Origin: an uncultured Alphaproteobacteria bacterium
GTDB lineage: Bacteria; Pseudomonadota; Alphaproteobacteria; Methylaequorales; Methylaequoraceae
Assembly (NCBI GenBank): GCA_902536655.1
Contig: CACAYF010000001.1
Coordinates: forward strand, 39,627 to 103,626
Direction of reading: 5' to 3'
Length of the DNA stretch: 64,000 nucleotides
The position numbers were made by a program, and so were the translations under genes. The notes beneath the pieces were generated by a model, which searched no databases, had not been told where the DNA came from, and saw only the letters and a list, made by a program, of their open reading frames with translations. This document shows positions 1 through 64,000 of the stretch, one piece after another. Each line of letters opens with the position of its first letter. Within the stretch, counting starts at the first letter, position 1.

Positions 1-1202
1 AAAATGGTTTTAGCTATATTGAAATAGATAGGATTAAAAAATCGCTTCTAGACCTAACCAACAGAATAATTAACTATGACACTGGTGTATGGAGAACAGA
101 TTTACAAAAAATTAAAGAGCTTCTACCTAGAAGACAACTTATCGAAAATAGTAAACTTAAAAAAGAAGATAAAATCTTTTATTTACTTGAGGATTGTAGA
201 CGTTATGGAACGCTCCCTTTTGCAGGTTTAGCACGTGTGGGCTTCATTGCAGTAGAGTTTTTAAACTCTCTTGTAAAACAAAAAATCATTTCAATGGAGG
301 ATAAACAACGATTGTTGCTATCTTTGGAGACAATAACAACTTCTTTATCCAAGGATATAATAAAGTTGAGTAAAAGAAAGTTTTTAGAAAATTATGGTCA
401 TTTACGTCCTGGAACATATGATATAAGATCAAAAAGATATGATGAAAATTATGACGCTTACTTTAAGTACCATTCAAATGCATTAGAAAATTCAACGAAG
501 AAAAGCTTTTCTCTTAGTTCAAATCAGTTAAGGTTAATTGATAAATTAATAAAAAAACATAAAATTGACTATGATGCAGAATTTTTTGTAAGGTTTATAA
601 AAAAAGGTATTGAGGCTAGAGAATATGCTAAATTTGAATTTACAAAAAATGTAAGTCTGATTCTCAAACTTCTTACTGAATTAGGAGAGAAACTAGGTCT
701 GACGAGAGACGATTGTTCTTTTATTGATATTAGGGTAATTTACGAATTGATGAACTCTAGTAAAGATATTGATTTAGTTTTAAAAAAAACTATTGAGGTC
801 GGTAAAGAAGAATTTTCAAAAACCGAGAAGTTAAATCTTCCAAGTTTAATTTTTAAAACAAATGATATATGGATTTTCTCTCAATTACCCTCAGAACCAA
901 ATTTTATAACACAAAAAAAAGTAACTGGCCAAATTCAAGTTGCTTCAGAAGATAAAGTTGACTTAGATAGGAAAATTGTTTTTATAAATAGTGCTGATCC
1001 AGGGTATGATTGGATATTTACCAAAAAAATTGGCGGCTTGGTAACGAAGTATGGGGGAGCTAATTCACATATGGCTATAAGGGCCAATGAACTTGGTATT
1101 CCGTCCGTTATAGGAGCGGGAGAACAATTCTATGATTTTTGGATAAAATATAATTTTTTATCAATAGATTGTAGCAAAAAAAAAGTTGAAATTTTATCGT
1201 GA
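1..1202 (+). CDS. PEP-utilising-enzyme family kinase, 5'-partial (frame open from window start); putative L-glutamine kinase-like (Cj1418-like)
   Basis: Frame is open from base 1. C-terminal phosphohistidine 'mobile' domain motif GGANSHMAIRANELGIPSVIGAG as in PpsA/PPDK/rifampin phosphotransferase. The 4-nt overlap with the next gene indicates an operon. Confidence 0.5.
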   Translation, partial: NGFSYIEIDRIKKSLLDLTNRIINYDTGVWRTDLQKIKELLPRRQLIENSKLKKEDKIFYLLEDCRRYGTLPFAGLARVGFIAVEFLNSLVKQKIISMEDKQRLLLSLETITTSLSKDIIKLSKRKFLENYGHLRPGTYDIRSKRYDENYDAYFKYHSNALENSTKKSFSLSSNQLRLIDKLIKKHKIDYDAEFFVRFIKKGIEAREYAKFEFTKNVSLILKLLTELGEKLGLTRDDCSFIDIRVIYELMNSSKDIDLVLKKTIEVGKEEFSKTEKLNLPSLIFKTNDIWIFSQLPSEPNFITQKKVTGQIQVASEDKVDLDRKIVFINSADPGYDWIFTKKIGGLVTKYGGANSHMAIRANELGIPSVIGAGEQFYDFWIKYNFLSIDCSKKKVEILS

Positions 1203-1786
1203 AGATAGGTATTACACAAAGAGTTATTTATAAGAATGGAAACTCAATTGATATGCTTGATGTTGGATGGGATATTTTTTTGAAAAAATGCGGATTCGAA
1301 TATGAAGTGATTTCTAATAAAGAAAAAAGTATATCCTCTAATTATTTAAGGAAATTTAAAGGTATAATTTTTAGTGGAGGAAATAGCTTGCTTTCATGTA
1401 ATGGAGACTCAGAGGAAAGAGATAAGTTAGAGAAAAAAATTTATAAGTTAGCAACTAATATGCAAATTCCTATTATTGGTGTATGCAGAGGTATGCAACT
1501 TATTCAGGAAATGCACGGTATTAAATTGTCAAGAATTTTTGGTCATGTAAAAAAAAAACAGAGATTAATAATTAATAATAAGACTACAATTACAAATAGC
1601 TACCATAATTATGGTACAAAGAAAAATGTTAAAAATCTAGTTGTATTTGCTAAAGCTTTTGATGGTGTTATTAAAGGTATATTAAGCAAAAAAAAAAAAA
1701 TAGTTGGAATTATGTGGCATCCCGAAAGAAACGACCCCTTAAGACCCTATGATATCAATCTTTTTAAAAAGATATGTTCTAAATGA
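1199..1786 (+). CDS. Class I glutamine amidotransferase-like / peptidase C26 hydrolase (Cj1417-like)
   Basis: GATase1 catalytic Cys motif IIGVCRGMQL and His in GIMWHPE; 195 aa; GTGA/ATGA overlaps on both sides. Confidence 0.55.
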   Translation: MKIGITQRVIYKNGNSIDMLDVGWDIFLKKCGFEYEVISNKEKSISSNYLRKFKGIIFSGGNSLLSCNGDSEERDKLEKKIYKLATNMQIPIIGVCRGMQLIQEMHGIKLSRIFGHVKKKQRLIINNKTTITNSYHNYGTKKNVKNLVVFAKAFDGVIKGILSKKKKIVGIMWHPERNDPLRPYDINLFKKICSK

Positions 1787-2538
1787 AATCATTGATTTTA
1801 GCGGCAGGAAGAGGAAGCAGAATTAATGAAATTACAAAAAATCATCATAAGTCACTCATCAAACTTAAAAGAAAACCACTCATTAAATGGCAAATTGATG
1901 CACTAACTAAATTTTCAATAAAAACTTGTGTTGTTACTGGTTATAATGAAAACAATATAAAAAAAAGACTAAAACAAGTTAAAAATATAACCTTCATAAA
2001 AAATAATGAATGGCAATCAAGTAATATGTTATATTCGTTACTTTGCGCTAAGAAATGGATAGATAATGATGATTTAATTGTAAGTTATTCTGATATATTT
2101 TATTCAAAATCTGCAATAGAGAGTTTGTGCCAGACAAATAGTGCTCTCTCAATTCTTTATGATCCTAACTGGCATATATTATGGAGAATGCGTTTTAATA
2201 ACCCACTAGATGATGCTGAAACTTTTAAGTTGGATAGTTTTTCGTTTTTAAGAGAAATTGGAAGTCGGCCAAAAACCATTAAAGAATGTAAAGGCCAATT
2301 TATAGGACTAATAAAAATTTCAAAAAAAGGTTGGTCTATGATTAATGAATATATCTATCTTATTAAAGATAAGATAAAAAAAATTGATACCACAACTTTC
2401 TTGAATTTCCTTATATCAAAAGGCCTAAAAATAGAAGCTGTTCCCATATCAGATACATGGGGTGAAGTTGATACATTTGATGACTATAAGCTTTATAAAA
2501 AATTGATAAGACAAGATTATTTTAAATGGATGAAATAA
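1783..2538 (+). CDS. Nucleotidyltransferase (NTP_transferase fold; putative phospho-glutamine or phospho-alcohol cytidylyltransferase, Cj1416/LicC-like)
   Basis: N-terminal MKSLILAAGRGSRI matches the G-x-G-t-R-l nucleotidyltransferase signature; 251 aa. Confidence 0.55.
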   Translation: MKSLILAAGRGSRINEITKNHHKSLIKLKRKPLIKWQIDALTKFSIKTCVVTGYNENNIKKRLKQVKNITFIKNNEWQSSNMLYSLLCAKKWIDNDDLIVSYSDIFYSKSAIESLCQTNSALSILYDPNWHILWRMRFNNPLDDAETFKLDSFSFLREIGSRPKTIKECKGQFIGLIKISKKGWSMINEYIYLIKDKIKKIDTTTFLNFLISKGLKIEAVPISDTWGEVDTFDDYKLYKKLIRQDYFKWMK

Positions 2539-2813
2539 AAAGAATTAAAGCTTTCAAGAACAAAAAACAATTTAGAGAAATTACTAATTGTTTATATAAC
2601 ATTTTATGTGTTAAAAATGCTGATCAGGCATATAAATTTTGGAATAGCTTTATGGTAGAGTGTGGATTAGAAATTTATTATAAAAAACTTGGATTAAATA
2701 ATAAAAAAATTATTACAAAAATTACAGATAACGTAAATTTAGAAAGACTTTCAAATCATCCAATGAAAATGAATATAAGTGACTTAAAAAGTATTTTTCA
2801 TGGCTTCGAATAG
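2526..2813 (+). CDS. hypothetical protein (95 aa)
   Basis: ORF only; overlaps both neighbours by ~13 nt; no recognisable motif. Confidence 0.25.
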   Translation: MDEIKRIKAFKNKKQFREITNCLYNILCVKNADQAYKFWNSFMVECGLEIYYKKLGLNNKKIITKITDNVNLERLSNHPMKMNISDLKSIFHGFE

Positions 2814-4410
2814 TATAATTTCAGTTTTAGTAGATAATTTAAGAATTGATAGTCTTTCTGAAAAAGATTTTTCCAAAAAATTTTTTCCAAATTTCTTATA
2901 TTTAAAAAAGAATGGAATTTTTAAAGAAATAATATCTAACTCAAATACCACCAAATTTGTAATGCCATCTATTTTTACCCAATCTTATCCACTTGATTAT
3001 GGTGGGTATAATTCTGTAATATCACAAAGACCTAAAAGTTTTGTTGAATTAATTAGAAATCATGGCTTTAAAACTATCATGGTTCAAGGCGATGAAAATG
3101 ACGGTCCCATGAACAATTGCGAGAGAGGTTTTGAATCAATAAGTCTTTTCTATGATTATAGAATTTTGATTTATAACTTGATAAACCGAAACATTCTTTA
3201 CGATATAGAACTCTGGGAAAAAAAAATAATAAGTAATACTGATATTAAAGCTACACTAAAAAAAAAATTAAAACCAGTACTCCAGTATTTATATGAATCG
3301 AAAAATAGGTTATGTAATTCCAATCTTTCAAAATGGCATAAGAAAGCAGATAAAAAATTAAAAACTGACATTTTATCAGAAATTGAGCTTATTAATAAAG
3401 AACCAATATTAATAGCAAAAAAAATCTTAAGAATTAATCCTGCTTTTTATATAAGTTCTTTAGGGGAGGGAATAAATTTTTCTATAACATTAAAAATTAG
3501 ATATTTTTTTTTTAAATTAAAACAAAAATTTGATGGAATTTTAAAATTTTGTTTTCCTAATTTTACTTTTTTTAAACCTCAAAAATCTGTATTAGTTGAT
3601 GATATTTTTGATTCGATTAAATCAAAAATCCCTAAAAAAGATAAATTCTTTATATACAGCCATATAATGGACCTCCATGACAGAGGATATATTAATAGAC
3701 CTATTAGATTTTTACAAAAATTGTCATTATGGCCTAAATGGATTTTAAATAAACAAACCAACAGAACGTTTGAGAGGTTTCTCTATGATGTTTCTCTACA
3801 TTTTATTGATAAAGAATTAGGAAAACTTATAAAGCTATCAAGATTAAAGTCATGCCAGTTATTTATTTTTGGAGATCATGGTTGCGACATTCACGACATA
3901 GATCAAAGAAATTTTTCAGAGATTTTTGGTTTTAGAACACATAGAGAGCATATAAACGTTCCTTTAATTATTTATAACTCTAATAATAAAATAAACAATA
4001 AAGGTTTTCACGATAGCATGAGTATCTCCGCAACAATATTAGATGAGCTAAATATAAAACCTCATAAAAGTTTTAAAGGTAGATCAGTCTATAAAATAGG
4101 AAAAAAAATTATTATTAGTGAAAATTGTGGAAGAGGTAATTGCGATGTAGAGAGAAAAGATCTTTACTTTACAATCACTAGTAAGAAATACAAAATGTTT
4201 GTGTTAATACAAAAGAATAAAATAAAAATAAAAAGACTTTATGATTTAGTAAAAGATATTGATGAAATAAATAATCTAATTAATTTAAAAAGTTTAAAAA
4301 AAGAAATTAAGACCCTTCTGTCATTTTTTATAAATGAAAGAAAAGGTCTATTAAAAAAAAGAAAAATTAAAATAAATCTGCAAAATCTTAACAACTATAT
4401 CGAGCCCTAA
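2800..4410 (+). CDS. Alkaline-phosphatase-superfamily protein (sulfatase-like fold, probably a phosphotransferase rather than a sulfatase)
   Basis: N-terminal VDNLRID...TTKFVMPSIFTQSYPLDYG aligns with the sulfatase/AP signature, but the C-x-P-x-R catalytic Cys and Arg are replaced (VMPSI) and a Thr lies nearby. DLHDRGY and GDHGCD metal-ligand motifs are present. Confidence 0.45.
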   Translation: MASNSIISVLVDNLRIDSLSEKDFSKKFFPNFLYLKKNGIFKEIISNSNTTKFVMPSIFTQSYPLDYGGYNSVISQRPKSFVELIRNHGFKTIMVQGDENDGPMNNCERGFESISLFYDYRILIYNLINRNILYDIELWEKKIISNTDIKATLKKKLKPVLQYLYESKNRLCNSNLSKWHKKADKKLKTDILSEIELINKEPILIAKKILRINPAFYISSLGEGINFSITLKIRYFFFKLKQKFDGILKFCFPNFTFFKPQKSVLVDDIFDSIKSKIPKKDKFFIYSHIMDLHDRGYINRPIRFLQKLSLWPKWILNKQTNRTFERFLYDVSLHFIDKELGKLIKLSRLKSCQLFIFGDHGCDIHDIDQRNFSEIFGFRTHREHINVPLIIYNSNNKINNKGFHDSMSISATILDELNIKPHKSFKGRSVYKIGKKIIISENCGRGNCDVERKDLYFTITSKKYKMFVLIQKNKIKIKRLYDLVKDIDEINNLINLKSLKKEIKTLLSFFINERKGLLKKRKIKINLQNLNNYIEP

Positions 4411-4414
4411 ATTT

Positions 4415-5602
4415 ATGAAAAAAAATTTTAAAATTGGGATTTTTACTTCAAGTTTTTTACCCGCAGAGGGTGGAGCCGAAATTGGTCTTCATAATTTAGC
4501 AAACTCCTTTATAAAGCAAAATTTAGATGTGACGGTAATAACTAGTTATAGACATTATTTGTCATTAAAAAAAAAACATATTGAACTTCCCTATAAGGTT
4601 ATAAGCTTTCCTCCAAAAGTATTTCATTTGCTTAGTAAATTTAATACAATCGGATATTTATATCTCAGCTTGTTTTTTGAATATTTACGAAGAAAGAAAA
4701 ATTTTGATATTTGGCATATTTCGTTCGCGTACCCTTTAGGTGTCAATGCAATAAAATATTGTATTAAAAAAAAAATTCCACACGTTATGATGTGTCACGG
4801 AGAAGATATTCAAATAAACAAATGTATAAATTATGGTATAAGAAGAGATAATAAAATAAATAAAATTATCAAATTCTGGTTGCCAAAAGCTGACATGCTG
4901 ATTGCTAACTCCGAAAGTATTATTGCGGAGTATAATAAAATCAAAGTAAAAAAAATTGAACTAATTCCTTTTGGGATAGATTTAAAAAGGGTCAATAATT
5001 ACTCAGTAAAAAAAAAAATTCGAGAACATTTTAGCATACCTGATAAAGGTATCGTTTTTTTATGTTTAGGAAGATACCACCCAAAAAAAAATTTTGAGAC
5101 AGTCATTGATTCTTTTAAAAAAATTAATTTATCCCGTAAAGGAATTCATTTAATTATTGCTGGTAATGGCGTTAATATTCTAAAGAATAAAATTTTAAAA
5201 ATTAATAGAATACATCTTTATGAACCAAATAATGTTGAAAAATTAAACTACCCATCTAGTGAAATCTATGATTTGTATTCAGCCTGTGATATTTTTATTA
5301 TGCCTTCAATAATTGAAACACAGGGTTTGGTTACAATTGAGGCGGCTTCTTTTGGATTACCAATCATTATATCAAAAGTACCTGGGAACAAAGATATTTT
5401 TAAAGAGAATCAATGTTTATATTACGATGGATCTTCTAAACAATTAATTGAGAGAATATTTTTTATATTAGAAAATAAAAAAAAAATCATTTCACTTAAA
5501 CGTTATTCTAAATTTGTTGCTAAAAAATACGATTCAAGATTAATGTCTAAAAAATATTTGAACCTTTTTTATAAACTTAAATTGTTAAAAAATATAAAAT
5601 GA
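4415..5602 (+). CDS. Glycosyltransferase family 1 (GT4-like)
   Basis: C-terminal IMPSIIETQGLVTIEAASFGLPIIISKVPG is the GT1 E-x7-E motif. Confidence 0.65.
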   Translation: MKKNFKIGIFTSSFLPAEGGAEIGLHNLANSFIKQNLDVTVITSYRHYLSLKKKHIELPYKVISFPPKVFHLLSKFNTIGYLYLSLFFEYLRRKKNFDIWHISFAYPLGVNAIKYCIKKKIPHVMMCHGEDIQINKCINYGIRRDNKINKIIKFWLPKADMLIANSESIIAEYNKIKVKKIELIPFGIDLKRVNNYSVKKKIREHFSIPDKGIVFLCLGRYHPKKNFETVIDSFKKINLSRKGIHLIIAGNGVNILKNKILKINRIHLYEPNNVEKLNYPSSEIYDLYSACDIFIMPSIIETQGLVTIEAASFGLPIIISKVPGNKDIFKENQCLYYDGSSKQLIERIFFILENKKKIISLKRYSKFVAKKYDSRLMSKKYLNLFYKLKLLKNIK

Positions 5603-6834
5603 AAATATTATATTTGTGCAGATTATTTGACGGTTTCGAAACCAGTTTACTTAAGAGGAAATGGATTCCATCAGGTGTCCCAACAATCTATAAATTAATT
5701 GAGAAATTAGATAAAGAAAATTTGGAATGTAAATTTGTCATTTCTGATTTGGGAACCGGTATTCATCGTGAGTCAATAAATCAATATGATAAAATTAGAG
5801 AATTTTCACTTGAAGGCCTTAAAAATAATCTGATATTTATTCCTGGAGAATTTTTAATAAAAAAGAAATTTAGGAATCGAATATCGAGTTTGTTTATTTT
5901 TTTTTATAGGCAAATCTCCATTTTAAATCTTGCTATTAAGTTTTCACCTGACATCATTTACGTCGATAGGGCTAATTTATTTACAGGTGCAATTTTATCA
6001 AGGTTTTTTTCTAGAAAAGTTGTTTTGAGAATTATGGGGGTTTATCCTGATATGTGGGAAATTATAAGGGAAAAAAGATATTTTTTTACTAGGTGGTTGT
6101 ATAGATCAAATTTTAGTCATGTTATCTGTACAGGAGATGGTAGTGGAGGAAAACAATGGATGGATCTTATACTCAAAGATGAAGTTAAACGTTCTGTAAT
6201 GTTAAATGGAATAGATAAAAAAAATACATTTCCAACTTCATTTATTTTGAAAAAAAGTAATAAAGTTAAAATTTTATTCATGGGTAGAATGGAAAAAATC
6301 AAGGGTATTGAGGATTTTATCGATGCTATTTCTAATTTAAAAAATGAAGTAAAAAAAAAAATAGATATTTATATTGTTGGTACAGGTTCATTGAATGATA
6401 GAGTTGATTATCTAATAAAAAGTTTTTATTTAAGTAATTTGATTACTCGCATAAAAATTATTAAGCACGATGAGATAAAAAGTTTTATAAAACAGTTTGA
6501 TATATATGTTTCAATGAATAAAGGTGGGAATATAAGTAATTCTAATATAGAGTGTTTTTATAGCGGTTTATGTTGTATTATTCCAAATAAGGACGAAAAA
6601 CTTTTTAGAGATATCGATTTAGAAAAGTATTTTCCTAAAGATTGTCTATTACGTTTGAACAACGAAAAATTAGTTGAGGATTTGACAGATAAAATTTCTA
6701 AATTAGTTTTAAATAGAAAGATAATAAAAAAATATTCTAAGAATTTAAAAAAAAAATCTTTAAAAATATTTAAAGACTGGGATTTTAGAATAAATAAAGA
6801 ATTAGATTTAATAAAAAAGATAGCTAGTCATTAA
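5599..6834 (+). CDS. Putative glycosyltransferase (GT1-like C-terminal half)
   Basis: FMGRMEKIKGIEDFIDA...IYIVGTGS pattern typical of the GT1 C-domain; weak. Confidence 0.35.
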   Translation: MKILYLCRLFDGFETSLLKRKWIPSGVPTIYKLIEKLDKENLECKFVISDLGTGIHRESINQYDKIREFSLEGLKNNLIFIPGEFLIKKKFRNRISSLFIFFYRQISILNLAIKFSPDIIYVDRANLFTGAILSRFFSRKVVLRIMGVYPDMWEIIREKRYFFTRWLYRSNFSHVICTGDGSGGKQWMDLILKDEVKRSVMLNGIDKKNTFPTSFILKKSNKVKILFMGRMEKIKGIEDFIDAISNLKNEVKKKIDIYIVGTGSLNDRVDYLIKSFYLSNLITRIKIIKHDEIKSFIKQFDIYVSMNKGGNISNSNIECFYSGLCCIIPNKDEKLFRDIDLEKYFPKDCLLRLNNEKLVEDLTDKISKLVLNRKIIKKYSKNLKKKSLKIFKDWDFRINKELDLIKKIASH

Positions 6835-7637
6835 TTATCTATTAAAAGTAAATTTTTATTTTTTAGCTTATTTTTTAAAATGATAGGCAATTTATTTAAA
6901 TAAGTTTCTCTAGAGAGATAAAACTTGTGGTGATTCAAAGAATGTTGATTTTCAACTCCATAAGATAAGAAGATGGAATATTTCGGAAAATTTCCTTTCA
7001 CGCATCCTCCCGCATGAATAAGTCTTTGGTCAAAAATTACACAATCACCTGGTTTAGTCTCAAGTTTTTTAATTTTTCTTGAGAAAAAAAAATGCCCGAG
7101 ACTGTTAGAATCAAAAAATTTTCTCCAATAATGTCTCAAATAATTCCAAAATAAAAATTCCTTTTTATTTATTATGTTTTCTTGTTTATTTGATTTAGGT
7201 AATAAAATCAATGATGAACCACTATCATTGAAATCAGTTAGATAAATTGCAACACGAACAACTTTATAGGAATTCTTTTCTTCATTCCAATCGGGACCCT
7301 CTCCAAAGTTTCTATAAGCATTATCTCTGTGAAAAGCTCCTGCAGGAAGATTTACATGGATGTCAGAATGTTGTGTGTATTTTATTTTTTCGCCAAATAT
7401 TTTTTCAATAGTGGATATTAATTTCTTATTAAATATTATCGGCCAGAATGAGCTATTTTTTGTAACTCCGTCTGGACATCCAAAGAATTTGCTAGATGAG
7501 GAGAAGTCTTTACTTAAACTAAATAATTCATTAATTTTAGCTATATAATAATTTACTTCATTTTTAGAAAAAAAGTTTTCTAAAACAAAATAACCATTTT
7601 CATCAAATTTATTTTTGATATTATTTTTATAATTCAT
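6831..7637 (-). CDS. Putative Fe(II)/2-oxoglutarate dioxygenase (PhyH-like)
   Basis: AFHRDNAY ... VIFDQRLIHAGG, a His/Asp...His-like arrangement; 268 aa; weak. Confidence 0.35.
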   Translation of the reverse strand: MNYKNNIKNKFDENGYFVLENFFSKNEVNYYIAKINELFSLSKDFSSSSKFFGCPDGVTKNSSFWPIIFNKKLISTIEKIFGEKIKYTQHSDIHVNLPAGAFHRDNAYRNFGEGPDWNEEKNSYKVVRVAIYLTDFNDSGSSLILLPKSNKQENIINKKEFLFWNYLRHYWRKFFDSNSLGHFFFSRKIKKLETKPGDCVIFDQRLIHAGGCVKGNFPKYSIFLSYGVENQHSLNHHKFYLSRETYLNKLPIILKNKLKNKNLLLIDN

Positions 7638-7762
7638 TAAACTTTTTATTATATTATCAATTAAAATTATTAAAAATAAAATCTATAACTTTATGCTCCT
7701 AGAATCACATAAGTTTATAAAGAAAATTTATTTTATTATAATTTATACTTAATATTTCAAAT

Positions 7763-9397
7763 TTGGCAATGTCACTTAATAAAATCAATAAAACCGAGGT
7801 GGTTATTTCTGATCAAACTGGTTGGTCCAAAGTAACAAAGAAAGACTATTATTATTTTTATACTGGATGTAAATCATTTGTGGATAAATTTACAAAAGAA
7901 TATTTATTAAAAAAAAGAAACGAAAATGATACTTTGGAATACCTTAAAAAATTTAATTCAAACAGTTCTTTAATTTTTAAAGGAAGAGATTTATTATTTT
8001 GTTACACAAGTTTTTCTAGAGATTATCCAATTTTCTATAAACTTATTGGAAATAAACTTGTTGTCTCAGATAATGTATACAGTATCAATGAAAATAGTGA
8101 TTCGATATATAAAGATGGTTTAAACGAATTTTTATTCTCTGGATACGTTTTAAACAATAGAACGCTAAATGAAAATATATTTTCTTTAGAACCATCTCAA
8201 ATTATTTATATAAAGAAGAATAATGAAATAACAATTAAAAATTATTTTCGTTATCATGAATTAAAAAAAAAACAACAATCCTTAAATCAGTTTTTTTTTG
8301 AGTTCAATGAGATTATAGATAACTCAATTGAGAAAATAATAGATAAATCAAATGAAGCAAAAATTTATATACCCTTGAGTGGCGGGTTAGATTCAAGATT
8401 TTTATTAGCTAAATTTTGTGAAAAAAAATATAAAAATATTGAATGTTTTTCTTATGGTTTGTCGAATAACTCAGATGCAGTTATTGCTAAGAAAGTTGCA
8501 AATCATCTTGGTATAAATTGGTCATATGTATGGTTTGAAAAGAAAAAATATAGAAAAATGTTTAATTCTAAGTTCAAACAAGATTATGATAAATTTTCTG
8601 ATCATTTTTCAACGCTGCCAAATTACCAAGAAATATTTTTTTTAAAAGATTTAAATGAAAAAAAATATTTTAAAGAAAACTCATTTATAATTAATGGACA
8701 AAGTGCAGACTTTCACACTGGACTTCACATTCCCGAAAACTTATACTTAATTGACATTGATCAGGAAAAAAAATTTGACAATAAAGAAGTAATAGCAGCA
8801 ATTATAGATAAACATTTATCACTTTGGCCAAATGAAAAAAGTAAAGAAAATTATAAACATCTTACCAATAAAATATTTTCTGGCTTAGCTGATTTGAATG
8901 ATATTTATAACTTATCCGATATCTATGAATACTGGGAATTTAAAGAAAGACAATGTAAATATATTGTAAATGGACAAAGAGCATATGATTTCATGAATAT
9001 AAAATGGTTTTTACCTTTCTGGGATTCGGAATACATTAAATTTTGGTCAACAGTCCCTTTAGAATTAAGATATAAGCAATCGCTTTATAAAAAAATTCTG
9101 AAAAAATGGGACTATTGCGGATTATTCACTAAGATTAACAAAAAAGTACAGGCATTTGAAGGAGTTGAAGATATTTTAGTAAAATCTATATCAAAAATTA
9201 CAAAAATTCTTTTTGGTAAAACCAATAGCCAAGAAATTATCAAGTATTTTGACTATTATTCAAGATATGGAAATAGTTACCAACTGTTTTCTTTATCAAT
9301 ATTTTTATTAAATAGACATAGAATAAATAATGCTTTTTCATTGCATACCAAACATTGGCTTAATTCAAATGAAAAAATTAGGGAACAATTTTCTTAA
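7763..9397 (+). CDS. PP-loop ATP pyrophosphatase, asparagine-synthase / WbpG-like N-acetyl-sugar amidotransferase (no glutaminase domain)
   Basis: SGGLDSRF PP-loop motif; no N-terminal Cys glutaminase domain. Confidence 0.5.
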   Translation: MAMSLNKINKTEVVISDQTGWSKVTKKDYYYFYTGCKSFVDKFTKEYLLKKRNENDTLEYLKKFNSNSSLIFKGRDLLFCYTSFSRDYPIFYKLIGNKLVVSDNVYSINENSDSIYKDGLNEFLFSGYVLNNRTLNENIFSLEPSQIIYIKKNNEITIKNYFRYHELKKKQQSLNQFFFEFNEIIDNSIEKIIDKSNEAKIYIPLSGGLDSRFLLAKFCEKKYKNIECFSYGLSNNSDAVIAKKVANHLGINWSYVWFEKKKYRKMFNSKFKQDYDKFSDHFSTLPNYQEIFFLKDLNEKKYFKENSFIINGQSADFHTGLHIPENLYLIDIDQEKKFDNKEVIAAIIDKHLSLWPNEKSKENYKHLTNKIFSGLADLNDIYNLSDIYEYWEFKERQCKYIVNGQRAYDFMNIKWFLPFWDSEYIKFWSTVPLELRYKQSLYKKILKKWDYCGLFTKINKKVQAFEGVEDILVKSISKITKILFGKTNSQEIIKYFDYYSRYGNSYQLFSLSIFLLNRHRINNAFSLHTKHWLNSNEKIREQFS

Positions 9398-9412
9398 TGA
9401 AAGGTTTTTAAT

Positions 9413-11341
9413 ATGTGTGGAATTACCGGAATAGTGACATCTAAATTCAATCTAAATATAAATAGATTGAAATCTGAAATCCAGTGTATGACTAATCAAT
9501 TAAAAAATAGGGGACCAGATAACTTGGGTTTTTGGTGTTCTAATAATGATGGATTATTACTTGGGCATTCAAGGCTTTCAATTTTTGATACATCTAAGTT
9601 AGGTAATCAACCTATGATTTCAAGAAATAAAAGATATGTAATGTCATATAACGGAGAGATTTATAACTTTAAAAAAATAAAAAGTACTATTGAAAATAAA
9701 TTTAATTTCACTTTTAAAAGCACTAGTGATTCAGAGGTTCTGTTGGAGTCAATATCATTTTTTGGCTTAGAAAAGACTCTTGAAATAGTCGTTGGAATGT
9801 ATGCTTTCAGTTTATGGGATTCAAAAGAAAAAAAACTTTATTTGGTTGCTGACCCTTTAGCTAAAAAGCCTTTATATTGGGGTATATTTGATAATCATTT
9901 GATCTTTGGATCTGAAATCAAAGCAGTTGCCAAGTCAAAATTTTTTAAAAAAAAAATTAATAAAAATGCTCTATCTAATTATCTTAAATTTTCTTATATA
10001 AAACCTCCTTTAACTATTTTTGAAGATTTATTCAAAATTGAGCCTGGAACTTATTTATGTTTTAGTAAAGATTTAGGTTTTAAAAAAAAAAGATACTGGA
10101 ATCCTGTCGATTACATTTACAACGAGGGTTCTGATTTTAAATCATTTGATGATGTTAAACTTGAAGTAAAAGAAATATTAGAACTAGCGGTCAAGGAAAG
10201 GGCTCAAGCTGATGTTCCTCTCGGGGTAATGCTATCAGGTGGAATAGATAGTTCACTAATCACTGCTGTTGCACAAAAAATATCTGCTTCCAAAATTAAA
10301 ACTTTTTCTGTTGGTTTCAAGGATAAATTATTTGACGAATCTTCTTTTTCACAAAAGATTTCCCATAAACTCGACACAAATCATAAAACATTCTTTTTAG
10401 ATAAAGAATTAATAAATAATATTATTTATAAAATTCCTGAAATTTACGATGAACCTTTCGGTGATTCTTCTCAAATTCCCACATTTCTTATTTGTAAAGA
10501 AATAAAAAAAGAAGTAACGGTAGTTCTTTCAGGTGACGGAGGGGACGAAGTTTTTGGAGGTTATTCAAGATATATATGGGCAAATCACTTTTTTTCTTTT
10601 AAAAAAATCTTTGGGACTCAATTATCCAGCATCTTATCAAAATTAATAAATTATTTCCCTGACTATATTTATGATTTTTTATCAGGAATTTTACCTGTCA
10701 ATTCTAGGCCAGCAGATTTCGGGCACAGAATTAAAAAGATAGCAAAGATTCTTAATTCACAAAGTGAAGATGAGATTTATTATAAATTAATTTCGAATAG
10801 TCGACTTAATGGCTTACTGAAAAGAGATATATCGAAACATGGAAAAACACTATTTCATGAAAGAGTTAAGCATTATTCTTTAACTGAGAAAATGCAACTT
10901 CATGATCTGCAAAATTACTTAACTGGAGACATTCTTGTTAAGGTAGATAGAGCCAGTATGTCCAATTCAATGGAAGTTAGGTCTCCTTTCTTGGATAGAA
11001 GAATAATAGAATATACGCTAAAAAATCTTCGTGTTTCTCACAAAATTAATAAAAATAAGGGAAAACTTTTATCTCGAAGTATTTTAAATGATTATCTACC
11101 AAAAAAATATTTTGATAGACCAAAAATGGGATTCGCACTCCCAGTTGATGTACTATTAAAAAATCAGTTAAAAGAAACAATTAACAATTATTTTTCCAAA
11201 TCGTACATTGAAAATCAAAATATCTTCGACAAAAAAAAAATTGATTGTTTTATGGATGATTATTTCACAAAAGGTCACAGTTTAAAAAACGAAGTATGGA
11301 ATCTTTTTATATTTCAATTATGGTATGAAAAATGGATGTAA
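9413..11341 (+). CDS. asnB: Asparagine synthetase (glutamine-hydrolysing), AsnB/WbpS-like
   Basis: N-terminal MCGITGIV (Ntn Cys2), LSGGIDSS PP-loop, 642 aa. Confidence 0.75.
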   Translation: MCGITGIVTSKFNLNINRLKSEIQCMTNQLKNRGPDNLGFWCSNNDGLLLGHSRLSIFDTSKLGNQPMISRNKRYVMSYNGEIYNFKKIKSTIENKFNFTFKSTSDSEVLLESISFFGLEKTLEIVVGMYAFSLWDSKEKKLYLVADPLAKKPLYWGIFDNHLIFGSEIKAVAKSKFFKKKINKNALSNYLKFSYIKPPLTIFEDLFKIEPGTYLCFSKDLGFKKKRYWNPVDYIYNEGSDFKSFDDVKLEVKEILELAVKERAQADVPLGVMLSGGIDSSLITAVAQKISASKIKTFSVGFKDKLFDESSFSQKISHKLDTNHKTFFLDKELINNIIYKIPEIYDEPFGDSSQIPTFLICKEIKKEVTVVLSGDGGDEVFGGYSRYIWANHFFSFKKIFGTQLSSILSKLINYFPDYIYDFLSGILPVNSRPADFGHRIKKIAKILNSQSEDEIYYKLISNSRLNGLLKRDISKHGKTLFHERVKHYSLTEKMQLHDLQNYLTGDILVKVDRASMSNSMEVRSPFLDRRIIEYTLKNLRVSHKINKNKGKLLSRSILNDYLPKKYFDRPKMGFALPVDVLLKNQLKETINNYFSKSYIENQNIFDKKKIDCFMDDYFTKGHSLKNEVWNLFIFQLWYEKWM

Positions 11342-11347
11342 CTCAGA

Positions 11348-12508
11348 TTACTTCTCTTCTATCTGAGTTAAAAATCTCTTAACAAACTTATTCATACCAT
11401 GCACATTAATTGAACCTTTATATGCCTCTTGAGAATTTGAAGAAATTCTTTTTCTAATTGATGGCTGCAAGGATTTATTAATTGTTTCTTCTAAATTTTG
11501 AAAATCCCAATCAAATGGTAAATATGTTTCATGAGGTAAAAAAATATCCGGCCAAGTTTCCATATGGTTTAACGATGGTTTTACTAAAAGAGAACCTGAA
11601 ATTATAGACTCATAATCCCTTGCACCAAGTTCTCCCCAACCAAAAGGGCTGAAAGATACCTTTGAACAATCCTGAATTTTTTTATAATCACTGTCAGAAA
11701 GAAAACCTTTTGCTTTTTTAATGAAATTTAGAGAACTGTTTTTTCCATATATTTCTTTATTGATAATAGAGGTTGATTTTTTTTTTGATAGGATTGAATT
11801 TAAATTTTCTACAAACTTTTGTCTGTGAAATTTAATTGTATTAAGGTTGTAATTAACACTTCCTCTAAAAAAAAAATCTATGTCTTTTTGTGAATTTATT
11901 GATACAAAGTTTTTTGGATATTTAAAAAAATTTGAAGTTGGAAATAATTTTCTTATAATTTCATGAATATAACTAAAAGATATATGAACATTCCCTAGTC
12001 CAATATTCCAACCTAATTTTAATTTTTGATTGTAATTATTTTGAAGCTTAAAACTTTTTTCAACAATTTGATCATCAGCGATTTTAAATTTTTTATTATA
12101 ATACTCTGTAAATATTCTTCCACCATAGAAGTCTTTTTTGTATAATGATCTATCTTTAAGTATTTGCTTTTTTAAATAAACATCAATATACGGCATTAAT
12201 TCAAAATTAGTAATAGAGCTACTATCAGAATTATCAAACCAAATTTTTTTTATTGTATTTTTATTTTTTTTTAAAAACTTAATTAATTCACCATTTGTTT
12301 TATAATAACTACCACTTTCATTAAAATGTCTGAATGCTGATTTTGAAATTAATAGTAAGATGTCGCAATCGAGAATTTTAGAACACACTTTTTTTAGAAA
12401 ATGTACGTCATAACCGTAATCACGAAAAATATGTATTGAATTTATTATTGGGAAAATAGTGTAATAAATTATTCCCTCATCGTGGTATAGAATATTTATT
12501 TTTTTCAC
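11348..12508 (-). CDS. hypothetical protein, possibly a glycosyltransferase-like C-terminal domain
   Basis: SFSPFGWGELGARDYESIISGSLLVKP is weakly GT-like; otherwise unknown. Confidence 0.3.
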   Translation of the reverse strand: MKKINILYHDEGIIYYTIFPIINSIHIFRDYGYDVHFLKKVCSKILDCDILLLISKSAFRHFNESGSYYKTNGELIKFLKKNKNTIKKIWFDNSDSSSITNFELMPYIDVYLKKQILKDRSLYKKDFYGGRIFTEYYNKKFKIADDQIVEKSFKLQNNYNQKLKLGWNIGLGNVHISFSYIHEIIRKLFPTSNFFKYPKNFVSINSQKDIDFFFRGSVNYNLNTIKFHRQKFVENLNSILSKKKSTSIINKEIYGKNSSLNFIKKAKGFLSDSDYKKIQDCSKVSFSPFGWGELGARDYESIISGSLLVKPSLNHMETWPDIFLPHETYLPFDWDFQNLEETINKSLQPSIRKRISSNSQEAYKGSINVHGMNKFVKRFLTQIEEK

Positions 12509-12563
12509 TTAATATATTTTATTTAATTAAAAACTAAAAAAAATAGTATATTATAAAATCAAG

Positions 12564-13271
12564 ATGTCTACTCGATTATCAACTAAAGAACATTTTAATA
12601 AGATATTCAAAAATTCAAAAAAACCACATTCTAACTTTTTAATGAGTGGTAAAAAAATTGGTAAAAAAGATGAGGTTATCATCAATATAATAAAATCATT
12701 TAATATCAAAAATAAAAATTGTGTAGATATAGGTCCAGGTGATGGAAGATGGACTAGCTTTCTAAAAAATTTTAATCCATCAAATTTAATTGGCATTGAT
12801 TTTTCTGAGGAAGTTTTAAAAAAAAATAGACAAATTTGTGATCAAATATTATTAACAAATATTCAAAATGAGAAATTGGCACTAAAGTCTAACAATATTG
12901 ACCTAATTCTTTGTCTGGAGGTTTTAGAGCATTTAACTTTTCCAAATTTTTTTATTTCAGAATTAATGAGAGTTTTAAAACCTGGGTCAATTGCAATATT
13001 TACTATTCCTAATATTTTATCATTTATCTCAAGACTAAGAGTTTTGTTAGGATTGTTGCCAGTAGCAATAATTTCAGATCCTACACATGTAAAATTCTAT
13101 AGACGCAAAGAAATTATTAGACTTTTTTCAAAATTTAAAACTGAAATTAAGTTTTATTCGTCAACCTTTTCCTTGAATATTTTTAATCCAAAAAGTAAAT
13201 TCAACATAAAGTCTTTTGGTTTGTTATCTAACTTTGATGATAGTTTAATTTTTTCTATAAAAAAATTATAA
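12564..13271 (+). CDS. Class I SAM-dependent methyltransferase
   Basis: VDIGPGDGRW (motif I) and LILCLEVLEHL (motif II/post-I). Confidence 0.6.
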   Translation: MSTRLSTKEHFNKIFKNSKKPHSNFLMSGKKIGKKDEVIINIIKSFNIKNKNCVDIGPGDGRWTSFLKNFNPSNLIGIDFSEEVLKKNRQICDQILLTNIQNEKLALKSNNIDLILCLEVLEHLTFPNFFISELMRVLKPGSIAIFTIPNILSFISRLRVLLGLLPVAIISDPTHVKFYRRKEIIRLFSKFKTEIKFYSSTFSLNIFNPKSKFNIKSFGLLSNFDDSLIFSIKKL

Positions 13272-13713
13272 AATATGTAAAAAACTATTTCTTGGAGATA
13301 TCCTAACTAACATTGACAGAGCTAGTATGGCTTCAAGCCTTGAATTGAGATTACCTCTGCTGGATTACACACTTATTGAATTTTCATTTAAAAATTTAGA
13401 TTCAAACTATAAAATTTACGGTAATAAAGGTAAATACATTTTAGGACAAATTTTAAAAAACTATATTCCAAAAAATTTAATTAATAGACTAAAAATGGGT
13501 TTTGCTATACCTCTATCAAAGTGGTATAGAGGAAGATTGAAAAATTCGATGTTAGATACTTTAAACTTAAATAAATTTAAGAGTCAAAATATACTTAATT
13601 TTCAGCAATTTGGTAAAATGATTAAAAACTACATAATATCAAAAAGAAATTGTTACCATAAGTTATGAAATATTTTGATGTTTCAAATGTGGTTCGATAA
13701 ATGGATAAAATAA
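13261..13713 (+). pseudogene. Decayed C-terminal fragment of an asparagine-synthetase (asnB-like) gene, frameshifted
   Basis: Translation FLGDILTNIDRASMASSLELRLPLLD...KMGFAIPL parallels residues ~505-600 of the intact AsnB at 9413-11341 (LTGDILVKVDRASMSNSMEVRSPFLDRR...KMGFALPV). The very C-terminal MFQMWFDKWIK* (vs FIFQLWYEKWM*) is in a different frame at ~13678-13713. No N-terminal two-thirds. Confidence 0.6.
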
Positions 13714-13726
13714 TATTCCTGCTAAA

Positions 13727-14899
13727 CTAATTGATAATAAGATTTTCATATATAGTGGTATGATTTTTTACCATCGCCTTTAGACAAAATTTTGTCGAAT
13801 CCTTTTTTGATTCTAAAGATTTTCTTTTCAATAAATTTTTATTTGACAGTAAAGTTTTCATCGCCTTGACTAATTGACTTTTATTATTGCTTTCTATTAG
13901 AAAACCATTTCTATTATTTGTAATCTCAGAATTTCCTCCAACATTTGTTGCTATTGTTGTTATACCATGACTGATAAATTCTATAAGGCTATTAGACAGT
14001 CCTTCTTCAAATGAAGAACTAATTCCAGCATCTGTAATATCTAGAAATTTTTTAATATATTTTGTTTTGTTTTTAAAAATAAAATAACCCTCAATTTCCT
14101 TTTCTTGAATTAAATTTTTTAGATATTTCTTATATTCATCTTTTCCTGAGCCTAAAAAAATAACTATGAACGGAGTTTTAACAAATTTTCTAAGTTCATC
14201 AACAGCATCAATTACTAGCTTGTGGTTTTTATAAGGTATCAAATTAGCTAAAACTAAAAAAACAAAAGTATTTTTTTTTATACCCAAAACTTCTTTAAAT
14301 TTATCTCTTGATTCTTTCTGTTTGTCATTTGTATTTACAAAACCGTTATAAATAACCTTAATTTTGCACTTTGGGGCTCCTTCATCTATTAAATTTTTTC
14401 TTACTGCAATAGCATTTGCAATTATTAGTTTTATTTTATTGTGAAGAAATAATTCAATTTTCCTTAAAGGAAGGAATTTAAATTTATTCTGATAGTGATT
14501 TAAAGATCTTCTGCTCATTATAATATTTTGATGATTATTTAAAATACCAATAAGACCTCCCGTCAAATATGCTAAAAATAAAAAACAATGAATAATGTCA
14601 GGTCTAGTTTTTTTTATTCTGAAGTAATTTACTACGAAATTTAAAAAATGACTTAATATTGATTTAAATTTAAATTTGGGAAGAAAAACTCTTACAGAAC
14701 TATCTAAATCCTCAAATAAATCACCCTTTTCGTTCATAAGAAGATAAAGATCAATCTTAAATTCTTTTTTATCCATTGAATTAATAAGATTGAGAAGTTG
14801 TTTTTCCGTTCCACCTAAACCAAGTGAGCCAATAAAAAAAGATATATGAATTTTTTGGGAAGTATTTTTTTTAAATTTTTGCTCAGATTTAAGCATCAA
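13727..14899 (-). CDS. Glycosyltransferase family 1
   Basis: EGLSNSLIEFISHGITTIATNVGGNSEI GT1 motif; 390 aa. Confidence 0.65.
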   Translation of the reverse strand: MMLKSEQKFKKNTSQKIHISFFIGSLGLGGTEKQLLNLINSMDKKEFKIDLYLLMNEKGDLFEDLDSSVRVFLPKFKFKSILSHFLNFVVNYFRIKKTRPDIIHCFLFLAYLTGGLIGILNNHQNIIMSRRSLNHYQNKFKFLPLRKIELFLHNKIKLIIANAIAVRKNLIDEGAPKCKIKVIYNGFVNTNDKQKESRDKFKEVLGIKKNTFVFLVLANLIPYKNHKLVIDAVDELRKFVKTPFIVIFLGSGKDEYKKYLKNLIQEKEIEGYFIFKNKTKYIKKFLDITDAGISSSFEEGLSNSLIEFISHGITTIATNVGGNSEITNNRNGFLIESNNKSQLVKAMKTLLSNKNLLKRKSLESKKDSTKFCLKAMVKNHTTIYENLIIN

Positions 14900-15178
14900 T
14901 TTTACTCATAGTGAAAAGGGCTTTAAATATATTCAATACTTACACTACCAAATTATTTTTTAAAATGATACTTTTGTTTTTAAGCATTTAATTAAAAGTC
15001 AAAACTAAAATTTTCAATTCAAATATATAATGTTATAACATTAAGTATAATTTATTATTTAATTATTATTAATTTATTTTTCAGTTTAGGTAAATTTAAT
15101 TCATATCAATTGTTTGACATGTTTTAATTAAATTTGGTAATTATTAAGATCTTTATATTTGTAAAAAAAAGGAAAAAT

Positions 15179-16795
15179 ATGCAAAAGCTTAAGGTTGCGG
15201 TAATAGGTTGTGGACATTGGGGAAAAAACCTTATAAGGGACTTTGCAGATTTGGGCGTGCTAAAATATGTTTGTGATTCAGATCCATTAATAGCATATGA
15301 AATTGCAAAACGATACAATGTTGAGACTAAGTCTTTAAAAGATATTTTACTTGGAGATGTATGTGGTGTTGTTATAGCTGCGCCTGCCGAACATCACAGT
15401 AAAATAGTAAAATCCTCACTTGAAGCAAAAAAACACGTTTTTGTGGAAAAGCCTATTTCTTTAAATGTTTTAGAAGCTAAAGAGTTATGTGACTTGGCTA
15501 AACTTAATAGTAAAATTTTAATGGTTGGGCATTTATTGCAATATCATCCAGCTTTTTTAAAGCTTAAAGAACTTGTTGATAAAGGTAAACTTGGTAAACT
15601 TCAATATATTTATTCAAATCGTCTAAACTTAGGCAAATTTCGAAGTGAGGAAAATATTTTATGGAGTTTTGCACCACACGATATTTCTATGATTTTAAGT
15701 CTTATTGGGAGTACACCAGAAAAAGTTGTTGCTACTGGTGCCGCACATTTGAGTAAAAATATTCACGATGTAACAATAACTCATTTAACTTTTAAAAATG
15801 ATATACAAGCTCATGTGTATGTCTCGTGGTTACACCCATTTAAAGAACAAAAGTTAGTTGTTGTTGGTGAAAGAGGCATGGCTGTGTTTGATGATGGTTT
15901 AGATTGGTCGATGAAACTAAAACTGTATCCTCATGAAGTAAAATGGGTTAATGGCTCTCCAGAACCGCAAAAAGCAGAATTTGAAGCTTTAATTCTTGAA
16001 TCTAAAGAACCACTTAGGACAGAATGTGAACATTTTTTAGATTGTATTCAAAAGAATAAAAGACCAAGAACCGATGGAAGTGAAGGTTTAAACGTTTTAA
16101 AAGTACTTGATGCTTCTCAGAGGTCTTTGATAAGAGGAAATACAATATATTTAGAAAATAATAAAGAAGAAAAAAATCAATTTTATTCTCATGAAACCGC
16201 ATATATCGACAAAGGTTGTTATATTGGTAAAGGAACTAAAATCTGGCATTTTTCTCATATTCTCAAAGGAGTTTACATTGGTGAAAATTGTAATATTGGT
16301 CAGAATAATATGATTGGTCCTGATGTTGTTGTTGGCAATAATTGTAAAATACAAAATAATGTAAGCTTATATAAAGGCGTAAAATTAGATGATGGTGTAT
16401 TTTGCGGTCCTTCTTGTGTTTTTACTAACGTGCATAATCCTCGAGCTGAAATTGATCGCAAAAAAGAATTTCTTAAGACTCATGTAGAGAAAGGGGTAAC
16501 TATTGGGGCTAACGCTACAATTATCTGTGGAAACAAATTGGGAGCCTATAGCTTTGTAGGTGCAGGTGCAGTTGTAACTAAAAATGTTAAATCTCACGCA
16601 GTTGTGGCTGGTAATCCTGCCAAACAAATTGGGTGGATATCACATGCAGGAGAACTGCTTGATAAATCTTTTAGATGTCCTAAAGAAGGTCGTAAATATG
16701 CAATTGATAAAGCTGGGAATTTAAAAGAAATTGAAAAAAAAAAAGTTTTGAATAAGCAGCCTAAAAATAAAACTAAAAAAATTGCTAACTTATGA
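15179..16795 (+). CDS. Bifunctional Gfo/Idh/MocA oxidoreductase (WbpB-like) fused to hexapeptide-repeat N-acetyltransferase (WbpD-like)
   Basis: N-terminal KVAVIGCGHWG Rossmann motif. The C-terminal third has left-handed beta-helix hexapeptide repeats (IGENCNIGQNNMIGPDVVVGNNCKI...). Likely start is the ATG at 15179, preceded by AAGGA. Confidence 0.65.
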   Translation: MQKLKVAVIGCGHWGKNLIRDFADLGVLKYVCDSDPLIAYEIAKRYNVETKSLKDILLGDVCGVVIAAPAEHHSKIVKSSLEAKKHVFVEKPISLNVLEAKELCDLAKLNSKILMVGHLLQYHPAFLKLKELVDKGKLGKLQYIYSNRLNLGKFRSEENILWSFAPHDISMILSLIGSTPEKVVATGAAHLSKNIHDVTITHLTFKNDIQAHVYVSWLHPFKEQKLVVVGERGMAVFDDGLDWSMKLKLYPHEVKWVNGSPEPQKAEFEALILESKEPLRTECEHFLDCIQKNKRPRTDGSEGLNVLKVLDASQRSLIRGNTIYLENNKEEKNQFYSHETAYIDKGCYIGKGTKIWHFSHILKGVYIGENCNIGQNNMIGPDVVVGNNCKIQNNVSLYKGVKLDDGVFCGPSCVFTNVHNPRAEIDRKKEFLKTHVEKGVTIGANATIICGNKLGAYSFVGAGAVVTKNVKSHAVVAGNPAKQIGWISHAGELLDKSFRCPKEGRKYAIDKAGNLKEIEKKKVLNKQPKNKTKKIANL

Positions 16796-17838
16796 AAAAA
16801 CGTGTTGTAACAATTGTTGGTGCAAGACCACAATTTATTAAAGCTTCAACTTTATCTAGAGAGATTAAAAACCATGATGTTTTTGAAGAAATAGTTATTC
16901 ATACAGGTCAGCATTTTGATAAAAATATGTCTGATATTTTTTTTGATGAGCTTAAGATTTCAAAGCCAAAATATAATTTTGATATTAATAGTTGTTCTCA
17001 TGGGAAAATGACTGGTCAAATGCTTATAGCAATAGAGGAGGTTTTTTTAAATGAAAAACCAGACTTAGTTTTAGTTTATGGTGATACAAATTCGACTCTA
17101 GCAGGTGCGATTGCAGCATCTAAACTAAATATCCCATTAGCCCATGTGGAAGCAGGTCTAAGGTCTTTTAACAGGAAAGTGCCTGAAGAAATAAACAGAC
17201 TTTTAACAGATCATCTAAGTAAGTTTCTATTCTGTCCAACAAAGCAAGCACTGAAAAACTTAAAAATTGAAGGAATCACAAACGGAGTTCACCACACTGG
17301 AGATATAATGTACGACGCCACAATATTTGCAAAAGATTACATAAATAAAAATTTAAAAAAGCTAAATAATAAGTTTAAAATACGTAAAAATGAATTTGGA
17401 TTAATGACTATTCACAGACAAGAGTCAGTAAATAATAAAATACAATTTTCTAAATTGTTGGACTATGCAAACAAGTTTTCAAAAAAAAATAATATAAAAA
17501 TTTTATTTCCCGTTCATCCTAGAACAAAAGCTCTGATAAAAGAATATAAGTTAATGTCAAACTTTTCCTTTCTAGATCCTTTGAGTTATTTTGAGATTCA
17601 ATACCTTCTAAGTAATGCTTTTGTTGTTTTAACTGACTCTGGTAGTCTTCAAAAAGAAGCTTATTTCCATAAAGTACCATGTGTTACATTTCGCTCAGAA
17701 ACAGAGTGGGTGGAAACTGTTAAAAATGGTTGGAACAGATTATGGACTGAAAATCATTATGAGTCTCGACAAAAAATTTTTGATTATGGTGACGGAAATG
17801 GAGCAAAAAATATAATCAATATTTTGTTAGAAAATTAA
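16792..17838 (+). CDS. UDP-N-acetylglucosamine 2-epimerase, non-hydrolysing (WecB/WbpI-like)
   Basis: N-terminal VGARPQFIKAS and HTGQHFD...M motifs of the epimerase_2 family. Confidence 0.7.
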   Translation: MKKRVVTIVGARPQFIKASTLSREIKNHDVFEEIVIHTGQHFDKNMSDIFFDELKISKPKYNFDINSCSHGKMTGQMLIAIEEVFLNEKPDLVLVYGDTNSTLAGAIAASKLNIPLAHVEAGLRSFNRKVPEEINRLLTDHLSKFLFCPTKQALKNLKIEGITNGVHHTGDIMYDATIFAKDYINKNLKKLNNKFKIRKNEFGLMTIHRQESVNNKIQFSKLLDYANKFSKKNNIKILFPVHPRTKALIKEYKLMSNFSFLDPLSYFEIQYLLSNAFVVLTDSGSLQKEAYFHKVPCVTFRSETEWVETVKNGWNRLWTENHYESRQKIFDYGDGNGAKNIINILLEN

Positions 17839-17862
17839 AAAAGTAATTCTTTTTGTAAACTA

Positions 17863-19035
17863 TTAATAATTGGCTTTACGTAACTTTTCAATAATTTCGT
17901 AAAACTTTTCAATAATATACGAAGAATACTTAATGTTCATTGGTAAACTTAAAACTTTACCTGAAACTTCTTCACTCACTTTTAAGGAGATAGATTTTGG
18001 AAACTTTTTGTATGCTTTTTGGAGATGTAAAGGTTTCTGATAATAAATCATAGAGGGTATCCCCGATTCTTTTAATTTCTCAATTAGAATTGATCTAGAA
18101 ATTTCGTTAGGTAATTGAATTGTGTATTGGGCCCACGCTGATTTTGCTCCTAAAATAACATACGGTACTTGGACGATATTTTTTAGCATTTTATTATAGT
18201 AACTTGCTATTTTTTGCCTTTCTCTAAGTTCATCATCAAATATTTTTATTTTTTCTAATAATATTGCTGCTTGAATTGTATCTAATCTTGCATTTAATCC
18301 GATGCGAATGTTGTCGTATTTGTGATCACCTTTACCATGCAGTCGTATTGACTTTAGTACCTCTGCAAGTTCGTCATCATCAGTAAAAATAGCACCTCCA
18401 TCTCCATAACAACCAAGAGGTTTTGCAGGAAAAAAACTCGTTGCTGTTGCATAAGCTAGCTTACCAACTTTCTTTTTTAACAATTCAGCTCCATAACTTT
18501 GTGCAGCATCAGCGAGAATCCATAACTTATTTTCATCTGCTATTTTTTTAAGTATATTATAATCCGATGGTTGACCAAATAAATCGACAGCAATTATTGC
18601 CTTTGGTTTTAGTCTCCTTTTTTTTGCAATTTTGATACTTTTAATTAAACTTTCTGAATCAATATTATAGGTGTCAAAAAGAACATCCACGAAAACAGGT
18701 GTAGCTCCTAAGATTGCAACTACCTCTGGTGTTGCGGTGTAGGTAAAGCTGGGAAGAAAAACAGCGTCACCTGGACCAATATTTTTTGCCATTAAAACCA
18801 TCAATAGAGCATCTGTGCCACTTGAACATGATATAACATTTTTAACTTTAGAATATGCTGCTAATTTTTTCTCCAGTTCAAAAACTTCAGGACCCATAAT
18901 ATACTTTCCATGATCTAGAACTCGTTTTATAGCCATATCGATTTGACTTTTTATTTTATTTTGCTGTGATTTGAGGTCAAGAAAAGGGATTTTTTTTAAT
19001 AAATTTTTTTTTTTGGCTTTAAGTTTGACTGACAC
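17863..19035 (-). CDS. DegT/DnrJ/EryC1/StrS family sugar aminotransferase (WbpE-like)
   Basis: IPFLDLK N-terminus and PLP-lysine region typical of DegT. Confidence 0.75.
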   Translation of the reverse strand: MSVKLKAKKKNLLKKIPFLDLKSQQNKIKSQIDMAIKRVLDHGKYIMGPEVFELEKKLAAYSKVKNVISCSSGTDALLMVLMAKNIGPGDAVFLPSFTYTATPEVVAILGATPVFVDVLFDTYNIDSESLIKSIKIAKKRRLKPKAIIAVDLFGQPSDYNILKKIADENKLWILADAAQSYGAELLKKKVGKLAYATATSFFPAKPLGCYGDGGAIFTDDDELAEVLKSIRLHGKGDHKYDNIRIGLNARLDTIQAAILLEKIKIFDDELRERQKIASYYNKMLKNIVQVPYVILGAKSAWAQYTIQLPNEISRSILIEKLKESGIPSMIYYQKPLHLQKAYKKFPKSISLKVSEEVSGKVLSLPMNIKYSSYIIEKFYEIIEKLRKANY

Positions 19036-19494
19036 TGCGAATAATTTCTTTTGAATAATTAGTTATTTGTTATGTGGCATTTAAGAAATTAATAACAATA
19101 CTTATTTTATATTCAAGCTCTGTTTTTTTGATTTTAAATTCTTATTTTAATATATCATATAAGTTTTAATACATCTATAAATTAGTACTGATATAAAATT
19201 AAACACTATCATCATAAAACTTTAAACATCCATTTTAAATTTTCTTAAGTTAAACTTCTCTTCTATCTTTATTCAGAATTATAAAGAACAAATTAGGCTT
19301 TGAATCTTTTAAATTAATTTTTTTAATCAAACACTAATTGTTTTTGCTTAGTCTTATGTATGTTTTAACACAAAGATATTTAATGCTACTTTGTCTTATT
19401 GTAGTAGTAATAATAATAGAACTCATTAATTTATTGAAAAAAATGTGACAAAATAATCAATGTTTATATTATAATTATTAATAGGAAAAGTAAT

Positions 19495-19872
19495 ATGAAA
19501 ATTTTACAGGGTATTGATCTTTTAAAGAAAGAAAGGATTCAAAAAGTATACTTAAAGTTTGGAGATAAGTTTTTATCTAGAATTTTTTCATTTAAAGAAA
19601 TAGAGCAAATAAAAGATAACAATAAATATACCAATAAAATTGCTTCGAAATTTTCGGCTAAAGAAGCTACCTCTAAGGCGATTGGAACTGGTTTCTCCGA
19701 GGGAGTAAAATTTAAAGATATAGAAATACTCAATAAAGATAATGGTAAACCTTTTGTAAAACTTCATGGTAAAGCAAGCCTTAAAATTGATGAGATATTA
19801 TCGTCCAGCGTTTCAATAAGTGATGAGGATGATCTTGTAATTACAATTGTGACATTTATTGTTAAAAATTGA
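19495..19872 (+). CDS. acpS: Holo-[acyl-carrier-protein] synthase
   Basis: 125 aa; GIDLL..ERI, ASKFSAKEATSKAIGTG and KDIEILNKDNGKP match the AcpS family. Confidence 0.7.
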   Translation: MKILQGIDLLKKERIQKVYLKFGDKFLSRIFSFKEIEQIKDNNKYTNKIASKFSAKEATSKAIGTGFSEGVKFKDIEILNKDNGKPFVKLHGKASLKIDEILSSSVSISDEDDLVITIVTFIVKN

Positions 19873-20025
19873 GAATCAAAACTTGATAGGTTTATATATT
19901 TATCTTTCTAAAAATTTTTTCTAGAATTTAATTATAATTGTGACAAATTTCAAAATTATTTTGATTAATATTTTCTTTATTATTAAATTCTTTATCCACT
20001 TTATATTTTTTTTTTTTCTATTAAT

Positions 20026-21291
20026 ATGTTGATAACAATGGATGATTTTTCTCAAACATTTACAAAAGATTCTATCTTAAAAAAATTTCATGCTGTGAGA
20101 AAACAGTCATTAAAATTGATTAAACCACTTGAAGCTGAAGATATGGTTATTCAAACAGAAACTTTTGTAAGTCCAATTAAATGGCATTTAGGACATACTA
20201 CTTGGTTTTTTGAGAAATTCTTATTAATCCCTAATCTCAAAAATTATATATCGTTTGATGAATCTTTCGATTATATTTTCAATTCATACTACTTAGGTGT
20301 AGGTTCATTCAATGAAAAGTCAAAAAGGGGATTTCTAAATAGACCATTTTATCAAAGGGTACTTGAATATAGAAAGTATGTAGACTCTTATATGAACGAT
20401 TTATTAAATTTGAAATTATCTCAAGACTTAAACTTTAAAGTTGAATTAGGCATTAATCACGAGCAGCAACATCAAGAGCTTATTTTAATGGACATTAAAC
20501 ATATATTTTTTAGTAACCCATTAAAACCTAAGTTTTTAGAAACTAAAAAAAATCATAAAAAAAAGGAAGTTAGATATTCAAATGAATTTAAATGTAATGA
20601 AAATAAAAAATTTAAATTTGGGAATAATGCAGAAAATTTTTTTTATGATAATGAAAGCCCAAGTTCTTTTTGTTATTTGCAGCCTTTTAGACTTGATAAT
20701 TTTGTAACAAATAAAGATTGGAAGGAATTCATGAGTGAAGGTGGATATGAGAATTTTAAATATTGGCTTTCTGATGGATGGGACTTCATTCAGAAAAATA
20801 AAATTAGAAAACCAATGTATTGGGTTGATTCTAATAATTATTTTACTTTTTATGGTGTAAAAAAAATTTTAGACCAATTACCAGTTTCAAATATTAGTTA
20901 TTATGAAGCTCAAGCTTTCGCAAACTATAAAAAAAAAAGACTGCCAACAGAATTCGAGATGGAATTTGTTTTGAGTAGTTCTAAAAAAAATGGAAATTTT
21001 CTTGAACAAGCGAATTTTGAAGAGATTAATTATAACACAGAGCTTTTTAATATGTCATTTTATGGTAATCTTTGGGTCTGGACATCCAGTTATTACGTAC
21101 CCTATAAAAATTACAAACCTTTTAAAAATAATCTATCAGAATATAATTCAAAATTTATGTGCAATCAATTAGTACTCAAGGGTGGCTCATTTGCATCACC
21201 CAAGAGCCATATAAGACCCTCTTATCGAAATTTTTATTATCCTCAAGATAGATGGCAGTTTTCTGGTTTAAGGTTGGCAGAGGATATTTAA
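20026..21291 (+). CDS. egtB: Ergothioneine biosynthesis sulfoxide synthase EgtB (DinB_2 + FGE-sulfatase domains)
   Basis: WHLGHTTWFFEKFLL and NHEQQHQELIL (DinB His triad); C-terminal KGGSFASPKSHIRPSYRNFYYPQDRWQFSGLRLAEDI FGE domain. At 421 aa it is not the longer OvoA. Confidence 0.7.
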   Translation: MLITMDDFSQTFTKDSILKKFHAVRKQSLKLIKPLEAEDMVIQTETFVSPIKWHLGHTTWFFEKFLLIPNLKNYISFDESFDYIFNSYYLGVGSFNEKSKRGFLNRPFYQRVLEYRKYVDSYMNDLLNLKLSQDLNFKVELGINHEQQHQELILMDIKHIFFSNPLKPKFLETKKNHKKKEVRYSNEFKCNENKKFKFGNNAENFFYDNESPSSFCYLQPFRLDNFVTNKDWKEFMSEGGYENFKYWLSDGWDFIQKNKIRKPMYWVDSNNYFTFYGVKKILDQLPVSNISYYEAQAFANYKKKRLPTEFEMEFVLSSSKKNGNFLEQANFEEINYNTELFNMSFYGNLWVWTSSYYVPYKNYKPFKNNLSEYNSKFMCNQLVLKGGSFASPKSHIRPSYRNFYYPQDRWQFSGLRLAEDI

Positions 21292-22259
21292 TGAATAATT
21301 TAGACTTTCTAAATTTTTTTGATTCTATTGAGGATCACTCTCTGACAGTGTTAAAGGGTTTAGATTCAAAACCTCAAAAAAAAATTAATTCCAAATATTT
21401 TTATGACAAAAAAGGATCAATATTATTCGATAAAATTACAAAACTAGCTGACTATTATCCCTCAAAAATTGAATGTGAAATTTTAGAAAAAAATAGGGAT
21501 AATATAAGAAAAATGTTACCTTCAAATTCTGTTATTATAGAATTTGGAAGTGGCTCAAACCGGAAAATAAAAAAATTACTGAATGCTATTGATAAACCAA
21601 TCGAATATATTCCAATTGACATAAGCAAAGAGTTTTTATTTAAAAATGCTAAAGACTCAGCAAAAGATTTTCCAAATCTAAAAATTAAAGCAATTTGTGC
21701 AGATTTTAATCAGATAGATGTACTACAAAGAATTATAGGAAAAAAAAAATCGAAAATTGGTTTCTTTCCTGGCTCTACAGTGGGAAATTATAGTCCAGAG
21801 GACGCAAAAAAATTATTAATTAACTTTTCAAGAATTCTTGGAGATGAAAGTCATCTTGTAATTGGTGTTGATTTAAAAAAGGATATAGAAGTTTTAGAAA
21901 AAGCATATAATGACTCTAAAGGAATAACCGCTGAATTTAATAAAAATATTCTTAATGGTGTGAATAAAATATGTGGCACCATATTTGATTCAAAACTTTT
22001 TTATCATAAAGCCTTCTTTAATAAAAAAAAGAGTAGGATAGAAATGCATTTAGTGAGTAAAAAAAAACAAATAGTTGAAATATTAAATACAAAAATTCAT
22101 TTTAAAGAAGGAGAAACTATTCATACTGAAAATTCTTATAAATATACCTTAAGTAGTTTTCAGAATTTAGCGGAGTTGTCAAATTTTCAAATCATAGATG
22201 TCCTAAAAGATAAGAGATCCTTTTTTGGTGTATTCATTTTGAAAGTAAAAAGTATTTGA
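21291..22259 (+). CDS. egtD: L-histidine N-alpha-methyltransferase EgtD
   Basis: EFGSGSNRKIKKLLNAI...YIPIDIS matches the EgtD ELGSGSS...YVPVDVS signature. The start overlaps the egtB stop (TAATG). Confidence 0.65.
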   Translation: MNNLDFLNFFDSIEDHSLTVLKGLDSKPQKKINSKYFYDKKGSILFDKITKLADYYPSKIECEILEKNRDNIRKMLPSNSVIIEFGSGSNRKIKKLLNAIDKPIEYIPIDISKEFLFKNAKDSAKDFPNLKIKAICADFNQIDVLQRIIGKKKSKIGFFPGSTVGNYSPEDAKKLLINFSRILGDESHLVIGVDLKKDIEVLEKAYNDSKGITAEFNKNILNGVNKICGTIFDSKLFYHKAFFNKKKSRIEMHLVSKKKQIVEILNTKIHFKEGETIHTENSYKYTLSSFQNLAELSNFQIIDVLKDKRSFFGVFILKVKSI

Positions 22260-23392
22260 AATATATTAATTTTAATAACGCAGGATCTAGCAAGCCACTC
22301 AACATTGTTAATGAAGAAATAAATAGTTTTTTAGAAATTGAGAATAATTATGGCGGATATTATGCAGTTGTTAAATTTAAAAATAAGTTAAATTGCTTTT
22401 ACAATAATCTTTCGAAATTAATAAATTGTAAACAAAAAGAAATATCTTTTTTAACAAGTACGACGCTGGCATGGAATTTATTTTTTAATTCACTGCAAAT
22501 AAAAAAGAATCAAAATATTCTTATTTTTGAAAATGAATACGGAAGTAATCTTATTTATTACAAAAATAAAAGACACAATTTAAAAATTGTCAATATTAAA
22601 AAAAATGGAAAAGTTTGTTTTGAAGACTTAAAAAAGAAAATTAATAAATATACCAAAGTAGTTTCTTTGTGTCATGTTGCAACGCATTGTGGAAATAAAA
22701 TTGAAGCTGAAAAGATTTGCAATTATGTAAAAGAGCTTTTTCCAGAAGTTATATGCGTACTTGATGCATGTCAATCTATTGGACAGGTAGAAGTTGATGT
22801 AAAGAAAATTAATTGTGATGTTCTTGTTGGTTCTGGAAGAAAATATCTAAGGGGTCCTCGAGGTACAGGGTTTATTTACATCAATGAAAAAATAAGAAAT
22901 AAAATTAGTCCCATGATTTTGGATATGAAAAATTCTGAAATAATTGGTGATAAAATAAAAATCAAAAAATCTCATATTTTTGAGAATTATGAATTCTCAC
23001 CCTCTCTGCAAGTTGGATTAAGTAAAGCTCTCGAAAAAGTTAATGAATATGGAATATATAACATTGAACAAAATATTATTAAGAAAAGTAAATATTTCAG
23101 AAAGAAACTTGAAAATTTTAATCAAATTACATTCTTTGAAAATTTGAATACGCTGACTGGGATTAATACATTAAAGATAAAAGGTTTGAGTTCATTAAAA
23201 ATTTACACATACTTACTTTCAAAAGGAATTCTTTGTTCTATATCAAAATATTCATCAAGTTTACTTTATTTTAATAAGCTTACAGTGAATGATTTAATTA
23301 GAATATCTATACATCAATATAATACATATGACGATATAAACTATTTAGTTAAATGTTTAATTGACTTAATTACAAAAAAAGCAATTATATAA
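22256..23392 (+). CDS. egtE: PLP-dependent class V aminotransferase / C-S lyase (EgtE-like)
   Basis: GSGRKYLRGPRGTGFIYI PLP-lysine region; ATGA overlap with egtD. Confidence 0.55.
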   Translation: MKYINFNNAGSSKPLNIVNEEINSFLEIENNYGGYYAVVKFKNKLNCFYNNLSKLINCKQKEISFLTSTTLAWNLFFNSLQIKKNQNILIFENEYGSNLIYYKNKRHNLKIVNIKKNGKVCFEDLKKKINKYTKVVSLCHVATHCGNKIEAEKICNYVKELFPEVICVLDACQSIGQVEVDVKKINCDVLVGSGRKYLRGPRGTGFIYINEKIRNKISPMILDMKNSEIIGDKIKIKKSHIFENYEFSPSLQVGLSKALEKVNEYGIYNIEQNIIKKSKYFRKKLENFNQITFFENLNTLTGINTLKIKGLSSLKIYTYLLSKGILCSISKYSSSLLYFNKLTVNDLIRISIHQYNTYDDINYLVKCLIDLITKKAII

Positions 23393-23394
23393 AT

Positions 23395-23778
23395 ATGAAT
23401 GTAGAGAAATTTATAAGATTAATACAAGTAACTTCTGTACTTTTAATTCTTGTTGGTGCCGTAGTTGGTTTCATTAGTGAAATCAATCTGATGATTGAAA
23501 AAATGAAAGTCGAGCTTGCAGATCTCTTACTTCTTTTTATTTATGTTGAGGTAATGGGAATGATAAGGGTATATCTTCTTAATGAAGAAATACGAATCAC
23601 ATACCCTCTGATAATTGCAATAACGGCTATTTCAAGACTAATAATACTGCAAAAAAAGGATCTCGATCCATCTATACTTATTTATGAATCTTTAGCAATA
23701 CTCATAATTGCCATTGCAATTATTGTATTGAGATTGAGATATTTGACATTTCTTAAGCCAAAAAGAAATTATAAATAA
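23395..23778 (+). CDS. small polytopic membrane protein (127 aa), hypothetical
   Basis: Four hydrophobic segments; lies immediately after egtE. Confidence 0.3.
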   Translation: MNVEKFIRLIQVTSVLLILVGAVVGFISEINLMIEKMKVELADLLLLFIYVEVMGMIRVYLLNEEIRITYPLIIAITAISRLIILQKKDLDPSILIYESLAILIIAIAIIVLRLRYLTFLKPKRNYK

Positions 23779-23788
23779 ATATTAAATC

Positions 23789-24505
23789 TTGATGCATTCA
23801 AAATTTATTCAAAAACTTTTTTTTTACAACAACTGTACCTTTATTTTGTTTGTACTACTCTTTCTATTTTATCCAAGTTTGGATATTTATTTTTCTAGTC
23901 TTTTTTTTAATGAAAATCAGTTTCTTTCTGAAAAATATACGTTTATAAAAGTTTTAAGGGTTTATTTAAAAAACCTTATGATAATTATTCCAGTAATTTC
24001 TCTTCTAATCCTGTTCATAGACTATATTAACAAAAAACAGAATATGAGAAGATTAATAAATCAAAGAACTAAGTTCTCATTAATAGGTTTAATTGTTGGC
24101 CCAATTTTGGGTTGTGGGATAATCGCCAACTTATATTTCAAAGATACTTGGGGAAGGGCTAGACCAGTTCATGTAGAGGAATTTGGTGGAAACAAAATCT
24201 TTACTCCTGCTTTTTTAAAGTCTGATCAGTGTGAAAAAAATTGTTCTTGGATCAGTGGAGAAACGTCTGCAGCATTCTCATTAACAGTTGGCACAATACT
24301 ACTTAAAAATCCTATTTTTTTTCTAATGAATTTAATTCTGGGTTTTTTAGTTTTCTTTTGTAGACTTTCCATGGGAGGACACTTTTTCAGTGACAATATT
24401 TTCGCTATGATTTTTATGATCTATTTAGCGATATTTTACAAAAATATAATTTATCTACATTTGAGAAAAAAATTATTTTATGAAAAAAGTTTTAATAATA
24501 ACTGA
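23789..24505 (+). CDS. PAP2-family membrane phosphatase (candidate lipid A / undecaprenyl-PP phosphatase)
   Basis: KDTWGRARP (K-x6-RP) and RLSMGGHFFSD (R-x5-H-x3-D) PAP2 motifs. Confidence 0.55.
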   Translation: MMHSKFIQKLFFYNNCTFILFVLLFLFYPSLDIYFSSLFFNENQFLSEKYTFIKVLRVYLKNLMIIIPVISLLILFIDYINKKQNMRRLINQRTKFSLIGLIVGPILGCGIIANLYFKDTWGRARPVHVEEFGGNKIFTPAFLKSDQCEKNCSWISGETSAAFSLTVGTILLKNPIFFLMNLILGFLVFFCRLSMGGHFFSDNIFAMIFMIYLAIFYKNIIYLHLRKKLFYEKSFNNN

Positions 24506-25418
24506 TGAAAAAAAAAGTAGTTATAATCAATGTGATGCTCTTTTATATTATTTAAAAAAAAAAGTTAAAATAAAAACAGAGCATTTAAAAATTGAAAGAG
24601 AATTAACTCACACTTTACCCAATTTTGTTATTTATACATATTTGTATATAAAATCATTTTTTAAAAAAAAAAATAAGAATCAAATTGCAGATTTTATTAT
24701 CTCCTGTGGAAGAATAAGTGCTCCATATAGTTTAATACTAAAAAAATTTAACAAAGAATGTAAAGTCTTTCATATATTAGATCCTTATTTTCTAAGAAAT
24801 CGCTTTGATAAAATATTAATTCCATCTCACGACTTTCAAAAGTTTTATAAACGCAACAATGTGCTAGAGTTTGTGGGAACCTTTGTTGTTAAAAGAAAAT
24901 TACCCAATAATTATGTAAAAAATTTTAAGGAAATTGAATCAATAAAAAATATAATAGCTTGCTTTGTAGGTGGAGATGGTAAGAGTTCTAAAATCTTAAT
25001 TTCGGAAATAAATGATCTTGTTGACAAAATAAATCTAATTGGTGATGGATACAGGGTTGTATATTGTTTTTCAAGAAGAACAAGTAAAATAACAAAAAAA
25101 ATTATCTGTAAAAGAAAAAAAGACGATCATTATTGTTATGATTATAAAGACAAAAATCCATATTGGTACTTGATAAATAAATCATCACATTTTATTGTTA
25201 CAGAGGATTCTGTTAGTATGATATCAGATGCTGCTTTTACAGGAAAACCTGTTTACGTAGCTAGGATAAATAATATAAAAGATAAAATAAAAGATTTTGT
25301 AAAGAATTTAGAAGAAAAAGGTGTCGTAAAATTTTTTGACGGTGAAATTCGAAGTTGGAAATATAAAAAAATAAATGAGTCAAAGAGAATCGCAGATCAT
25401 CTTATCAAAATAATTTAA
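24480..25418 (+). CDS. hypothetical protein (ELM1/DUF1022-like?)
   Basis: 312 aa, no firm motif. Confidence 0.2.
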   Translation: MKKVLIITDEKKSSYNQCDALLYYLKKKVKIKTEHLKIERELTHTLPNFVIYTYLYIKSFFKKKNKNQIADFIISCGRISAPYSLILKKFNKECKVFHILDPYFLRNRFDKILIPSHDFQKFYKRNNVLEFVGTFVVKRKLPNNYVKNFKEIESIKNIIACFVGGDGKSSKILISEINDLVDKINLIGDGYRVVYCFSRRTSKITKKIICKRKKDDHYCYDYKDKNPYWYLINKSSHFIVTEDSVSMISDAAFTGKPVYVARINNIKDKIKDFVKNLEEKGVVKFFDGEIRSWKYKKINESKRIADHLIKII

Positions 25419-26275
25419 TTGTTCCATCTATTATGAAACCAAATCCACTGTTCTGGTTTTTGTTTTATCCATATTTCAACATATTTATTCAAATGATTCA
25501 TAATTTCTTTTTCATTACCAATTTGTTTAAGTTCATCAGGAGAAATTGGTTTCGCATAAGAAATTTTGAAATTTGTAGCATTTTCTCTAAAACATACTGC
25601 AGGTATTATGGGACAATCATATTTTAAAGCAAATTTGGCAATTGCAGACGGAGATTTAACAGATTGTCCAAAAAATTTTGTAGAAATACCGTCATTCATT
25701 TTTTGATCTATAAGCATTCCAATATGTCCACCTTTACTTCTCATTATTTTGAGGCACTGTTTAGCTCCATCAGCACCTTTTCTAATTAAACCAACTCCAT
25801 AACCTAAGCGTATCTTTCTGAGAATTTTATCAACTAAATGATTATTTGGAGCTCTGTATATAAAATTTATTTTAAAGCCTTTTTGGGTAAGTAGATGAGA
25901 AGTTAATTCCCAGTTACCGATATGTGCAGAAAAAAATAAACAATTAGAGTATTTTTTCATTGGACCAATTAAGTTTTCCTCATTCTCAACAATTATATTA
26001 TTTTTTTTTCCAAGTTTAATTTTATTAAGATTTGGATATTCGCCAACAACTCTTCCAAAATGAAACCACATCCTACTAATTATAGTGTTAAGTTCTTGTG
26101 AACTTATTTTCGGGAAAACTCTCATAATATTTTTTTTTACAACTAAATTTCTCTTTGAAAAAAAACCATATAAAGAAAAAATCACTCCTCCAGTTAATGA
26201 TGATAGTCTAAGCCCGAGTAGTTTAAATAATAAAAAAAAGAAAATTACTATTATATATTCTAAAATATTTCTCAA
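25415..26275 (-). CDS. Lipid A biosynthesis lauroyl/myristoyl acyltransferase (LpxL/HtrB family)
   Basis: N-terminal TM, HIGNWEL (H-x4-E/D acyltransferase motif), 286 aa. Confidence 0.6.
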   Translation of the reverse strand: MRNILEYIIVIFFFLLFKLLGLRLSSLTGGVIFSLYGFFSKRNLVVKKNIMRVFPKISSQELNTIISRMWFHFGRVVGEYPNLNKIKLGKKNNIIVENEENLIGPMKKYSNCLFFSAHIGNWELTSHLLTQKGFKINFIYRAPNNHLVDKILRKIRLGYGVGLIRKGADGAKQCLKIMRSKGGHIGMLIDQKMNDGISTKFFGQSVKSPSAIAKFALKYDCPIIPAVCFRENATNFKISYAKPISPDELKQIGNEKEIMNHLNKYVEIWIKQKPEQWIWFHNRWNN

Positions 26276-26291
26276 AAAACTCCCAAAAATC

Positions 26292-27026
26292 CTAATTTAT
26301 TACTATTATTGATGGAGGCAAAATATTATTTTGATTAATTGTTTTTTCAACTTCATACAAAGAAGATTGGAAAACTCTTTCTGAATTCATTGAAGCGTTT
26401 GAAACTATAAAAACTTTTGTTTTACGATCAACACCCATTTCAATTAAATCAGATGAAATTTTTTTTATTTGACTTACCCCCATATATATAATTATTCTAC
26501 CCTCGTTACCTACGATTTTCTTTAGATCCAGTGAAATAGAGCGATTATTAATTCTTCTATGACCAGTGATAAAGTTACAAACACCGTTTTGATTGAAAAA
26601 AGAAATGTTCGTTTTGTTGATTGCTGGTTGTGATGATGTAATTCCAGAAAAAATTTTATATTTTATCTGTTTTTTTTTAAGAAATTCTATTTCTTGACTT
26701 CCCCTGCTAAAAAAACTAGGGTCACCGCCCTTAAGTCTTAAAACTTTATTGTTTTTTTTGGCATGATCTACCATCCATTCATTTATTTCACTTTGAGAAC
26801 ATGCTCTTTTATTTTTTGTTTTACCTCCAAATATCTTTATTGCAGTTTTTTTTGTATTCTTTAAAAGTTCTTCATTTACTAAAGAGTCATATATAATAAC
26901 ATCTGCCTGTTTTATAGCTACATAAACTTTTAATGTTACTTGCTTTAAACAACCAGGTCCAGCGCCAGCAAGAATAACTGATCCTTTTTCAAAAACTAAA
27001 TTACTGGGTTTATAATTAATCTCCAT
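26292..27026 (-). CDS. Uroporphyrinogen-III C-methyltransferase (CobA/CysG methylase domain)
   Basis: VILAGAGPGC, YDSLV and GGDPSFFSRG tetrapyrrole-methylase motifs. The start is probably the internal Met (MEINYK), which avoids overlap with the divergent ABC gene. Confidence 0.6.
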   Translation of the reverse strand: MEINYKPSNLVFEKGSVILAGAGPGCLKQVTLKVYVAIKQADVIIYDSLVNEELLKNTKKTAIKIFGGKTKNKRACSQSEINEWMVDHAKKNNKVLRLKGGDPSFFSRGSQEIEFLKKKQIKYKIFSGITSSQPAINKTNISFFNQNGVCNFITGHRRINNRSISLDLKKIVGNEGRIIIYMGVSQIKKISSDLIEMGVDRKTKVFIVSNASMNSERVFQSSLYEVEKTINQNNILPPSIIVIN

Positions 27027-27049
27027 ATGATATCGTAGCATCAAAAGAC

Positions 27050-27772
27050 ATGAAAAATACAATCGTTTTAAAAAAAGTATCAATAAAATTAGATGGAAAA
27101 TTTGTTCTTAAAAATATATCTTTTTCCGCGAGTCCTGATAAACCTTTATGTATTATAGGAACAGGTTCTTCAGGAAAGAGTTCATTGTTAAAAAGTATTT
27201 TAGGTCTCGTGAAAATAAGCTCCGGTAAAATTTTTATAAATGGTCAATCAATTGAAGATAATAAAATAAGGAAAGTGTATGATACATTTGGAGTTGTATT
27301 TCAAAAAGATGCATTGTTTGATAGTTTAACTGTTTGGGAGAATATTATGTTTAGGAGCTTAAATGACTTCTCCAAGCAAGAGTTGATAAGAAAGTCTCTT
27401 TCAATTCTCAAAAAAGTCGGTTTGGCTAGAAATGATGCTTTCTTGTTTCCATCTGAGCTTTCAGGTGGAATGAGAAAAAGAGTAGCAATTGCTAGAGCCA
27501 TTTCTCACAAACCAAAGTTTTTGGTGCTAGACGAACCCACCGCAGGTTTGGATCCAGTTAAAACTAATGTTATCTTTAATATTATCAAGAAATTATCCAA
27601 TAATAGCAATACGACATTGATTGTCGTAACATCTGACATGCGTGGTGTTTTGAAGTATTTTGAAGAGGTTGTGGTTCTTGAAAACTCGGGTTTACACTGG
27701 CTAGGTTCAGTTGCTCAGGTAAAAAAAAAACCTACTAAATATTTAAAAAAAATGTTTGAAAGAGTGGCATAA
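27050..27772 (+). CDS. ABC transporter ATP-binding protein
   Basis: Walker A GTGSSGKSS, signature LSGGMRKRVAIARA, Walker B LVLDEPTAGLD. Confidence 0.65.
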   Translation: MKNTIVLKKVSIKLDGKFVLKNISFSASPDKPLCIIGTGSSGKSSLLKSILGLVKISSGKIFINGQSIEDNKIRKVYDTFGVVFQKDALFDSLTVWENIMFRSLNDFSKQELIRKSLSILKKVGLARNDAFLFPSELSGGMRKRVAIARAISHKPKFLVLDEPTAGLDPVKTNVIFNIIKKLSNNSNTTLIVVTSDMRGVLKYFEEVVVLENSGLHWLGSVAQVKKKPTKYLKKMFERVA

Positions 27773-27773
27773 C

Positions 27774-28166
27774 TCATTTTCTAATCAAGTCAGCACACCC
27801 TGCAGTTGCATCAATGCCAGATTCAACATAACAGGCACTCAGTCTGTTTTTAGTTAGGAGTTTTCCAAGATTGTAACCTCTACTATTTGAAGCGACCCAA
27901 GTAATAGTCTTGTTATCGGGATGAATCACCCCAAAAAAATTTTTGGTACCGTCTGTGTATGAAAAAGTACCTTTGAATCTTCGACCTTTTTGCTCTATAA
28001 TTTCAACTTTTTTTTCCCAAGTTCTAAATCCTCTTTGTTCTGATATAGTTTTGTTTTCTCCAATCCAAGTTCCAATTATATTTGGAACCTTCTCAGATGA
28101 AAAGACGTTGTTAAAGCTAATCATAGCAAAACAGAAAAAAGAGTAGATGAATATTCTAAAGTTCAT
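27774..28166 (-). CDS. secreted hypothetical protein (130 aa)
   Basis: N-terminal signal peptide, two C-terminal Cys. Confidence 0.3.
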   Translation of the reverse strand: MNFRIFIYSFFCFAMISFNNVFSSEKVPNIIGTWIGENKTISEQRGFRTWEKKVEIIEQKGRRFKGTFSYTDGTKNFFGVIHPDNKTITWVASNSRGYNLGKLLTKNRLSACYVESGIDATAGCADLIRK

Positions 28167-28208
28167 ATTATTATTATTGTTATAAATAAAAAAAATTCAA
28201 CAATTATA

Positions 28209-29459
28209 ATGAATATTGAATTTCTAAAAATATATTATTCAAAAAAAATACTATTAATATTTGTGATGGGTATCGCAAGTGGAATTCCTCTTTACATGAT
28301 TTTGTCAACTTTATTTATTTGGCTTACAAGAGAAAATATTGATATTTCCACAGTTGGTCTATTTGCGCTCACACAAATACCATGGAGTTTAAAATTCACT
28401 TGGGCCCCATTTATAGATAATTATAACATACCTATTTTAAGTAAATATTTTGGCCAAAGGAAATCCTGGTTGTTAATAACACAAATTTTGCTTATTTTTT
28501 CTTTGATTCTTTTAGGTTTTAGTGATCCTACTGAAAATCTAATTTTAACTGCATCTTTTGCCTTATTAACTGCTTTCTTTTCAGCCAATCAGGATATAAT
28601 TATAGATGCTTTTCGAATTGAAATTCTTGAGAATGAACTCCAAGGTGCAGGGGCTGCTGCTACACAGTTTGGATATAGAGTTGGGGGAATAATGGCAGGA
28701 GCAGGTTCTCTTTATCTTAAAAGTATTTTTAGTTGGTCAGAGGTTTTTATCTTAATTGCTCTAGTACTTTTATTTTTAATGATTTTGTGTATTTTTGTGT
28801 TTAAAACGAATTCTTATCATAAAAAAAGAAAACAAGACGGTTTACTTGCTCCTTTCAGAGAGTTTATAACAAGAAACTCAATTAAAAATTTAATTATTAT
28901 TCTTTTTTTCATTTTTTTCTTCAAATTTGGAGATGTAGTTGCAGGAATAATGGCAAATCCGTTTTACGTAAAAATTGGTTTTTCAAATATTGATATTGCT
29001 AACGCGAGTAAAATTTTTGGTGTTTTTATGACTTTATTTGGCGTTTTATGTGGAGGATATTTAGTTAAAAAAATAGGTTTAATTAACTCTTTAATTATTT
29101 CAGGTTTTTTTCAAATAGTATCAAATTTATTATATGTCTTATTGAATATAATTGGACCTGAATTTAATTTTCTTTTAATTACTGTTGCAGGTGAGAATTT
29201 TTCAGGTGGATTAGGTTCAGCTGCTTTTGTAGCCTATTTGTCAGTTCTTTGTAAAAAAGAATTTTCAGGAACACAGTATGCAATTTTATCATCAGTTATG
29301 GGTGTAGCAAGAACATTTTTATCTTCTCCTTCTGGTTTTATTGTAGAGTCTTTAGGATGGAGTTATTTTTTTGTATTATCAACAATATTTGGTTTGCCAG
29401 GTTTAATTATATTATTCTGGATGAAGCAAAGATTTCCTATTAAAATGCAGATTCCTTAA
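28209..29459 (+). CDS. ampG: AmpG-family MFS permease (muropeptide transporter-like)
   Basis: GIPLYMILSTLFIWLTRENIDISTVGLFALTQIPWSLKFTWAPFID parallels the AmpG N-terminal signature; polytopic. Confidence 0.55.
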   Translation: MNIEFLKIYYSKKILLIFVMGIASGIPLYMILSTLFIWLTRENIDISTVGLFALTQIPWSLKFTWAPFIDNYNIPILSKYFGQRKSWLLITQILLIFSLILLGFSDPTENLILTASFALLTAFFSANQDIIIDAFRIEILENELQGAGAAATQFGYRVGGIMAGAGSLYLKSIFSWSEVFILIALVLLFLMILCIFVFKTNSYHKKRKQDGLLAPFREFITRNSIKNLIIILFFIFFFKFGDVVAGIMANPFYVKIGFSNIDIANASKIFGVFMTLFGVLCGGYLVKKIGLINSLIISGFFQIVSNLLYVLLNIIGPEFNFLLITVAGENFSGGLGSAAFVAYLSVLCKKEFSGTQYAILSSVMGVARTFLSSPSGFIVESLGWSYFFVLSTIFGLPGLIILFWMKQRFPIKMQIP

Positions 29460-29463
29460 AAAA

Positions 29464-30099
29464 TTAATTTGTAATAGATTTAAATTCCTCAAGCTTATTC
29501 AATGGCTCATAGTTACAAATTTCATTGTAATAATTATTCAGTACAGGAGTTTGATTTAAAAATGCAGGATCTATGAGATCAAGCTTACCAGAACAAAACC
29601 AATAAATAACCCTCCAAGCTGTTATATCTGCAATACTAAATTTGTCTGTAAAAAACTTTTTATTTAATGAAGAATTCTTTAATAAATTTTCTAAGTAGGA
29701 AAACCATAAAACTAAATCATTTTCTATAAACTCTTGACGAAGTTTCTTTGACTTAGCAAAGTTTTTTTCTCTTATTGCCGCTCTAATCGAGGGAGCAATG
29801 TGAGTTGTTATTTCGTTAGCCCAATCTAATACTTGATCTATGATTAATATCTTTAATTCATTTGTATCGTACAGAGAGGCACGCGTCGCGCAAAATTTTG
29901 CTAGAGTATGTGTTTGTGAAAACTGTTTATTATTTATAATCATTACTGGAAGTTGACCAAATGGGAATTTTTTTTTTTCTTTTGGCCACTGTTGTCTTTT
30001 AATTCTAATATATTCGTAAGGAATTTTTGAGTGAGACAGACATAATCTCAAAATGTCTATTCTCCAAAAGTTAAAATCAAAATAAACGAGCTTTATCAT
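29464..30099 (-). CDS. Glutathione S-transferase-like protein
   Basis: N-terminal thioredoxin-like region with FGQLPVMIINNK; 211 aa. Confidence 0.45.
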   Translation of the reverse strand: MIKLVYFDFNFWRIDILRLCLSHSKIPYEYIRIKRQQWPKEKKKFPFGQLPVMIINNKQFSQTHTLAKFCATRASLYDTNELKILIIDQVLDWANEITTHIAPSIRAAIREKNFAKSKKLRQEFIENDLVLWFSYLENLLKNSSLNKKFFTDKFSIADITAWRVIYWFCSGKLDLIDPAFLNQTPVLNNYYNEICNYEPLNKLEEFKSITN

Positions 30100-30878
30100 T
30101 ATTTCTCTGCAAATGCTTTTTCAATAACAAATCCACCTTGAACTTTTGTGGAACCTTCTTTAGAACCAAGGTTTTCAAATATTTTTTTTAAATCATATGT
30201 CATCTCTTCTGAACCGCAAATCATTACTCTATCAATTTCAGGTTTGAAGTGTTCTACACCAACTTTTTTCCATAATGTATTTTCTTTTATCCAGTCTGTA
30301 ATTCTTCCTTCATTAACCCATTTTTCTCTTGTAACAGTGTTAAAATAAATGAAATTATTTTTTGTCACTTCAGAATAAACCTCATCGTTGTTAAGGTTTG
30401 TAAGCAAATCTCTGTAAGCAAGTTCTTTAGATGTTCTTACCGTATGAGTTAAAATAATCTTTTCAAATTTTTCGTATGTTTCAGGATCTCTTACTATACT
30501 CATGAAGGGAGCTAACCCTGTCCCAGTTGAAAATAAAAAAAGATTTCTTCCGGGCAGAAGGTAGTCACACACTAGTGTTCCAGTTGGTTTTGAATTAATA
30601 ATTATTTCATCATCAATTTTTACATGTTGAAGCTTACTAGTTAATGGTCCGTTAGGAACTTTAATGCTTAAAAACTCTAAATGATCTTCATGATTAGGAC
30701 TAACTACAGAATAAGCTCGTAACAATGGTTTTCCATCAATTTCAAGTCCTATCATAGCGAATTCACCATTTTTAAACCTAAAACTCATATCTCTAGTTGT
30801 TTTGAAACTAAATGTTTTGTCAGTCCAGTGGTGGATTTCAGTTACTTTTTCTTTTAGAAGAGCCATTAAATTTTTCAA
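30099..30878 (-). CDS. fpr: Ferredoxin--NADP+ reductase (bacterial Fpr type)
   Basis: RAYSVVS FAD-binding motif and GTGLAPF NADP-binding motif. Confidence 0.7.
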   Translation of the reverse strand: MKNLMALLKEKVTEIHHWTDKTFSFKTTRDMSFRFKNGEFAMIGLEIDGKPLLRAYSVVSPNHEDHLEFLSIKVPNGPLTSKLQHVKIDDEIIINSKPTGTLVCDYLLPGRNLFLFSTGTGLAPFMSIVRDPETYEKFEKIILTHTVRTSKELAYRDLLTNLNNDEVYSEVTKNNFIYFNTVTREKWVNEGRITDWIKENTLWKKVGVEHFKPEIDRVMICGSEEMTYDLKKIFENLGSKEGSTKVQGGFVIEKAFAEK

Positions 30879-30941
30879 AAAAACATCATATTATTGATTT
30901 ATAATTATGATATAAACCTTAATTATATAATTTTTAAATAA

Positions 30942-33900
30942 ATGACAAGTATTAATATTAGAAAATTATCTCATTCCGAGATGGATTTGTACAGGAAACC
31001 ACTATTACCTGAAAAATGGAGTTGTTTCCCTGTTGATAAAGACATCGATACTCAACAGTTAAGAAAAATTTTGCAAAAAGATTTAGATAAAATTAGATCT
31101 GGTGCAGAAAAAGATCCGTTTTCCAATTCAATCACAATGTTAGCTCTTGATATTTCTAGAAGGTTAGAGAAGAATAAACTAAATTATTCTGCACTTGAAG
31201 CTTTGATTCAAAGGTTAGCTGTTGGTTCATTTGGTCTTCGTGCTGATCGTTTAAAATCTTATATCGGTAAAATAGACAAAAAACAAAATACTGAAATAAT
31301 CAGAAAAATCATTACAAACCTAGCATTTGAAAAAAAGAAAAAGTTAACGTTTAAAGAATTTAACTGCAAGATTTCGAAAGAAATATTTGGAATTGTATTA
31401 ACAGCACATCCAACTTTTGGAATGACCTATAATATGATGTTAGAACTGGCAAAATTGGCTACATCAAAAAATAATAATAAAAAACTTACTGATAAAGAAT
31501 TAAAGGGGATTGTTAAAGAAGTCTTCAAGACCGAGCAAAGACCAGAAAAGAAAATAACACTTAATTTTGAACACTCTCTGTCAATGTCTGCTCTAAAATT
31601 TCTTCAAACTTCACTGGGAACATTTTATGAGGTAATCATAGATGTCTCAAAAAAATTATTTCCAAGTGATTATCACAGAATAACCCCACAGATTTTTAGA
31701 TTACATACTTGGGTTGGATATGATGTTGATGGAAGAGGTGATATATTCTGGAACGATAGTTTTTCAAAAAGGCTTCAGGTTAAGGTTGAGCAACTAGATA
31801 TTTATAAAAAAAAGATAAATAAAATTATAAAATTAAATAAAGACAAACATTGCGGAATTGAGTTGTCAAAAATAAAAAATATTATCACTAATGCAATTCA
31901 AACTAATGCTGAAGTGCTTAAAAAATTTTCAGAAAATGGTTTTGTAAATGATTTTAATTCCATTAAAAAGGTATCAAATTTTCTACATAAAAATAAAGAT
32001 AAGTTGCTCACAAACACTTTGCTAATTCGAGAAAAAATTTCATATGTTATAAATTATTTATTCGAAAAAGATTCGAATAAAAATAAAAATATTATTAATG
32101 AAATATTAATTTTTAAAATTGAATTATCAAACTTTGGACTTGGTTTAGGAAGAACACAATTAAGACTAAACGCCAATCAATTAAATAATGCTATATCTAA
32201 AGAAATTAATCTGAGCGGAGATCCCAATGATCCCTCAAATAAACTTACATATCTAAATATAATCTCAAAAATGATTGATAATGTTAAACCCGTTAAAATT
32301 AATTTTGGAAGTATTTATGAAGAAAATATGAATGCAAGAAGATATTTTATGCTAACAAAACAAATCTTGAAATATATAGACGAAAATCAGTCAATAAGAT
32401 TTCTGATAGCTGAATGTGATTATCCACTTACTGTTATGACAGCATTATATTTCTCAAAATTGTTTGGGGTAGAAAGTAAAATCGATATATCACCTTTATT
32501 TGAGACAGAGAAAGGAATTGAGATTGGAGACGATGTAATTAGAACACTTTTAAGAAATTCAAATTTTAAAAAATACATATTATCTCGAAAGAAACTCACA
32601 GTTCAAACAGGATTCTCAGATGCAGGAAGATACTTAGGACAATCTGCAGCTGTTTTATCAATTGAAAATTTGCAAAGAAAAATTGCAAAAGCAATGCATG
32701 ATTTGAATATAACAAACGTAAAACTTTTAATCTTTAATACTCACGGAGAATCAATTGGAAGAGGTGGACATCCTGTATCCTTAATTGATAGGTTGAAATA
32801 TGTGAGTTGTAATTATACTCGCAAAAAACTTGTGGATTGGAAAATTGATTTAATTCAAGAAATGAGTTTTCAAGGTGGTGACGGTTATCAATACTTTATG
32901 AATCATGATTTAGCTTTCGCTGCTATCTCAAGAATTACAGAATTTTGTTATAATAATAATAGTTCTGAAAAATCAGATGCATTGTATGATTCAGTAGATT
33001 TTGGTATAGAGTTTGTTAATACAATTAAAAATTTTAATACAGAAATAATGGATGATCCAAATTATGCAGCACTTTTAAATGTTTTTGGATCTAATTTGAC
33101 TCACTCAACTGGATCAAGATCAGTGAAGCGCCATATTGACTCTTCTATAAAGACACTTGTTTATCATCCAAGTCAGACAAGAGCAATACCGCAGAATTCG
33201 ATTCTTCAGCAACTTGGAATGCTAGCAAACTCTTTAGGGGGAGTAGGAAGATTTATAGGGAAAGACCCAAAAAAATTCGTTAGATTATACAACAATTCCG
33301 ATAGATTTAAAAGAGTAATGGACATAGTGCAATATGCATTTGCTTTTAGTGATATAGAAGTATTAAAAGCTTACATAGATTGTTTTGATCCAGGTATGTG
33401 GTTGTCTTGGTCAACAAGAACCGCAGATTCAGAAAGAAGTAAAAATATGAAAGAAGTTGCAAATTTACTTGAAAAATTTGATGTTCATTGGAGACTTAAT
33501 AAAGTTTACAGAGGACTGCATCAGGAATATATGGAAATAAGAAACTGGATTTTAGGTCGAAAACTCAGCGGGAGAATTGCTGTAGGAAGAGGAAGAGTAA
33601 TTGAAAAAGAAATCAGAGACGAATTATTGTTAATGCATGGGATACGAGTTGCGATTTTTCATGAAATTTTTTTACTCTCCGTCAGAATACCAAAGTTCAG
33701 TGATCAGGCAGGTACGTCGAGAGACGAAGTAATTGCAAAATTAATAAGATTTGACGTTTTTAACGCAGTCGAGACTCTAAGGAAAATCTTTCCAGTTGGT
33801 CAAGCAAAAACTTCGAACATTGGTTTTTCTGACAAATCAAACTATGTAAGTGAGGGTAACATTAATTATACAAAAGAAGAAAAAAACATTTTCCAAAAAT

Positions 33901-33971
33901 TAGAAGCCTTATATGAATGTGCAAGACGAGTTAGCAATGGAATCAATCACTTCATAGGATCTGTAGGTTAG
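30942..33971 (+). CDS. ppc: Phosphoenolpyruvate carboxylase (divergent)
   Basis: VLTAHPTF, GFSDAGRYLGQ (GYSDSxKDxG-like) and HGESIGRGGHP (FHGRGGxxGRGG-like) PEPC motifs; 1009 aa. Confidence 0.65.
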   Translation: MTSINIRKLSHSEMDLYRKPLLPEKWSCFPVDKDIDTQQLRKILQKDLDKIRSGAEKDPFSNSITMLALDISRRLEKNKLNYSALEALIQRLAVGSFGLRADRLKSYIGKIDKKQNTEIIRKIITNLAFEKKKKLTFKEFNCKISKEIFGIVLTAHPTFGMTYNMMLELAKLATSKNNNKKLTDKELKGIVKEVFKTEQRPEKKITLNFEHSLSMSALKFLQTSLGTFYEVIIDVSKKLFPSDYHRITPQIFRLHTWVGYDVDGRGDIFWNDSFSKRLQVKVEQLDIYKKKINKIIKLNKDKHCGIELSKIKNIITNAIQTNAEVLKKFSENGFVNDFNSIKKVSNFLHKNKDKLLTNTLLIREKISYVINYLFEKDSNKNKNIINEILIFKIELSNFGLGLGRTQLRLNANQLNNAISKEINLSGDPNDPSNKLTYLNIISKMIDNVKPVKINFGSIYEENMNARRYFMLTKQILKYIDENQSIRFLIAECDYPLTVMTALYFSKLFGVESKIDISPLFETEKGIEIGDDVIRTLLRNSNFKKYILSRKKLTVQTGFSDAGRYLGQSAAVLSIENLQRKIAKAMHDLNITNVKLLIFNTHGESIGRGGHPVSLIDRLKYVSCNYTRKKLVDWKIDLIQEMSFQGGDGYQYFMNHDLAFAAISRITEFCYNNNSSEKSDALYDSVDFGIEFVNTIKNFNTEIMDDPNYAALLNVFGSNLTHSTGSRSVKRHIDSSIKTLVYHPSQTRAIPQNSILQQLGMLANSLGGVGRFIGKDPKKFVRLYNNSDRFKRVMDIVQYAFAFSDIEVLKAYIDCFDPGMWLSWSTRTADSERSKNMKEVANLLEKFDVHWRLNKVYRGLHQEYMEIRNWILGRKLSGRIAVGRGRVIEKEIRDELLLMHGIRVAIFHEIFLLSVRIPKFSDQAGTSRDEVIAKLIRFDVFNAVETLRKIFPVGQAKTSNIGFSDKSNYVSEGNINYTKEEKNIFQKLEALYECARRVSNGINHFIGSVG

Positions 33972-33977
33972 TAAGAG

Positions 33978-34790
33978 TTATTTCTTTTTTTCAGCTTTAT
34001 AGTGATCTTCAATTGCACCTATGTCTTTATCCGATAAATTCAGTTTTTCTGATAATAACCGTAGTTCCTCTCTTTCCTCTTTATCAATAACATCATCTTT
34101 CAGCATAAATTTTAATTTGTCTTCATATTTTTTTTGATTCCTTCTTGTGAATTCTGTAAAAGCTGATGCCATGATTCCAGCTGGCAATGCAACCGTTCCA
34201 ATTCCTAAAATAATACTTATAGACCCAAAAAATTTTCCTAAATTTGTAATCGGGTACACATCTCCGTAACCAACTGTTGTTAGAGTAACTAATGCCCACC
34301 ACATAGATTGAGGGATACTTCCAAATTTTTCTGGTTGAACGTCTTTTTCAACTAAGTACATTCCACTTGATACGATTATTAAAGCTATAAACAATAAAAA
34401 AAATGCTGCTGCAAAGGACCTTCTTTGATCCCATAATACAGAAATTAAACTATTAATTGAACCTGAGTATCTTGAAAATTTTAACAACCTTACAATCCTC
34501 AATGCTCTGACAAATCTAAGATCAATAGATGGGTAAAATAATGCGACAAGACTTGGAAGTATTGCAACAGCGTCAATTATAGCTCCAAAACTAAAAATAT
34601 ATCTGACTCTTTTTTTATAATCACTCTCTTTTTCATTTTCTTTTGAAACACAAGACCACAACCTAAGTAGATATTCTATTGTAAAAATTAATACAGAAAA
34701 ATACTCGAAATAATTGAAGTAAATTTCAAATTTTTCATAAATTGAATCAACCGTTTCTAAAATTACTGAAAAAACATTCAATGTTATCAA
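33978..34790 (-). CDS. Voltage-gated potassium channel (Kv-like, 6TM)
   Basis: Selectivity filter TTVGYGD; S4 voltage sensor with Arg at every third position (RALRIVRLLKFSR). Confidence 0.65.
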   Translation of the reverse strand: MITLNVFSVILETVDSIYEKFEIYFNYFEYFSVLIFTIEYLLRLWSCVSKENEKESDYKKRVRYIFSFGAIIDAVAILPSLVALFYPSIDLRFVRALRIVRLLKFSRYSGSINSLISVLWDQRRSFAAAFFLLFIALIIVSSGMYLVEKDVQPEKFGSIPQSMWWALVTLTTVGYGDVYPITNLGKFFGSISIILGIGTVALPAGIMASAFTEFTRRNQKKYEDKLKFMLKDDVIDKEEREELRLLSEKLNLSDKDIGAIEDHYKAEKKK

Positions 34791-34905
34791 TGTAAGAAGA
34801 AAAAGGTCAGTTATCTTACTTGCTATATCTTTATCTTGTCCTGGTTCAAGTAATTGCCAACATCTATATTGTATTTGTTTAATATTAATTGGTTGCTCCT
34901 GAGAA

Positions 34906-35193
34906 TTATTTTTTAGGACACGTTATTTCTTTTTGGCATGTATTCCCTGGAGAACCAAGGTATATCTCTTTATCTTTTGCTCCTCTTTTCTGAGATTGAT
35001 AGGTACAAACAACGTCACCTGGAACTTTTCTTTCACTAATAAGCCTGCATTTTGGTTGAATAACAATTCTCTTTCTTCTGTCAAATGTTCCCTCTTCAGG
35101 GGCATATGTTCTACCTTTTGTTTTTGGTAAAGCGTCAACCATAAAGGGAATCATAAAACAAAATATTACATAAAGACTAAGAATTTTCCTCAT
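34906..35193 (-). CDS. small secreted Cys-containing protein, hypothetical
   Basis: Probable start at MRKILSLYVIFCF (signal peptide) inside the longer tracked ORF. Confidence 0.3.
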   Translation of the reverse strand: MRKILSLYVIFCFMIPFMVDALPKTKGRTYAPEEGTFDRRKRIVIQPKCRLISERKVPGDVVCTYQSQKRGAKDKEIYLGSPGNTCQKEITCPKK

Positions 35194-35428
35194 CAGGTTT
35201 TTCCTTATTCTGAGTATTTGTTTTTGTGGATGTTTCTTCGTCTGATCCAGGCATATAAGCAGAACCTTGAATTGACTTTGCAACAAATTTGTTCATTAAA
35301 GTATCTGATTTTTTTACATAATCTTCAAGCTCTTCTTGCAAAATTTTTTCTGCCTCTTCCTTACTATTAGCTTCGATTTCAGCTAGTCCATCAACTATCC
35401 AGTGAACTTTATAAATCATCTTCATCAT
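35177..35428 (-). CDS. hypothetical protein (83 aa)
   Basis: ORF only; acidic C-terminus. Confidence 0.25.
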   Translation of the reverse strand: MMKMIYKVHWIVDGLAEIEANSKEEAEKILQEELEDYVKKSDTLMNKFVAKSIQGSAYMPGSDEETSTKTNTQNKEKPDEENS

Positions 35429-36065
35429 TATTAGAATTAAAATATTTATTTTTTGTTAGGATTTCATTGGCTTGAACCTGAATTTCTGTTATTTTTTCCT
35501 TTTCAATTAACTTTCCAACTCTATCCCTAAATTTCATGGCTTTATATATTCCTGAACTTACAGACACAGAATACCATAAATATGATTTTTCAAAATCAAT
35601 TTCTGGAGAAATTTTTTCATACCAATAACCTAATTGAAAAGCTGATATTGGGTTGTTATCGTTAACATACTCATTTTCAAGAATTATAGGGATAGTTTTA
35701 GAAATTTTTAAAAACTCATCTTCTTCAATTTTTTCTTCAATTGATTTTATTTTATTTAAACATTTTTTATTTCCGTTTAGTGAACAAAGCCAGGTATACT
35801 TTAGTGACTTACTAAAGTCTTGGGTGGTTCCGATACCCTCAAAATACATATTTGATAAATTAAAAATTGCATCTTTATTTCCTTTTTCAGAAAGATTAAA
35901 AAAAACAATAAAAGATTTTTTGAACTCTCCATTCTCATAAAAATTTACTCCACTTTTATAGTATTCCACATCATTCAAATATTTATTTTCAGATGTTGTT
36001 GTATCTGCGAAAGATAATTCTTTAACGAAAAAAAAGATTAAAAAAACTAAAAGAAACTGTTTCAC
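35409..36065 (-). CDS. Sel1/TPR-like repeat protein, secreted
   Basis: Signal peptide; Sel1-like AIFNLSNMYFEGIGTTQDFSKSLKY repeat. Confidence 0.45.
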   Translation of the reverse strand: MKQFLLVFLIFFFVKELSFADTTTSENKYLNDVEYYKSGVNFYENGEFKKSFIVFFNLSEKGNKDAIFNLSNMYFEGIGTTQDFSKSLKYTWLCSLNGNKKCLNKIKSIEEKIEEDEFLKISKTIPIILENEYVNDNNPISAFQLGYWYEKISPEIDFEKSYLWYSVSVSSGIYKAMKFRDRVGKLIEKEKITEIQVQANEILTKNKYFNSNNDEDDL

Positions 36066-36445
36066 CTTCCCGCCATCATTATTAATTGCAAATATAAAAC
36101 TCTTAATCTAAATTTGGAATTTGGTCTTTGTTCATAAACAACAATTCTTGGTCTATCAGAATTGGGTTTTTGAAATTCTATTGACATGTCCTCTGGAAGA
36201 TATACTCCATTAAATTCCAAAGTTTTTTGAGGATCTTGTTCAAACTCTTCTTTAAATTTAGAATCTATCCAAATCCTAGCTAGAACTCTCCCAAGTATAT
36301 CTGGAAGAAACTTTCTAACTTCAGATCTATTTTTGAAATGATGAAGTTTATTAGTTATATCAAGTGTTTTCGTTTTGTCTTGATTAACAGTTATAACTTC
36401 GTTTTTTTTTGTTTTAACTGGAAGATTTTGTTGTTTTTTTTTCAT
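36062..36445 (-). CDS. NHLP (nitrile-hydratase-leader-peptide)-like domain protein
   Basis: RVLARIWIDSKFKEEFEQDPQKTLEFNGVYLPEDMSI resembles the NHLP leader consensus (AKAWxDPxFKxxLLxDPxxxLxExGxxxPxGxEV); no Cys/Ser/Thr-rich core follows. Confidence 0.35.
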   Translation of the reverse strand: MKKKQQNLPVKTKKNEVITVNQDKTKTLDITNKLHHFKNRSEVRKFLPDILGRVLARIWIDSKFKEEFEQDPQKTLEFNGVYLPEDMSIEFQKPNSDRPRIVVYEQRPNSKFRLRVLYLQLIMMAGR

Positions 36446-36531
36446 AGCTAAATTTACTATATATCTAAATCATAATTTAAAATAAATCATTAATTTATTA
36501 AAATTTTGAAAATATTGTCGTTAACTAACTT

Positions 36532-36804
36532 ATGCATAGCACGAAGAACATTATTGAATTCCCAAATTTAATAAACCAAAAGAAAGAAAAAATGGTTGAA
36601 ATTAGAGATGAAATTGAAAAGATTTTAACAAACTACGCCATTAATGAGCAAGATTTATGGGCTGTTTCACTTGCTGCTGGAAGATTTGCTTCAATCCATC
36701 TTGAAAAGTTGGATGGTGAAAAGCAGACGATTAATTTTTTCAAAAATTGCATTGAAACGCAAAGAAAGTTTGAACTAACTAGAAATTCTTCCAACATTAC
36801 CTGA
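36532..36804 (+). CDS. hypothetical protein (90 aa)
   Basis: ORF only. Confidence 0.2.
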   Translation: MHSTKNIIEFPNLINQKKEKMVEIRDEIEKILTNYAINEQDLWAVSLAAGRFASIHLEKLDGEKQTINFFKNCIETQRKFELTRNSSNIT

Positions 36805-37092
36805 AATTTGAGCTCCAGTATCAACGGAAAGTGAATTTGTTTTTAATTTACCGTCAATTACACCACTGTTAGATACCTCTAAAAGGTCAGCTGTAATATC
36901 TCCATCAACTTTTCCCTCTACTTTTATGTGTTCTGCATTAATGTTTCCATTGAATAGTGCTGTGGGTTCAATAACCACTGATCTCGCAACAATATTACCT
37001 TTAAAATTTCCTGCTATAACAACTTGGCCTTCTTTCGACTCCAATTGTCCTTCCATAAGAAGATTTTTGTTAATGTAAGTTATATCACTCAT
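36775..37092 (-). CDS. Bactofilin (DUF583) paralog 3
   Basis: Beta-helical repeats VIAGNFKGNIVARSVVIEP...GKVDGDITAD...VIDGKLKT. Confidence 0.65.
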   Translation of the reverse strand: MSDITYINKNLLMEGQLESKEGQVVIAGNFKGNIVARSVVIEPTALFNGNINAEHIKVEGKVDGDITADLLEVSNSGVIDGKLKTNSLSVDTGAQISGNVGRISS

Positions 37093-37446
37093 TTAATCCT
37101 CAGCATGCTTATTATTTTTTAACTTATTTTCATCCCAGTTATGGATGATTTTACAGTTAAGTGCTGCACCTCTATCCATCTGAAGTGATTTGTAATTAAT
37201 TTCTCCAGTAATCACAGAAGAATCTGTTAGCCAAACAGAATCAGCTTTAATTTTACCTTGATAGTTTCCAGAAATTACAACTAATTCAGATATTATTGAC
37301 CCCTCAAGTGAAGCATATTTGCCAAGTGTTACCTTATCGGATTTAATATCTGCTTCTACTCTTCCATTAATTTCTATAGTTGATGCATTAGATATTTTAC
37401 CTTTAAATATCGCTCCTCTTCCTATGATTGATTGATTATCTGCCAT
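37093..37446 (-). CDS. Bactofilin paralog 2
   Basis: IIGRGAIFKGKISNASTIEINGRVEADIKSDKVTL... bactofilin repeats. Confidence 0.65.
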   Translation of the reverse strand: MADNQSIIGRGAIFKGKISNASTIEINGRVEADIKSDKVTLGKYASLEGSIISELVVISGNYQGKIKADSVWLTDSSVITGEINYKSLQMDRGAALNCKIIHNWDENKLKNNKHAED

Positions 37447-37448
37447 TA

Positions 37449-37871
37449 TTAAACACCTTTAGGTTTTTTTGATTGTTTCTTTCTTTTTTCTTTCTCTAAA
37501 CTTTTATCTTCGATTCTTTTATCTAACCCTCGGAAAAGCTGGACCTCTAAATTAGCACCGGGTCTTGCACTTAAACTGTTGTAATACATATTACCTTTTA
37601 TGTTTGCTGCAGATTCTATAGCCAATGATTCAGCAGTAACATCCCCCTCAAATTTACCTCCAATTATACATTCGAAAGCTTTTATATTACCTTTCTGATT
37701 TCCTTCAGCAGAAATATGAACATGTTCGCATTCTATATTACCTTTAACAATTCCTTTAAGCACTAACTTTCCACTGCATTTTATATTACCATTAATTTGC
37801 ATTTCGGTACCAATTACACTAGAGGAAGTCGATGCTTTTTTTTGAGTTTTATCTGGATTTCTAGAAAACAT
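37449..37871 (-). CDS. Bactofilin paralog 1 (Lys-rich C-terminal tail)
   Basis: VIGTEMQINGNIKCSGKLVLKGIVKGNIECEHVHI... bactofilin repeats. Confidence 0.65.
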   Translation of the reverse strand: MFSRNPDKTQKKASTSSSVIGTEMQINGNIKCSGKLVLKGIVKGNIECEHVHISAEGNQKGNIKAFECIIGGKFEGDVTAESLAIESAANIKGNMYYNSLSARPGANLEVQLFRGLDKRIEDKSLEKEKRKKQSKKPKGV

Positions 37872-37882
37872 ATTTCTACATT

Positions 37883-37899
37883 TGCAATAATTTTGCCAA
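37883..37899 (-). promoter_or_regulatory. Candidate sigma-54-like promoter upstream of the bactofilin triad
   Basis: Minus strand TGGCAAA-ATTA-TTGC. Very close to the annotated bactofilin start, so it fits better if translation begins at the internal Met (MQINGNIK, ~37802). Confidence 0.3.
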
Positions 37900-37970
37900 T
37901 TTATTCAATTTTAAGAACTTTAACCATTATCATAAAAAAAATTAAAAAAAAAGTTTTATTATTTAAATTT

Positions 37971-37986
37971 TGGCTTACTAAATGCA
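37971..37986 (+). promoter_or_regulatory. Candidate sigma-54-like promoter upstream of the tail-anchored protein / M23 peptidase / SLT operon
   Basis: TGGCTTA-CTAA-ATGCA (GG...GC spacing correct; -12 is aTGC instead of TTGC), ~45 nt upstream of the ATG at 38028. Confidence 0.3.
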
Positions 37987-38027
37987 TAAATTTACTTTTA
38001 ATAAATTTTATTGTAAGTTAATAAATT

Positions 38028-38570
38028 ATGAGTGAACCAGTAATTGACATTAGAGATAGAATAGAAAAGATGAGAAATCAGATGACTGTACCTGCCTCTA
38101 AAGTTTCTAGTTCAGAAACAAAAGTCGAAAGTAAAAAAGTTGAATCCGTACCAAGCGACAAAGCTGCAAACATTAATGTAGAAAACATAGAAAAAAAAAT
38201 AAGTAAAAACAACTTTGAAATAGCCGATAAAGAAAATATTAGATTTAAGAAAAACGAAAAATCAGCAGCTGATTATGAGGCACAAAAGCATAAACTAAAA
38301 AAAGATGAAGAACCCGATATTATTGAAAAAATAGAATTTGAAAAACAAAAGACTTTTGAAACTAAACAAAATTATAAGACCTATGACAGCTATCAAAATG
38401 ATAGAGTTGTTGATGATAAAAAACAATCAGTTAAGTTTGACGAAAAACAGCCATTTCCTCAGTTTAGCTTAAATGTTAGTAATCCTATTTCTTGGAAACT
38501 TATGTTGCTAATTATGTTAATGCAACTATTAACCAATATGATGTTGGTTGTTGTTCTATACTTGAAATGA
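38028..38570 (+). CDS. tail-anchored membrane protein with charged disordered N-terminal region, hypothetical
   Basis: K/E-rich low-complexity region; single C-terminal TM. Confidence 0.3.
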   Translation: MSEPVIDIRDRIEKMRNQMTVPASKVSSSETKVESKKVESVPSDKAANINVENIEKKISKNNFEIADKENIRFKKNEKSAADYEAQKHKLKKDEEPDIIEKIEFEKQKTFETKQNYKTYDSYQNDRVVDDKKQSVKFDEKQPFPQFSLNVSNPISWKLMLLIMLMQLLTNMMLVVVLYLK

Positions 38571-38574
38571 TTAA

Positions 38575-39954
38575 ATGGAAAATTTATCTAAAAAAATTTC
38601 CATGAATGTTTTCAAATTTAACATTTTGAAAAATCTAAAATCAAGTACAAGATTCGGCGAAACAAGTATTTTTTCCAGAAATTTAAGTGTATTTTCAAAA
38701 AATCTTAGACTTCTTCTCAAAGAAAGAAGATTTCTTTATTTTACAAAAAAAGGGCCTATAGAAGTTGTATTCAATATTAAACACTATTTGTCAGCTATCA
38801 CAATTTTTCTGGTTTTAATCTTCAAAGTTTTTCAACTTTTATTCTTTGGTGTTTCGTCTTTTTTTTCTTATATGGTTTACAAAAATACAGTTATAAATGA
38901 ACAGAGTTTTACAGAATCTGAAATAAAAACATTAAAAAGTATTGCAAAAGGTAAAAATATTTCAGAGCAAGAAATTAATTCTGAAAAAGCAGAAATAGTA
39001 ATTAAACAACAAGATGAATTTACAAAAACGAATAATTTTCAAAATGAATTACAAGATCAATTAAGAGAAAAATTATTAAATTTAAAAAGTATGATGCGAA
39101 ATATAAAGCTTAGCTTCCCAAATGACTTGAATTATTCAGATGAAATTAAATTTGAACAATTTTCAAAACTTGCAAGTCCTGAAATGGTTGCAATAGAACA
39201 TGCCTTTGAGAACAAGTTTGATCTAACAAAACCATCAAAAGACAAAAAAGAATCATTTGCATATAGGAAGCTCCCTGTTGTACCGTTTGTTGCTCCAAGA
39301 ACAAAAAAACTTAAAATAATTAATTTTACAAAGAAAATTGATACCGAAATTTTACAACTTTTAAGTGTTTTTGAACAATTGAAACTTCAACCAGACAAAC
39401 TTGATATTATCAGGATAAACGCCTTGCTTGCTGAAAATATAAATGTAGGCGAAGATAATGAGGATTTATTGGATCATACTTCGCTGAGGTTTCAAATTTT
39501 GCAAGATCTAAAAGATGCAATTATTTATGTACCTTTAAAACCACCTATGCAATATTACTACGTGTCTAGTCCTTATGGAATCAGAGTTCATCCTAAAAGC
39601 AAAAGAAAACAAATGCATCATGGAATTGATATGGCTGGCACTTGGCAAGAAGAGGTTAGGGCACCTGCTGATGGATATGTTTCTTTTTCGGGAAGAAATG
39701 GGTCTTTTGGTAAAACTATTAAAATAGTTCATAAACATGGTGTGTCAACATTGTATGGACATCTTCATCGATTAAATGTGAAAAAAGGGATGAATGTCAC
39801 AGAGGGAGAAGTAATTGGAAAAATGGGATCAACAGGAAGAGCTGTTGGTGCGCATCTTCATTATGAAATAAAAGTTAGTGGTAAATCAGTAAATCCATAC
39901 GATTTCATTTCAGTGGGACGTGATCTGCTAAGCAGTTCAATAATTAAAAAATAA
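38575..39954 (+). CDS. M23 (LytM) family peptidoglycan endopeptidase, membrane anchored
   Basis: HHGIDMA...YGHLHR...GSTGRAVGAHLHYEI (HxxxD / HxH M23 motifs); N-terminal TM. Confidence 0.7.
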   Translation: MENLSKKISMNVFKFNILKNLKSSTRFGETSIFSRNLSVFSKNLRLLLKERRFLYFTKKGPIEVVFNIKHYLSAITIFLVLIFKVFQLLFFGVSSFFSYMVYKNTVINEQSFTESEIKTLKSIAKGKNISEQEINSEKAEIVIKQQDEFTKTNNFQNELQDQLREKLLNLKSMMRNIKLSFPNDLNYSDEIKFEQFSKLASPEMVAIEHAFENKFDLTKPSKDKKESFAYRKLPVVPFVAPRTKKLKIINFTKKIDTEILQLLSVFEQLKLQPDKLDIIRINALLAENINVGEDNEDLLDHTSLRFQILQDLKDAIIYVPLKPPMQYYYVSSPYGIRVHPKSKRKQMHHGIDMAGTWQEEVRAPADGYVSFSGRNGSFGKTIKIVHKHGVSTLYGHLHRLNVKKGMNVTEGEVIGKMGSTGRAVGAHLHYEIKVSGKSVNPYDFISVGRDLLSSSIIKK

Positions 39955-39990
39955 ATTAAAGTTTGGCACTTAAATTGCTGATTAAAATGC

Positions 39991-40611
39991 ATGAGATTAT
40001 TTTTAGCCGTTTTATTATGCTTTTTAATATTTACATTACTTGAATCAAAAGAACTTGAATCAAAAGAATTAGATAATTGTAACTATTTAACTGAAAAGTA
40101 CGGAAAAATTTATAATCTTCCCAATAAACTATTAACTTCTATTGCACTTGTTGAGTCAGGGATCAAAAAGAACGAATTTAAGTCATGGCCATGGACACTA
40201 AATGTTTCCGGAAAATCAATGTATTTTGATAATAAATTAGAAACCTTAGAATATTTAAAAAGTAATATAAGCTCTAAAAAAAGTATCGACGTCGGTTGCA
40301 TGCAAATTAACACAAGATACCACTTAAAAAATTTTAAAGATTTGTCTCATTTAGTCGAGCCTGAAGAAAACGTGAAGTACGCTGCAATTTATCTTCGTAA
40401 ACTTTTTAAAAAATATAAATCGTGGAACGAAGCAGTTTCAAGATATCATTCATCAATTCCAAAACGAAAGAAAAATTATCTTAAAAAAGTTCGTACATAT
40501 TGGAATGATTTAAGACAACAGAAAATAGTTATAGATAATAATTATATCAGCCATGATGAGGCAGAAAAAATAAAATTTTTTAGAGAAATACTAAAAAAAG
40601 AAAATACTTAA
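39991..40611 (+). CDS. Lytic transglycosylase, SLT-domain (secreted)
   Basis: Signal peptide; IALVESG...DVGCMQIN SLT catalytic Glu and motif II. Confidence 0.5.
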   Translation: MRLFLAVLLCFLIFTLLESKELESKELDNCNYLTEKYGKIYNLPNKLLTSIALVESGIKKNEFKSWPWTLNVSGKSMYFDNKLETLEYLKSNISSKKSIDVGCMQINTRYHLKNFKDLSHLVEPEENVKYAAIYLRKLFKKYKSWNEAVSRYHSSIPKRKKNYLKKVRTYWNDLRQQKIVIDNNYISHDEAEKIKFFREILKKENT

Positions 40612-40615
40612 GATT

Positions 40616-40828
40616 TTGGCAAAGTATTTGCACACATATTTTATGAAGGAGAAAAAAATGAATAAATATATATGTTCACGCGATATTAAAGATAATATTA
40701 TTAATTCTAACCCAGTTATTAAAATTACTCATTTTGAAAATGATAAAAGTGTTAAAACTGATGTTTACCCAATTTCACATTTCTTGGATAAATCTTCTAG
40801 AGAAATTAAAACGATAGTATATTCCTAA
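40616..40828 (+). CDS. hypothetical protein (70 aa)
   Basis: ORF only. Confidence 0.2.
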   Translation: MAKYLHTYFMKEKKMNKYICSRDIKDNIINSNPVIKITHFENDKSVKTDVYPISHFLDKSSREIKTIVYS

Positions 40829-40933
40829 TAAAAGAAATAAAACATTTTCAAAACACATTTTTATTGGATTATATATATACTAGATTGAATTTTAAAGAAA
40901 ATAAGAGAATTTATAAATTTTATCAATTCCAAA

Positions 40934-42394
40934 CTACATATTCATACTTTGAATTTTCATAATTTTTCTTCTAACTGAGGAGGCTGGTATATTTAGTAAC
41001 TCCCTGTATTTTGCTACAGTTCTTCTAGCTAAATCAATTCCTTCATCTTGAAGTTTCTCTACTAACATTTCGTCACTCAATGGACTGTTAACTGGTTCAC
41101 TACTAATCAATTTTTTTAGAGATTCTCTCACTGATTCTGCTGAATGAGTTTCACCTTTCTTAGTACTACTTATGGAGGCACTAAAAAATAGTTTCATTTC
41201 AAAAACACCCCTTGGTGTTAGCATTAATTTATCTGATGTAACTCTACTGACTGTGCTTTCATGCATATTTATTTTTTTTGCTACATCTTTAAGAACCATT
41301 GGTTTAAGATATTTTTTTCCCTTTTCAAAAAATTCCTTTTGTTGGTTAACAATTTCTGAACTAATTTTAAGCGTTGTTACATTTCTCTGTTGAATTGCTT
41401 TAAGTAACCATCTTGCAGAATTTAAAGATTCATTAATAAACTTTTTATCTGATTCTCCACAATTAAGTCTTCCTATTTCTTTCACGTAGTCTTCATTAAT
41501 ATTAATTTTTGGAAGTGTGCTATTATTTAATTCCACCGCCCAATCAGAATTATTTTTTGTTACAATTACATCTGGATGAAAAATATTGTCATTATCCATC
41601 GAATATTTGCTACCAGGTTTTGGGTTTAGAGATCTTATAAGCCTAATTTCTTCTTTGAGTTTTTCTTCTTTTAATCCTGTAAGTTTTTGAAGACCTTTAA
41701 TATTTCCACTTCCAAGTAAATCAATATTATCAATAAGAATCTCTTTTTTTGAATCAAAGTTGTTTTCGTTTATTAGTTGAATTTTTAGGCACTCTTTCAA
41801 ATTTCTAGCAAACACCCCATTAGGCTCAAAAAATTGCATTCGTTCTAGAACTTTTTCAATTTTGTTTAATTTAAATCCACTAAACTCTTCAATAGTTTCC
41901 AATTTTTCTGTGATCCAACCATTTTCGTCAATATAGTCAATTAATATTGTTGCAATATTCTTATCTTCATCATCCTTGAATTCAAGATCCGCTTGATTAT
42001 TCAAAATGGACTTTAAAGAAATTTTGTTGCTAAGTGTTTGTTCTATTACACTTCCAACGTCAACACTTTCTTTTGACGTATGCTTTCTATTAAATTCAAA
42101 AGTTGCATCGTTATCCCACCTATTTTCAAAATCATCGTTACGAGGTTCATCTGCAATTGATTCACCATTTTTGAAAGATTCGTCTAATTCATCAGTTTTT
42201 TCCATGTTTTGATTGTCTTGATTCTCTAGTACTTCGCTCTCATTTTCCAAAAATGGATTCTCTTCTATCTCTTTGTTCACTAGATTTGTTAATTCTAAAT
42301 TATTTAACTGAAGCAATTTAATTGCTTGTTGTAACTGAGGAGTCATAACTAAAGATTGACTCTGTTTTAATTTAAGATTCTGTGAAATTTGCAT
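40934..42394 (-). CDS. rpoN: RNA polymerase sigma-54 factor
   Basis: N-terminal LKQSQSLVMTPQLQQAIKLLQLNNLEL; C-terminal RpoN box ARRTVAKYRE. Confidence 0.85.
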   Translation of the reverse strand: MQISQNLKLKQSQSLVMTPQLQQAIKLLQLNNLELTNLVNKEIEENPFLENESEVLENQDNQNMEKTDELDESFKNGESIADEPRNDDFENRWDNDATFEFNRKHTSKESVDVGSVIEQTLSNKISLKSILNNQADLEFKDDEDKNIATILIDYIDENGWITEKLETIEEFSGFKLNKIEKVLERMQFFEPNGVFARNLKECLKIQLINENNFDSKKEILIDNIDLLGSGNIKGLQKLTGLKEEKLKEEIRLIRSLNPKPGSKYSMDNDNIFHPDVIVTKNNSDWAVELNNSTLPKININEDYVKEIGRLNCGESDKKFINESLNSARWLLKAIQQRNVTTLKISSEIVNQQKEFFEKGKKYLKPMVLKDVAKKINMHESTVSRVTSDKLMLTPRGVFEMKLFFSASISSTKKGETHSAESVRESLKKLISSEPVNSPLSDEMLVEKLQDEGIDLARRTVAKYRELLNIPASSVRRKIMKIQSMNM

Positions 42395-42534
42395 AATACT
42401 TTTCCTTTCGTTATTATTTCACAATTTTTTTGTTAGAAATGCAAAACTTTAATTTGACACTTCAACTGAGTCAGATACTTGACACCATTATTTATTAAAA
42501 AAGCAATTAATAAATTTCTCATTTATGTTGATAA

Positions 42535-43161
42535 ATGCTGGCTTATTTGAGTAAATATTCTATTATAACCCTAATGATAAAAGTTTTACCATTGTTGCTT
42601 ATTCCACCGCTTTTTTTAATATTTTTTTTGAACGTTGAAAATCTGACAGTTAAATTAGATAGTAAATTCCAATTTAAAAAGATATCTGAAATTAATACAA
42701 ATGAAGGTGTTCAAAATAAAAAAGATGAAGAAATAAAAATTTCAAATGAAAATTTAAATAAAAACAATGAAACAAAATTAGATAATTCTTCAAAAGATTC
42801 TGAACCTGTGCTGATAAAAGGGAACTCATCTAAATCAAAAACTGATTTAAATGATACCAAGAATAATCAGACAACTAATAAAATTCCAGAAATTAAAACT
42901 AAACCCACTCTGATAGTTAGTGATAGTTTTTTTAAAATTCAATTTGGTGCATTTTCGAAATTAAAGAATGCTGAAATACAAAAACTAAAAATACTAAAAT
43001 TAATGTCCGAAAAGTTTCCAGATTTTGAGAAAAAATTTCGAATTTTGGAAGAAAATAATTTGTTCAAACTTATTTATAAAGCCGAGAATTCTTCTAGTAG
43101 TGAATTAATATGCAAATATTCAAAATCTGTAAGAATTAACTGTTTAATTTTGAAAAGATGA
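42535..43161 (+). CDS. SPOR-domain (peptidoglycan-binding) secreted protein
   Basis: N-terminal signal/TM; C-terminal FKIQFGAFSKLKNAE...FKLIYKAENSS resembles the SPOR fold. Confidence 0.4.
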   Translation: MLAYLSKYSIITLMIKVLPLLLIPPLFLIFFLNVENLTVKLDSKFQFKKISEINTNEGVQNKKDEEIKISNENLNKNNETKLDNSSKDSEPVLIKGNSSKSKTDLNDTKNNQTTNKIPEIKTKPTLIVSDSFFKIQFGAFSKLKNAEIQKLKILKLMSEKFPDFEKKFRILEENNLFKLIYKAENSSSSELICKYSKSVRINCLILKR

Positions 43162-43358
43162 AAAACTGCAGAATATGTTCTTTCATAAGATATTTTTTAG
43201 CTTTTGTTCTGTTATTGATTATTATTTCGCTGACTTTTAAAGACAATCTAAGTTATCTTTCGTTTGTTACACCATGGAATGCAGCAATATTAATATTTGG
43301 TGTAGGTTGTGGTCTATTTTTATTTAAATTAATTGAGTATTTAAATCAGAAAGATTAA
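43158..43358 (+). CDS. small membrane protein (66 aa)
   Basis: Two hydrophobic segments. Confidence 0.2.
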   Translation: MKNCRICSFIRYFLAFVLLLIIISLTFKDNLSYLSFVTPWNAAILIFGVGCGLFLFKLIEYLNQKD

Positions 43359-43855
43359 CGATCTCTTACGAATCTTACAAATAATTCCTTCTCAGGTACA
43401 AACCTTCCGTAAGAATGTCCTGTAAAGAAGTTTACTGACCAAAAAAACTTAGGTGACCACCAATTTCTTTGAGAAGTCCAGAAAGGTTCAGCCGGTGTGT
43501 TAGGAAAAAAAGTTTTGTCTATCTTTGCTCCCTCGCAATTTTTACAAATTAAGCTTTCTAGCTCTTTTCTAGAGGGCAACCTCCACTCACCTTCAATTTG
43601 CTCATTAAGTAAATTATTAGCCTCTTCTGCAGATTTTAAATCCAATTTAACAGCAGCTCCAAGACATTCTTGTTTGTTGTCGCTCCATTGTTGACCTGTT
43701 GTACATTTTAGCCACTCAAGTTTATTTTTTAAATCTATAACGTAATACCCTTTGTCTATGAAGTTAGATGCAAAGACATTATTATTAAAAAATAGTAGGA
43801 AAAAACATATAAAAAGTTGCTTTTTAATCATATCTGTATAATACAATAAATACAT
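43355..43855 (-). CDS. DUF1566 (Lcl C-terminal domain)-like secreted protein
   Basis: Signal peptide; W...C...EWRLPSRKELESL pattern of DUF1566. Confidence 0.4.
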   Translation of the reverse strand: MYLLYYTDMIKKQLFICFFLLFFNNNVFASNFIDKGYYVIDLKNKLEWLKCTTGQQWSDNKQECLGAAVKLDLKSAEEANNLLNEQIEGEWRLPSRKELESLICKNCEGAKIDKTFFPNTPAEPFWTSQRNWWSPKFFWSVNFFTGHSYGRFVPEKELFVRFVRDR

Positions 43856-43880
43856 AAATTTATAAAAATATTTTCTATTT

Positions 43881-43896
43881 TGGTATTAAAGTTGCA
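43881..43896 (+). promoter_or_regulatory. Candidate sigma-54 (-24/-12) promoter upstream of motA
   Basis: TGGTAT-N5-TTGCA with GG and GC at consensus spacing, ~50 nt upstream of the motA ATG; G/C dinucleotides are rare in this AT-rich intergenic region. Confidence 0.4.
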
Positions 43897-43946
43897 GAAT
43901 TAACACCAAAATATTAATTATATATTAGATGTAAATGGAAAAATAA

Positions 43947-44720
43947 ATGGATTTAGCTACAATAATTGGTTTTCTTGGTACAATTGGCATGATTGCTGGC
44001 GCAATGATTTCAGCTGGAGGTTTGGGCTCATACATTGATGTCCCTTCAATTTTAATAGTTTTTGGTGGTTCTTTTTTTGCTGTAATGTATACAGCACCTT
44101 TACCAGTTTATCTTGGTTCTTTCGGAGCTTTTGGTAAAGCTTTTAAACCACCTGTAAAAAAAATGGACGAACTTATTGAAAGAATAGTAGAGCTAGCAGG
44201 TATTGCAAGAAAAGATGGGATGATGGCATTAGAAGGACAAGAAACTCCAGATCCATTTTTTGACAACGGTCTTCAAATGCTAGTAGACGGAGCAGATGAG
44301 TCAAAACTTACTGTACAATTAAAAAAAGAACTTAAGGCAATGCAAGGTCGACATGAAAAAAATATTGGGTGTGCCCAATCTTGGGTAGATATAGCACCTG
44401 CAATGGGAATGATTGGAACTTTGGTTGGATTGGTTGCGATGCTTGGTAATATGGCAGATCCTAAAGCAATTGGTCCTGCAATGGCTGTTGCTCTTTTGAC
44501 TACACTTTACGGGGCTATGATAGCAAATACTATTTTTATGCCCATAGTAATAAAATTAAAAGGCTATTCAGCCTACGAAACAACTTACAGAGAAATGATT
44601 ATTACAGGATTACAATTTATTTCCAGAGGAGAGAGCCCAAGAAATATTCAGGATCAACTTGTTGCGAATCTTCCACCTAAAGAAAAGCAAAAACTTCTGG
44701 AAGCTGCAGCTGGAGGTTAA
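43947..44720 (+). CDS. motA: Flagellar motor stator protein MotA/PomA
   Basis: 4TM MotA/TolQ/ExbB family; 257 aa. Confidence 0.8.
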   Translation: MDLATIIGFLGTIGMIAGAMISAGGLGSYIDVPSILIVFGGSFFAVMYTAPLPVYLGSFGAFGKAFKPPVKKMDELIERIVELAGIARKDGMMALEGQETPDPFFDNGLQMLVDGADESKLTVQLKKELKAMQGRHEKNIGCAQSWVDIAPAMGMIGTLVGLVAMLGNMADPKAIGPAMAVALLTTLYGAMIANTIFMPIVIKLKGYSAYETTYREMIITGLQFISRGESPRNIQDQLVANLPPKEKQKLLEAAAGG

Positions 44721-44730
44721 AGTTTGAATC

Positions 44731-45915
44731 ATGGCTGAGGAAAAAACTGAAAATCAACAGACATCAAATGAAGAGGAGGAACATGAATGTCCCGAATGTC
44801 CTCCAAAAGGAGCGCCTGCTTGGATGGCAACTTTTGCTGACATGGCAACACTGTTGATGGCTTTTTTTGTTTTAATCCTATCTTTCGCAGAATTTAATGT
44901 CCCAAAATTTAAACAAATAAGTGGAAGTATGAAGAATGCTTTTGGGATACAAAGAGTTATTCCAGTTGTTGAACCACCTAAAGGAACAACAATATTATCT
45001 TTAAATTTCAGTCCGAACCCGACTCCCGCGGTTCAAGAAAATTTAAAACAACAAACAACAGAGACTGATCAACCTAAAGTAGAACTTCAAACTAAGAAAG
45101 AAGATAATACTAAGGATGATGGTGAAACTGAGGACGCAAAAGAACTTGCCAAAAATATTCAAGAAGCTATTGCAAGAGGTGATATAACCGTCGAAGCATT
45201 GGGGAGTAAAGTTGTTGTTAACTTTACACCAACAGAAGCTGACGAGAAAGAACTACCTCAACTACTTCAAGAGACTTTAAATGCTGTGGAATCTGTAAAG
45301 GCTGCATCGGGAAAATCAGATTCTGAAATTTTAATTGGTGGCTTAGAAAAGCAGCTGGCTGATCTTGCAACTGCATCTTCTCAAAAAGGTAAAAATGAGG
45401 CTGAAGGTGAAGATGGAGAAAGTGTAGGTCAATCTGAACAAAGCCAATCAGCTAAGGAGGAGGCTAAAAAAGCAGAGCTGGCTGAGGACAAATTAAAAAT
45501 TGCACTAAAACAAGAAATTGGGGAAGGCCTTGTAAATGTTGATAGAGAAGACGATAAAGTGATAATAACTGTTGGGTCTGCTGGTGCGTTCAAGTCAGGA
45601 TCTGCTGAACTTACTAATAAGGCAAGAGAGATAATGTCTAAAATAGCAGAACAAAATAAAAAAGGTAGAAGTGAGATATTGGTGATGGGTCATACGGACA
45701 ACGTGCCACTTACATTTGGGTCAAATTATAGAGACAATTGGGATCTCGCAGCAGCAAGATCTGCCTCAGTGGTTCAACAATTATCAAGAAATGATATTCT
45801 CGACCCAAAAAGAATGAAGGCCATAAGTTACGGAGAGACAAGACCAGTAGAGTCAAATGATACCACTCAGGGAAGAGCCAAAAATAGAAGAATTGAAATC
45901 GAGATAAATTATTAA
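44731..45915 (+). CDS. motB: Flagellar motor stator protein MotB (OmpA-like C-terminus; long E/K-rich linker)
   Basis: TM with conserved Asp (WMATFADMATLLMAFFVL); C-terminal OmpA motif ILVMGHTDNVP...NWDLAAARSASVVQ...NRRIEI. Confidence 0.8.
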   Translation: MAEEKTENQQTSNEEEEHECPECPPKGAPAWMATFADMATLLMAFFVLILSFAEFNVPKFKQISGSMKNAFGIQRVIPVVEPPKGTTILSLNFSPNPTPAVQENLKQQTTETDQPKVELQTKKEDNTKDDGETEDAKELAKNIQEAIARGDITVEALGSKVVVNFTPTEADEKELPQLLQETLNAVESVKAASGKSDSEILIGGLEKQLADLATASSQKGKNEAEGEDGESVGQSEQSQSAKEEAKKAELAEDKLKIALKQEIGEGLVNVDREDDKVIITVGSAGAFKSGSAELTNKAREIMSKIAEQNKKGRSEILVMGHTDNVPLTFGSNYRDNWDLAAARSASVVQQLSRNDILDPKRMKAISYGETRPVESNDTTQGRAKNRRIEIEINY

Positions 45916-45916
45916 G

Positions 45917-46840
45917 ATGAGAATAGAAAACAGTCCATTTCATATTTCTAAAAATAAGGTTCCCCTTGTAAAAGAAAATAAAGGACCTAACAATCAACAC
46001 CTCTTAAATGATAAGAAGGCTAATGGAGCCGAAAAAGACGATTTCTCTTTTTGGGATTGGTTTAGAGGGTTGGTAAACCCTTTCCAAAACCTCCCAATTA
46101 TAAGTGGAATATATTCAAGCATTAATTCTGATGATAGTAAATCCGATAGAGACTTGATTCAAAATAGTCTCGGTGGTTTTATGTATGGTGGTCCTATTGG
46201 CGCGATTGCAGGTTTTGGGAATTGGGTTTTTAATAAAATATTTGATAAAACGCCGTCAGAACTAGCGCTTGATGCTTCAGGAATAAGCAATCTTTGGAAA
46301 GACGATAAGAAAAAAGAGAGTCAGATTGCAGAAAATAATAAAATAGATGATGACAGAAATTCCTCAGTGGTTATTTCTAATAAAAATAATTACGGAGAGT
46401 GGTGGAAAGGCAACCAAAAACCTGGCATCAAAAATTATTTAGCATCTAGTAAAAATAATTTTGAAAAAACTAACTTCTCCAACTTCAAAAATATAGATAT
46501 CGAAAATAAAAATAAGTCTATTGAAAGAAATATTAACAAATATTCGACCAAACCAGTTGTTTTGGAAAATAAACAAAATATCACTTTAGCTTTTGATGGA
46601 AAGTCTGAGTTAGTAAAAATAAATAATCAAATCTCTGGGTCTATTGATAACAAAAACGAAAATAAAAAGTCCAAAAAAGTAAAATTTGGAGAAATCAATT
46701 TTAATTATCCGAGCTGGAGTCCAGGCTCTATTGAAGTTGACAAAAATAAAAATGATTTGAAAAGCAAAGATTCAATTAATAAGAAATATATGGATCTTAA
46801 AAATGGAAATATTGGATCAAACTTAAATCTGAAACTTTAA
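45917..46840 (+). CDS. hypothetical N/K-rich protein co-transcribed with motAB
   Basis: Starts 1 nt after the motB stop; Gly-rich hydrophobic patch LGGFMYGGPIGAIAGFGNWVF. Confidence 0.3.
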   Translation: MRIENSPFHISKNKVPLVKENKGPNNQHLLNDKKANGAEKDDFSFWDWFRGLVNPFQNLPIISGIYSSINSDDSKSDRDLIQNSLGGFMYGGPIGAIAGFGNWVFNKIFDKTPSELALDASGISNLWKDDKKKESQIAENNKIDDDRNSSVVISNKNNYGEWWKGNQKPGIKNYLASSKNNFEKTNFSNFKNIDIENKNKSIERNINKYSTKPVVLENKQNITLAFDGKSELVKINNQISGSIDNKNENKKSKKVKFGEINFNYPSWSPGSIEVDKNKNDLKSKDSINKKYMDLKNGNIGSNLNLKL

Positions 46841-47440
46841 TCACTCGTATTCAAGTTCTTCGTTTTTATATTTTTCAAAATATTCGTTACCCAGAATTTC
46901 CTTTATCTTTTCAATTGTAAGATCGTTGATTTTAGAGGAGTATAACTCGTGCATTTCAGAACATTTTCTGGAAACCGCGTTTGCAACCCCTTGAGATATA
47001 AAATCATTTTCAAGTGCTGTTCTTGCTCTTGTAGTTGCCTCAGATTTAGCCTTTGTGAGTCTAGCTAAACCTGAATTTTTTTTTCTATTTAAATCGTCGA
47101 CAACTTCCATTAGTTGTTTGTAGCTGGGTTCTGGTAGGTCAATGTTAATGAATTGTCCATCAACTTCGTAATTAAACTCTACTTCATCAACTTTTTCAGT
47201 TAAAAGGGGTATGTGATCTGTATTAAAAACTAAGATTTGTACTACATTTTCATTTTCTGTTTTCTTTATATCTCCTACATCAACTAACCTTCTTGGCTTA
47301 CCTTGGATGTTGATACGTATACCTTTAAGTGTACTTAAGTTTGCATCTGCTGATTTTACTTCTTGAATTACTTCTGTATAATCCTCGATTGCTGCTTTCA
47401 TTAAAGTTTCTGCTTGTATTGTATATTTATCTGCAACCAT
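46841..47440 (-). CDS. hypothetical soluble protein (199 aa)
   Basis: ORF; co-directional and tightly packed with the genes downstream of flhB. Confidence 0.3.
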   Translation of the reverse strand: MVADKYTIQAETLMKAAIEDYTEVIQEVKSADANLSTLKGIRINIQGKPRRLVDVGDIKKTENENVVQILVFNTDHIPLLTEKVDEVEFNYEVDGQFINIDLPEPSYKQLMEVVDDLNRKKNSGLARLTKAKSEATTRARTALENDFISQGVANAVSRKCSEMHELYSSKINDLTIEKIKEILGNEYFEKYKNEELEYE

Positions 47441-47449
47441 AAAATGATT

Positions 47450-48250
47450 TTATACTATAACTGTCTGATTTTCATCAACAATGTTTTCTTTATTACTGTT
47501 ATTTTTATTAACATTGTCTTCTTTTTTGTCTTTTTCAACCTCTTCTACAAGTGGTTTTGGTAGTTTTGAAAATTTAAATTTTGACTTTGGATCTAACTTT
47601 CTGATGGTTTTTTGAGCTTCATCAATTGATTTAGACAAAATTTTTATACAAAAAACTTTTCCTTCTAGCATTGAAAAACTATAAAGAAGGTTTAATTGGG
47701 CTTTATAACAGTAAATTGAAGTAAGTAACCAGCCAAGAAAAAAAATATAAATATTAACTGATATTGATACTGCCATAATTGCTGTAAACAGTAGCAAAAT
47801 CCACCATTTTTGCGAATAAGCTAGCCAGAATGGAGGAAAAATACCTGCTGATAGCGAGTTTGCATTTTCGATTACCTCGTAATTTCTGTAAACGTCTCTC
47901 ATTCCAATAAATTCCTTTAGTTCGTTAAGATCATGTATTTCTTCCGATAAGTAAACAGATTTTATTTTACTGGTTTCCTCAGCAGTGGTTGTGACAAATT
48001 TGCAACCTAAACTATTTTCTACTAATAAATTAAAAAATGTATCATCTCTCAAAACTGTGAGCATAGATTTTTGACTACTTTTTTTTAATTCTTTTAAATC
48101 AGCAGTTAACTGTTTTTCACCAAAAGTATAAATTTGGTTGTCTAGTGCAACGATTATATCATCAGGCTTCAAAAAGTTGTTTGCAGCGTGACTTCCACTA
48201 TTTATTTTATTAATTTTTAAAAGAAAGTTTCCTTCTTGCTTTTCAGACAT
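47450..48250 (-). CDS. hypothetical membrane protein with PDZ-like N-terminal segment
   Basis: GSHAANNFLKPDDIIVALDNQ resembles a PDZ carboxylate-binding region; 3-4 TMs follow. Confidence 0.3.
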   Translation of the reverse strand: MSEKQEGNFLLKINKINSGSHAANNFLKPDDIIVALDNQIYTFGEKQLTADLKELKKSSQKSMLTVLRDDTFFNLLVENSLGCKFVTTTAEETSKIKSVYLSEEIHDLNELKEFIGMRDVYRNYEVIENANSLSAGIFPPFWLAYSQKWWILLLFTAIMAVSISVNIYIFFLGWLLTSIYCYKAQLNLLYSFSMLEGKVFCIKILSKSIDEAQKTIRKLDPKSKFKFSKLPKPLVEEVEKDKKEDNVNKNNSNKENIVDENQTVIV

Positions 48251-48257
48251 TATTTTA

Positions 48258-48983
48258 TTATGGGAAAGTTATACTTTCTTTTTGATCAGTTATTTCTTTT
48301 ACTAATTGCTTATTTTGACTAGAAATCGCTTCCAGTGCTGCATTCAGTGATGATGTACTATTAGAAAGTTCTTTAAGAAGTTTTACGTTCTGGTTCTTTT
48401 TATTATCTTTTAATAGTTTTCCAATCTCTTTATTAACACTTGCAGACGTCACAACTCCTGACTCTTGAATAGACTTATTTAACTTGTCCGCTTCGTTTTT
48501 AATTGATTTAGAAAGTCCTGATGATAAATTTGTAATTTCTTTAGATAAATTAACCATTAGTTTTTTATCATTTGAATTAATTGCGCTGGAAAGCTCTTCA
48601 AGTTTAACTTTCATCTCTTCGCTGGCATTTAATAAATCAGTATGTCTAGCTAAACTTTGATTCATGTTATCTACCGCTTTATTAACATTTTCAACATTTT
48701 CAGCAAAAACAACCAAAGCTTCTCTACTAGTGCTTGTCATGTCTTCTAGTTCTGAAAGTGACTTAAAATATAGAAGTCCAGTTAAAAGAATTGCCACTAT
48801 AGCAGTAGCAATTGAACTTGAAAAAATGATGGTTGTATATTTGTGAATTTCTTTCATTTTTTGCTCCGTCTTTAAGTATTCGTTTTTAATTCTTTTGTAT
48901 TCTGAAGTCACATCGGTGGCTGCGTCAGCCGCATCCAACGCTATTTTTATGCTTTCCTGCATTGCATTAAGTTGTTGAGTCAT
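48258..48983 (-). CDS. single-pass membrane coiled-coil protein, hypothetical
   Basis: TM at ~residue 50; long heptad-like S/N/K-rich region. Confidence 0.3.
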   Translation of the reverse strand: MTQQLNAMQESIKIALDAADAATDVTSEYKRIKNEYLKTEQKMKEIHKYTTIIFSSSIATAIVAILLTGLLYFKSLSELEDMTSTSREALVVFAENVENVNKAVDNMNQSLARHTDLLNASEEMKVKLEELSSAINSNDKKLMVNLSKEITNLSSGLSKSIKNEADKLNKSIQESGVVTSASVNKEIGKLLKDNKKNQNVKLLKELSNSTSSLNAALEAISSQNKQLVKEITDQKESITFP

Positions 48984-49180
48984 GCAATTCTTCCTTTATT
49001 AAATATTTTAACACTTTTTTGTTTTTTTTGAAATAGTGCACAATCTGTGCCAGAAACTTTCTTTATTTCTAAATATGGATTATTTTTTGAAATTACACCA
49101 AATGCTTTACAACCATATGGAAAGTTTTTCTTATAGGTCACATAAAAATGCGCGCAGTTATTACAATTATTTTGGTTCAT
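48980..49180 (-). CDS. small Cys4 zinc-ribbon-like protein (66 aa)
   Basis: C-x2-C ... C ... C arrangement. Confidence 0.25.
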   Translation of the reverse strand: MNQNNCNNCAHFYVTYKKNFPYGCKAFGVISKNNPYLEIKKVSGTDCALFQKKQKSVKIFNKGRIA

Positions 49181-49409
49181 TTTTCGTTAGATCTCTTATT
49201 TTATAATATAGTTTTGCAATTTGGAACCTCAACGCACCACAAAAAGAAGTAAAAGCACAAAACCAAAGAAATAAAGCAAGCAAAAAATTTTTTTCTTCGA
49301 ACACTTCAATGGCCTTAAAGTGGCATATTAATGAGCTGTAAAAAAAAGCAAGAGTAACTATTAGTTGTGAAATATTTCTATTGATCATTTTTTCTTCCAA
49401 ACTCGTCAA
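49167..49409 (-). CDS. small two-TM membrane protein (80 aa)
   Basis: Immediately downstream of flhB, overlapping it. Confidence 0.2.
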   Translation of the reverse strand: MTSLEEKMINRNISQLIVTLAFFYSSLICHFKAIEVFEEKNFLLALFLWFCAFTSFCGALRFQIAKLYYKIRDLTKNEPK

Positions 49410-50529
49410 AAATCATATCTTCAGGAATCTCTATCTCTGGTTTCTCAATTTCTTCTCCATTATCTATTTTATAAATATATGCTAAGGCAATAGCAACAGC
49501 ATTGTAAAGCTTACTCATAATTTCATCACCAATTTCAGATGTATAGTATATTGCTCTTGCCAGTTTAGGACTTTGCATTGTACCAATCTTAAGTTCTTTT
49601 CCTTTCTTAATTATGGATTCAGCAATTTTACCCCTTCCTTTGGATATAATTATAGGTGCTTTTGCGTCCCCAACCTCATATTTAAGAGCTACAGCAAAGT
49701 GTGTTGGGTTTGTAATTATTGCAGTAGCTTCTTTAAGGTTATCAACAGACGATGCTTCTTTTCTACTTTTTGTTGCAGCTTCGGCTTGAAGTTTTCTTAT
49801 TTTTTGTTTGACTTCAGGTTGTCCGTCAGTCTCTTTGTATTCGTCTTTGAGGTCTTGATGAGACATTCTAAGTTGCTTAATATAATCATACTTTTGATAA
49901 ACCACATCTATAAAAGCTATAAATGCGAGAACGATAAGGAGATATGCAATTATTTCTGGAAAAAAAGAAAAAAGTCTATTTACTGCAGAAAAAATATTAG
50001 CAGTTGTTAAGTTGACTAAATCAGATAAATTATTTTCAATCAGAAAAAAAGCTACTAGACCAAGAAGACTGACTTTTAATATAGCTTTTACTAATTCTAC
50101 TAATCCCTTAAGTGAGAATATTCTTTTTAACCCTTTTATAGGATTCATTTTTTCAAACTTCCAGTAAATTGACTTTAAGGAGAAGTTTATTCCACCGATT
50201 AAAAACTGCGTTAGTACACTTACTACCAATAGTGGTATTGAAAAAATTAAAAATACTTGAATGAAAAATTTTACAACCACAGCAACAGATTCAAGAGGAG
50301 ACTTTCCAGAGGTTAGTTCCGGACCAAAAGAAAATAGAGATTTACAAATTTTTAAAAAATCGTCTAATAGAATTGGTGCAAGATAAAATAGTAACACTCC
50401 CATGAACATTGAACTAAAAACAAAAGCTTCTTTTGAAGACAGAACTTTCCCATCCTCTTTTGCTTTTTCAAGCCTTCGGGCCGTGGGTTCCTGGGTTTTT
50501 TCTTGACTTTCGTCTTTGTCTTCAGCCAT
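49378..50529 (-). CDS. flhB: Flagellar export apparatus protein FlhB
   Basis: 4 TMs plus a cytoplasmic domain with the NPTH autocleavage motif (AIITNPTHFAVALKY). Confidence 0.85.
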   Translation of the reverse strand: MAEDKDESQEKTQEPTARRLEKAKEDGKVLSSKEAFVFSSMFMGVLLFYLAPILLDDFLKICKSLFSFGPELTSGKSPLESVAVVVKFFIQVFLIFSIPLLVVSVLTQFLIGGINFSLKSIYWKFEKMNPIKGLKRIFSLKGLVELVKAILKVSLLGLVAFFLIENNLSDLVNLTTANIFSAVNRLFSFFPEIIAYLLIVLAFIAFIDVVYQKYDYIKQLRMSHQDLKDEYKETDGQPEVKQKIRKLQAEAATKSRKEASSVDNLKEATAIITNPTHFAVALKYEVGDAKAPIIISKGRGKIAESIIKKGKELKIGTMQSPKLARAIYYTSEIGDEIMSKLYNAVAIALAYIYKIDNGEEIEKPEIEIPEDMIFDEFGRKNDQ

Positions 50530-50543
50530 TAAATTATATCCTT

Positions 50544-51359
50544 TTAATTAATGAGTATATTTTCTATCGACTCTAAAGAACTTTTGGTAAGCTCTGCAAA
50601 TGCATTTCCTATAGATTGAGAAGCTAAATACATTATGAAGAAAGCTAGAATCATAGTCACTGGGAATGCAAACGAAAACATATTTAATTGAGGAGCTGCT
50701 CTTGTTATAATTCCTATTGCAATGTTTGTTAGTAAAAGTGCTCCAACAACTGGAAGCATTATCAATCCACCTGTGTAAAACATAGCACTAGCAGCTTCTA
50801 TACCCAAACCGACAAGACCAAATGGTGGTATTCCGTCATTAATATTAAAAATTTCAAAGCTTTTAAACAAAAATTCAATCGCAATTAAATGTCCATTTAA
50901 CGATAAAAAAATAGTAATCAAGAATAAGTCTAAAATTAGACTAATTACAGGTGTTTGTCCGCCTGTATCTGGATCAACCATTTGGGAAAAACCTAATCCA
51001 GTAGTAGCTGCTATTTTCTCTCCAGCCAAACTTGCTGCCGCAAACCATATTGTTAGTGTTAAACCCAATGATAATCCAATCAAAGCTTCTGCAATTACTA
51101 CAATAACAAGGTTATCAAGAATTTGTTCTGATATTTGAATATCAGAGAGATACCCAAAATAAAAAAATGAAATCACTAAAGAAAAAATTATTTTTACATT
51201 CAAAGGAATGACTCTTGAACCAAAAAAAGGGCTTGATATGAAAAATGCTGATAATCTTATCGAACATAAAAAGAATTTAAATAAGTACTCAATAAGAGAG
51301 TTTAATTCGAGTCCTGGTAAGGCATCCATAGGACTGTAAAAAGGTAATGGAATAAACAT
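50544..51359 (-). CDS. fliR: Flagellar export apparatus protein FliR
   Basis: Polytopic; position and size. Confidence 0.75.
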   Translation of the reverse strand: MFIPLPFYSPMDALPGLELNSLIEYLFKFFLCSIRLSAFFISSPFFGSRVIPLNVKIIFSLVISFFYFGYLSDIQISEQILDNLVIVVIAEALIGLSLGLTLTIWFAAASLAGEKIAATTGLGFSQMVDPDTGGQTPVISLILDLFLITIFLSLNGHLIAIEFLFKSFEIFNINDGIPPFGLVGLGIEAASAMFYTGGLIMLPVVGALLLTNIAIGIITRAAPQLNMFSFAFPVTMILAFFIMYLASQSIGNAFAELTKSSLESIENILIN

Positions 51360-51625
51360 TAATTTATTCCTGAAATTGTATCAAAAATAAATTGAAAATA
51401 ATCAGTTAAACTTACTAAAAGAAAATTAGCTAAGAAGCCTATTGCAAAGATAACTATGACAATTTTTGGAACAAAACTAAGTGTCATTTCCTGGATTGAA
51501 GTAGCTGCTTGTATAATTCCAATAACCAAGCCAATAGCAAGAGCCGCACCCAGAAATGGACCACTAGAAATCAAAACTTGGTAAAAAGCTAATCTTATCA
51601 TTTCAACATTTTGATCAAATCCCAT
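51359..51625 (-). CDS. fliQ: Flagellar export apparatus protein FliQ
   Basis: 88 aa, 2 TM, FliQ-like sequence. Confidence 0.8.
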   Translation of the reverse strand: MGFDQNVEMIRLAFYQVLISSGPFLGAALAIGLVIGIIQAATSIQEMTLSFVPKIVIVIFAIGFLANFLLVSLTDYFQFIFDTISGIN

Positions 51626-51651
51626 TACCGATTACTCCTAAAACACTAAAT

Positions 51652-52398
51652 TCACGAGAACGTTCCAACCAGAGACCCCACAGTCATTGACCAACCATCA
51701 ACCAAAACAAAAAGGAGTAGTTTAAAGGGTAGGGCAATTAACATTGGAGATAACATCATCATACCAAGTGACATCAAAACAGATGCTACGACCATATCAA
51801 TTACCAAAAAAGGTAAAAAAAGCAAAAAGCCAATCTGAAATGCAGTTTTTAATTCACTCGTAATATATGCTGGCAAAACAATGTAAAAAGGAATTTGAGA
51901 ACTATTTTCAAACTTTCCCTCATTTGCCATTTCAGCGAACATCAATAAGTCATTCTTTCGTGTATTTTTAACCATGAATTTTTTTAACTCACCCCCGCCA
52001 CTTTCAACTGCCTCAGATAAATTCATTTCTCCATTATTATAAGGTTCGGAAACATCAGAGTAAATTTTATTAAAGGTGGGAGCCATTACAAAAAAAGTAA
52101 GAAATAAGGATATAGCAACTAAAATTTGGTTAGGCGGTGTTTGCTGTGTGCCAAGAGCTTGTCTTAAAATAGACATAACAATTATAATTCTTGTAAAAGC
52201 AGTCATTCCTAAAACGAGTGAAGGCAGAATTGTTAAAGCTGTCATCAACGCTAAAATTTTAAGAGACAAAGAATATGTTTTTGTACCATTTTCTGACTCA
52301 GTAATAGTTAATGCTTCTAATCCGTCAGGAGCCATTTGAGAAAACCCAAAAAATGGAAAAAGAATAATAATTAAAAACAAAAAATTAATTTTTTTCAT
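51652..52398 (-). CDS. fliP: Flagellar export apparatus protein FliP
   Basis: Signal peptide; LTALTILPSLVLGMTAFTRIIIV...ALGTQQTPP FliP signature. Confidence 0.85.
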   Translation of the reverse strand: MKKINFLFLIIILFPFFGFSQMAPDGLEALTITESENGTKTYSLSLKILALMTALTILPSLVLGMTAFTRIIIVMSILRQALGTQQTPPNQILVAISLFLTFFVMAPTFNKIYSDVSEPYNNGEMNLSEAVESGGGELKKFMVKNTRKNDLLMFAEMANEGKFENSSQIPFYIVLPAYITSELKTAFQIGFLLFLPFLVIDMVVASVLMSLGMMMLSPMLIALPFKLLLFVLVDGWSMTVGSLVGTFS

Positions 52399-52711
52399 TT
52401 CTTAGCCTATTTTCAAATACTTTCTCAAGATTGTTACCTTTAAGACTGTTGTTTTTTATTTCTGTCAATAAAGAACCTGAATTTTTCCCAGAAATAAAAA
52501 GATAATCTTTATTATCTAAATTTAAGATTAAAGCTCTATCACCCTGTCCCAGTAGGGTAACTTCAGATACTTTCATTCTTTTCTTTGAATTTATGGTTCT
52601 TGAGATTATGTGTTTGTTCTTTTTTATATAATACAAGCCTACAAAAAGCAGAGCTAAAAATCCTAACACGAGTAAATAGTTTGATAAACTTGGACCTACA
52701 TATTCTGTCAT
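52385..52711 (-). CDS. fliO: FliO-like small single-TM protein
   Basis: Position between fliN and fliP; N-terminal TM. Confidence 0.5.
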   Translation of the reverse strand: MTEYVGPSLSNYLLVLGFLALLFVGLYYIKKNKHIISRTINSKKRMKVSEVTLLGQGDRALILNLDNKDYLFISGKNSGSLLTEIKNNSLKGNNLEKVFENRLRNEKN

Positions 52712-52744
52712 TTTCCCCTCTTGATTAGTTTATACAAGAGAGAT

Positions 52745-52759
52745 GCAAAAACCTTGCCG
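52745..52759 (-). promoter_or_regulatory. Candidate internal sigma-54 promoter in the 127-bp fliN-fliO gap
   Basis: Minus strand CGGCAAG-GTTT-TTGC, ~22 nt upstream of the fliO start. Confidence 0.35.
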
Positions 52760-52838
52760 AAACAATAGTATTCGCTTTAAGTAACTGATTTAATTGATGA
52801 ATTATTGATTGAAAAAGAAGATGTCAATTTGCTGACAA

Positions 52839-53240
52839 TTATAAGTTTTCAATTAGTTCTTCTGGGGTAGCAACTTCAGTAAACCTTATACCAAATTTTT
52901 CACCAACCATAACAACTTCGCCTTTAGCAATTTTTGTCCCATTTGCTAAAATATCTAAGGCGTCTCCAGCTAATCTGTCAAGTTCAACAACAGATCCTTC
53001 ATTTAATCTTAGCAAATCTTTGATTTTAATTTCAGTATTTCCAACTTCAACGGTGAGTTTTACTTCGATGTTCTCCAAAAGTCTTAAATTACTTACTGCT
53101 GCAGCATTTTTATCTGAAGTCTTTGAGGATTCTGTCTCAGATTTATTAGCTTGGTTTTCAGCTGAGCCTTCAGGTGCCTTAGTTTCTTCCTGAGCTTGTT
53201 CGGTCTGATTTTTATCTTTTTCTGCTGTTTCTGCATTCAT
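52839..53240 (-). CDS. fliN: Flagellar motor switch protein FliN
   Basis: C-terminal SpoA domain LDRLAGDALDILANGTKIAKGEVVMVGEKFGIRFTEV. Confidence 0.8.
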   Translation of the reverse strand: MNAETAEKDKNQTEQAQEETKAPEGSAENQANKSETESSKTSDKNAAAVSNLRLLENIEVKLTVEVGNTEIKIKDLLRLNEGSVVELDRLAGDALDILANGTKIAKGEVVMVGEKFGIRFTEVATPEELIENL

Positions 53241-53251
53241 AATTTTTCTCC

Positions 53252-54229
53252 TTAATTATTTCGTGTAGCAAGCTTTACTGAAGCATTGCCGTTTAGTTCT
53301 CCCATTTCAGCCTTAAAGTATTTTTGATTTTCAACATAAAAATCCACTTTATCCTCTAAATTTACGTTTAATGTATCTCCTGCCTTCATTCTAAGCAATT
53401 TAGACATTGAGACAACCGGTTCGCATAAATTACTTTTGACTAATAAGGGAATTTCTAATATTGCTTTTTCTAACTTATCCCGCCACGTCATGTTAGATTC
53501 GACTACATCAGATTGAACTCTAGATCTCAGTAAAGATGAAACTGGTTTAAGTGTTTGAAGTGGATACACTACATCAAAAGACATTGAGTCAATATTAGGT
53601 AACTGCATTACAAATGAACATACTATAACTAAATCTGTAGATTCTACAAAAGCAGCAAACTGGGGATTTTGCTCTCTACTTTGAAATTTGATTGAAATAG
53701 GCGTTAAATCTTTCCAACATTGTTCAAGAACCTGGGAGATTCCATTATTTATGACTTCGATTATTTTTTCTTCGGTTGCAGTAAATTCGGTTCTTTCAGC
53801 ATCATTAACCTCCAATTTTCCTCCATATCTACTACTGGTACAAAGACTAACAAAAGATGGTGGCAAAACAGTCAGCATGGAACCTCTTAACTCGTCAATT
53901 CTACTGTTTGTTAAACTCATAAATGCATCTAAACCAGAACTGTATTCTTCGAACGATTTAACTTCTGGGGGAAACGAACTTATTCTAGGTTGAACCCTTA
54001 GCAAAGGGAGAAATACTCCTCTAACTGTTCTTGCGAACCTCTCGTTTATAAGTCTTAAAGCGTAATAATCTCCTAAAAGTGAAAGATCATCTGAGCCGAA
54101 ATTAAATTTTTTGTACTCAATCGCAGTCCCATCTTTAACAGTAGTTGATGCACTTAAATCGCCCGATTTAAGTCCATCCATCAACGCGTTGACTTCTTCA
54201 GTAGATAATTTCCTTGATGGTTCAGACAT
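53252..54229 (-). CDS. fliM: Flagellar motor switch protein FliM
   Basis: N-terminal LSTEEVNALMDG (CheY-binding-like) and FliM middle domain. Confidence 0.8.
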   Translation of the reverse strand: MSEPSRKLSTEEVNALMDGLKSGDLSASTTVKDGTAIEYKKFNFGSDDLSLLGDYYALRLINERFARTVRGVFLPLLRVQPRISSFPPEVKSFEEYSSGLDAFMSLTNSRIDELRGSMLTVLPPSFVSLCTSSRYGGKLEVNDAERTEFTATEEKIIEVINNGISQVLEQCWKDLTPISIKFQSREQNPQFAAFVESTDLVIVCSFVMQLPNIDSMSFDVVYPLQTLKPVSSLLRSRVQSDVVESNMTWRDKLEKAILEIPLLVKSNLCEPVVSMSKLLRMKAGDTLNVNLEDKVDFYVENQKYFKAEMGELNGNASVKLATRNN

Positions 54230-54241
54230 AATTTTTATTTC

Positions 54242-54874
54242 CTATTGTACTACAAATGAGGTAAAATGTACATTTTCTATTCCACCAAAACCTTCAACTT
54301 TCACAAGAACCTCATTAATTCCATCTCTCAATGATTCAGCTAAGTTATTTTTACCCTCTTTACCGGCAATATCTTCAGAAGAAAATTCGGACATGATGGT
54401 TAATATTTCTGATCTAAGAGCAAGCTGATGACTCTCCACATTTACCATTACTTGTTCGTCATATTGAGTTGAAACTCCAACTGAGAGTTGAAGAAACTTT
54501 TTTGAGCCCTTTAAATTAGCTGTGAAATTTCCAGGAAATTCATAATACGTTGTAGTAAAGATTTCTTCTTCAGGTGTGATCTTTGGAATCTTCTTTGGAC
54601 CTGCAGGACAGTTGCCTTCTTCGTCTTTTTCTTCTTCCGCGCATTCAGCAGCAGCTTCATCAATAGTTTCTTCATCTTCATTTTTTGATGGTTCAGGATT
54701 TTCTTTTTTTTCAATAATTTGAGATATCTCAGCTGATGGATCTGTATCTTCTCCCCCACCCATAAAAATTCCAACTCCAATACCTGTTCCTAAAAGAACT
54801 ATGCCACCTACAATCATCAAAATTAATTTTAAGGGTGACTTCTTTTCATTTTCTTGATTATTCTCTTCTGCCAT
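54242..54874 (-). CDS. fliL: Flagellar basal body-associated protein FliL
   Basis: N-terminal TM (LKLILMIVGGIVLLGTGIGVGIF); size and position. Confidence 0.65.
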   Translation of the reverse strand: MAEENNQENEKKSPLKLILMIVGGIVLLGTGIGVGIFMGGGEDTDPSAEISQIIEKKENPEPSKNEDEETIDEAAAECAEEEKDEEGNCPAGPKKIPKITPEEEIFTTTYYEFPGNFTANLKGSKKFLQLSVGVSTQYDEQVMVNVESHQLALRSEILTIMSEFSSEDIAGKEGKNNLAESLRDGINEVLVKVEGFGGIENVHFTSFVVQ

Positions 54875-54901
54875 GATTCTCTCCTTAATATTTTAAATTA
54901 A

Positions 54902-56212
54902 TTAGGCATTCACATCAATATTATGATTACTAATTTTTTGATTTTTATTTTCAACATTTTTTTTATTCTTTTTAGAAATCTCATTGCTCGACAATAAATT
55001 TTCTCTTTCATTTTTTTGGTTAAAATAATTACTGTTGTTGTTTTCATTATTCATATTGCTTGAGAAACTTTTACTTTCTTTATCAATTGATTCTAAAAGT
55101 TTTGGAAGGTTGTCATTAAGAAGACTTACAACATCTTGATTCTCTGAACCAATGTTAACGGTTGTTACACTATTTTTTACAGAAACCTCCAAGTTTAATT
55201 TTCCTAAATTTTTGGGTTTAACCTGAATTTCTAATTTGTTTACACCATTATTAACTGCATTTTTAACAATTCTTGAGAATTTTTCGCCCCAGCTACTCTC
55301 TAATAAATCTAAAAAGATTTGTCCTTTATTGTGCATCTGATTGTCTTTAGTTTCCGGAGTTTTTGAAAAATCTTTATTGCTGATTTCTCTTTTTTGACCT
55401 ATTTGATTTTCTCTTGTTTTCTTCACAATTTGAGAAAAATTAGTATTATTTCTATTCTCCATTTTGACTTGTTTTGCAAGAAGGTCGTTTTGTTCGATTT
55501 CATCTTTTGCTGAAACTTTAAATTGTTTATTTTTTTTGTTTATTTTCTTGTTAATAATCGCAGTTTCAAAATTTGAATTCTTGGCTTTGTAATTAAATTC
55601 ATTTTGCTGCTTCAATACTTTACTATCAATTTGACTTTTATTTTCTGTAAAATATTTTGGATCGTGTTCATTTTTCTTAATTTTTTTTGAAGATGTAGGA
55701 TCTTTAATTATATTTATAACAATTTTTTTTGAATTATCATTTTTAAACGCTAAATCAGAATCATTAGAATCCAATTTATTCTCAACAGCTATTTTTTTTC
55801 CCCCTGTTATAAAATTTTTATTTAATAATGATTTTGGATTTTGATTTAAACTGTTTGGATTAGCATTTTTTGTTTGGTCCAAAGGTTCGACTATACCAAT
55901 TTCTTTATAAAATACCTCTATTAGTGATTTTGCAGTCTCATATTCAGAATCTGTGACCACTAATTTATTTTTCTGCTCGGAAGTTACTTTTAACAAACTA
56001 TTTTCAGAGATATTTTTACTTACATTCAAAAATTCTTCGGTATCAGTTTTTTGTAAGACTACATCTTTCAGCAAATTTTTATTTTCAGGATCTAGACTAT
56101 TTGTATTTATTAGTGCAAAGAGTTCAGCAAATAGCTCATTTGTTTTTTCAGAATGTAAAGTTGAGTTTACGAAATTTATGTTTTTGCTAGTATCATTTTT
56201 AATTGCAACCAT
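54902..56212 (-). CDS. fliK: Flagellar hook-length control protein FliK-like
   Basis: Low-complexity N/K-rich body; C-terminal Flg_hook-like region LEIQVKPKNLGKLNLEVSVKNSVTTVNIGSEN...; position between fliJ and fliL. Confidence 0.5.
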   Translation of the reverse strand: MVAIKNDTSKNINFVNSTLHSEKTNELFAELFALINTNSLDPENKNLLKDVVLQKTDTEEFLNVSKNISENSLLKVTSEQKNKLVVTDSEYETAKSLIEVFYKEIGIVEPLDQTKNANPNSLNQNPKSLLNKNFITGGKKIAVENKLDSNDSDLAFKNDNSKKIVINIIKDPTSSKKIKKNEHDPKYFTENKSQIDSKVLKQQNEFNYKAKNSNFETAIINKKINKKNKQFKVSAKDEIEQNDLLAKQVKMENRNNTNFSQIVKKTRENQIGQKREISNKDFSKTPETKDNQMHNKGQIFLDLLESSWGEKFSRIVKNAVNNGVNKLEIQVKPKNLGKLNLEVSVKNSVTTVNIGSENQDVVSLLNDNLPKLLESIDKESKSFSSNMNNENNNSNYFNQKNERENLLSSNEISKKNKKNVENKNQKISNHNIDVNA

Positions 56213-56255
56213 ATCTGCCCCTTGTTAAAGCAAATGTGCAATTATAATGCCACTA

Positions 56256-56669
56256 TTAAAGAGAAACTGAATTTTTAGGTTTGAAATAATTTTCTTTTTT
56301 TAATTCTTTTACTTTATCTTCTTGAATTTTAATAAATTTCTTTTTTTCACTTATTTTTTCTTTTTGTTTTTCAATTTTTACTATTTCTTTGAGATTATTA
56401 GTAATTTCGTCTAACACATGATTTTCTCTATTTTTTGAAACCTCAAGTTTATTTATTAAATTGCTAGTAAAAGATGCTTTGAATTTTAAATCTGAACCTG
56501 AAAGTTCACCAGATTCCTCTACGGCGCTTTGATTTAACATTTCATTCAACGTTTCTTTTACAAAATCTAACCTTTTTTTTTCATCATTTAGTGTAGATAA
56601 ATTGTTAAGCAACTTATTTTTCTTTAATTTTTTAAGAGTTAAAAAAATATCATATTTATTTTTTCTCAT
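56256..56669 (-). CDS. fliJ: Flagellar export chaperone FliJ-like coiled-coil protein
   Basis: 137 aa coiled coil immediately downstream of fliI. Confidence 0.5.
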   Translation of the reverse strand: MRKNKYDIFLTLKKLKKNKLLNNLSTLNDEKKRLDFVKETLNEMLNQSAVEESGELSGSDLKFKASFTSNLINKLEVSKNRENHVLDEITNNLKEIVKIEKQKEKISEKKKFIKIQEDKVKELKKENYFKPKNSVSL

Positions 56670-56673
56670 GTCA

Positions 56674-57993
56674 TCAGTTAATCTTCTTCAAGCTTGTTAT
56701 GCTATCTTCAAAACTTGATTTCATTTTAAAATGCTGTTTTATATGACTGCAAATTTTATTCCAATTATTTAATGCACTATCAATTTCAGGGTTTTGCCCT
56801 TGGGTATATCCCCCCATAAGAATGAGATCTTTGTTTTCTTGGTATATGGAGTATAATTTTTTTACTAATTCAGACTGATTTTGATGTTCTTCGGTAACAA
56901 TAGAATTCATTACTCTACTTAATGATTGATTTAAATCAATTGCAGGAAAAATTCCAAGTTGTGCAAGCTCTCTAGATAATACAATATGTCCATCTAATAT
57001 TGCTCTGGCAGTGTCTACTACAGGATCGTTCGTATCATCAGAATCTGCCAGTATTGTATAGAAACTTGTTATAGTTCCTTCATTTTTTGAACCGGCTCCA
57101 GTTCTTTCGATTAGATTTGGAATCATTGAAATTACAGATGTTGGGTATCCTTTTGAAGTAGGTTGTTCACCGAGTGCCAACCCTACCTCTCGTTTCGCAT
57201 GAGCTATTCTGGTAAGAGAGTCCATAATAAGCAAAACGTTTTTTCCTTTAGACCTAAAATGTTCTGCAATTGAAGTTGCTCTTTCTGCTCCTTTAATTCT
57301 TAATAATGGCGATTTGTCAGCTGGCACGGCTACGGTGACAGTTCTTTTTCTTGATTCGTCATTTAATATTTCTGATACAAAATTGCCTAACTCTCTTCCT
57401 CTTTCTCCGATCAGTGCTACAACAACAACATCAGCGTCAGTAAACTTAGTCATCATTCCGAGTAAAATAGATTTTCCAACTCCAGAACCTGCAATAATTC
57501 CAAGCCTTTGACCTCTTCCCACAGTAAAAAGTGAATTGATCGCTCTAATACCAACATCTAGCACTTCATTTATTGGTTTTTTTGACATTGGGTTATTAGG
57601 TTTTCCATTAATTGGCCATGTTTCTGCAGAGTCATTTATTTTTGCGCCTCCATCTATTGGATTCCCAAAAGCATCTAAAACCCTTCCAAGTAAATGAGAA
57701 CCCACAATTACGTCATTTGATGAATTTAAGACTCTTATTTCAGATCCTAAAATTATGTTTGCATTATTTTCATGAACGGCAATAATATTTTTATTTTCTT
57801 TGAAACCAATGATTTCTCCCGTGACTATAGATTTGTCATTACATTCTATTTCACATGTTGTACCGATGGGTGAGGGAAATGCTTCACATTCGACAACTTT
57901 ACCGTCATATTTTGATGTTTTACTCTTATAGATCCTGTTTTGAGATATAGTATGTGAATCTAAAGTCTGAAGTATTTTTTTTGCTATAACCAT
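56674..57993 (-). CDS. fliI: Flagellum-specific ATP synthase FliI
   Basis: Walker A GQRLGIIAGSGVGKS; F1/T3SS ATPase family. Confidence 0.85.
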   Translation of the reverse strand: MVIAKKILQTLDSHTISQNRIYKSKTSKYDGKVVECEAFPSPIGTTCEIECNDKSIVTGEIIGFKENKNIIAVHENNANIILGSEIRVLNSSNDVIVGSHLLGRVLDAFGNPIDGGAKINDSAETWPINGKPNNPMSKKPINEVLDVGIRAINSLFTVGRGQRLGIIAGSGVGKSILLGMMTKFTDADVVVVALIGERGRELGNFVSEILNDESRKRTVTVAVPADKSPLLRIKGAERATSIAEHFRSKGKNVLLIMDSLTRIAHAKREVGLALGEQPTSKGYPTSVISMIPNLIERTGAGSKNEGTITSFYTILADSDDTNDPVVDTARAILDGHIVLSRELAQLGIFPAIDLNQSLSRVMNSIVTEEHQNQSELVKKLYSIYQENKDLILMGGYTQGQNPEIDSALNNWNKICSHIKQHFKMKSSFEDSITSLKKIN

Positions 57994-58017
57994 TTATGTT
58001 TAATTCTAAATAAAAGT

Positions 58018-58884
58018 TTATTTTTGAGAATTTAATTTGGTATCTTCAAGATCTTTCTCAATTTCATCAGGTATTGAAAATTTAATTTTTTTAGAAACAA
58101 TGTCACTCATCTCTATTGATCCTGATTTTATTCTCATATCGCCTCGTTCAAGTTTTGCGTCTTGATTGATTTCAAATGACAAACTTAAATTATTTTTGCT
58201 GTTGTAAGCTTTTATAGATTCAAAATCTTTTGGATTTAAAAAAACTACAATATTTTCAATTGAGTTTTCAACTGAATTAACAACTTGCTTAATTTTTTCT
58301 TGAAATAATTTATTGTTATTATCTATCTCGTAACCTAAAACTTCTTTTGATAAATTTGAAAGTAAATTCGTTATTGATTTGTTTAATTCATTAACAAATT
58401 CTGGCGTCATTTTAAAAATATTATCAGTTGTATTTTTAAGTGTCACAGCAAGCGATTTTTCTCCTTTTTGAAGCTCTTCTGTAGTTTTTTTTACTCCAAG
58501 TTTATAACCATTGTTGTAATATTGTTTTGCTAAGTCATTGGCTAATTTTTGTGCTTCTACTTCTGTATATATTTTTTCATTTTCTGGTTTTTTTTCATCG
58601 ATAACATCACTTGTTTGTTGCTTTTCGTTACTTTCAGAAACTTCATTTAAATCTTTTGTTACTTCTTCTTTTTTTTCAGATGTTATTTCTTGATTTTTTT
58701 GTGCAAGGGATAATGGAGTAATTTTTTTAAACAAATTAGTAATGTTAGAAGTGATATCTGACTCTTTTACGAAGTCTTTATTACTTTTATTTAATAAACT
58801 AACAATTTCTTCAGTGCTAAGTGCTCCAGAAATTTTTTCATCACTTTTTTGCTGAGTTTCAGTTTTGTCTGTGAGTGGCATCAT
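58018..58884 (-). CDS. fliH: Flagellar assembly protein FliH
   Basis: Position between fliG and fliI; E/K-rich N-terminus plus FliH-like C-terminus. Confidence 0.55.
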   Translation of the reverse strand: MMPLTDKTETQQKSDEKISGALSTEEIVSLLNKSNKDFVKESDITSNITNLFKKITPLSLAQKNQEITSEKKEEVTKDLNEVSESNEKQQTSDVIDEKKPENEKIYTEVEAQKLANDLAKQYYNNGYKLGVKKTTEELQKGEKSLAVTLKNTTDNIFKMTPEFVNELNKSITNLLSNLSKEVLGYEIDNNNKLFQEKIKQVVNSVENSIENIVVFLNPKDFESIKAYNSKNNLSLSFEINQDAKLERGDMRIKSGSIEMSDIVSKKIKFSIPDEIEKDLEDTKLNSQK

Positions 58885-59930
58885 ACGAAGTCATCTCCAC
58901 CTCTTCCAGCAAGCACAATTGTTCCTTCGTCTGACATAGTTCTTGCTACATTTATGATAGCCTTCTGAGCCTCTTGAACTTCTGTAAGTCTCAGTGGGCC
59001 AAGTACTTCCATTTCATCTCTGATGTTTGCCGAAGCTCTTTGAGACATGCACGAGAAAATCTTATCTTTTAATTCGTCTTCTGTTCCTTTAAGCGCAATT
59101 ATAAGAATTTCTTGATCAACATTTCTTAATAAAGTTTGCATGCTTCTATCATCCATTAAAATTAACGTGTCAAAGGTAAACATACTTTCCTGAATTTCTT
59201 TAGCTAAATTTCTATCTTTTTCACCTAATGTTTTCATGATTCTTTGTTCCATATTTTGCTTTGTAAAATTCATTATTGATGCAGCATCTTTTATTCCACC
59301 GACTGAGGAGGCTCGCAATGAAGTGTTTGTTTTAAATTTAAGTTGCATAACCCTTTCTAATTCCGCCAAAGCGTCTGGTTGAACTGTTTCTAGAGTTGCA
59401 ATGCGATGAATAATATCAGATTGAGTTTCTTCGGGTAGCAAAGTTAAAACATCTGCTGCAACACCGGGCTCTAAATACGAAATTATCAATGCCATTATTT
59501 GAGGATGTTCATCAGAAATTAATTCTGCAACTGATCTGGCATCCATCCAATCTAAAATTTCTATTGGTTTGTCACTTTCAGTAGGGGTAATTCTTCCAAG
59601 AACAGACTGAGCTTTATTTTCGCCTAAGGCTTTTGTCATTACATTTCTTATGTAGTTTGTAGAACCCATTCCCAAGTCAGTTTGTGTTTTTATGATGGCT
59701 AAAAATTCGTCTAAAACTCTATTTACAGTTTCTTGATCTAAACCTTGAACATTGTACATCTCTTTACCGAGTTGCTGCACTTCTTTTGGACCCAAATTTT
59801 TTAAAATTTCTGAAGCCTCTTCCTCGCCTAAAAGCATCATCAAAATAGCACATTTTTGAGTGCTTGTTAATTGTTCATATTGCGACTTTTCTTCTTCTTC
59901 TTTATTTTCTTCCTTAGCTTTTTCAGCCAT
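58881..59930 (-). CDS. fliG: Flagellar motor switch protein FliG
   Basis: FliG N, M and C domains; CAILMMLLGEEEASEILKNL; C-terminal torque helix. Confidence 0.85.
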   Translation of the reverse strand: MAEKAKEENKEEEEKSQYEQLTSTQKCAILMMLLGEEEASEILKNLGPKEVQQLGKEMYNVQGLDQETVNRVLDEFLAIIKTQTDLGMGSTNYIRNVMTKALGENKAQSVLGRITPTESDKPIEILDWMDARSVAELISDEHPQIMALIISYLEPGVAADVLTLLPEETQSDIIHRIATLETVQPDALAELERVMQLKFKTNTSLRASSVGGIKDAASIMNFTKQNMEQRIMKTLGEKDRNLAKEIQESMFTFDTLILMDDRSMQTLLRNVDQEILIIALKGTEDELKDKIFSCMSQRASANIRDEMEVLGPLRLTEVQEAQKAIINVARTMSDEGTIVLAGRGGDDFV

Positions 59931-59954
59931 TTGAGTACTCCTTATTAATTTATA

Positions 59955-61679
59955 TTATATATCTTTTTTCATAAGTTGTCTGAATACATTTGAAACTTTT
60001 CCAGCTTCATCTCCCACTATCATCCTGATAACAGCAACTTTATCGTCGTAAGTATTGGCCGTATCGAGCATATCTGCTGAAATAGTTGATTTTTTTGGTT
60101 TAAGTTTAGCTTTTATGTCTTCGAGAGATTCGCCTTCTTGAACTTGAACTTCATCTTCTGCTTCTTCTGCCTCAAGATCAGCCTCAGAAGTACCACCTGG
60201 ACCTGCAGCTGTTCCAGCTGAAGGAACTAAAATTCTATTTAACAATGGCTTTAATGCACCGAATGTTACGATTGCAAGAATTAGAACAGTAGATAACTGA
60301 CCAACCATATTTTGAAACCATGATTGTTCATACCATTTAGTTGTAATAACATCCATTTCTTGGATAAAATCTCCGCTGGTTACAACAATTGTGTCTTCTC
60401 TATCCTCATTGAAACCAACCGCTTCTTTAACAAGAGAAGTAATTTTTTCTCTATCTTCTTCACTTATAGGCTCAGAGACGACTGTGCCTTCCGGAGTTTC
60501 AATCATTTTATTTTTAACTAAAACAGCCGTCTTAACTTTTTTAATTTTTCCAATTTGACCAACAGTTGTGCTAAGTTTTTTGCTAACTTCGTAGTTTTTA
60601 ACATTACTGGATGATCTTTGCTTGAATTCTGCTGGTTCCCCAGTTTCAGGAGCTGCAACTTGTAAATCAGCAGCTAAAGGAGCCTGGTTAGCAACTGCAC
60701 CTGGAACTCCTCGTGCAGGTCTGTCTGTAGATTCATCTTGACTGTTTTGCTCACTTCTTGTTGAAATACTCTCAGGATCGAAAATTTCCTCTGTGGTTTG
60801 ATTGCTTGTAAAATCCATTTCAACATTTACTTGGGCTGTTAAATTACCTGCACCAACGATTGGAGAAACTAATGATAAAATTCTTTCTCTGTATATAGAT
60901 TCAATTTTCACTCTGTGTGCTAATTGTTTCTCTGTCATTGCTAAATTGGGATCATCTTCTGGTTTTGACAATAACGAACCATATTGATCTACAACTGTTA
61001 CATTATCGGAAGTCATGTTAGGAATTGATGATGACACTATATGAACAATTGATCTAATTTGCTCTAAACCTAAAGCTCTTCCATCAGCTAGTTTAACAAA
61101 TACAGATGCAGTGGGAGGAGAGGAGTCCCTGACAAAAACAGATTTTTCAGGAATTGCTAGATGTACCCTTGCTCCAATAATGTTAGCTATTTCATTTATC
61201 GATCTGGCAAGCTCTATTTCTTGAGTCTGTTTCATTTTCATAAATTCAACTGACCTACTTGTGCCCATTGGAATTTTTTCAAGTATATCATAACCTTGAG
61301 GAACAGAGCTTGGCAAACCTTCTGCAGCAAGCTTCATTTTTGCTTCATAATATTCTGGAGATGGTACTAAAATTTCACCTGTTGTTCTGTCGATTGAAAC
61401 ATCAATTCCATTAGATCTTAAAACATCAATTACTCTGGATTTCTCATGTTCAGGTAATGTTGCAAATAAGGTTGTTCTTGGGGGTTCTCTGAAAGATATA
61501 AAAAAAACTAAACCAAGAAAAATAACAAATAAAGTTATCATAACTGGGATAGATCTTTGGACAGCAGGTTCATTAGAAAATTTTTTAATTTTTTCTAAAG
61601 AATTGCTAATATTTGATAGCATTCCTTGATTTGACGCTAAATTTTTTGTTACTTCAGTAGTTTGAATTTCTTCAGCCAT
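59955..61679 (-). CDS. fliF: Flagellar MS-ring protein FliF
   Basis: YscJ/FliF N-terminal domain LFATLPEHEKSRVIDVLRSNGIDV; C-terminal TM; 574 aa. Confidence 0.85.
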   Translation of the reverse strand: MAEEIQTTEVTKNLASNQGMLSNISNSLEKIKKFSNEPAVQRSIPVMITLFVIFLGLVFFISFREPPRTTLFATLPEHEKSRVIDVLRSNGIDVSIDRTTGEILVPSPEYYEAKMKLAAEGLPSSVPQGYDILEKIPMGTSRSVEFMKMKQTQEIELARSINEIANIIGARVHLAIPEKSVFVRDSSPPTASVFVKLADGRALGLEQIRSIVHIVSSSIPNMTSDNVTVVDQYGSLLSKPEDDPNLAMTEKQLAHRVKIESIYRERILSLVSPIVGAGNLTAQVNVEMDFTSNQTTEEIFDPESISTRSEQNSQDESTDRPARGVPGAVANQAPLAADLQVAAPETGEPAEFKQRSSSNVKNYEVSKKLSTTVGQIGKIKKVKTAVLVKNKMIETPEGTVVSEPISEEDREKITSLVKEAVGFNEDREDTIVVTSGDFIQEMDVITTKWYEQSWFQNMVGQLSTVLILAIVTFGALKPLLNRILVPSAGTAAGPGGTSEADLEAEEAEDEVQVQEGESLEDIKAKLKPKKSTISADMLDTANTYDDKVAVIRMIVGDEAGKVSNVFRQLMKKDI

Positions 61680-61696
61680 AATTATTTCCTTTTAAT

Positions 61697-62035
61697 TTAA
61701 ACAGGCATGTTCATAATGTCTTTATATGCGCTCAAGACTTTATTTCTTACGTTTAAAGTCATTTGAAAACCTAAACTAGACAATTGTTGTTGAATCATAA
61801 CTTTAGTCAAATCGTTCTCTATACCAAGCTCAAAGTTTTTCGTCAATTCAGCGCTTTGTTTCTGGGTATCAGAAACCTCTTGAATCGCTGACTTAATATT
61901 ATCCAAAAAACCACCATCTTGTGGTTCCATTATTTTTGGAGACAGATTTGCAACCTCTTCTTGAACTTTCTTTATTTCATTTTGGTTGTTTGGTGTGGTA
62001 ACTGTTGGTTTTAAATTAGTAAGATTTGGTTTCAT
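61697..62035 (-). CDS. fliE: Flagellar hook-basal body protein FliE
   Basis: C-terminal VRNKVLSAYKDIMNMPV FliE signature. Confidence 0.8.
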   Translation of the reverse strand: MKPNLTNLKPTVTTPNNQNEIKKVQEEVANLSPKIMEPQDGGFLDNIKSAIQEVSDTQKQSAELTKNFELGIENDLTKVMIQQQLSSLGFQMTLNVRNKVLSAYKDIMNMPV

Positions 62036-62051
62036 GATTTCTCCTTCAAAA

Positions 62052-63209
62052 TTAAGCTTGCATCAATTTTTTTTCTGATAAATTTTCTTGAATATTATTA
62101 TAAAAATTACTTTGTTTTGATACATCTATCATTATATCTTTAGCCTCAATAATATTTTTTTCACAAAGAACTATGGCTCGCTGTAGGACATTTTCTAACT
62201 CTCTAACATTTCCAGGCCAACCATACTCTTTTAATATTTTTTGAGCATCTTTATTGATGTAAGGCAAGGAGCTATTTTCTGTGTGTCTATTCAACAGAGC
62301 AATACTTATTGGTAAAATATCATCAGGTCTTTCAGATAAATTATGTGTTTCTATTGGGAATACATTTAGTCTGTAATATAAATCCTCTCTGAATTTTTTT
62401 TCTCTTACTTCGTCTAACATATCTCTGTTCGTAGTTGCAATTACTCTTACATTGACATCAATATCCCTTTGTCCGCCAATCGGTGTAACTTTTTTTTCTT
62501 GGAGAACTCTCAGAAGTTTGGCTTGGAGGGACAACGGCATTTCAGATACTTCATCAAGGAGTAATGTGCCATTATCCGCAGCTCGAAAAATTCCTTTATT
62601 GGCAGAAGAAGCTCCTGTAAAAGCTCCTTTTTCATGTCCAAATAACATTGCTTCAAGCATATTTTCTGGTATTGCAGCACAATTTATCGCAATAAAAGGT
62701 TTTTCATGTCTATCCGACTTTTTATGAATTAGGTTGGAAATAACTTCTTTTCCAGTTCCGGTCGGTCCATGAATGAATACTGTAACATCAGTTTTTGAAA
62801 CTTTTTCAACCATGTTAATTAAAGAAAGTGTTTTCTTATCAGAGAAACTGTACTTTTCCTTAGATATAATTTGGAAAATGATTTCTTTTATAACTTCATC
62901 CATAATTTTGTAAGAAATTTGAATATAAGCTCCGCCCATTTCTTTTTTTAAATCATAATTACCATCACTTGTTGAATCCAAAACTATTAATTTTGTGGAA
63001 CCTATATTTCTAGCTATTTTAAGGATATTTGATTGACCACCTTGTTTGTTTTCGAATTTTTTATCAATAATCAGTGTGGATTGAGAGCTCTTAATTTCAC
63101 TTATTTCATCGGAAACAATTAACTTTATTTCCTTTCTTTTTTTACTAAAAAAATCACTTACTTCATTGTATACTTCAAAACAATCTTTAATAATAAATAT
63201 TTCCTTCAT
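62052..63209 (-). CDS. Sigma-54-dependent activator (AAA+ with GAFTGA), degenerate receiver-like N-terminus, no C-terminal HTH (FleT/FlbD/FlgR-like)
   Basis: Walker [30 protein letters not shown] and GNVRELEN, then ends ~45 aa later. The tracked TTG start at 63236 is probably superseded by the ATG at 63209 (MKEIFIIKD), preceded by AAGGA. Confidence 0.7.
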   Translation of the reverse strand: MKEIFIIKDCFEVYNEVSDFFSKKRKEIKLIVSDEISEIKSSQSTLIIDKKFENKQGGQSNILKIARNIGSTKLIVLDSTSDGNYDLKKEMGGAYIQISYKIMDEVIKEIIFQIISKEKYSFSDKKTLSLINMVEKVSKTDVTVFIHGPTGTGKEVISNLIHKKSDRHEKPFIAINCAAIPENMLEAMLFGHEKGAFTGASSANKGIFRAADNGTLLLDEVSEMPLSLQAKLLRVLQEKKVTPIGGQRDIDVNVRVIATTNRDMLDEVREKKFREDLYYRLNVFPIETHNLSERPDDILPISIALLNRHTENSSLPYINKDAQKILKEYGWPGNVRELENVLQRAIVLCEKNIIEAKDIMIDVSKQSNFYNNIQENLSEKKLMQA

Positions 63210-63243
63210 ATTTAAATCCTTTATTTTCGTTTTCAATCTAAAA

Positions 63244-63259
63244 GCAAAAATATTGCCAA
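63244..63259 (-). promoter_or_regulatory. Candidate sigma-54 promoter for the activator-fliEFGHIJ... operon
   Basis: Minus strand reads TGGCAAT-ATTT-TTGC. The predicted TSS (~63233) sits just upstream of the ATG at 63209, supporting that start. Confidence 0.45.
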
Positions 63260-63318
63260 ATATGAAAATGAATTTTTACTTAATAGATTTTAGATAGTAA
63301 TATCAACCACTTAGAATC

Positions 63319-63341
63319 TTTTTTTTTTTTTTATTTTTTTT
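63319..63341. repeat. Poly-T tract (T14-A-T8) in the divergent regulatory region between the two sigma-54 activator genes
   Basis: Seen directly: ctttttttttttttt a tttttttt. Confidence 0.6.
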
Positions 63342-63400
63342 AAAATTTGCTTATTGTCAGTTTTCTGACATTATTTTATTTATAAATAAGTTAATTTATT

Positions 63401-64000
63401 ATGTCAGACATAATCAAAGGAAAATGCGAGGCAACTCAACAATTAAAAAAACTTGTAGAGATGGTTGCAAAATCAAACTCAACAGTTTTACTTAGAGGTG
63501 AGACTGGGTGTGGAAAAGATGTAGTTGCCAGAGCTATTCATAAATCATCTAAAAGAAATGGTGAATTAATTAATGTTAATTGTGCAGCGATTCCGTCCGA
63601 GCTTTTAGAATCTGAATTGTTTGGTCACGAAAAAGGAGCATTTACTGGTGCAGATTCAAAAAGAGAAGGAAGATTCGAGGCTTCCAATAATGGTACCTTG
63701 TTTCTAGATGAAATAGGTGACATGCCTATGGCACTTCAGGCTAAATTACTCAGAGCGATTGAAACTAGGAAAATTCAACGAGTTGGAGGAAGAAAAGAGA
63801 TTGACCTTAATTTGAGGCTTATTTGTGCAACTCACCAAGACATTGAAAAAAAAATTGATGAGGGTAACTTTAGAGCCGATCTATTTTTTCGAATTAATGT
63901 ATTTCCAATTGAAATTCCATCACTTGCAGAGAGAAAGGAGGATATTCCAATTCTTGTTAATCATATCTTAGAGGATTTGAAATGCAGTGGATCTATTATT
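63401..64000 (+). CDS. Sigma-54-dependent activator, 3'-partial; starts directly with the AAA+ domain (PspF/HrpR-like, no N-terminal regulatory domain)
   Basis: In-frame stop 9 nt upstream of the [14 protein letters not shown] Walker [25 protein letters not shown] Walker B. Confidence 0.7.

What the first reader, a model, noticed from the sequence alone, without database searches (positions are those of the whole stretch)
1..4410. Operon mirroring the Campylobacter Cj1418-Cj1417-Cj1416 phosphoramidate (MeOPN) precursor pathway, plus an AP-superfamily putative phosphotransferase
Seen in sequence: three translationally coupled genes (4-nt overlaps). The first is a PEP-synthase/PPDK-like enzyme with a C-terminal phosphohistidine domain (GGANSHMAIRANELGIP). 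The second is a class I glutamine-amidotransferase-like hydrolase (GVCRGMQL ... WHPE). The third is a nucleotidyltransferase (LILAAGRGSRI).

Established knowledge: in Campylobacter jejuni, O-methyl phosphoramidate capsule modification starts with Cj1418 (an L-glutamine kinase of the PEP-synthase family), then Cj1416 (a phospho-glutamine cytidylyltransferase), then Cj1417 (a GATase-type hydrolase releasing cytidine diphosphoramidate). Those genes are transcribed in the order 1418-1417-1416, which is the order seen here.

A Cj1415-like P-loop kinase is not seen; the 95-aa ORF that follows has no P-loop. The next gene instead encodes an alkaline-phosphatase-superfamily protein. Its sulfatase Cys and Arg are substituted and a Thr is in the nucleophile region, as in phospho-alcohol transferases of the EptA/LtaS type.

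Inference: this is a phospho-glutamine / phosphoramidate-type glycan decoration system sitting in a surface-polysaccharide island, and it may use a new type of transferase. To my knowledge such a module has not been described in streamlined marine bacteria.
Basis: partly seen in the sequence, partly recalled or inferred. Interest (0 to 1): 0.78.

Follow-up and report, generated by a model that had tools for sequence, protein, structure and literature searches.

The report
Phosphoramidate-donor operon beside sulfatase-like enzyme
A marine alphaproteobacterium carries the three-gene core of the Campylobacter pathway that makes a rare phosphorus-nitrogen sugar decoration, and a recombination scar joins it to a threonine-bearing, sulfatase-shaped enzyme from a family that may attach such charged groups to surface sugars.

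Summary
Genes at 3-1202, 1199-1786 and 1783-2538 overlap by 4 nt. They are a glutamine-kinase-type PEP-utilizer, a class-I amidotransferase-type hydrolase and a cytidylyltransferase. This trio, in this order, occurs in all 16 related genome loci fetched, from Helicobacter to archaea, so the cassette is widespread and known.

The "missing" Cj1415-like kinase is probably a window-edge effect. Metagenome contig L028 is 98.8% identical over window 1-2576. It continues upstream with the rest of gene 1, a Cj1415-type kinase and another sulfatase-like gene.

Identity to L028 stops at 2576. The "95-aa ORF" is the 3' remnant of an iron alcohol dehydrogenase gene. In relatives that gene is intact and follows PEP mutase and phosphonopyruvate decarboxylase, directly upstream of the orthologue of the 2800-4410 gene. 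The adjacency in this window is therefore a cassette swap.

The 2800-4410 product is cytoplasmic and has an S1-sulfatase fold, with threonine where sulfatases carry formylglycine. Its family sits beside Cj1415-type kinases and three donor modules (sulfate, phosphoramidate, phosphonate). A group-transferase role is plausible but unproven.

The organism has flagellar genes and is not SAR11.

The parts
3..1202 (+). Gene 1, 5'-truncated by the window edge: the C-terminal 399 aa of an L-glutamine-kinase-type PEP-utilizing enzyme (Cj1418 type), including the phosphohistidine swivel domain.
   Evidence: PF00391 at 50 bits, and NF004508 at 468.5 bits over model positions 383-788/789. The His of GGANSHM is conserved in 29 homologues. 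Homologues are named 'glutamine kinase' by JGI. The full-length allele in L028 (98.8% DNA identity over window 1-2576) scores 941 bits against a cut-off of 501.
1199..1786 (+). Gene 2: class-I glutamine-amidotransferase-type hydrolase (Cj1417 type, gamma-glutamyl-CDP-amidate hydrolase-like). It is translationally coupled to gene 1 through a GTGA overlap.
   Evidence: Peptidase_C26 and GATase hits. The best NCBIfam is NF045546 at 117.1 bits over the full length. This is below the equivalog cut-off of 250, and the next best family scores 49. Cys96, His174 and Glu176 are conserved in 26 homologues. The gene follows the kinase gene in 15 of 16 genome loci and lies just past the cytidylyltransferase, on the opposite strand, in L014.
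1783..2538 (+). Gene 3: LicC/PntC-fold cytidylyltransferase of the Cj1416 (phosphoglutamine) type, with an ATGA overlap to gene 2.
   Evidence: NTP_transf_3 at 52.5 bits; the best PDB sequence hit is LicC 1jyk at 8.9e-11. In a tree of 35 cytidylyltransferases it falls in the clade whose members sit next to glutamine kinase/hydrolase genes in all taxa. That clade is separate from the cytidylyltransferases found in PEP-mutase contexts.
2515..2576 (.). Recombination junction between the phosphoramidate-donor cassette on the left and the remnant of a phosphonate cluster on the right.
   Evidence: Window 1-2576 is 98.76% identical to L028 12387-14962, and the identity ends at 2576. Window 2515/2562-2896 matches L084/L025 at about 79%. 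The junction is also present on TARA scaffold L001.
2514..2813 (+). 3' remnant of an iron-containing alcohol dehydrogenase gene (phosphonoacetaldehyde-reductase-like context).
   Evidence: tblastn aligns window 2514-2810 to residues 278-376 of the 376-aa Fe-ADH of L084 at 60.6% identity. The ORF is 71% and 67% identical to the Fe-ADH C-termini in L025 and L084. Pfam Fe-ADH and ADH_Fe_C hit the intact homologues. The ORF itself has no family hit.
2800..4410 (+). Cytoplasmic alkaline-phosphatase-superfamily enzyme with an S1-sulfatase fold and a Thr51 nucleophile candidate. It is a candidate transferase of anionic groups (phosphonyl, phosphoramidyl or sulfuryl) to glycans.
4415..6834 (+). Two glycosyltransferase genes (GT4 at 4415-5602, GT1-type at 5599-6834), co-directional and tightly packed with the genes above.
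   Evidence: Glycos_transf_1 and Glyco_transf_4 hits. There is a 4-nt gap after 4410 and a 4-nt overlap at 5599-5602. No terminator-like site lies in 1-8000.

Best explanation
**Genes 1-3 (shown or strongly supported).** They are the core of a portable cassette that makes cytidine diphosphoramidate.
- The cytidylyltransferase joins the phosphoglutamine to CMP.
- The amidotransferase-type hydrolase releases glutamate and leaves CDP-amidate.

**The kinase (inferred).** A Cj1415-type kinase that adds the 3'-phosphate very probably lies just upstream of the window. It does so in the 98.8%-identical allele on contig L028, whose order is methyltransferase-like gene, sulfatase-like gene, kinase, glutamine kinase, hydrolase, cytidylyltransferase.

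**The junction (shown).** Immediately after gene 3 the window crosses a recombination junction. To its right are the 3' stump of an Fe-alcohol-dehydrogenase gene and the sulfatase-like gene. In relatives these follow PEP mutase and phosphonopyruvate decarboxylase. One donor-supply module (phosphonate) has therefore been replaced by another (phosphoramidate) in front of the same sulfatase-like gene and two glycosyltransferase genes.

**The sulfatase-like protein (inferred, about 45-50% likely).** It belongs to a family of cytoplasmic enzymes with an S1-sulfatase fold in which Thr replaces formylglycine. In my reading they act as ping-pong group transferases.
- The Thr takes a monoanionic tetrahedral group (phosphonyl, phosphoramidyl or sulfuryl) from a nucleotide-activated donor.
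- It then passes the group to a sugar hydroxyl during cytoplasmic glycan assembly.

Whether this particular copy now uses the phosphoramidate donor, or is an orphan of the lost phosphonate module, cannot be decided from sequence.
For: **Cassette identity.**
- NF004508: 468.5 bits for the half protein. Full-length alleles score 941 bits (L028) and 977 bits (L020) against a cut-off of 501.
- NF045546 is the best family for gene 2 by a wide margin.
- The catalytic Cys/His/Glu and the phospho-His are conserved.
- JGI names homologues 'glutamine kinase'.
- Homologues of all three genes lie close together, kinase gene first, in 15 of the 16 loci (the sixteenth, L006, ends inside the hydrolase gene). 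These include a Gammaproteobacteria MAG, Kordiimonas, eight Helicobacter, Nomurabacteria, Nanoarchaeales, a Deltaproteobacteria MAG, Methanosarcinales and Omnitrophota.
- An APS-kinase-like gene is nearby in 12 of the 16.
- Gene 3 falls in the cytidylyltransferase clade that is adjacent to glutamine kinase genes.

**Kinase upstream.**
- L028 shows 98.76% identity over window 1-2576.
- It has a 175-aa kinase overlapping the start of the 777-aa glutamine kinase gene.
- That kinase scores NF004041 at 185 bits (cut-off 127) and falls below the canonical CysC model.

**Junction.**

**Sulfatase-like family.**
- The model is high-confidence and has a sulfatase fold.
- Thr is invariant and Cys never occurs at that position.
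- No signal peptide or membrane segment.
- Purifying selection.
- 521 representative clusters at E<=1e-30.
- Of 32 independent metagenome loci with at least 6 kb of flank, 24 have a Cj1415-type kinase within 5 kb, 12 an ATP sulfurylase/pyruvate kinase pair, and 9 the glutamine kinase cassette.
- Several loci have PEP mutase modules.
- Loci often hold 2-3 divergent paralogues, as acceptor-specific transferases do.
- In L028 the sulfatase-like gene is the only transferase candidate inside the operon.
- In 7 sulfate-only loci, no sulfotransferase Pfam family was among those hitting 4 or more of the 131 ORFs.
- No sulfotransferase Pfam family is on record within 10 kb in L020, L022 or L023.

**Established chemistry (my own knowledge).** Sulfatases whose formylglycine is replaced by Ser form a stable sulfo-enzyme. 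EptA and LtaS use a Thr-linked covalent intermediate.
Against: - I could not compare anything directly with the C. jejuni proteins. No sequence was obtainable, and the primer search found nothing.
- Gene 2 scores below the NCBIfam equivalog cut-off (117 against 250).
- No NCBIfam model for Cj1416 appeared among the hits.
- The kinase is not in the window, so completeness of the pathway in this genome is inferred.
- For the sulfatase-like protein, nothing shows transferase activity.
- The adjacency in this window is a recombination scar.
- In several low-GC marine loci a 225-aa sulfotransferase-like gene sits right next to the sulfatase-like gene and kinase, and could be the real transferase.
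- Azospirillum pairs the cassette with Sulfotransfer_1 proteins. Helicobacter pairs it with TagF-like and DUF2972 proteins.
- The kinase association equally fits a by-product 3'-phosphatase.
- Seven of the 32 well-flanked loci show none of the modules.
- Thr51 as nucleophile rests on conservation and position in the model. Profile alignments did not align that segment to known nucleophiles.
Confidence: 0.6

Rival explanations
1. The sulfatase-like proteins are not transferases. They are 3'-nucleotidases that clear the spent donors (pAp from PAPS, pCp from 3'-phospho-CDP-amidate), as CysQ does. They would therefore travel with the Cj1415-type kinase as part of a self-contained donor-economy module, together with pyruvate kinase for ATP regeneration. 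Sulfotransferase-like or other proteins would carry out the actual transfer.
For: - The most constant neighbour of the family is the kinase: 24 of 32 well-flanked loci. This holds whichever donor module is present.
- Operons such as kinase > ATP sulfurylase > pyruvate kinase > sulfatase-like gene look like supply modules.
- A sulfotransferase-like gene lies beside the sulfatase-like gene in several phosphoramidate-type loci.
Against: - Two or three divergent paralogues in one locus (L023, L029, L034) are hard to explain for a housekeeping phosphatase in small genomes.
- The composite L084/L025 locus has the orthologue of the window gene. It shows no kinase in the 3.9 kb upstream or the 10 kb downstream.
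- The fold is nearest to enzymes that act on monoanionic esters (sulfatases, PMH) rather than to phosphomonoesterases.
- In L028 no other transferase candidate is present in the operon.
Confidence: 0.17
2. In this genome the 2800-4410 gene is functionally unrelated to genes 1-3. It is a leftover phosphonate-specific enzyme (phosphonyl transferase or phosphonate-ester hydrolase) that lost its PEP mutase module in the cassette swap. The phosphoramidate pathway would use a different, cognate enzyme encoded upstream of the window.
For: - Orthologues at 72-76% identity follow PEP mutase, phosphonopyruvate decarboxylase and Fe-ADH.
- The truncated Fe-ADH stump remains.
- The L028 allele of the cassette has its own sulfatase-like gene upstream of the kinase, only 44% identical to the window gene.
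- No PEP mutase is found in the 64-kb window.
Against: - The gene is intact and keeps all conserved residues.
- It is 98% identical to a copy in another assembly (P0121).
- It remains tightly packed with the cassette and two glycosyltransferase genes, with no terminator.
- Within its clade, contexts already vary between sulfate, phosphoramidate and phosphonate modules, so donor specificity may be loose.
Confidence: 0.3
3. Genes 1-3 make something other than a phosphoramidate donor. One example is a CDP-linked glutamine or glutamyl conjugate used directly. In that case the resemblance to Cj1418-1416 reflects only shared folds.
For: - Gene 2 is below the curated equivalog cut-off (117 against 250).
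- NF004508 carries the product name 'hypothetical protein'.
- No assay exists for any non-Campylobacter member, to my knowledge.
Against: - The four-gene combination is conserved from Helicobacter (order Campylobacterales) to archaea, with one gene order.
- The catalytic residues are intact.
- The cytidylyltransferase forms a dedicated clade.
- The kinase belongs to the NF004041 subfamily, in which the Helicobacter cluster member scores highest (260 bits).
Confidence: 0.07

Closest known systems
Campylobacter jejuni O-methyl phosphoramidate donor pathway: Cj1418 (L-glutamine kinase), Cj1416 (CTP:phosphoglutamine cytidylyltransferase), Cj1417 (gamma-glutamyl-CDP-amidate hydrolase), Cj1415 (CDP-amidate kinase). 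Pathway as summarised in PMC11800397 and PMC6429109.
   Same: - The same three enzyme types, in the same transcription order.
- Translational coupling between the genes.
- A conserved phosphohistidine and Cys-His-Glu triad.
- A Cj1415-type kinase adjacent in the near-identical allele L028.
- A location inside a surface-glycan island.
   Different: - The host is a flagellated, low-GC marine alphaproteobacterium.
- The kinase lies upstream of the glutamine kinase gene rather than downstream.
- Gene 2 is too diverged to pass the NCBIfam equivalog cut-off.
- No DUF2972 or TagF-like gene was found in the marine loci.
- No methyltransferase was found among the genes I scanned in the window.
- I could not make a direct sequence comparison with the C. 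jejuni proteins.
S1 (formylglycine-dependent) sulfatases and phosphonate monoester hydrolases
   Same: - The first-strand Asp and the GDHG metal ligands.
- The C-terminal YDL..DP.E..N motif.
   Different: - Thr51 replaces the Cys/Ser that becomes formylglycine, and the Arg of CxPxR is absent.
- No signal peptide, so the protein is cytoplasmic.
- A helical insertion of about 155 residues at 121-276.
- The genes lie in biosynthetic, not catabolic, loci.
Phospho-alcohol transferases of the alkaline phosphatase superfamily (EptA/MCR-1, EptC, LtaS/LtaP, OpgB, GacH)
   Same: - A Thr nucleophile candidate with Asp/His metal ligands.
- The central H-x-x-x-H...NRP and GDHG segments align with EptA.
- The proposed chemistry: a covalent Thr-linked monoanionic phosphoryl-type intermediate passed to a hydroxyl acceptor.
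   Different: - No N-terminal membrane domain.
- Cytoplasmic rather than periplasmic or extracellular.
- The inferred donors are nucleotides, not lipids.
PAPS system (ATP sulfurylase, APS kinase CysC, PAPS sulfotransferases) and Cj1421/Cj1422 MeOPN transferases
   Same: - The family co-occurs with ATP sulfurylase + kinase operons, and with the phosphoramidate analogue of PAPS.
- The logic is the same: a 3'-phosphorylated nucleotide donor plus one or more acceptor-specific transferases.
   Different: - The kinases are of the NF004041/Cj1415-like subfamily, not canonical CysC.
- The candidate transferase has a sulfatase fold, not a sulfotransferase fold.
- Homology to Cj1421/1422 could not be tested. 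Homologues of the 2800-4410 protein are absent from all 8 Helicobacter loci.
Phosphonate tailoring clusters (PEP mutase fused to a cytidylyltransferase, phosphonopyruvate decarboxylase, PntC; PMC8942020)
   Same: - Orthologues of the window's sulfatase-like gene directly follow such a cluster (L084/L025).
- 'Sulfatase' genes in PEP mutase neighbourhoods have been noted before (PMC8942020).
   Different: - In the window the phosphonate genes are gone except for an Fe-ADH stump.
- In L058 and others a Cj1415-type kinase sits inside the phosphonate cluster. To my knowledge this has not been described.

Membership tests
L-glutamine kinase (Cj1418 type; NCBIfam NF004508/PRK05849) | C-terminal PEP-utilizer swivel domain with the catalytic histidine | tested here: met
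   PF00391 at 50 bits over residues 323-392. The His of GGANSHM is conserved in 29 homologues.
L-glutamine kinase (Cj1418 type; NCBIfam NF004508/PRK05849) | Whole-protein score at or above the curated cut-off (501 bits), including the N-terminal ATP-grasp part | tested here: inconclusive
   The window holds only the C-terminal half, which scores 468.5 bits over model positions 383-788. The L028 allele, 98.8% identical in DNA over the shared part, scores 941 bits full length. L020 scores 977 bits and carries PPDK_N. The model's own product name is 'hypothetical protein'; the functional label comes from JGI names.
L-glutamine kinase (Cj1418 type; NCBIfam NF004508/PRK05849) | [quoted passage not shown] | not testable with these tools
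   Needs an enzyme assay.
gamma-glutamyl-CDP-amidate hydrolase (Cj1417 type; NF045546) | Class-I amidotransferase Cys-His-Glu triad | tested here: met
   C96, H174 and E176 are conserved in 26 homologues. GATase and Peptidase_C26 hits.
gamma-glutamyl-CDP-amidate hydrolase (Cj1417 type; NF045546) | Score at or above the curated equivalog cut-off (250 bits) | tested here: not met
   117.1 bits (114.9 for the L028 allele). It is the best family by 68 bits and matches end to end. I therefore call the gene Cj1417-like, not an equivalog.
gamma-glutamyl-CDP-amidate hydrolase (Cj1417 type; NF045546) | Gene placed between or beside the glutamine kinase and cytidylyltransferase genes | tested here: met
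   True in the window. In 15 of the 16 genome loci it directly follows the kinase gene. In L014 it lies on the opposite strand just past the cytidylyltransferase.
CTP:phosphoglutamine cytidylyltransferase (Cj1416 type) | Nucleotidyltransferase fold with the N-terminal G-x-G-x-R signature | tested here: met
   LAAGRGSR at residues 5-12. NTP_transf_3 at 52.5 bits. LicC 1jyk is the best PDB hit.
CTP:phosphoglutamine cytidylyltransferase (Cj1416 type) | Orthology to Cj1416 rather than to phosphonate (PntC) or sugar-phosphate transferases | tested here: inconclusive
   It clusters with all the cytidylyltransferases that lie beside glutamine kinase genes, including those of Helicobacter, apart from the PEP-mutase-context ones. 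The Cj1416 sequence itself was not available, and no NCBIfam model for it appeared among the hits.
CDP-amidate kinase (Cj1415 type; NF004041 subfamily) | A P-loop APS-kinase-fold gene in the cluster | tested here: not met
   None in the 64-kb window. It is present directly upstream in L028, L002, L003 and others: NF004041 at 163-193 bits, cut-off 127. Its absence from the window is most simply explained by the window edge.
S1 formylglycine-dependent sulfatase | Cys/Ser-x-Pro-x-Arg motif giving formylglycine | tested here: not met
   The nucleophile position is Thr in 90 of 92 representatives and Ser in 2, never Cys. The Arg is absent.
S1 formylglycine-dependent sulfatase | Sulfatase fold with N-terminal metal-binding Asp and a D-H pair | tested here: met
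   [not shown]
EptA/LtaS-type phospho-alcohol transferases | Thr nucleophile with Asp/His (Glu) metal site | tested here: inconclusive
   T51 is invariant and sits at the N-terminus of helix 51-60 in the model, 39 residues after D12. Profile alignments did not cover this segment. No coordinates were available to measure distances.
EptA/LtaS-type phospho-alcohol transferases | N-terminal multi-pass membrane domain with an extracytoplasmic catalytic domain | tested here: not met
   The catalytic domain starts at residue 5. The maximum 19-residue hydropathy is 1.05. Family members are 530-550 aa and align from residue 1.
Cj1421/Cj1422 MeOPN transferases | Sequence or fold homology to Cj1421/Cj1422 | not tested
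   No C. jejuni sequence could be obtained, and the AlphaFold database library was not available. Indirect evidence: no homologue of the 2800-4410 protein occurs in 16 non-marine cassette loci, including 8 Helicobacter. Those loci carry DUF2972 and TagF-like genes instead. That Cj1421/1422 contain DUF2972 is my recollection only.

The most novel reading that the evidence does not exclude
A family of cytoplasmic, Thr-nucleophile enzymes with a sulfatase fold (about 500 clusters at 50% identity) supplies the so far unidentified transferases that put sulfate, phosphoramidate or phosphonate groups on the surface glycans of marine bacteria.

- They would use a common class of donors: NMP-X conjugates 3'-phosphorylated by Cj1415-type kinases. 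These are PAPS, 3'-phospho-CDP-amidate and possibly a 3'-phospho-CMP-phosphonate.
- The donor-supply modules would be exchanged as cassettes in front of the transferase genes.
- The window would capture one such swap in the act.
Probability: 0.33. Interest if true: 0.85.

Novelty: new variant of a known kind. Interest (0 to 1): 0.64.

Why it matters
Phosphoramidate sugar decorations are regarded as a Campylobacter speciality.

- **The donor cassette is far more widespread.** It occurs as a widely shared module in marine bacteria, CPR bacteria and archaea. In the ocean it is shuffled with sulfate- and phosphonate-donor modules inside the hypervariable glycan islands that set phage and grazer recognition.
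- **The attaching enzymes are unknown.** The enzymes that attach phosphonate to marine glycans are not known (Acker et al. 2022 name none). Those that attach phosphoramidate outside Campylobacter are, to my knowledge, also unknown. Marine phosphonoglycans are a major pool of dissolved organic phosphorus.
- **There is now a concrete candidate.** A sulfatase fold re-tooled with Thr is a soluble protein that can be expressed and tested. It would also be a clear case of a hydrolase scaffold turned into a transferase.
- **There is a practical lesson too.** It could be recognised only by comparison with relatives.

Tried and rejected
1. **Getting C. jejuni sequences for direct comparison.**
   - An exact search of genome contigs with the published cj1416 primer CS-350 (from PMC3907429) found nothing.
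   - The Raushel/Holden manuscripts (PMC5938751, PMC5629633, PMC5938747, PMC6643271) are not held.
   - The PDB holds no Cj1415-1418 chain detectable by sequence.
   - The AlphaFold database library was unavailable.
2. **Retrieving the window's own upstream DNA.**
   - The exact-protein look-up failed for gene 2, and for gene 3 gave only a 996-bp scaffold.
   - The genome collection returned no close relative.
   - The gap was closed indirectly through L028.
3. **My working assumption that the host is SAR11.** I dropped it after finding flagellar genes and MarineAlpha8-like FliF hits.
4. **Reading the 95-aa ORF as a small accessory protein.** I rejected this once it aligned to the C-terminus of an Fe-ADH.
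5. **Aligning the nucleophile segment to AslA, EptA or PDB sulfatases by profile methods.** Only the central and C-terminal parts aligned.
6. **Treating the kinases in sulfate-type operons as ordinary CysC.** The tree and NCBIfam place them with the Cj1415-like subfamily.
7. **Promoter scan.** It was uninformative in this AT-rich DNA: 44 sites found against 55 expected.
8. **Plasmid collection.** The glutamine kinase family is present there in Azospirillum, Vibrio, Cupriavidus and Agrobacterium. There is no homologue of the sulfatase-like protein.

Full report
**1. What is in the sequence**

The first 6.8 kb of the window is one co-directional, tightly packed gene string.

| Coordinates | Feature |
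|---|---|
| 3-1202 | Gene 1, open from the window edge |
| 1199-1786 | Gene 2, GTG start, GTGA overlap |
| 1783-2538 | Gene 3, ATGA overlap |
| 2526-2813 | A 95-codon ORF overlapping both neighbours |
| 2800-4410 | A 536-codon gene |
| 4415-5602, 5599-6834 | Two glycosyltransferase genes |

No terminator-like site occurs in 1-8000.

**2. Genes 1-3**

- **Gene 1** carries the PEP-utilizer phosphohistidine domain.
  - It matches NCBIfam NF004508 at 468.5 bits over the C-terminal half of that model, which is all the window contains.
  - Full-length relatives pass the 501-bit cut-off easily: 977 bits for L020 and 941 for L028.
  - JGI names homologues with 44-50% identity 'glutamine kinase'.
- **Gene 2** is a class-I amidotransferase-type protein.
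  - Its best curated family by far is the gamma-glutamyl-CDP-amidate hydrolase model: 117 bits end to end, with the next family at 49.
  - This is under the equivalog cut-off of 250.
- **Gene 3** is a LicC/PntC-fold nucleotidyltransferase.
- The catalytic Cys96/His174/Glu176 of gene 2 and the His of GGANSHM in gene 1 are conserved across 26 and 29 homologues respectively.

**3. The cassette is widespread**

A scan of one genome per species found 16 loci encoding relatives of gene 1. They come from:
- a Gammaproteobacteria MAG and Kordiimonas;
- eight enterohepatic Helicobacter;
- Nomurabacteria and Nanoarchaeales;
- a Deltaproteobacteria MAG;
- two Methanosarcinales and an Omnitrophota MAG.

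In all 16 loci a hydrolase homologue lies next to the kinase gene. A cytidylyltransferase homologue follows nearby in 15; the sixteenth contig, L006, ends inside the hydrolase gene. An APS-kinase-like gene is nearby in 12.

A tree of 35 cytidylyltransferases puts gene 3 in the clade whose members sit beside glutamine kinase genes in every taxon. That clade is separate from the cytidylyltransferases of PEP mutase clusters.

The same cassette lies on plasmids of Azospirillum, Vibrio, Cupriavidus and Agrobacterium. It has been reported in archaeal Borg elements. The published pathway assigns Cj1418, Cj1416, Cj1417 and Cj1415 to making 3'-phospho-CDP-amidate from glutamine, ATP and CTP (PMC11800397; PMC6429109). 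I conclude that genes 1-3 are a new member of this known cassette. I could not obtain the C. jejuni sequences for a direct comparison.

**4. The missing kinase**

No kinase is in the window. However, metagenome contig L028 is 98.76% identical to window 1-2576 without a gap, and it continues upstream. The glutamine kinase gene there is 777 codons. It is preceded, with overlap, by a 175-codon kinase. Before that come a 529-codon sulfatase-like gene and a 296-codon methyltransferase-like gene.

The order 'sulfatase-like gene, kinase, glutamine kinase, hydrolase, cytidylyltransferase' recurs in L002, L003, L030, L031, L034, L043, L080, L089, L092 and L094.

All these kinases best match NCBIfam NF004041. 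The kinase from the Helicobacter rodentium cluster scores highest on that model (260 bits). All of them fall below the cut-off of the canonical CysC model, and they branch apart from E. coli CysC.

**5. The junction and the 95-codon ORF**

Identity to L028 ends abruptly at 2576, 38 nt after the gene 3 stop. From about 2515-2562 onward the window instead matches contigs L084 and L025 at about 79%.

There, the sequence homologous to the 95-codon ORF is the last quarter of an intact 376-codon iron alcohol dehydrogenase gene. Window 2514-2810 aligns to residues 278-376 of that protein at 60.6% identity.

That gene follows a cytidylyltransferase-PEP mutase fusion and a thiamine-diphosphate decarboxylase, which together make a phosphonate-building module. 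It overlaps by 14 nt the orthologue of the 2800-4410 gene, which is 72-76% identical.

The '95-aa ORF' is therefore a gene stump, and the window records a cassette swap: a phosphoramidate-donor module now stands where a phosphonate module stood. An independent TARA scaffold spans the same junction. Substitution ratios are low:
- 0.15 for the 2800-4410 gene against its L025 orthologue;
- 0.22-0.25 for the stump against the Fe-ADH C-termini.

So the sulfatase-like gene is under purifying selection. The value for the stump mostly reflects divergence that accumulated while both copies were still intact genes, so it does not show whether the stump is now constrained.

**6. The 2800-4410 protein**

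- The AlphaFold model built on 30 homologues is confident: pLDDT 92.4, pTM 0.92.
- Profile searches agree and show the sulfatase C-terminal motif.
- Across 92 representatives, down to about 20% identity, D12, D337, D359, H360 and E441 are invariant.
- The residue at the N-terminus of helix 51-60 is Thr in 90 and Ser in 2, and never Cys. D291 and H293 are more than 90% conserved.
- There is no signal peptide or membrane segment.
- A helical insertion of about 155 residues (121-276) is specific to the family.
- The family has 521 representative clusters at E<=1e-30 among 1.84 billion proteins.

It is not a formylglycine sulfatase and not an EptA/LtaS-type membrane enzyme. Thr51 as nucleophile is an inference from conservation and topology. 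Sequence profiles did not align that segment.

**7. What the family keeps company with**

A metagenome scan gave 76 loci containing family members. Mapping module proteins onto them shows three recurrent neighbours:
- **Sulfate type:** kinase, ATP sulfurylase, pyruvate kinase, then the sulfatase-like gene. Examples are L022, L036, L044, L055, L059, L067, L081, L086 and L099. The sulfurylase and pyruvate kinase pass curated cut-offs.
- **Phosphoramidate type:** as in section 4.
- **Phosphonate type:** for example L058, with sulfatase-like gene, kinase, cytidylyltransferase-PEP mutase, decarboxylase, cytidylyltransferase, Fe-ADH. L033, L055, L075, L076 and L084/L025 are further cases.

Some loci combine modules (L020, L029, L079). 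Of 32 independent loci with at least 6 kb of flank:

| Neighbour within 5 kb | Loci (of 32) |
|---|---|
| Cj1415-type kinase | 24 |
| Sulfate module | 12 |
| Glutamine kinase cassette | 9 |
| None of these | 7 |

Loci often hold two or three divergent paralogues. The window's copy belongs to a clade whose members occur in all three contexts.

**8. Interpretation of the sulfatase-like family**

The common denominator is a nucleotide-activated, monoanionic tetrahedral group (sulfate, phosphoramidate or phosphonate), usually together with a kinase that adds a 3'-phosphate.

*Evidence for a transferase:*
- From my own knowledge, sulfatases whose formylglycine is replaced by serine trap a stable sulfo-enzyme, and EptA/LtaS work through a Thr-linked intermediate. 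A Thr-bearing sulfatase fold is thus well suited to ping-pong group transfer.
- Paralogue multiplicity fits acceptor-specific transferases.
- In L028 the sulfatase-like gene is the only transferase candidate in the operon.
- No sulfotransferase Pfam family is on record within 10 kb in L020, L022 or L023. None was among the families hitting 4 or more of 131 ORFs from seven further sulfate-type loci.

*Evidence against:*
- Several phosphoramidate-type loci also carry a 225-aa sulfotransferase-like gene next to the sulfatase-like gene.
- Azospirillum pairs the cassette with Sulfotransfer_1 proteins. Helicobacter pairs it with TagF-like and DUF2972 proteins.
- A role as a 3'-phosphatase for the spent nucleotides pAp and pCp would explain the kinase association equally well.

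I put the transferase reading at roughly 45-50%, the by-product phosphatase at 15-20%, and the rest on other roles. The question of whether this particular copy is an orphan in this genome is separate from both.

**9. Context and host**

The island around the operon encodes:
- asparagine-synthase-like amidotransferases;
- a PhyH-type dioxygenase;
- DegT aminotransferases;
- a UDP-GlcNAc 2-epimerase;
- further glycosyltransferases.

L028 adds NeuB and a CMP-sugar synthetase. Further along, the window encodes FlhB, FliI, FliG, FliF, a MotB-family protein, RpoN and a sigma-54 activator. FliF is 87% identical to a protein of 'Alphaproteobacteria bacterium MarineAlpha8_Bin1', and the other named close hits are 'Rickettsiales bacterium' MAGs. 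The host is therefore a low-GC (24-38% per 2-kb bin, mostly 25-31%), flagellated marine alphaproteobacterium, not Pelagibacter.

**10. Novelty**

No paper in the searched library combines phosphoramidate with SAR11 or Pelagibacter. A recent Pelagibacter pangenome preprint mentions sulfotransferases in the hypervariable island but no sulfatase-like genes or glutamine kinase. 'Sulfatase' genes in PEP mutase neighbourhoods have been noted in passing (PMC8942020). Acker et al. 2022 do not name a phosphonate-attaching enzyme.

The cassette itself is a new member of a known kind. The new elements are its coupling in marine genomes to a Thr-type sulfatase-fold family and to interchangeable donor modules, and the Cj1415-type kinases in sulfate and phosphonate operons.

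**Verdict:** a new variant of a known kind, of moderate to high interest. The mechanistic claim about the sulfatase-like protein is still open.

Noticed in passing
window 40934-63236: Flagellar and regulatory genes are present: rpoN (40934-42394, -), a MotB-family gene (44731-45915), flhB (49378-50529, -), fliI (56674-57993, -), fliG (58881-59930, -), fliF (59955-61679, -) and a sigma-54 activator (62052-63236, -). FliF is 87% identical to a MarineAlpha8_Bin1 protein. The host is therefore not SAR11.
   Followed up: partly
window 20026-23392: Three consecutive genes resemble an ergothioneine/ovothiol-type set. They are an FGE-sulfatase + DinB_2 protein (EgtB/OvoA-like), a histidine-specific methyltransferase (Methyltransf_33, 323 bits) and a class-V aminotransferase.
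   Followed up: no
window 30942-33971: A 1009-aa protein has only a weak, partial match to PEP carboxylase: 63.8 bits over residues 115-612. It is either an atypical PEP carboxylase or something else.
   Followed up: no
L022 7032-11605; also L036, L044, L055, L059, L067, L081, L086, L099: A conserved marine operon runs kinase > ATP sulfurylase > pyruvate kinase > sulfatase-like gene. The kinase is of the Cj1415-like NF004041 subfamily, not canonical CysC. The pyruvate kinase mirrors the ATP-regeneration step used in in-vitro PAPS cascades (PMC9885120). Why a Cj1415-type kinase serves a sulfate module is unexplained.
   Followed up: partly
L058 456-6692: The operon runs sulfatase-like gene > Cj1415-type kinase > cytidylyltransferase-PEP mutase > phosphonopyruvate decarboxylase > cytidylyltransferase > Fe-ADH. 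A kinase inside a phosphonate cluster hints at a 3'-phosphorylated CMP-phosphonate donor, which to my knowledge is undescribed.
   Followed up: partly
L053 9911-14006; also L100 and L035: A sulfatase-like gene followed by a non-canonical kinase lies next to a canonical CysC-type kinase on the opposite strand. No sulfurylase, glutamine kinase or PEP mutase lies within 10 kb. Two different APS-kinase-fold genes side by side suggest different substrates.
   Followed up: partly
L102 (Azospirillum lipoferum 4B plasmid AZO_p6, record 27861-40465): The glutamine kinase cassette is flanked by three things. One is an 846-aa protein with a C-terminal APS_kinase domain and an unassigned 650-aa N-terminal part. 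The others are a SAM methyltransferase and two Sulfotransfer_1-domain proteins. The sulfotransferase-fold proteins may be the phosphoramidate transferases in that lineage.
   Followed up: partly
L008 4471-5541 and 11808-13300; also L009, L010, L011, L019: Helicobacter versions of the cluster insert a 157-169-aa protein and a TagF-like (Glyphos_transf) protein of about 329 aa between the hydrolase and cytidylyltransferase genes. Some also carry a DUF2972 protein. None has a sulfatase-like gene.
   Followed up: partly
L003 5797-6474; L034 13018-13680; L043 2064-2726; L080 1903-2568; L002 5855-6462; L029 5841-6485: A 225-aa sulfotransferase-like gene (weak Sulfotransfer_3/1 hits) lies upstream of the sulfatase-like gene in phosphoramidate-type loci, directly so in all but L029/L032. 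It occurs even where no sulfate module is visible. It is an alternative candidate for the phosphoramidate transferase.
   Followed up: partly
L028 8210-9100; L023 11653-12543; L024, L029, L061, L068, L072: A 296-aa class-I methyltransferase-like gene sits directly beside a sulfatase-like gene in these loci, in both phosphoramidate and sulfate contexts. Homologues also occur elsewhere in L034, L067, L069 and L071. In L028 it would complete an O-methyl phosphoramidate toolkit. Its role in sulfate-type loci is unclear.
   Followed up: no
L022 11620-13071; also L079, L081, L083, L086 and weaker in others: A conserved soluble protein of about 483 aa with no Pfam hit directly follows the sulfatase-like gene in L022, L079, L081, L083 and L070. 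A homologue lies about 5 kb downstream in L086. All these are sulfate-type loci.
   Followed up: no

What the first reader, a model, noticed from the sequence alone, without database searches (positions are those of the whole stretch)
20026..23778. Compact egtB-egtD-egtE ergothioneine operon without egtA/egtC, plus a co-transcribed small membrane protein
Seen in sequence: EgtB (DinB_2 His-triad plus FGE domain, 421 aa), EgtD (ELGSGS-like plus YIPIDIS) and a class V PLP enzyme (EgtE-like) are chained by TAATG/ATGA overlaps. A 127-aa four-TM protein starts 3 nt after egtE.

Established knowledge: EgtA and EgtC are needed only for the gamma-glutamyl-cysteine route. Their absence here implies either a type II EgtB that uses cysteine directly, or that they lie elsewhere in the genome.

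Inference: ergothioneine synthesis, for protection against redox or UV stress, in a streamlined AT-rich marine bacterium. The coupled membrane protein is a candidate exporter or anchor and is uncharacterised.
Basis: partly seen in the sequence, partly recalled or inferred. Interest (0 to 1): 0.55.

Follow-up and report, generated by a model that had tools for sequence, protein, structure and literature searches.

The report
Three-gene cysteine-route ergothioneine cluster
An AT-rich marine alphaproteobacterium carries a compact three-gene set that should make the antioxidant ergothioneine directly from histidine and cysteine; this is a known pathway type, and the small membrane protein next to it is a conserved neighbour, not part of the pathway.

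Summary
Four tightly packed + strand genes lie at 20026-23778.

- **EgtB (421 aa):** passes the NCBIfam EgtB model. It is clearly type II: 336 bits to Chloracidobacterium EgtB against 94 bits to the mycobacterial type I enzyme. It keeps the three iron-binding histidines and the Tyr-Tyr pair. It should therefore use cysteine directly, so egtA and egtC are not needed.
- **EgtD (322 aa):** passes its model and keeps all nine histidine-pocket residues that I checked.
- **The third gene:** a class V PLP enzyme, but not a canonical EgtE (105 bits against a cutoff of 400). It has a SufS-like fold but lacks the desulfurase cysteine. In 78 of 79 related loci it sits directly after egtD. A 30%-identical homologue lies two genes downstream of OvoA in a Flavobacteriaceae MAG. 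It is probably the C-S lyase, from a separate clade.
- **The 127-aa protein:** belongs to the PsiE family (PF06146). It stays with the downstream PAP2/Elm1-like/LpxL-like genes in 15 loci with no egt gene detected upstream. At least eight egtB-egtD-PLP loci lack it. The exporter/anchor idea is not supported.

Verdict: a new member of a known pathway type, of modest interest.

The parts
20026..21291 (+). egtB: type II (cysteine-using) hercynine sulfoxide synthase, 421 aa
   Evidence: TIGR03440 scores 459.9 bits against a cutoff of 360; DinB_2 and FGE-sulfatase domains are present. PDB: CthEgtB 336 bits (41% identity) against MthEgtB 94.5 bits. H57/H145/H149 align with Cth H62/H153/H157, and Y88/Y89 with Cth Y93/Y94. 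The type I catalytic Tyr loop aligns with N368/L370.
21291..22259 (+). egtD: L-histidine N-alpha-methyltransferase, 322 aa. Its start overlaps the egtB stop (TAATG).
   Evidence: TIGR03438 scores 348.5 bits against a cutoff of 290.9; PF10017 scores 323.5 bits. The best PDB hit is M. smegmatis EgtD (4pim, 141 bits). Y39, F47, Y56, N166, Y206, T213, M252, E282 and S284 are all conserved.
22256..23392 (+). Class V PLP enzyme, 378 aa, TTG start overlapping the egtD stop (TTGA). Inferred hercynylcysteine sulfoxide C-S lyase, from a SufS-like clade without the catalytic cysteine.
   Evidence: PF00266 scores 168.8 bits. Both the EgtE model (105.5 against 400) and the SufS model (142.9 against 475) fail their cutoffs. 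AF2 pLDDT is 87; SufS structures match at TM 0.83-0.86. D170/Q173/R195-K196/R349 are invariant, and the SufS Cys position holds Ser333/334 with no Cys in the clade. The gene lies directly downstream of egtD in 78 of 79 loci. A homologue lies in an OvoA cluster.
23395..23778 (+). psiE-family four-TM membrane protein, 127 aa. Adjacent to the egt genes but probably not part of the pathway.
   Evidence: PF06146 scores 62.3 bits against a cutoff of 23.9. Four hydrophobic segments. It is 96-99% identical in relatives whose egtD/PLP products are 84-91% identical. It is present with no egt gene detected upstream in 15 loci and absent from at least 8 egt loci.
23789..26275 (.). Context block that travels with psiE: PAP2 phosphatase (23789-24505 +, weakly LpxF-like), Elm1-like PF06258 protein (24480-25418 +) and a lipid A acyltransferase-family gene (25415-26275 -).
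   Evidence: Scores: PAP2 56.2 bits, LpxF model 103.8 against a cutoff of 400, PF06258 179 bits, PF03279 151.7 bits. PAP2 lies within 300 nt of psiE in 48 of 51 loci.
19873..20025 (+). A 153-nt AT-rich spacer between acpS and egtB. It is the only sizeable gap on this strand, so it is the likeliest place for a promoter.
   Evidence: Sequence read. The promoter scan is uninformative in this AT-rich DNA (55 sites against 53.6 expected) and no terminator-like sites were found between 19000 and 26500. No Rfam element. The promoter placement is inferred only.

Best explanation
The locus encodes a three-step, oxygen-dependent ergothioneine pathway that uses free cysteine.

1. EgtD trimethylates the alpha-amino group of L-histidine with three SAM to give hercynine.
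2. The type II EgtB is a non-heme iron enzyme with a 3-His site and a Tyr-Tyr acid pair. It couples hercynine and L-cysteine with O2 to give hercynylcysteine sulfoxide. No gamma-glutamylcysteine ligase (EgtA) or amidohydrolase (EgtC) is needed.
3. The downstream class V PLP enzyme cleaves the C-S bond by beta-elimination, giving pyruvate, ammonia and, after reduction of the sulfenic acid, ergothioneine.

That third enzyme is a separate SufS-like clade that has lost the persulfide-forming cysteine. It is not an orthologue of mycobacterial EgtE.

The family assignments of EgtB and EgtD are shown. Their chemistry is inferred from characterised relatives. The lyase role of the PLP enzyme is inferred from residues and gene context.

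The psiE-family gene that follows belongs to a conserved envelope-related block (PAP2, Elm1-like, LpxL-like). The egt cassette happens to abut that block, at the edge of a variable surface-glycan island.
For: **EgtB**
- Passes the equivalog model.
- Scores 336 bits against CthEgtB and 94 bits against MthEgtB.
- The His triad and Tyr93/94 equivalents are present. PMC10903977 states that Tyr93/Tyr94 are essential in CthEgtB.
- The type I Tyr377 loop is not conserved.
- PMC11993508 and PMC13209761 state that type II EgtB uses cysteine and that only EgtB, EgtD and EgtE are then required.

**EgtD**
- Passes the equivalog model, and all nine pocket residues I checked are conserved.

**PLP enzyme**
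- Every homologue of at least about 44% identity with enough upstream sequence follows egtD directly: 78 of 79 loci, and the one exception has a 1.8-kb insertion.
- This includes loci with a completely different wider context (L004, L021, L022 and others).
- A 30% homologue lies in an OvoA cluster that needs the same chemistry.
- The PLP lysine, the Asp-x-x-Gln motif and the carboxylate arginine are kept. The SufS cysteine is replaced by serine across the clade. SGHK has become SGRK, matching the R202-K203 pair of MsEgtE (PMC10805701).

**psiE independence**
-.
Against: - No biochemical or metabolite data exist for this lineage.
- The PLP enzyme fails the EgtE model (105.5 against 400) and scores higher against SufS.
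- I could not display a residue-by-residue alignment with MsEgtE, so the Tyr48/Tyr106 equivalents are unverified.
- One relative (L149) has egtB and egtD but no PLP gene, so the lyase may be dispensable or replaceable.
- Cysteine rather than gamma-glutamylcysteine preference is inferred from similarity to one characterised enzyme at 41% identity.
- egtA and egtC could not be searched for genome-wide. Only this window was checked, and not all of its smaller ORFs were scanned.
- Most supporting loci come from one related group of marine alphaproteobacteria, so the adjacency counts are not phylogenetically independent.
Confidence: 0.78

Rival explanations
1. The PLP enzyme is a general cysteine/cystine or sulfur-mobilising enzyme with no specific role in the pathway. 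The sulfoxide is cleaved by unrelated housekeeping lyases, as happens when egt genes are expressed in hosts that lack EgtE.
For: It fails the EgtE model and scores best against SufS-type desulfurases in sequence and fold. L149 has egtB and egtD without it. In Methylobacterium the presumed egtE is unlinked to egtBD (PMC4621440). PMC11993508 notes ergothioneine formation in yeast without an Egt2/EgtE gene.
Against: It follows egtD directly in 78 of 79 loci, including unrelated genomic contexts. The desulfurase cysteine is absent from the whole clade. A homologue is clustered with OvoA. Start/stop overlap with egtD.
Confidence: 0.12
2. The PsiE-family protein is functionally coupled to ergothioneine, as an exporter, anchor or sensor.
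For: A 2-nt gap after the PLP gene and no predicted terminator. It lies directly after the PLP gene in 47 of 66 informative metagenome loci.
Against: It is present, with its PAP2/Elm1-like/LpxL-like partners, in 15 loci with no egt gene detected upstream. At least 8 egtB-egtD-PLP loci lack it. Insertions of about 1.4 kb separate it from the PLP gene in L031, L091 and L144, yet it stays next to PAP2. A protein of 127 aa with four TM segments is small for a transporter. No paper in the library links PsiE to ergothioneine. The only 'fusion' found (P0120) is an indel-ridden gene call.
Confidence: 0.08
3. The pathway runs through gamma-glutamylcysteine as in mycobacteria, with egtA and egtC encoded elsewhere in the genome.
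For: The whole genome could not be searched. Glutamine amidotransferase domains exist in the window, but in AsnB-like proteins and a class I GATase, not in an EgtC-type protein.
Against: EgtB is 3.5-fold closer in bit score to the cysteine-using CthEgtB. It has the type II Tyr-Tyr pair and lacks the type I Tyr. No EgtA- or EgtC-type domain was found in any scanned ORF of the 64-kb window.
Confidence: 0.05
4. The cluster makes a different thio- or seleno-histidine, such as ovothiol or selenoneine.
For: The EgtB protein gives sub-threshold hits to SenA (267.7 bits) and OvoA (92.3 bits).
Against: Both hits are below their cutoffs (420 and 400), while the EgtB model is passed. No senB/senC or OvoA C-terminal methyltransferase is present. 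The adjacent EgtD makes hercynine, the ergothioneine precursor.
Confidence: 0.03

Closest known systems
Type II EgtB pathway (Chloracidobacterium thermophilum EgtB; Methylobacterium EgtB/EgtD plus EgtE)
   Same: Same three-enzyme logic with cysteine as the sulfur donor. EgtB is 41% identical to CthEgtB, with the same iron ligands and Tyr93/Tyr94 pair. egtB and egtD lie in tandem, as in Methylobacterium (PMC4621440, PMC11993508).
   Different: Here the C-S lyase candidate is physically fused into the cluster by start/stop overlap. In Methylobacterium the presumed egtE is at a distant locus. The lyase candidate also belongs to a different class V clade from mycobacterial EgtE.
Mycobacterial egtABCDE cluster
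   Same: EgtD and the overall product. An oxygen-dependent sulfoxide synthase followed by a PLP lyase.
   Different: No egtA or egtC. EgtB is type II rather than type I (94.5 bits to MthEgtB). The PLP enzyme scores only 105.5 bits on the EgtE model (cutoff 400) and 43 bits to MsEgtE 8iry.
SufS / type II cysteine desulfurases
   Same: Best sequence and fold matches for the PLP enzyme (79 bits; TM 0.83-0.86). The PLP lysine, Asp-x-x-Gln motif and substrate arginine are conserved.
   Different: The catalytic persulfide cysteine is replaced by serine in the whole clade. His-Lys has become Arg-Lys, and the E-H-H motif has become N-E-Y. The score is below the SufS subfamily cutoff (142.9 against 475.1).
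Fungal Egt1/Egt2 pathway
   Same: Cysteine is used directly, and a cysteine-desulfurase-like class V PLP enzyme acts as the C-S lyase (PMC4020840, PMC10805701).
   Different: In fungi, Egt1 fuses the methyltransferase and the sulfoxide synthase; here they are separate genes. NcEgt2 (5uts) matches only a 69-aa fragment, at 20 bits.
E. coli PsiE (phosphate-starvation-inducible protein E)
   Same: Pfam family PF06146, similar size and four hydrophobic segments.
   Different: The scores of 16-24 bits on the enterobacterial PsiE equivalog models are far below their cutoffs of 138-222. The function is unknown in both. Here the gene is linked to PAP2 and lipid A acyltransferase-family genes.

Membership tests
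EgtB sulfoxide synthase, type II (CthEgtB-like) | Passes the curated EgtB equivalog model and has the DinB_2 + FGE-sulfatase architecture | tested here: met
   TIGR03440 scores 459.9 bits against a cutoff of 360. PF12867 scores 25.2 and PF03781 96.5 bits.
EgtB sulfoxide synthase, type II (CthEgtB-like) | 3-His facial triad for iron | tested here: met
   H57, H145 and H149 align with Cth H62, H153 and H157 (8qf6 numbering) in the phmmer alignment. The identification of these three as the Cth ligands is from my memory of the structure papers. PMC13645936 confirms a conserved 3-His triad.
EgtB sulfoxide synthase, type II (CthEgtB-like) | Tyr93/Tyr94 catalytic pair instead of the type I Tyr377 | tested here: met
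   N86-S-Y88-Y89 aligns with Cth N-S-Y93-Y94 (PMC10903977). Both tyrosines in the MthEgtB loop around residue 377 align with N368 and L370. The chain-numbering offset is uncertain by a few residues.
EgtB sulfoxide synthase, type II (CthEgtB-like) | Uses L-cysteine, not gamma-glutamylcysteine | not testable with these tools
   Inferred from 336 bits to CthEgtB against 94.5 bits to MthEgtB. An enzyme assay is needed.
EgtD histidine N-alpha-methyltransferase | Passes the curated model and keeps the histidine-pocket residues | tested here: met
   TIGR03438 scores 348.5 bits against a cutoff of 290.9. Y39, F47, Y56, N166, Y206, T213, M252, E282 and S284 of MsEgtD are all identical in the alignment. 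The residue list is from my memory of Vit et al. 2015; the numbering was checked against the chain.
EgtE (mycobacterial hercynylcysteine sulfoxide lyase, TIGR04343) | Passes the curated equivalog model | tested here: not met
   105.5 bits against a cutoff of 400. MsEgtE 8iry scores 43 bits, below SufS at 79 bits.
EgtE (mycobacterial hercynylcysteine sulfoxide lyase, TIGR04343) | Active-site residues named for MsEgtE (Tyr48, Tyr106, Asp180, Gln183, Arg202-Lys203, Arg348) | tested here: inconclusive
   D170-x-x-Q173, R195-K196 and R349 are invariant in the clade and have matching spacing (PMC10805701). No direct alignment with MsEgtE could be displayed, so the Tyr48/Tyr106 equivalents (possibly Y35/Y95) are unverified.
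EgtE (mycobacterial hercynylcysteine sulfoxide lyase, TIGR04343) | Clustered with egtD/egtB | tested here: met
   Directly downstream of egtD in 78 of 79 loci.
SufS-type cysteine desulfurase | Catalytic persulfide-forming cysteine in the C-terminal loop, and a passing score on the SufS model | tested here: not met
   The cysteine position aligns with Ser333/Ser334, and there is no Cys there in any of 12 clade members. TIGR01979 scores 142.9 bits against a cutoff of 475.1. Only the fold matches.
PsiE family (PF06146) | Passes the Pfam gathering score; about 130 aa with four TM segments | tested here: met
   62.3 bits against a cutoff of 23.9. Four hydrophobic segments. The enterobacterial PsiE equivalog models are not met (24 bits against 145).
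   psiE has no egt gene detected upstream in 15 of 66 informative loci. egtB-egtD-PLP occurs without psiE in at least 8 loci. psiE keeps PAP2 as its neighbour in 48 of 51 loci.
OvoA / SenA (other thio/seleno-histidine synthases) | Passes the curated model | tested here: not met
   OvoA N-terminal model scores 92.3 bits against a cutoff of 400. SenA scores 267.7 against 420.

The most novel reading that the evidence does not exclude
The cysteine-less, SufS-like PLP enzyme represents a third, independently recruited lineage of thiohistidine-sulfoxide C-S lyases, beside mycobacterial EgtE and fungal Egt2. It would serve type II EgtB in abundant streamlined marine alphaproteobacteria and also OvoA in some Flavobacteriaceae. 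If so, these plankton are an unrecognised oceanic source of ergothioneine.
Probability: 0.5. Interest if true: 0.45.

Novelty: new member of a known kind. Interest (0 to 1): 0.3.

Why it matters
The pathway type is already described: a type II EgtB that needs only EgtB, EgtD and a lyase. Standard annotation models already call egtB and egtD here, so the chemistry holds no surprise.

Three points have modest value.

1. The cluster is common in a very abundant group of streamlined marine alphaproteobacteria. It is present in 50 of 66 informative metagenome loci found through psiE. I found no paper in the library linking ergothioneine to SAR11 or Pelagibacter. These cells may therefore be an overlooked source of ergothioneine in seawater, and a sink for reduced sulfur.
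2. The lyase candidate defines a compact natural egtB-egtD-lyase cassette from a distinct PLP clade. That could be useful for pathway engineering.
3. The analysis removes a tempting but unsupported link between PsiE and ergothioneine.

Tried and rejected
- **Direct alignment with MsEgtE.** I searched the PDB with the 69-aa active-site fragment. EgtE ranked only about 20th, so no alignment was printed.
- **Foldseek against the PDB.** It confirmed the SufS-like fold but did not separate lyase from desulfurase.
- **Promoter/terminator scan.** It found 55 promoter-like sites against 53.6 expected and no terminators, so it is uninformative in this AT-rich DNA.
- **Rfam.** No riboswitch or other RNA family in the window.
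- **Source genome.** Exact look-ups of the window's EgtB and EgtD found no record. The 100%-identical PsiE led only to short Tara scaffolds. The organism could not be named, and egtA/egtC could not be searched for genome-wide.
- **P0120.** I considered this 336-aa protein with PsiE and Aminotran_5 domains as evidence for a functional fusion and rejected it. It has a truncated N-terminus, a frameshifted junction and an internal deletion, all typical of assembly indels.
- **Distant PLP homologues.** Those at 23-31% identity in Gammaproteobacteria, Acidimicrobiales and Saprospiraceae have no egt or ovo neighbours. They say nothing about function.
- **Literature.** Searches for ergothioneine with SAR11, Pelagibacter or PsiE returned nothing relevant.

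Full report
**Observation**

I read the junctions directly.
- egtB/egtD is TAATG, as reported.
- egtD/PLP is TTGA rather than ATGA, so the PLP gene starts at TTG.
- The 127-aa ORF begins 2 nt after the PLP stop.
- The same close packing continues. A PAP2 gene follows after 10-13 nt and an Elm1-like gene overlaps it by 26 nt.
- The only real gap on this strand is the 153-nt spacer between acpS and egtB.
- No terminator-like site lies in 19000-26500. The promoter scan is at background level, 55 sites against 53.6 expected. There are no Rfam elements.

**EgtB**

- It passes the curated EgtB model (TIGR03440, 459.9 bits against a cutoff of 360). It fails the SenA model (267.7 against 420) and the OvoA model (92.3 against 400).
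- Against solved structures, the cysteine-using Chloracidobacterium enzyme scores 336 bits (41% identity). The gamma-glutamylcysteine-using mycobacterial enzyme scores 94.5 bits.
- H57, H145 and H149 align with Cth H62, H153 and H157. Y88 and Y89 align with Tyr93 and Tyr94, the pair described as essential in CthEgtB and as the counterpart of type I Tyr377 (PMC10903977).
- In the alignment with MthEgtB, the tyrosines of the loop around residue 377 face N368 and L370.
- Reviews state that type II EgtB uses cysteine and that the pathway then needs only EgtB, EgtD and EgtE (PMC11993508, PMC13209761).
- The missing egtA and egtC are therefore explained by the enzyme type. No EgtA- or EgtC-type domain appears in any ORF of the window that I scanned. 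The rest of the genome could not be searched.

**EgtD**

It passes TIGR03438 (348.5 bits against 290.9). Its best solved relative is M. smegmatis EgtD (141 bits). Y39, F47, Y56, N166, Y206, T213, M252, E282 and S284 are all identical. The residue list is from my memory of the EgtD structure papers, and I checked the numbering against the chain.

**The PLP enzyme**

- *Family:* it is a class V fold enzyme (PF00266, 168.8 bits) but fails the EgtE equivalog model (105.5 against 400). It scores slightly better on the SufS subfamily model (142.9 against 475.1), so it fails that as well.
- *Solved structures:* SufS-type desulfurases lead (79 bits). MsEgtE reaches 43 bits.
- *Model:* an AlphaFold model built on 12 homologues (pLDDT 87) superposes on SufS structures at TM 0.83-0.86.
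- *Residues against a desulfurase:* the persulfide-forming cysteine of SufS/Nfs2 aligns with Ser333/Ser334, and no clade member has a cysteine there.
- *Residues for a lyase:* the lysine motif is SGRK rather than SGHK, the Arg-Lys pair reported for MsEgtE (R202-K203; PMC10805701). The SufS E-H-H motif is N-E-Y. D170, Q173, K196 and R349 are invariant.
The cysteine conclusion also rests on the tool alignments.

**Gene context of the PLP enzyme**

- A scan of one genome per species with the clade alignment found 54 loci.
- Taking those together with the psiE-derived loci, every homologue of at least about 44% identity with enough upstream sequence follows egtD directly. That is 78 of 79 loci, and the exception, L091, carries a 1.8-kb insertion. 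A few loci are the same contig fetched twice.
- This holds in loci whose wider neighbourhood is unrelated to the window (L004/L005, L021, L022, L024, L026, L028, L032, L035).
- In a Flavobacteriaceae MAG (L042), a 30%-identical homologue lies two genes after a full-length OvoA (TIGR04344 654 bits, TIGR04345 281 bits). The ovothiol pathway needs the same sulfoxide C-S cleavage.
- More distant homologues in Gammaproteobacteria, Acidimicrobiales and Saprospiraceae have no such neighbours.
- One relative, L149, has egtB, a glycosyltransferase, egtD and psiE but no PLP gene. The lyase may therefore be replaceable.
- I conclude that this enzyme is probably the pathway's C-S lyase. It works like EgtE or Egt2 but is not a member of the EgtE family.

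**The 127-aa protein**

- It is a PsiE-family protein (PF06146, 62.3 bits against 23.9) with four hydrophobic segments.
- It is strikingly conserved: 96-99% identical in relatives whose EgtD and PLP proteins are 84-91% identical.
- A metagenome scan seeded with psiE returned 80 loci. Of these, 66 had a called psiE ORF and either a PLP gene or enough upstream sequence to exclude one.

| Arrangement upstream of psiE | Loci (of 66) |
|---|---|
| PLP gene directly upstream | 47 |
| PLP gene upstream, separated by a 0.5-1.4 kb insertion | 3 |
| No egt gene detected | 15 |
| egtB and egtD present, no PLP gene | 1 |

- PAP2 lies within 300 nt downstream of psiE in 48 of 51 loci, usually followed by the Elm1-like gene and the LpxL-like gene on the opposite strand.
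- Where an insertion separates psiE from the PLP gene (L031, L091, L144), psiE stays with PAP2.
- At least eight egtB-egtD-PLP loci with several kb of downstream sequence have no psiE.
- The single PLP-PsiE 'fusion' protein in the database is an indel-ridden gene call.
- The association is therefore lineage synteny, not functional coupling. Co-transcription remains possible, but if it occurs it would also take in PAP2 and the Elm1-like gene.

**Setting**

- Upstream of egtB, from 2.8 to 19 kb, lies a surface-glycan island. It holds GT4 glycosyltransferases, AsnB-like amidotransferases, a methyltransferase, a WbpB/D-like fusion, UDP-GlcNAc 2-epimerase and a DegT aminotransferase.
- DNA identity to close relatives L008 and L012 is about 85% from psiE back to about 21200. 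It falls to 50-70% upstream of about 21000. Their EgtB is only 55-56% identical although EgtD and the PLP enzyme are 84-89% identical. Only the last 40 or so residues of EgtB stay at 92-95%.
- A single-cell genome, AG-359-F09 (L006), is about 92% identical throughout.
- The egt cassette thus sits on the boundary of a variable region. In relatives with no egt genes detected, glycan genes abut psiE instead.

**Taxonomy**

Relatives are labelled Alphaproteobacteria, Rickettsiales or Pelagibacteraceae. Closed contigs of 1.48-1.58 Mb carry the cluster. The window also encodes a flagellar apparatus, which classical SAR11 lacks. I therefore do not call the organism SAR11.

**Verdict**

The PLP enzyme needs relabelling as a distinct lyase candidate, and the membrane-protein inference is not supported. 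This is a new member of a known pathway type. Interest is modest. It rests on the abundance of the carriers, for which I found no published link to ergothioneine, and on the separate PLP clade.

Noticed in passing
window 40934-63236: A flagellar regulon in a 25-30% GC streamlined genome. Genes: RpoN (40934-42394, -), MotA/MotB (43947-45915), FlhB, FliR, FliP, FliM, FliL, FliK-like, FliI, FliH, FliG and FliF (49378-61679, -), and a sigma-54 activator (62052-63236, -). Relatives are labelled Pelagibacteraceae or Rickettsiales, yet classical SAR11 is non-motile. The window's exact FliG sequence occurs on 225 contigs of up to 1.77 Mb. Two AEGEAN-169/HIMB59 papers do not mention flagella. The taxon is unresolved.
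   Followed up: partly
window ~21000-21200 (3' end of egtB): A sharp step in divergence. DNA identity to relatives L008 and L012 is about 85% downstream and 50-70% upstream. Their EgtB is 55-56% identical, while EgtD and the PLP enzyme are 84-89% identical. This looks like a recombination or variable-island boundary inside egtB, with divergent egtB alleles kept in close relatives.
   Followed up: partly
window 2800-19035: A surface-polysaccharide island: a sulfatase-domain protein, three GT4 glycosyltransferases, two AsnB-like proteins, a PhyH-like dioxygenase, a methyltransferase, a GFO/IDH/MocA-hexapeptide fusion, UDP-GlcNAc 2-epimerase and a DegT aminotransferase. It is replaced by other glycan genes in relatives.
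   Followed up: partly
window 23395-23778 and loci L001-L149: The PsiE-family protein is unusually conserved: 96-99% identical where neighbouring proteins are 84-91%, and still 71-75% where the PLP enzyme is 48%. Residues 41-99 are nearly invariant. It almost always precedes PAP2, Elm1-like and LpxL-like genes, which hints at an envelope or lipid A role.
   Followed up: partly
L042:4044-8128: A Flavobacteriaceae MAG carries a full-length OvoA, then a 276-aa protein with no Pfam or NCBIfam match, then a class V PLP enzyme 30% identical to the window's. This may be an ovothiol cluster that uses this PLP clade in place of the known OvoB-type lyase.
   Followed up: partly
L149:2619-6384; L131:1-4867; L031:7001-9961; L091; L144: Mosaic variants of the cluster. 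A GT4 glycosyltransferase sits between egtB and egtD in L131 and L149. L149 lacks the PLP gene altogether. A 443-472 aa membrane protein with no Pfam match sits between the PLP gene and psiE in L031, L091 and L144.
   Followed up: partly
P0120 (database protein, 336 aa): An apparent PLP-PsiE fusion. It has a truncated N-terminus, a frameshifted junction and an internal deletion, so it is probably an artefact of a long-read assembly.
   Followed up: yes
window 30942-33971 (+) and 46841-47440 (-): A 1009-aa ORF has only a weak PEP carboxylase match (63.8 bits over residues 115-612). A 199-aa ORF has only a weak ribosome-recycling-factor match (46 bits). Both are unusually divergent for these families.
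   Followed up: no
window 21252-21290: An alternative upstream ATG would give a 335-aa EgtD that overlaps egtB by 40 nt. Public gene calls are split between the 322-aa and 335-aa versions. The Pfam domain starts at residue 19 of the short form, so the TAATG start looks sufficient.
   Followed up: partly

Follow-up and report, generated by a model that had tools for sequence, protein, structure and literature searches.

Is the 127-aa product encoded at the head of a compact alphaproteobacterial operon a RiPP precursor that has lost its surroundings, or a domain of RiPP leaders put to another use? The question was raised by the first-pass annotation of a 64,000-nucleotide stretch of DNA (the window), in which one segment of the product, LARIWIDSKFKEEFEQDPQKTLEFNGVYLPEDMSI (residues 55-89), was seen to parallel the nitrile-hydratase-leader-peptide (NHLP) domain; both a repurposed domain and a degenerate RiPP locus were offered as explanations. 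To our knowledge, the leaders of RiPP precursors are the one setting in which NHLP domains have so far been described.

Four minus-strand ORFs are confirmed at 34906-36445, with the Sel1-repeat, 83-aa and small secreted genes lying downstream in the same orientation as had been annotated. The operon is tightly packed, the stop and start codons of successive genes overlapping:

36062..36445, minus strand: NHLP-fold, core-less protein (127 aa), first gene of the operon
35409..36065, minus strand: secreted Sel1-repeat protein (218 aa), its GTG start sharing GTGA with the TGA of the preceding gene
35177..35428, minus strand: p83, small acidic protein, overlapping the Sel1 stop codon; conserved core in alignment
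34906..35193, minus strand: small secreted basic 4-Cys protein (95 aa from M32), overlapping the p83 stop codon
36446..36531, no strand: spacer of 86 bp separating the NHLP-like gene from a divergently oriented, conserved 90-aa ORF
36532..36804, plus strand: conserved 90-aa ORF without family match (tblastn across window-clade loci)
43947..45915, plus strand: stator pair MotA (257 aa) and MotB (394 aa, MotB_plug and OmpA), from Pfam
49378..63236, minus strand: flagellar cluster, sigma-54 activator and fliE-flhB, from Pfam

The divergent 90-aa ORF is found by tblastn at 48-93% identity in all 27 window-clade loci that cover the region (L001-L028 minus the truncated L014) and matches no family in Pfam or NCBIfam scans. 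It stands between the operon and three bactofilin genes and separates the two, which argues that the NHLP module forms its own transcription unit. An alignment of 12 loci shows two elements in the spacer, a -10-like TATAWAAT box directly before the ATG of the NHLP-like gene and an invariant ACGnC close to the start of the divergent ORF. A simple promoter scan gave nothing above shuffled expectation, and no sigma-54 (GG-N10-GC) or sigma-28 (TAAA-N15-GCCGATAA) consensus, which may not be that of these taxa, is present upstream in 19 loci.

Fold, homology and the question of a RiPP product

The TIGR03793 search that the first-pass annotation had called for returns a match over residues 49-96 (E=3.3e-7, 30.1 bits, below the cutoff of 50.9), and four further NHLP or nitrile hydratase (NHase) alpha models match the same stretch. 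A profile of the family retrieves genuine NHLP precursors at E values of 1e-9 to 1e-5 from 1.84 billion representatives, hhalign of the family against those NHLP domains gives 97.4% and E=1.6e-11, and among PDB sequences the profile finds NHase alpha (1.8e-5) and the NHLP leader 8tb1 (3.6e-5). The parallel that had been read from the letters is a real one: the resemblance is far above chance, yet under the family threshold. Both the NHase-alpha-like motif 1 and the structured helical leader domain looked for in TIGR03793 are present. No family member was named NHLP in public sources. A separate profile search with the mixed alignment A3 gave 15 proteins only.

The protein begins with a basic N-terminus that carries an NLPV motif and is predicted to be disordered (residues 1-28), followed at about residues 40-120 by a domain of three helices and three strands; the tail after the shared domain is 20 residues long and the protein then ends, in YLQLIMMAGR. 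This tail is near-invariant in the family as YLQL(I/V)MMAG(R/K), and the C-terminus is the most conserved segment of the protein; the window protein contains no cysteine at all. Identity across the window clade is 75-98%, compared with 67-94% for RpoN and 53-96% for the Sel1 partner, and 24 columns within residues 51-126 are invariant between marine and freshwater clades. Hundreds of orthologues belong to the family, with a single copy per locus. The 127-aa product belongs to the nitrile-hydratase-alpha/NHLP fold superfamily as a free-standing protein that lacks a core, and with its relatives it makes up a new stand-alone family there.

NHLP leaders end in a Gly-Gly site, and positions -4, -7 and -12 relative to it are hydrophobic (PMC12537861). 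In keeping with the earlier reading of the window protein, a Gly-Gly site and a Cys/Ser/Thr-rich core are absent, and this holds family-wide: 71 of the 72 full-length representatives end 0-2 residues past the last profile position, Cys, Ser and Thr together make up 9% of their last 20 residues, and the hypervariable core (about 27 aa on average, often Cys/Ser/Thr-rich) that would follow a leader was not found. Counted from the Ala-Gly of the C-terminal end ...RVLYLQLIMMAGR, the residues are Met at -4, Gln at -7 and Arg at -12, so that the first of these positions alone is hydrophobic. Equating the tail LQLIMMAG-R by eye with the NHLP leader end LEQVAGG was rejected, as the hhalign alignment to NHLP stops at residue 107 and the C-terminal 20 residues are family-specific. 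The reported lack of a cyclodehydratase, radical-SAM enzyme or C39-peptidase ABC exporter nearby extends to the whole 64-kb window, where no YcaO, radical-SAM, LanM or C39-ABC exporter gene is present; nor is there a RiPP maturase or C39 exporter in the Pfam-annotated flanks of relatives.

A RiPP-type substrate, either a scaffold or precursor that enzymes from another part of the genome modify, extend or cleave at its extreme C-terminus, or a decaying remnant of such a locus, is already disfavoured by these results and is very improbable. The homology to NHLP leaders is genuine, the gene for a RiPP precursor can be remote from those of its maturases (Haft et al. 2010, PMC2887384), and the tail finishes in Ala-Gly plus one residue at roughly the position of a leader end. 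Against this weigh a tail that does not align to NHLP motif 2 and lacks the Gly-Gly site and two of the three hydrophobic positions, an end of the protein where a core should begin, a C-terminus that is conserved rather than hypervariable, a single gene per locus, the lack of maturases and a C39 exporter in the window and in annotated flanks, and conserved partners that are non-enzymatic. Had the precursor been decaying, its C-terminus would not have stayed nearly invariant through several lineages of alphaproteobacteria and in phages, and the suggestion of a degenerate RiPP locus is thus not supported. The protein is not a RiPP precursor; its homology to NHLP leaders, combined with single-copy, conserved and core-less genes without RiPP machinery nearby, supports the other suggestion, that of a repurposed NHLP domain.

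Partner proteins of the module

As a single sequence the Sel1 partner scores below threshold against Pfam Sel1 (PF08238; E=8.9e-6, 26.5 bits against a cutoff of 30.7), while its family profile reaches solved Sel1 proteins at 3.9e-27, which upholds its annotation as a secreted Sel1-repeat protein; it has an N-terminal hydrophobic signal-like segment and a pI of 5.1. Its gene comes next after the NHLP-like one in 28/28 loci of the window clade, 7/7 of the intermediate clade and 77/80 of the MVAEE clade, and likewise in L071, L098, L075 and L100. Of all partners of the NHLP-like gene this one is conserved most widely, and together the two make up the ancient core of the module.

The other two products are narrower in distribution, p83 being found only in the window clade (26/28) and the intermediate clade (6/7), and the 4-Cys protein being distributed in the same way; neither occurs in the MVAEE or RALVPV clade, where the NHLP-like/Sel1 pair remains. 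Alignment of p83 reveals the invariant core K.HWI.DG...E...AE...L...A..QG.aY.pG, and its true start is probably the fourth codon, at 35419. It and its relatives have a pI of 4.3-5.1 with no hydrophobic segment and no signal peptide, and no relative was found in Pfam, NCBIfam or the PDB. A single-sequence structure model of p83 was discarded, consisting of one implausible long helix (pTM 0.36). The 4-Cys protein had been described as having two cysteines, a count that the alignment corrects to four invariant cysteines in the mature part, with G27, Y30, E34, R50 and Y65 also invariant. Translation most probably begins at M32 of the ORF listed as 34906..35286, at position 35193, which gives a protein of 95 aa; it and its relatives have a signal-like N-terminus and a pI of 8.4-9.8, and no relative was found in the PDB.

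From hydropathy alone, the basic NHLP-like protein and the acidic p83 are predicted to be cytoplasmic, and the acidic Sel1 protein and the basic 4-Cys protein to be Sec-exported and periplasmic. Signal peptides on some MVAEE representatives were rejected as artefacts of wrong or extended gene calls.

Flagellar neighbourhoods, solo forms and phage copies

The source organism is flagellated, and the operon is inside a flagellar super-locus, a context that the first-pass annotation did not mention. Pfam scans link it within the window to MotAB, at a distance of 7.5 kb, to RpoN and to the fliE-flhB cluster, which holds a sigma-54 activator, FliE, FliF, FliG, FliH, FliI, (FliJ), FliK, FliL, FliM, FliN, FliO, FliP, FliR and FlhB. 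A reading of the DNA as that of a non-motile SAR11 with MotAB as an oddity, suggested in part by a GC content of 28%, was rejected when these scans revealed the full cluster. The nearest neighbours of the module in the window are not flagellar genes but bactofilins, an M23 peptidase, a transglycosylase, a K+ channel and PEP carboxylase.

Elsewhere, the NHLP-like/Sel1 pair is found among flagellar genes in four lineages. In the intermediate clade, flhA-flhF-flhG-fliA / flgF adjoin the module in 7 loci, and the flanks in L071 and L098 carry fliS, flgM, flgA, flgT, LPP20 and a FliL-like gene whose assignment is sub-threshold (E=1.5e-4 and 0.15) and lends weak support. The MVAEE clade has the pair among flagellar genes in 72 of 80 loci, in the fixed order motAB .. 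sigma-54 activator / NHLP-like-Sel1 / flgM-flgA-flgP / flhA-F-G-fliA, with orthologues of the window MotA (65% identity) and MotB (48-52%) about 3-4 kb upstream of the pair. As the adjacent flagellar genes differ between lineages, the linkage has outlived rearrangements. A quick tree without support values places the window clade within the intermediate one. The four lineages therefore cannot count as wholly independent, and some of the linkage may simply reflect ancestral gene order.

A solo form of the gene, without the module partners, is present in freshwater Hyphomicrobiales-like genomes and in phage contigs. It lies beside motA-motB in 12 of 33 freshwater loci and is without flagellar neighbours in the other 21, and in L067, L070, L097 and L099 it is placed amid housekeeping genes. 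Rhizobiales bacterium TNE-4, a cultivable carrier, has a solo copy adjoining motAB. The window MotA and MotB are not close orthologues of those of the freshwater clade. Phage copies likewise come without partners, and together with the housekeeping contexts they indicate that the domain needs no flagellar locus. GenBank phages (INPHARED) gave no homologue, and for the window protein itself none was found in IMG/VR; only the divergent subfamilies are viral.

Proposed role and comparison with known systems

The preferred reading, about as likely as not, is that the NHLP-like protein is a repurposed protein-docking domain and supplies the cytoplasmic portion of an accessory module of the polar flagellum. 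The fold would be employed as a compact docking module, as in RiPP leaders and nitrile hydratase, with the conserved third beta-strand and the flexible C-terminal tail as additional binding epitopes and a proline-containing short motif at the N-terminus, found in most clades, as a further putative one. The protein may act where the polar flagellar machinery faces the cytoplasm, in assembly, placement or motor/stator control, while the Sel1 and 4-Cys proteins would build a periplasmic scaffold comparable to the TPR/Sel1 proteins of other polar motors. The analysis establishes the fold, the homology, the missing core, the layout of the operon, the neighbourhoods and the phage copies; physical interaction of the module proteins and any role for them in motility are inferred. 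Counting against this reading are the solo and phage copies away from flagellar loci, the lack of a recognisable sigma-54 or sigma-28 promoter upstream, a Sel1 partner that is no orthologue of MotX, lineages that are not wholly independent, and the lack of homology to a characterised flagellar protein. It also leaves the co-translation of cytoplasmic-looking and periplasmic proteins unexplained.

That coupling would be accounted for if the NHLP-like protein were a flagellar type III secretion substrate, exported through the flagellar gate via its N-terminus, whose first 28 residues are predicted to be disordered, with p83 as a private chaperone. Once in the periplasm it would be captured by the Sel1 scaffold and the 4-Cys protein, and a structure associated with the basal body would be built or capped. 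A small, acidic, signal-less protein encoded beside a basic one, as p83 is here, is the usual signature of secretion chaperones, and depending on the lineage the module adjoins flhA, flgF or fliS. The reading is nevertheless quite unlikely, since MVAEE and RALVPV keep the NHLP-like/Sel1 pair without p83 or the 4-Cys protein, solo copies exist in phages and non-flagellar contexts, the domain is globular and well folded, and no motif known to serve in export or in recognition by the gate was found. It is possible, though doubtful, that the module is unrelated to the flagellum altogether, acting in general envelope or periplasmic homeostasis or as a small regulator of another target in a neighbourhood of ancestral gene order. 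The solo type in housekeeping surroundings, the majority of freshwater loci, the phage copies, the lack of a recognisable flagellar-class promoter and the nearest neighbours in the window all favour this; however, every module-type lineage with informative flanks has the pair amid flagellar genes, and the adjacent genes vary (flgF/fliA, sigma-54 activator/flgM, FliL-like/flgM), a rearranged but retained linkage that inertia alone would not be expected to give.

That the fold of RiPP leaders occurs here as a free-standing, strongly conserved protein yielding no peptide product shows that its cellular roles extend beyond natural-product biosynthesis. The gene is conserved yet has never been annotated, and the pair, a four-gene module in some clades, is now defined within flagellar loci of highly abundant marine bacterioplankton. 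For genome mining, TIGR03793-like matches ending in ...MMAG(R/K) constitute a class of false positives. The copies carried by phages suggest that hijacking the host target is worthwhile. In its widest and unlikely form, the proposal would make the NHLP-fold and Sel1 proteins undescribed polar-motor components or regulators of abundant marine alphaproteobacteria (a cytoplasmic adaptor with a scaffold for the stator in the periplasm, or else a part of the basal body that is exported), have phages capture the NHLP-fold gene at least twice against the same host target, for example to stop motility or flagellar synthesis during infection, and place the family as the free-standing ancestral state, or a reversion, behind the 'protein-like leaders' of RiPPs.

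Periplasmic TPR/Sel1 stator scaffolds are familiar from polar motors, such as Vibrio MotX and PflA/PflB of Campylobacterota. The Sel1 partner resembles MotX in size (about 210 aa), architecture, Sec-type secretion, its polar-flagellum locus and a PomA-sized MotA nearby, but it is not an orthologue: against the MotX model (NF047621) the Sel1 partners reach at most 25.8 bits compared with a cutoff of 330, through one repeat aligned out of register (profile 126-193 on residues 44-112), and the window's own copy gives no match. We know of no MotX-like system that includes an NHLP-fold protein. Nitrile hydratase alpha (TIGR01323 / PF02979) has a metal-binding Cys cluster and a catalytic half, both of which the NHLP-like protein lacks; TIGR01323 scores 13.5 bits against a cutoff of 249.85, and no NHase beta-subunit gene is present in the 64-kb window.

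NHLP leaders (TIGR03793; proteusin, TOMM and lanthipeptide, with 8tb1 MprE and 9cjx DprE2 as structures) come with motif 2, Gly-Gly, a core, a maturase and an exporter, none of which is found in the family. Where those leaders end disordered, the family has its conserved third beta-strand and invariant tail; where their precursors are multi-copy and hypervariable at the ends, it is strongly conserved and single-copy, and unlike them it has a flagellar-locus context and phage-borne copies. NHLP-Burk (TIGR03795, BMA_0021/0022) differs in that its genes adjoin TOMM cyclodehydratase genes, of which the locus has none, and the model matches the NHLP-like protein weakly over residues 50-108 (E=0.0045, 17.3 bits against a cutoff of 41). 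It belongs to the NHLP clan and is likewise without the classic Gly-Gly motif, its long conserved region being followed by no more than a short suffix (Haft 2010, PMC2887384).

Operon layout and NHLP homology

The NHLP-like protein is encoded by the first of four tightly packed ORFs (36445-34906) in a window of ~28% GC:

36445..36062, minus strand: NHLP-like protein, 127 aa
36065..35409, minus strand: Sel1-repeat protein, 218 aa; GTG start, overlapping the preceding stop as GTGA
35428..35177, minus strand: p83, 83 aa, third ORF of the operon
35286..34906, minus strand: 4-Cys protein, listed as 126 aa; the conserved start is M32 (35193), giving 95 aa
36532..36804, plus strand: conserved, divergent 90-aa ORF between the operon and three upstream bactofilin genes

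Genes overlap at all three junctions, and as the divergent 90-aa ORF sets the operon apart from the bactofilin genes, the four genes form their own unit. This ORF has no family match, is 48–93% identical in the 27 window-clade loci covering the region, and overlaps the last bactofilin gene by 30 bp at its 3' end. No sigma-54 or sigma-28 consensus was found upstream of the NHLP-like gene; the 86-bp spacer holds a -10-like box and an invariant ACGnC element, the latter about 10 nt upstream of the 90-aa ORF start codon.

The Sel1-repeat protein proposed in the first-pass annotation is borne out by a family-profile match to solved Sel1 proteins (3.9e-27); a hydrophobic, signal-like segment lies at its N-terminus, and its pI is ~5. 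The last product had been described as having two cysteines, but an alignment of relatives reveals four invariant ones, in a protein of pI 8.4–9.8 with a signal-like N-terminus. p83 is acidic (pI 4.3–5.1), with an invariant core and no hydrophobic segment; neither it nor the 4-Cys protein has a relative in Pfam, NCBIfam or the PDB. Judged by hydropathy, two of the four products, one basic and one acidic, would thus lack signal peptides, and the other two, one acidic and one basic, would have them.

The NHLP resemblance noted earlier is real, as profile searches in both directions, hhalign and PDB matches agree. TIGR03793 (NCBIfam) matches residues 49–96 at E=3.3e-7, its 30.1 bits lying below the curated cutoff of 50.9, and TIGR03795, NF038399, TIGR04509 and nitrile hydratase alpha (TIGR01323, PF02979) match the same stretch weakly. 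Reciprocally, a family profile built from 21 sequences retrieved only 179 clusters at E<=1e-3 from 1.84 billion cluster representatives, with bona fide tandem NHLP precursors ('...VAGG' plus core peptide) ranking below the family itself (E 1e-9 to 1e-5). Alignment of the family to genuine NHLP domains by hhalign gave 97.4% probability (E=1.6e-11, window residues 51–107), and the family profile matched PDB sequences of nitrile hydratase alpha (1v29_A, 1.8e-5) and an NHLP leader (8tb1_A, 3.6e-5). The AlphaFold2 model (64 sequences) is confident over residues 30–120 (pLDDT about 90), with helices at 40–60, 62–70 and 72–78, strands at 87–92, 100–106 and 113–120, and the first 28 residues disordered. 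Family members are annotated as 'hypothetical protein' in every public source checked.

Distinction from RiPP precursors

By the published definition (Haft et al. 2010, PMC2887384), an NHLP precursor has motif 1, a motif 2 that closes with Gly-Gly and a core that is hypervariable, and its gene is linked to those of maturases and a C39-ABC exporter. In solved leaders (PMC12537861) three helices form a bundle and two strands a sheet, and a disordered tail runs to the Gly-Gly, with residues -4, -7 and -12 hydrophobic. Beyond the fold, the NHLP-like protein has none of the defining features. Where solved leaders become disordered, it has a third, conserved strand followed by the tail YLQL(I/V)MMAG(R/K), and there the chain ends: of 72 full-length representatives, 71 terminate 0–2 residues past the last profile position, with Ala-Gly at -3/-2 in 50 and a terminal Arg or Lys in 55, and Cys, Ser and Thr make up 9% of their last 20 residues. 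In the hhalign comparison the family tail did not pair with NHLP motif 2. Conservation within the protein is highest over the C-terminal 80 residues; marine and freshwater clades share 24 invariant columns at about 30% overall identity, and within the window clade the protein is 75–98% identical (RpoN, 67–94%).

The first-pass annotation had weighed a degenerate RiPP locus against a repurposed domain and had seen no maturase or exporter nearby. That observation stands: a Pfam search of essentially all ORFs >=100 aa in the 64-kb window returned no YcaO, radical-SAM, LanM/LanB or peptidase-ABC gene, and the annotated flanks of relatives hold no RiPP enzyme genes either. The fold is that of RiPP leaders, yet a cryptic RiPP is unlikely; this is a stand-alone, core-less NHLP-fold family with operon partners.

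Flagellar context of module-type loci

The organism is flagellated, a decisive context that lay beyond the view of the first-pass annotation. RpoN, a transglycosylase and an M23 peptidase are encoded in the window together with (Pfam):

43947-45915, plus strand: MotA and MotB
49378-63236: sigma-54 activator, FliE, F, G, H, I, K, L, M, N, O, P, R and FlhB

MotA is PomA-sized (257 aa) and MotB unusually long (394 aa), followed by a 307-aa protein without family match (43947-46840, plus strand). This MotA shares about 65% identity with its MVAEE-clade counterpart, and no relationship to the MotA adjoining freshwater solo genes was detectable by tblastn. Transcribed away from the three tandem bactofilin genes (36775-37871, minus strand; Pfam E 1e-21 to 1e-23) is an operon (38028-40611, plus strand) whose products are a 180-aa protein, hydrophobic at its C-terminus, an M23 peptidase and an SLT transglycosylase. 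The flagellar super-locus therefore contains a bactofilin and M23 module of cell-shape type; the block is conserved throughout the window clade and is not next to the NHLP-like operon in other clades.

Elsewhere in the window, a glycan-biosynthesis region (2800-19035) with several GT4 glycosyltransferases, two AsnB-type amidotransferases, a sulfatase, PhyH, a DegT aminotransferase, a GFO/hexapeptide fusion and UDP-GlcNAc 2-epimerase may serve surface polysaccharide or flagellin glycosylation; the context of its AsnB homologues is not that of a lasso peptide. Three genes in line at 20026-23392 (plus strand) resemble a cluster for thiol-histidine biosynthesis of the ergothioneine or ovothiol type: they encode an FGE-sulfatase/DinB_2 protein, a SAM methyltransferase specific for histidine (Methyltransf_33, E=2e-97) and a class-V aminotransferase. 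An ELM1-family (mitochondrial-fission) protein (PF06258, E=2e-53; 24480-25418, plus strand) adjoins PAP2 and lipid A acyltransferase genes.

In a quick neighbour-joining tree without support values the family falls into two groups. In the module type, the Sel1 gene lies directly 3' of the NHLP-like gene, and this group is robustly linked to polar-flagellum loci, through rearrangements. All 28 window-clade loci keep the block RpoN / SLT-M23 / three bactofilins / module / K+ channel / PEPC whole. The GC-richer marine clade (37–52% GC; 7/7 loci) has flhA-flhF-flhG-fliA-p137 / flgF-like(-) / NHLP-like-Sel1-p83-4Cys / rpoN(-), with gene identities confirmed by Pfam, and the RALVPV clade (L071, L098) has fliS, flgM, flgA, FlgT_N, LPP20 and a sub-threshold FliL-like gene as neighbours. 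In the abundant marine MVAEE clade, flagellar genes occur in 72 of 80 metagenomic loci and Sel1 directly follows the NHLP-like gene in 77; all long loci read rpoN .. motA-motB .. sigma-54 activator(-) / NHLP-like-Sel1(+) / flgM-flgA-flgP-like(-) / flhA-flhF-flhG-fliA. Co-occurrence of the four genes among relatives held for the NHLP-like–Sel1 pair in all module-type clades; p83 and the 4-Cys protein are confined to the window and GC-richer marine clades.

A ~137-aa protein without Pfam match, a further unannotated flagellar-locus gene, always follows fliA in the flhA-flhF-flhG-fliA cluster of marine clades (L030 4612-5025; also L029/L031/L033/L066; L127 17889-18251). Most clades carry an N-terminal motif [LIVMF]-P-[AVTIL]-x (NLPV, NLPA, ALVPV, LPAV, FPVV) before a variable disordered linker; 25 of 72 representatives have it, where shuffled N-termini give 5.7 +/- 2.3, and it is missing from the MVAEE clade, whose NHLP-like protein has no signal peptide.

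Solo and phage-borne copies, and possible function

In the solo type the NHLP-like gene stands alone. The freshwater Hyphomicrobiales/Beijerinckiaceae-labelled clade has motA-motB and a hook/rod gene alongside in 12 of 33 loci, the remainder having PMT_2/TauE/GGT neighbours. A conserved ~80-aa ORF without Pfam match lies on the same strand between motB and the solo gene in L048 (5506-5745) and 16 other freshwater-clade loci. Solo genes also occur among housekeeping genes in L070, L097 (Parvibaculales) and L099. L070 alone among the loci seen carries a second copy, its tandem divergent paralogues of 155 and 146 aa (8001-9249) lying in a non-flagellar context (RlmN, NUDIX, enoyl-CoA hydratase).

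Phage-borne copies also exist. Two divergent subfamilies lie on viral-looking contigs, where tiny ORFs occur in runs alongside genes for ribonucleotide reductase, 5'-3' exonuclease and 2OG-Fe(II) oxygenase; the subfamilies were found on 12 and 9 IMG/VR contigs of up to 183 kb. Neighbours match PHROGs strongly (DnaB-like helicase 3e-130, phrog_850 2e-136, tail fibres), and Foldseek against BFVD found two 'uncultured Caudovirales phage' proteins (E about 1e-7); the GenBank phages searched hold no family homologue. In the tree, which lacks support values, the freshwater solo clade has one viral clade as its sister while the second viral clade lies beside the module group, and these separate positions suggest at least two phage captures. 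The gene adjoins a cupin in phage clade A (L072 8545-9405), and an aminotransferase, a DUF454 membrane protein and a 2OG-Fe(II) oxygenase in clade B (L073/L088 6820-9771), neighbourhoods typical of auxiliary genes.

In the favoured reading the NHLP-like protein would work at the flagellar machinery, on its cytoplasmic face, the Sel1 partner, with or without the 4-Cys protein, forming a periplasmic scaffold. In a less likely rival explanation the NHLP-like protein would be a flagellar-T3SS substrate and p83 its chaperone; the small size and acidity of p83 fit this, and its confinement to two of the module-type clades speaks against it. In another, also less likely, the function would be non-flagellar and the synteny inherited; solo copies among housekeeping genes favour this, and the flagellar linkage that the module type keeps through rearrangements speaks against it.

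For action at the flagellar machinery, the NHLP fold would serve as a protein-docking module, with the family-specific third strand, C-terminal tail and N-terminal motif as candidate binding epitopes. Size, architecture and locus are all that the Sel1 partner has in common with MotX; it does not pass the MotX model and is rejected as a MotX orthologue. In nitrile hydratase, the alpha-subunit fold docks towards the beta subunit. The NHLP fold of RiPP leaders docks onto maturases (PMC12537861).
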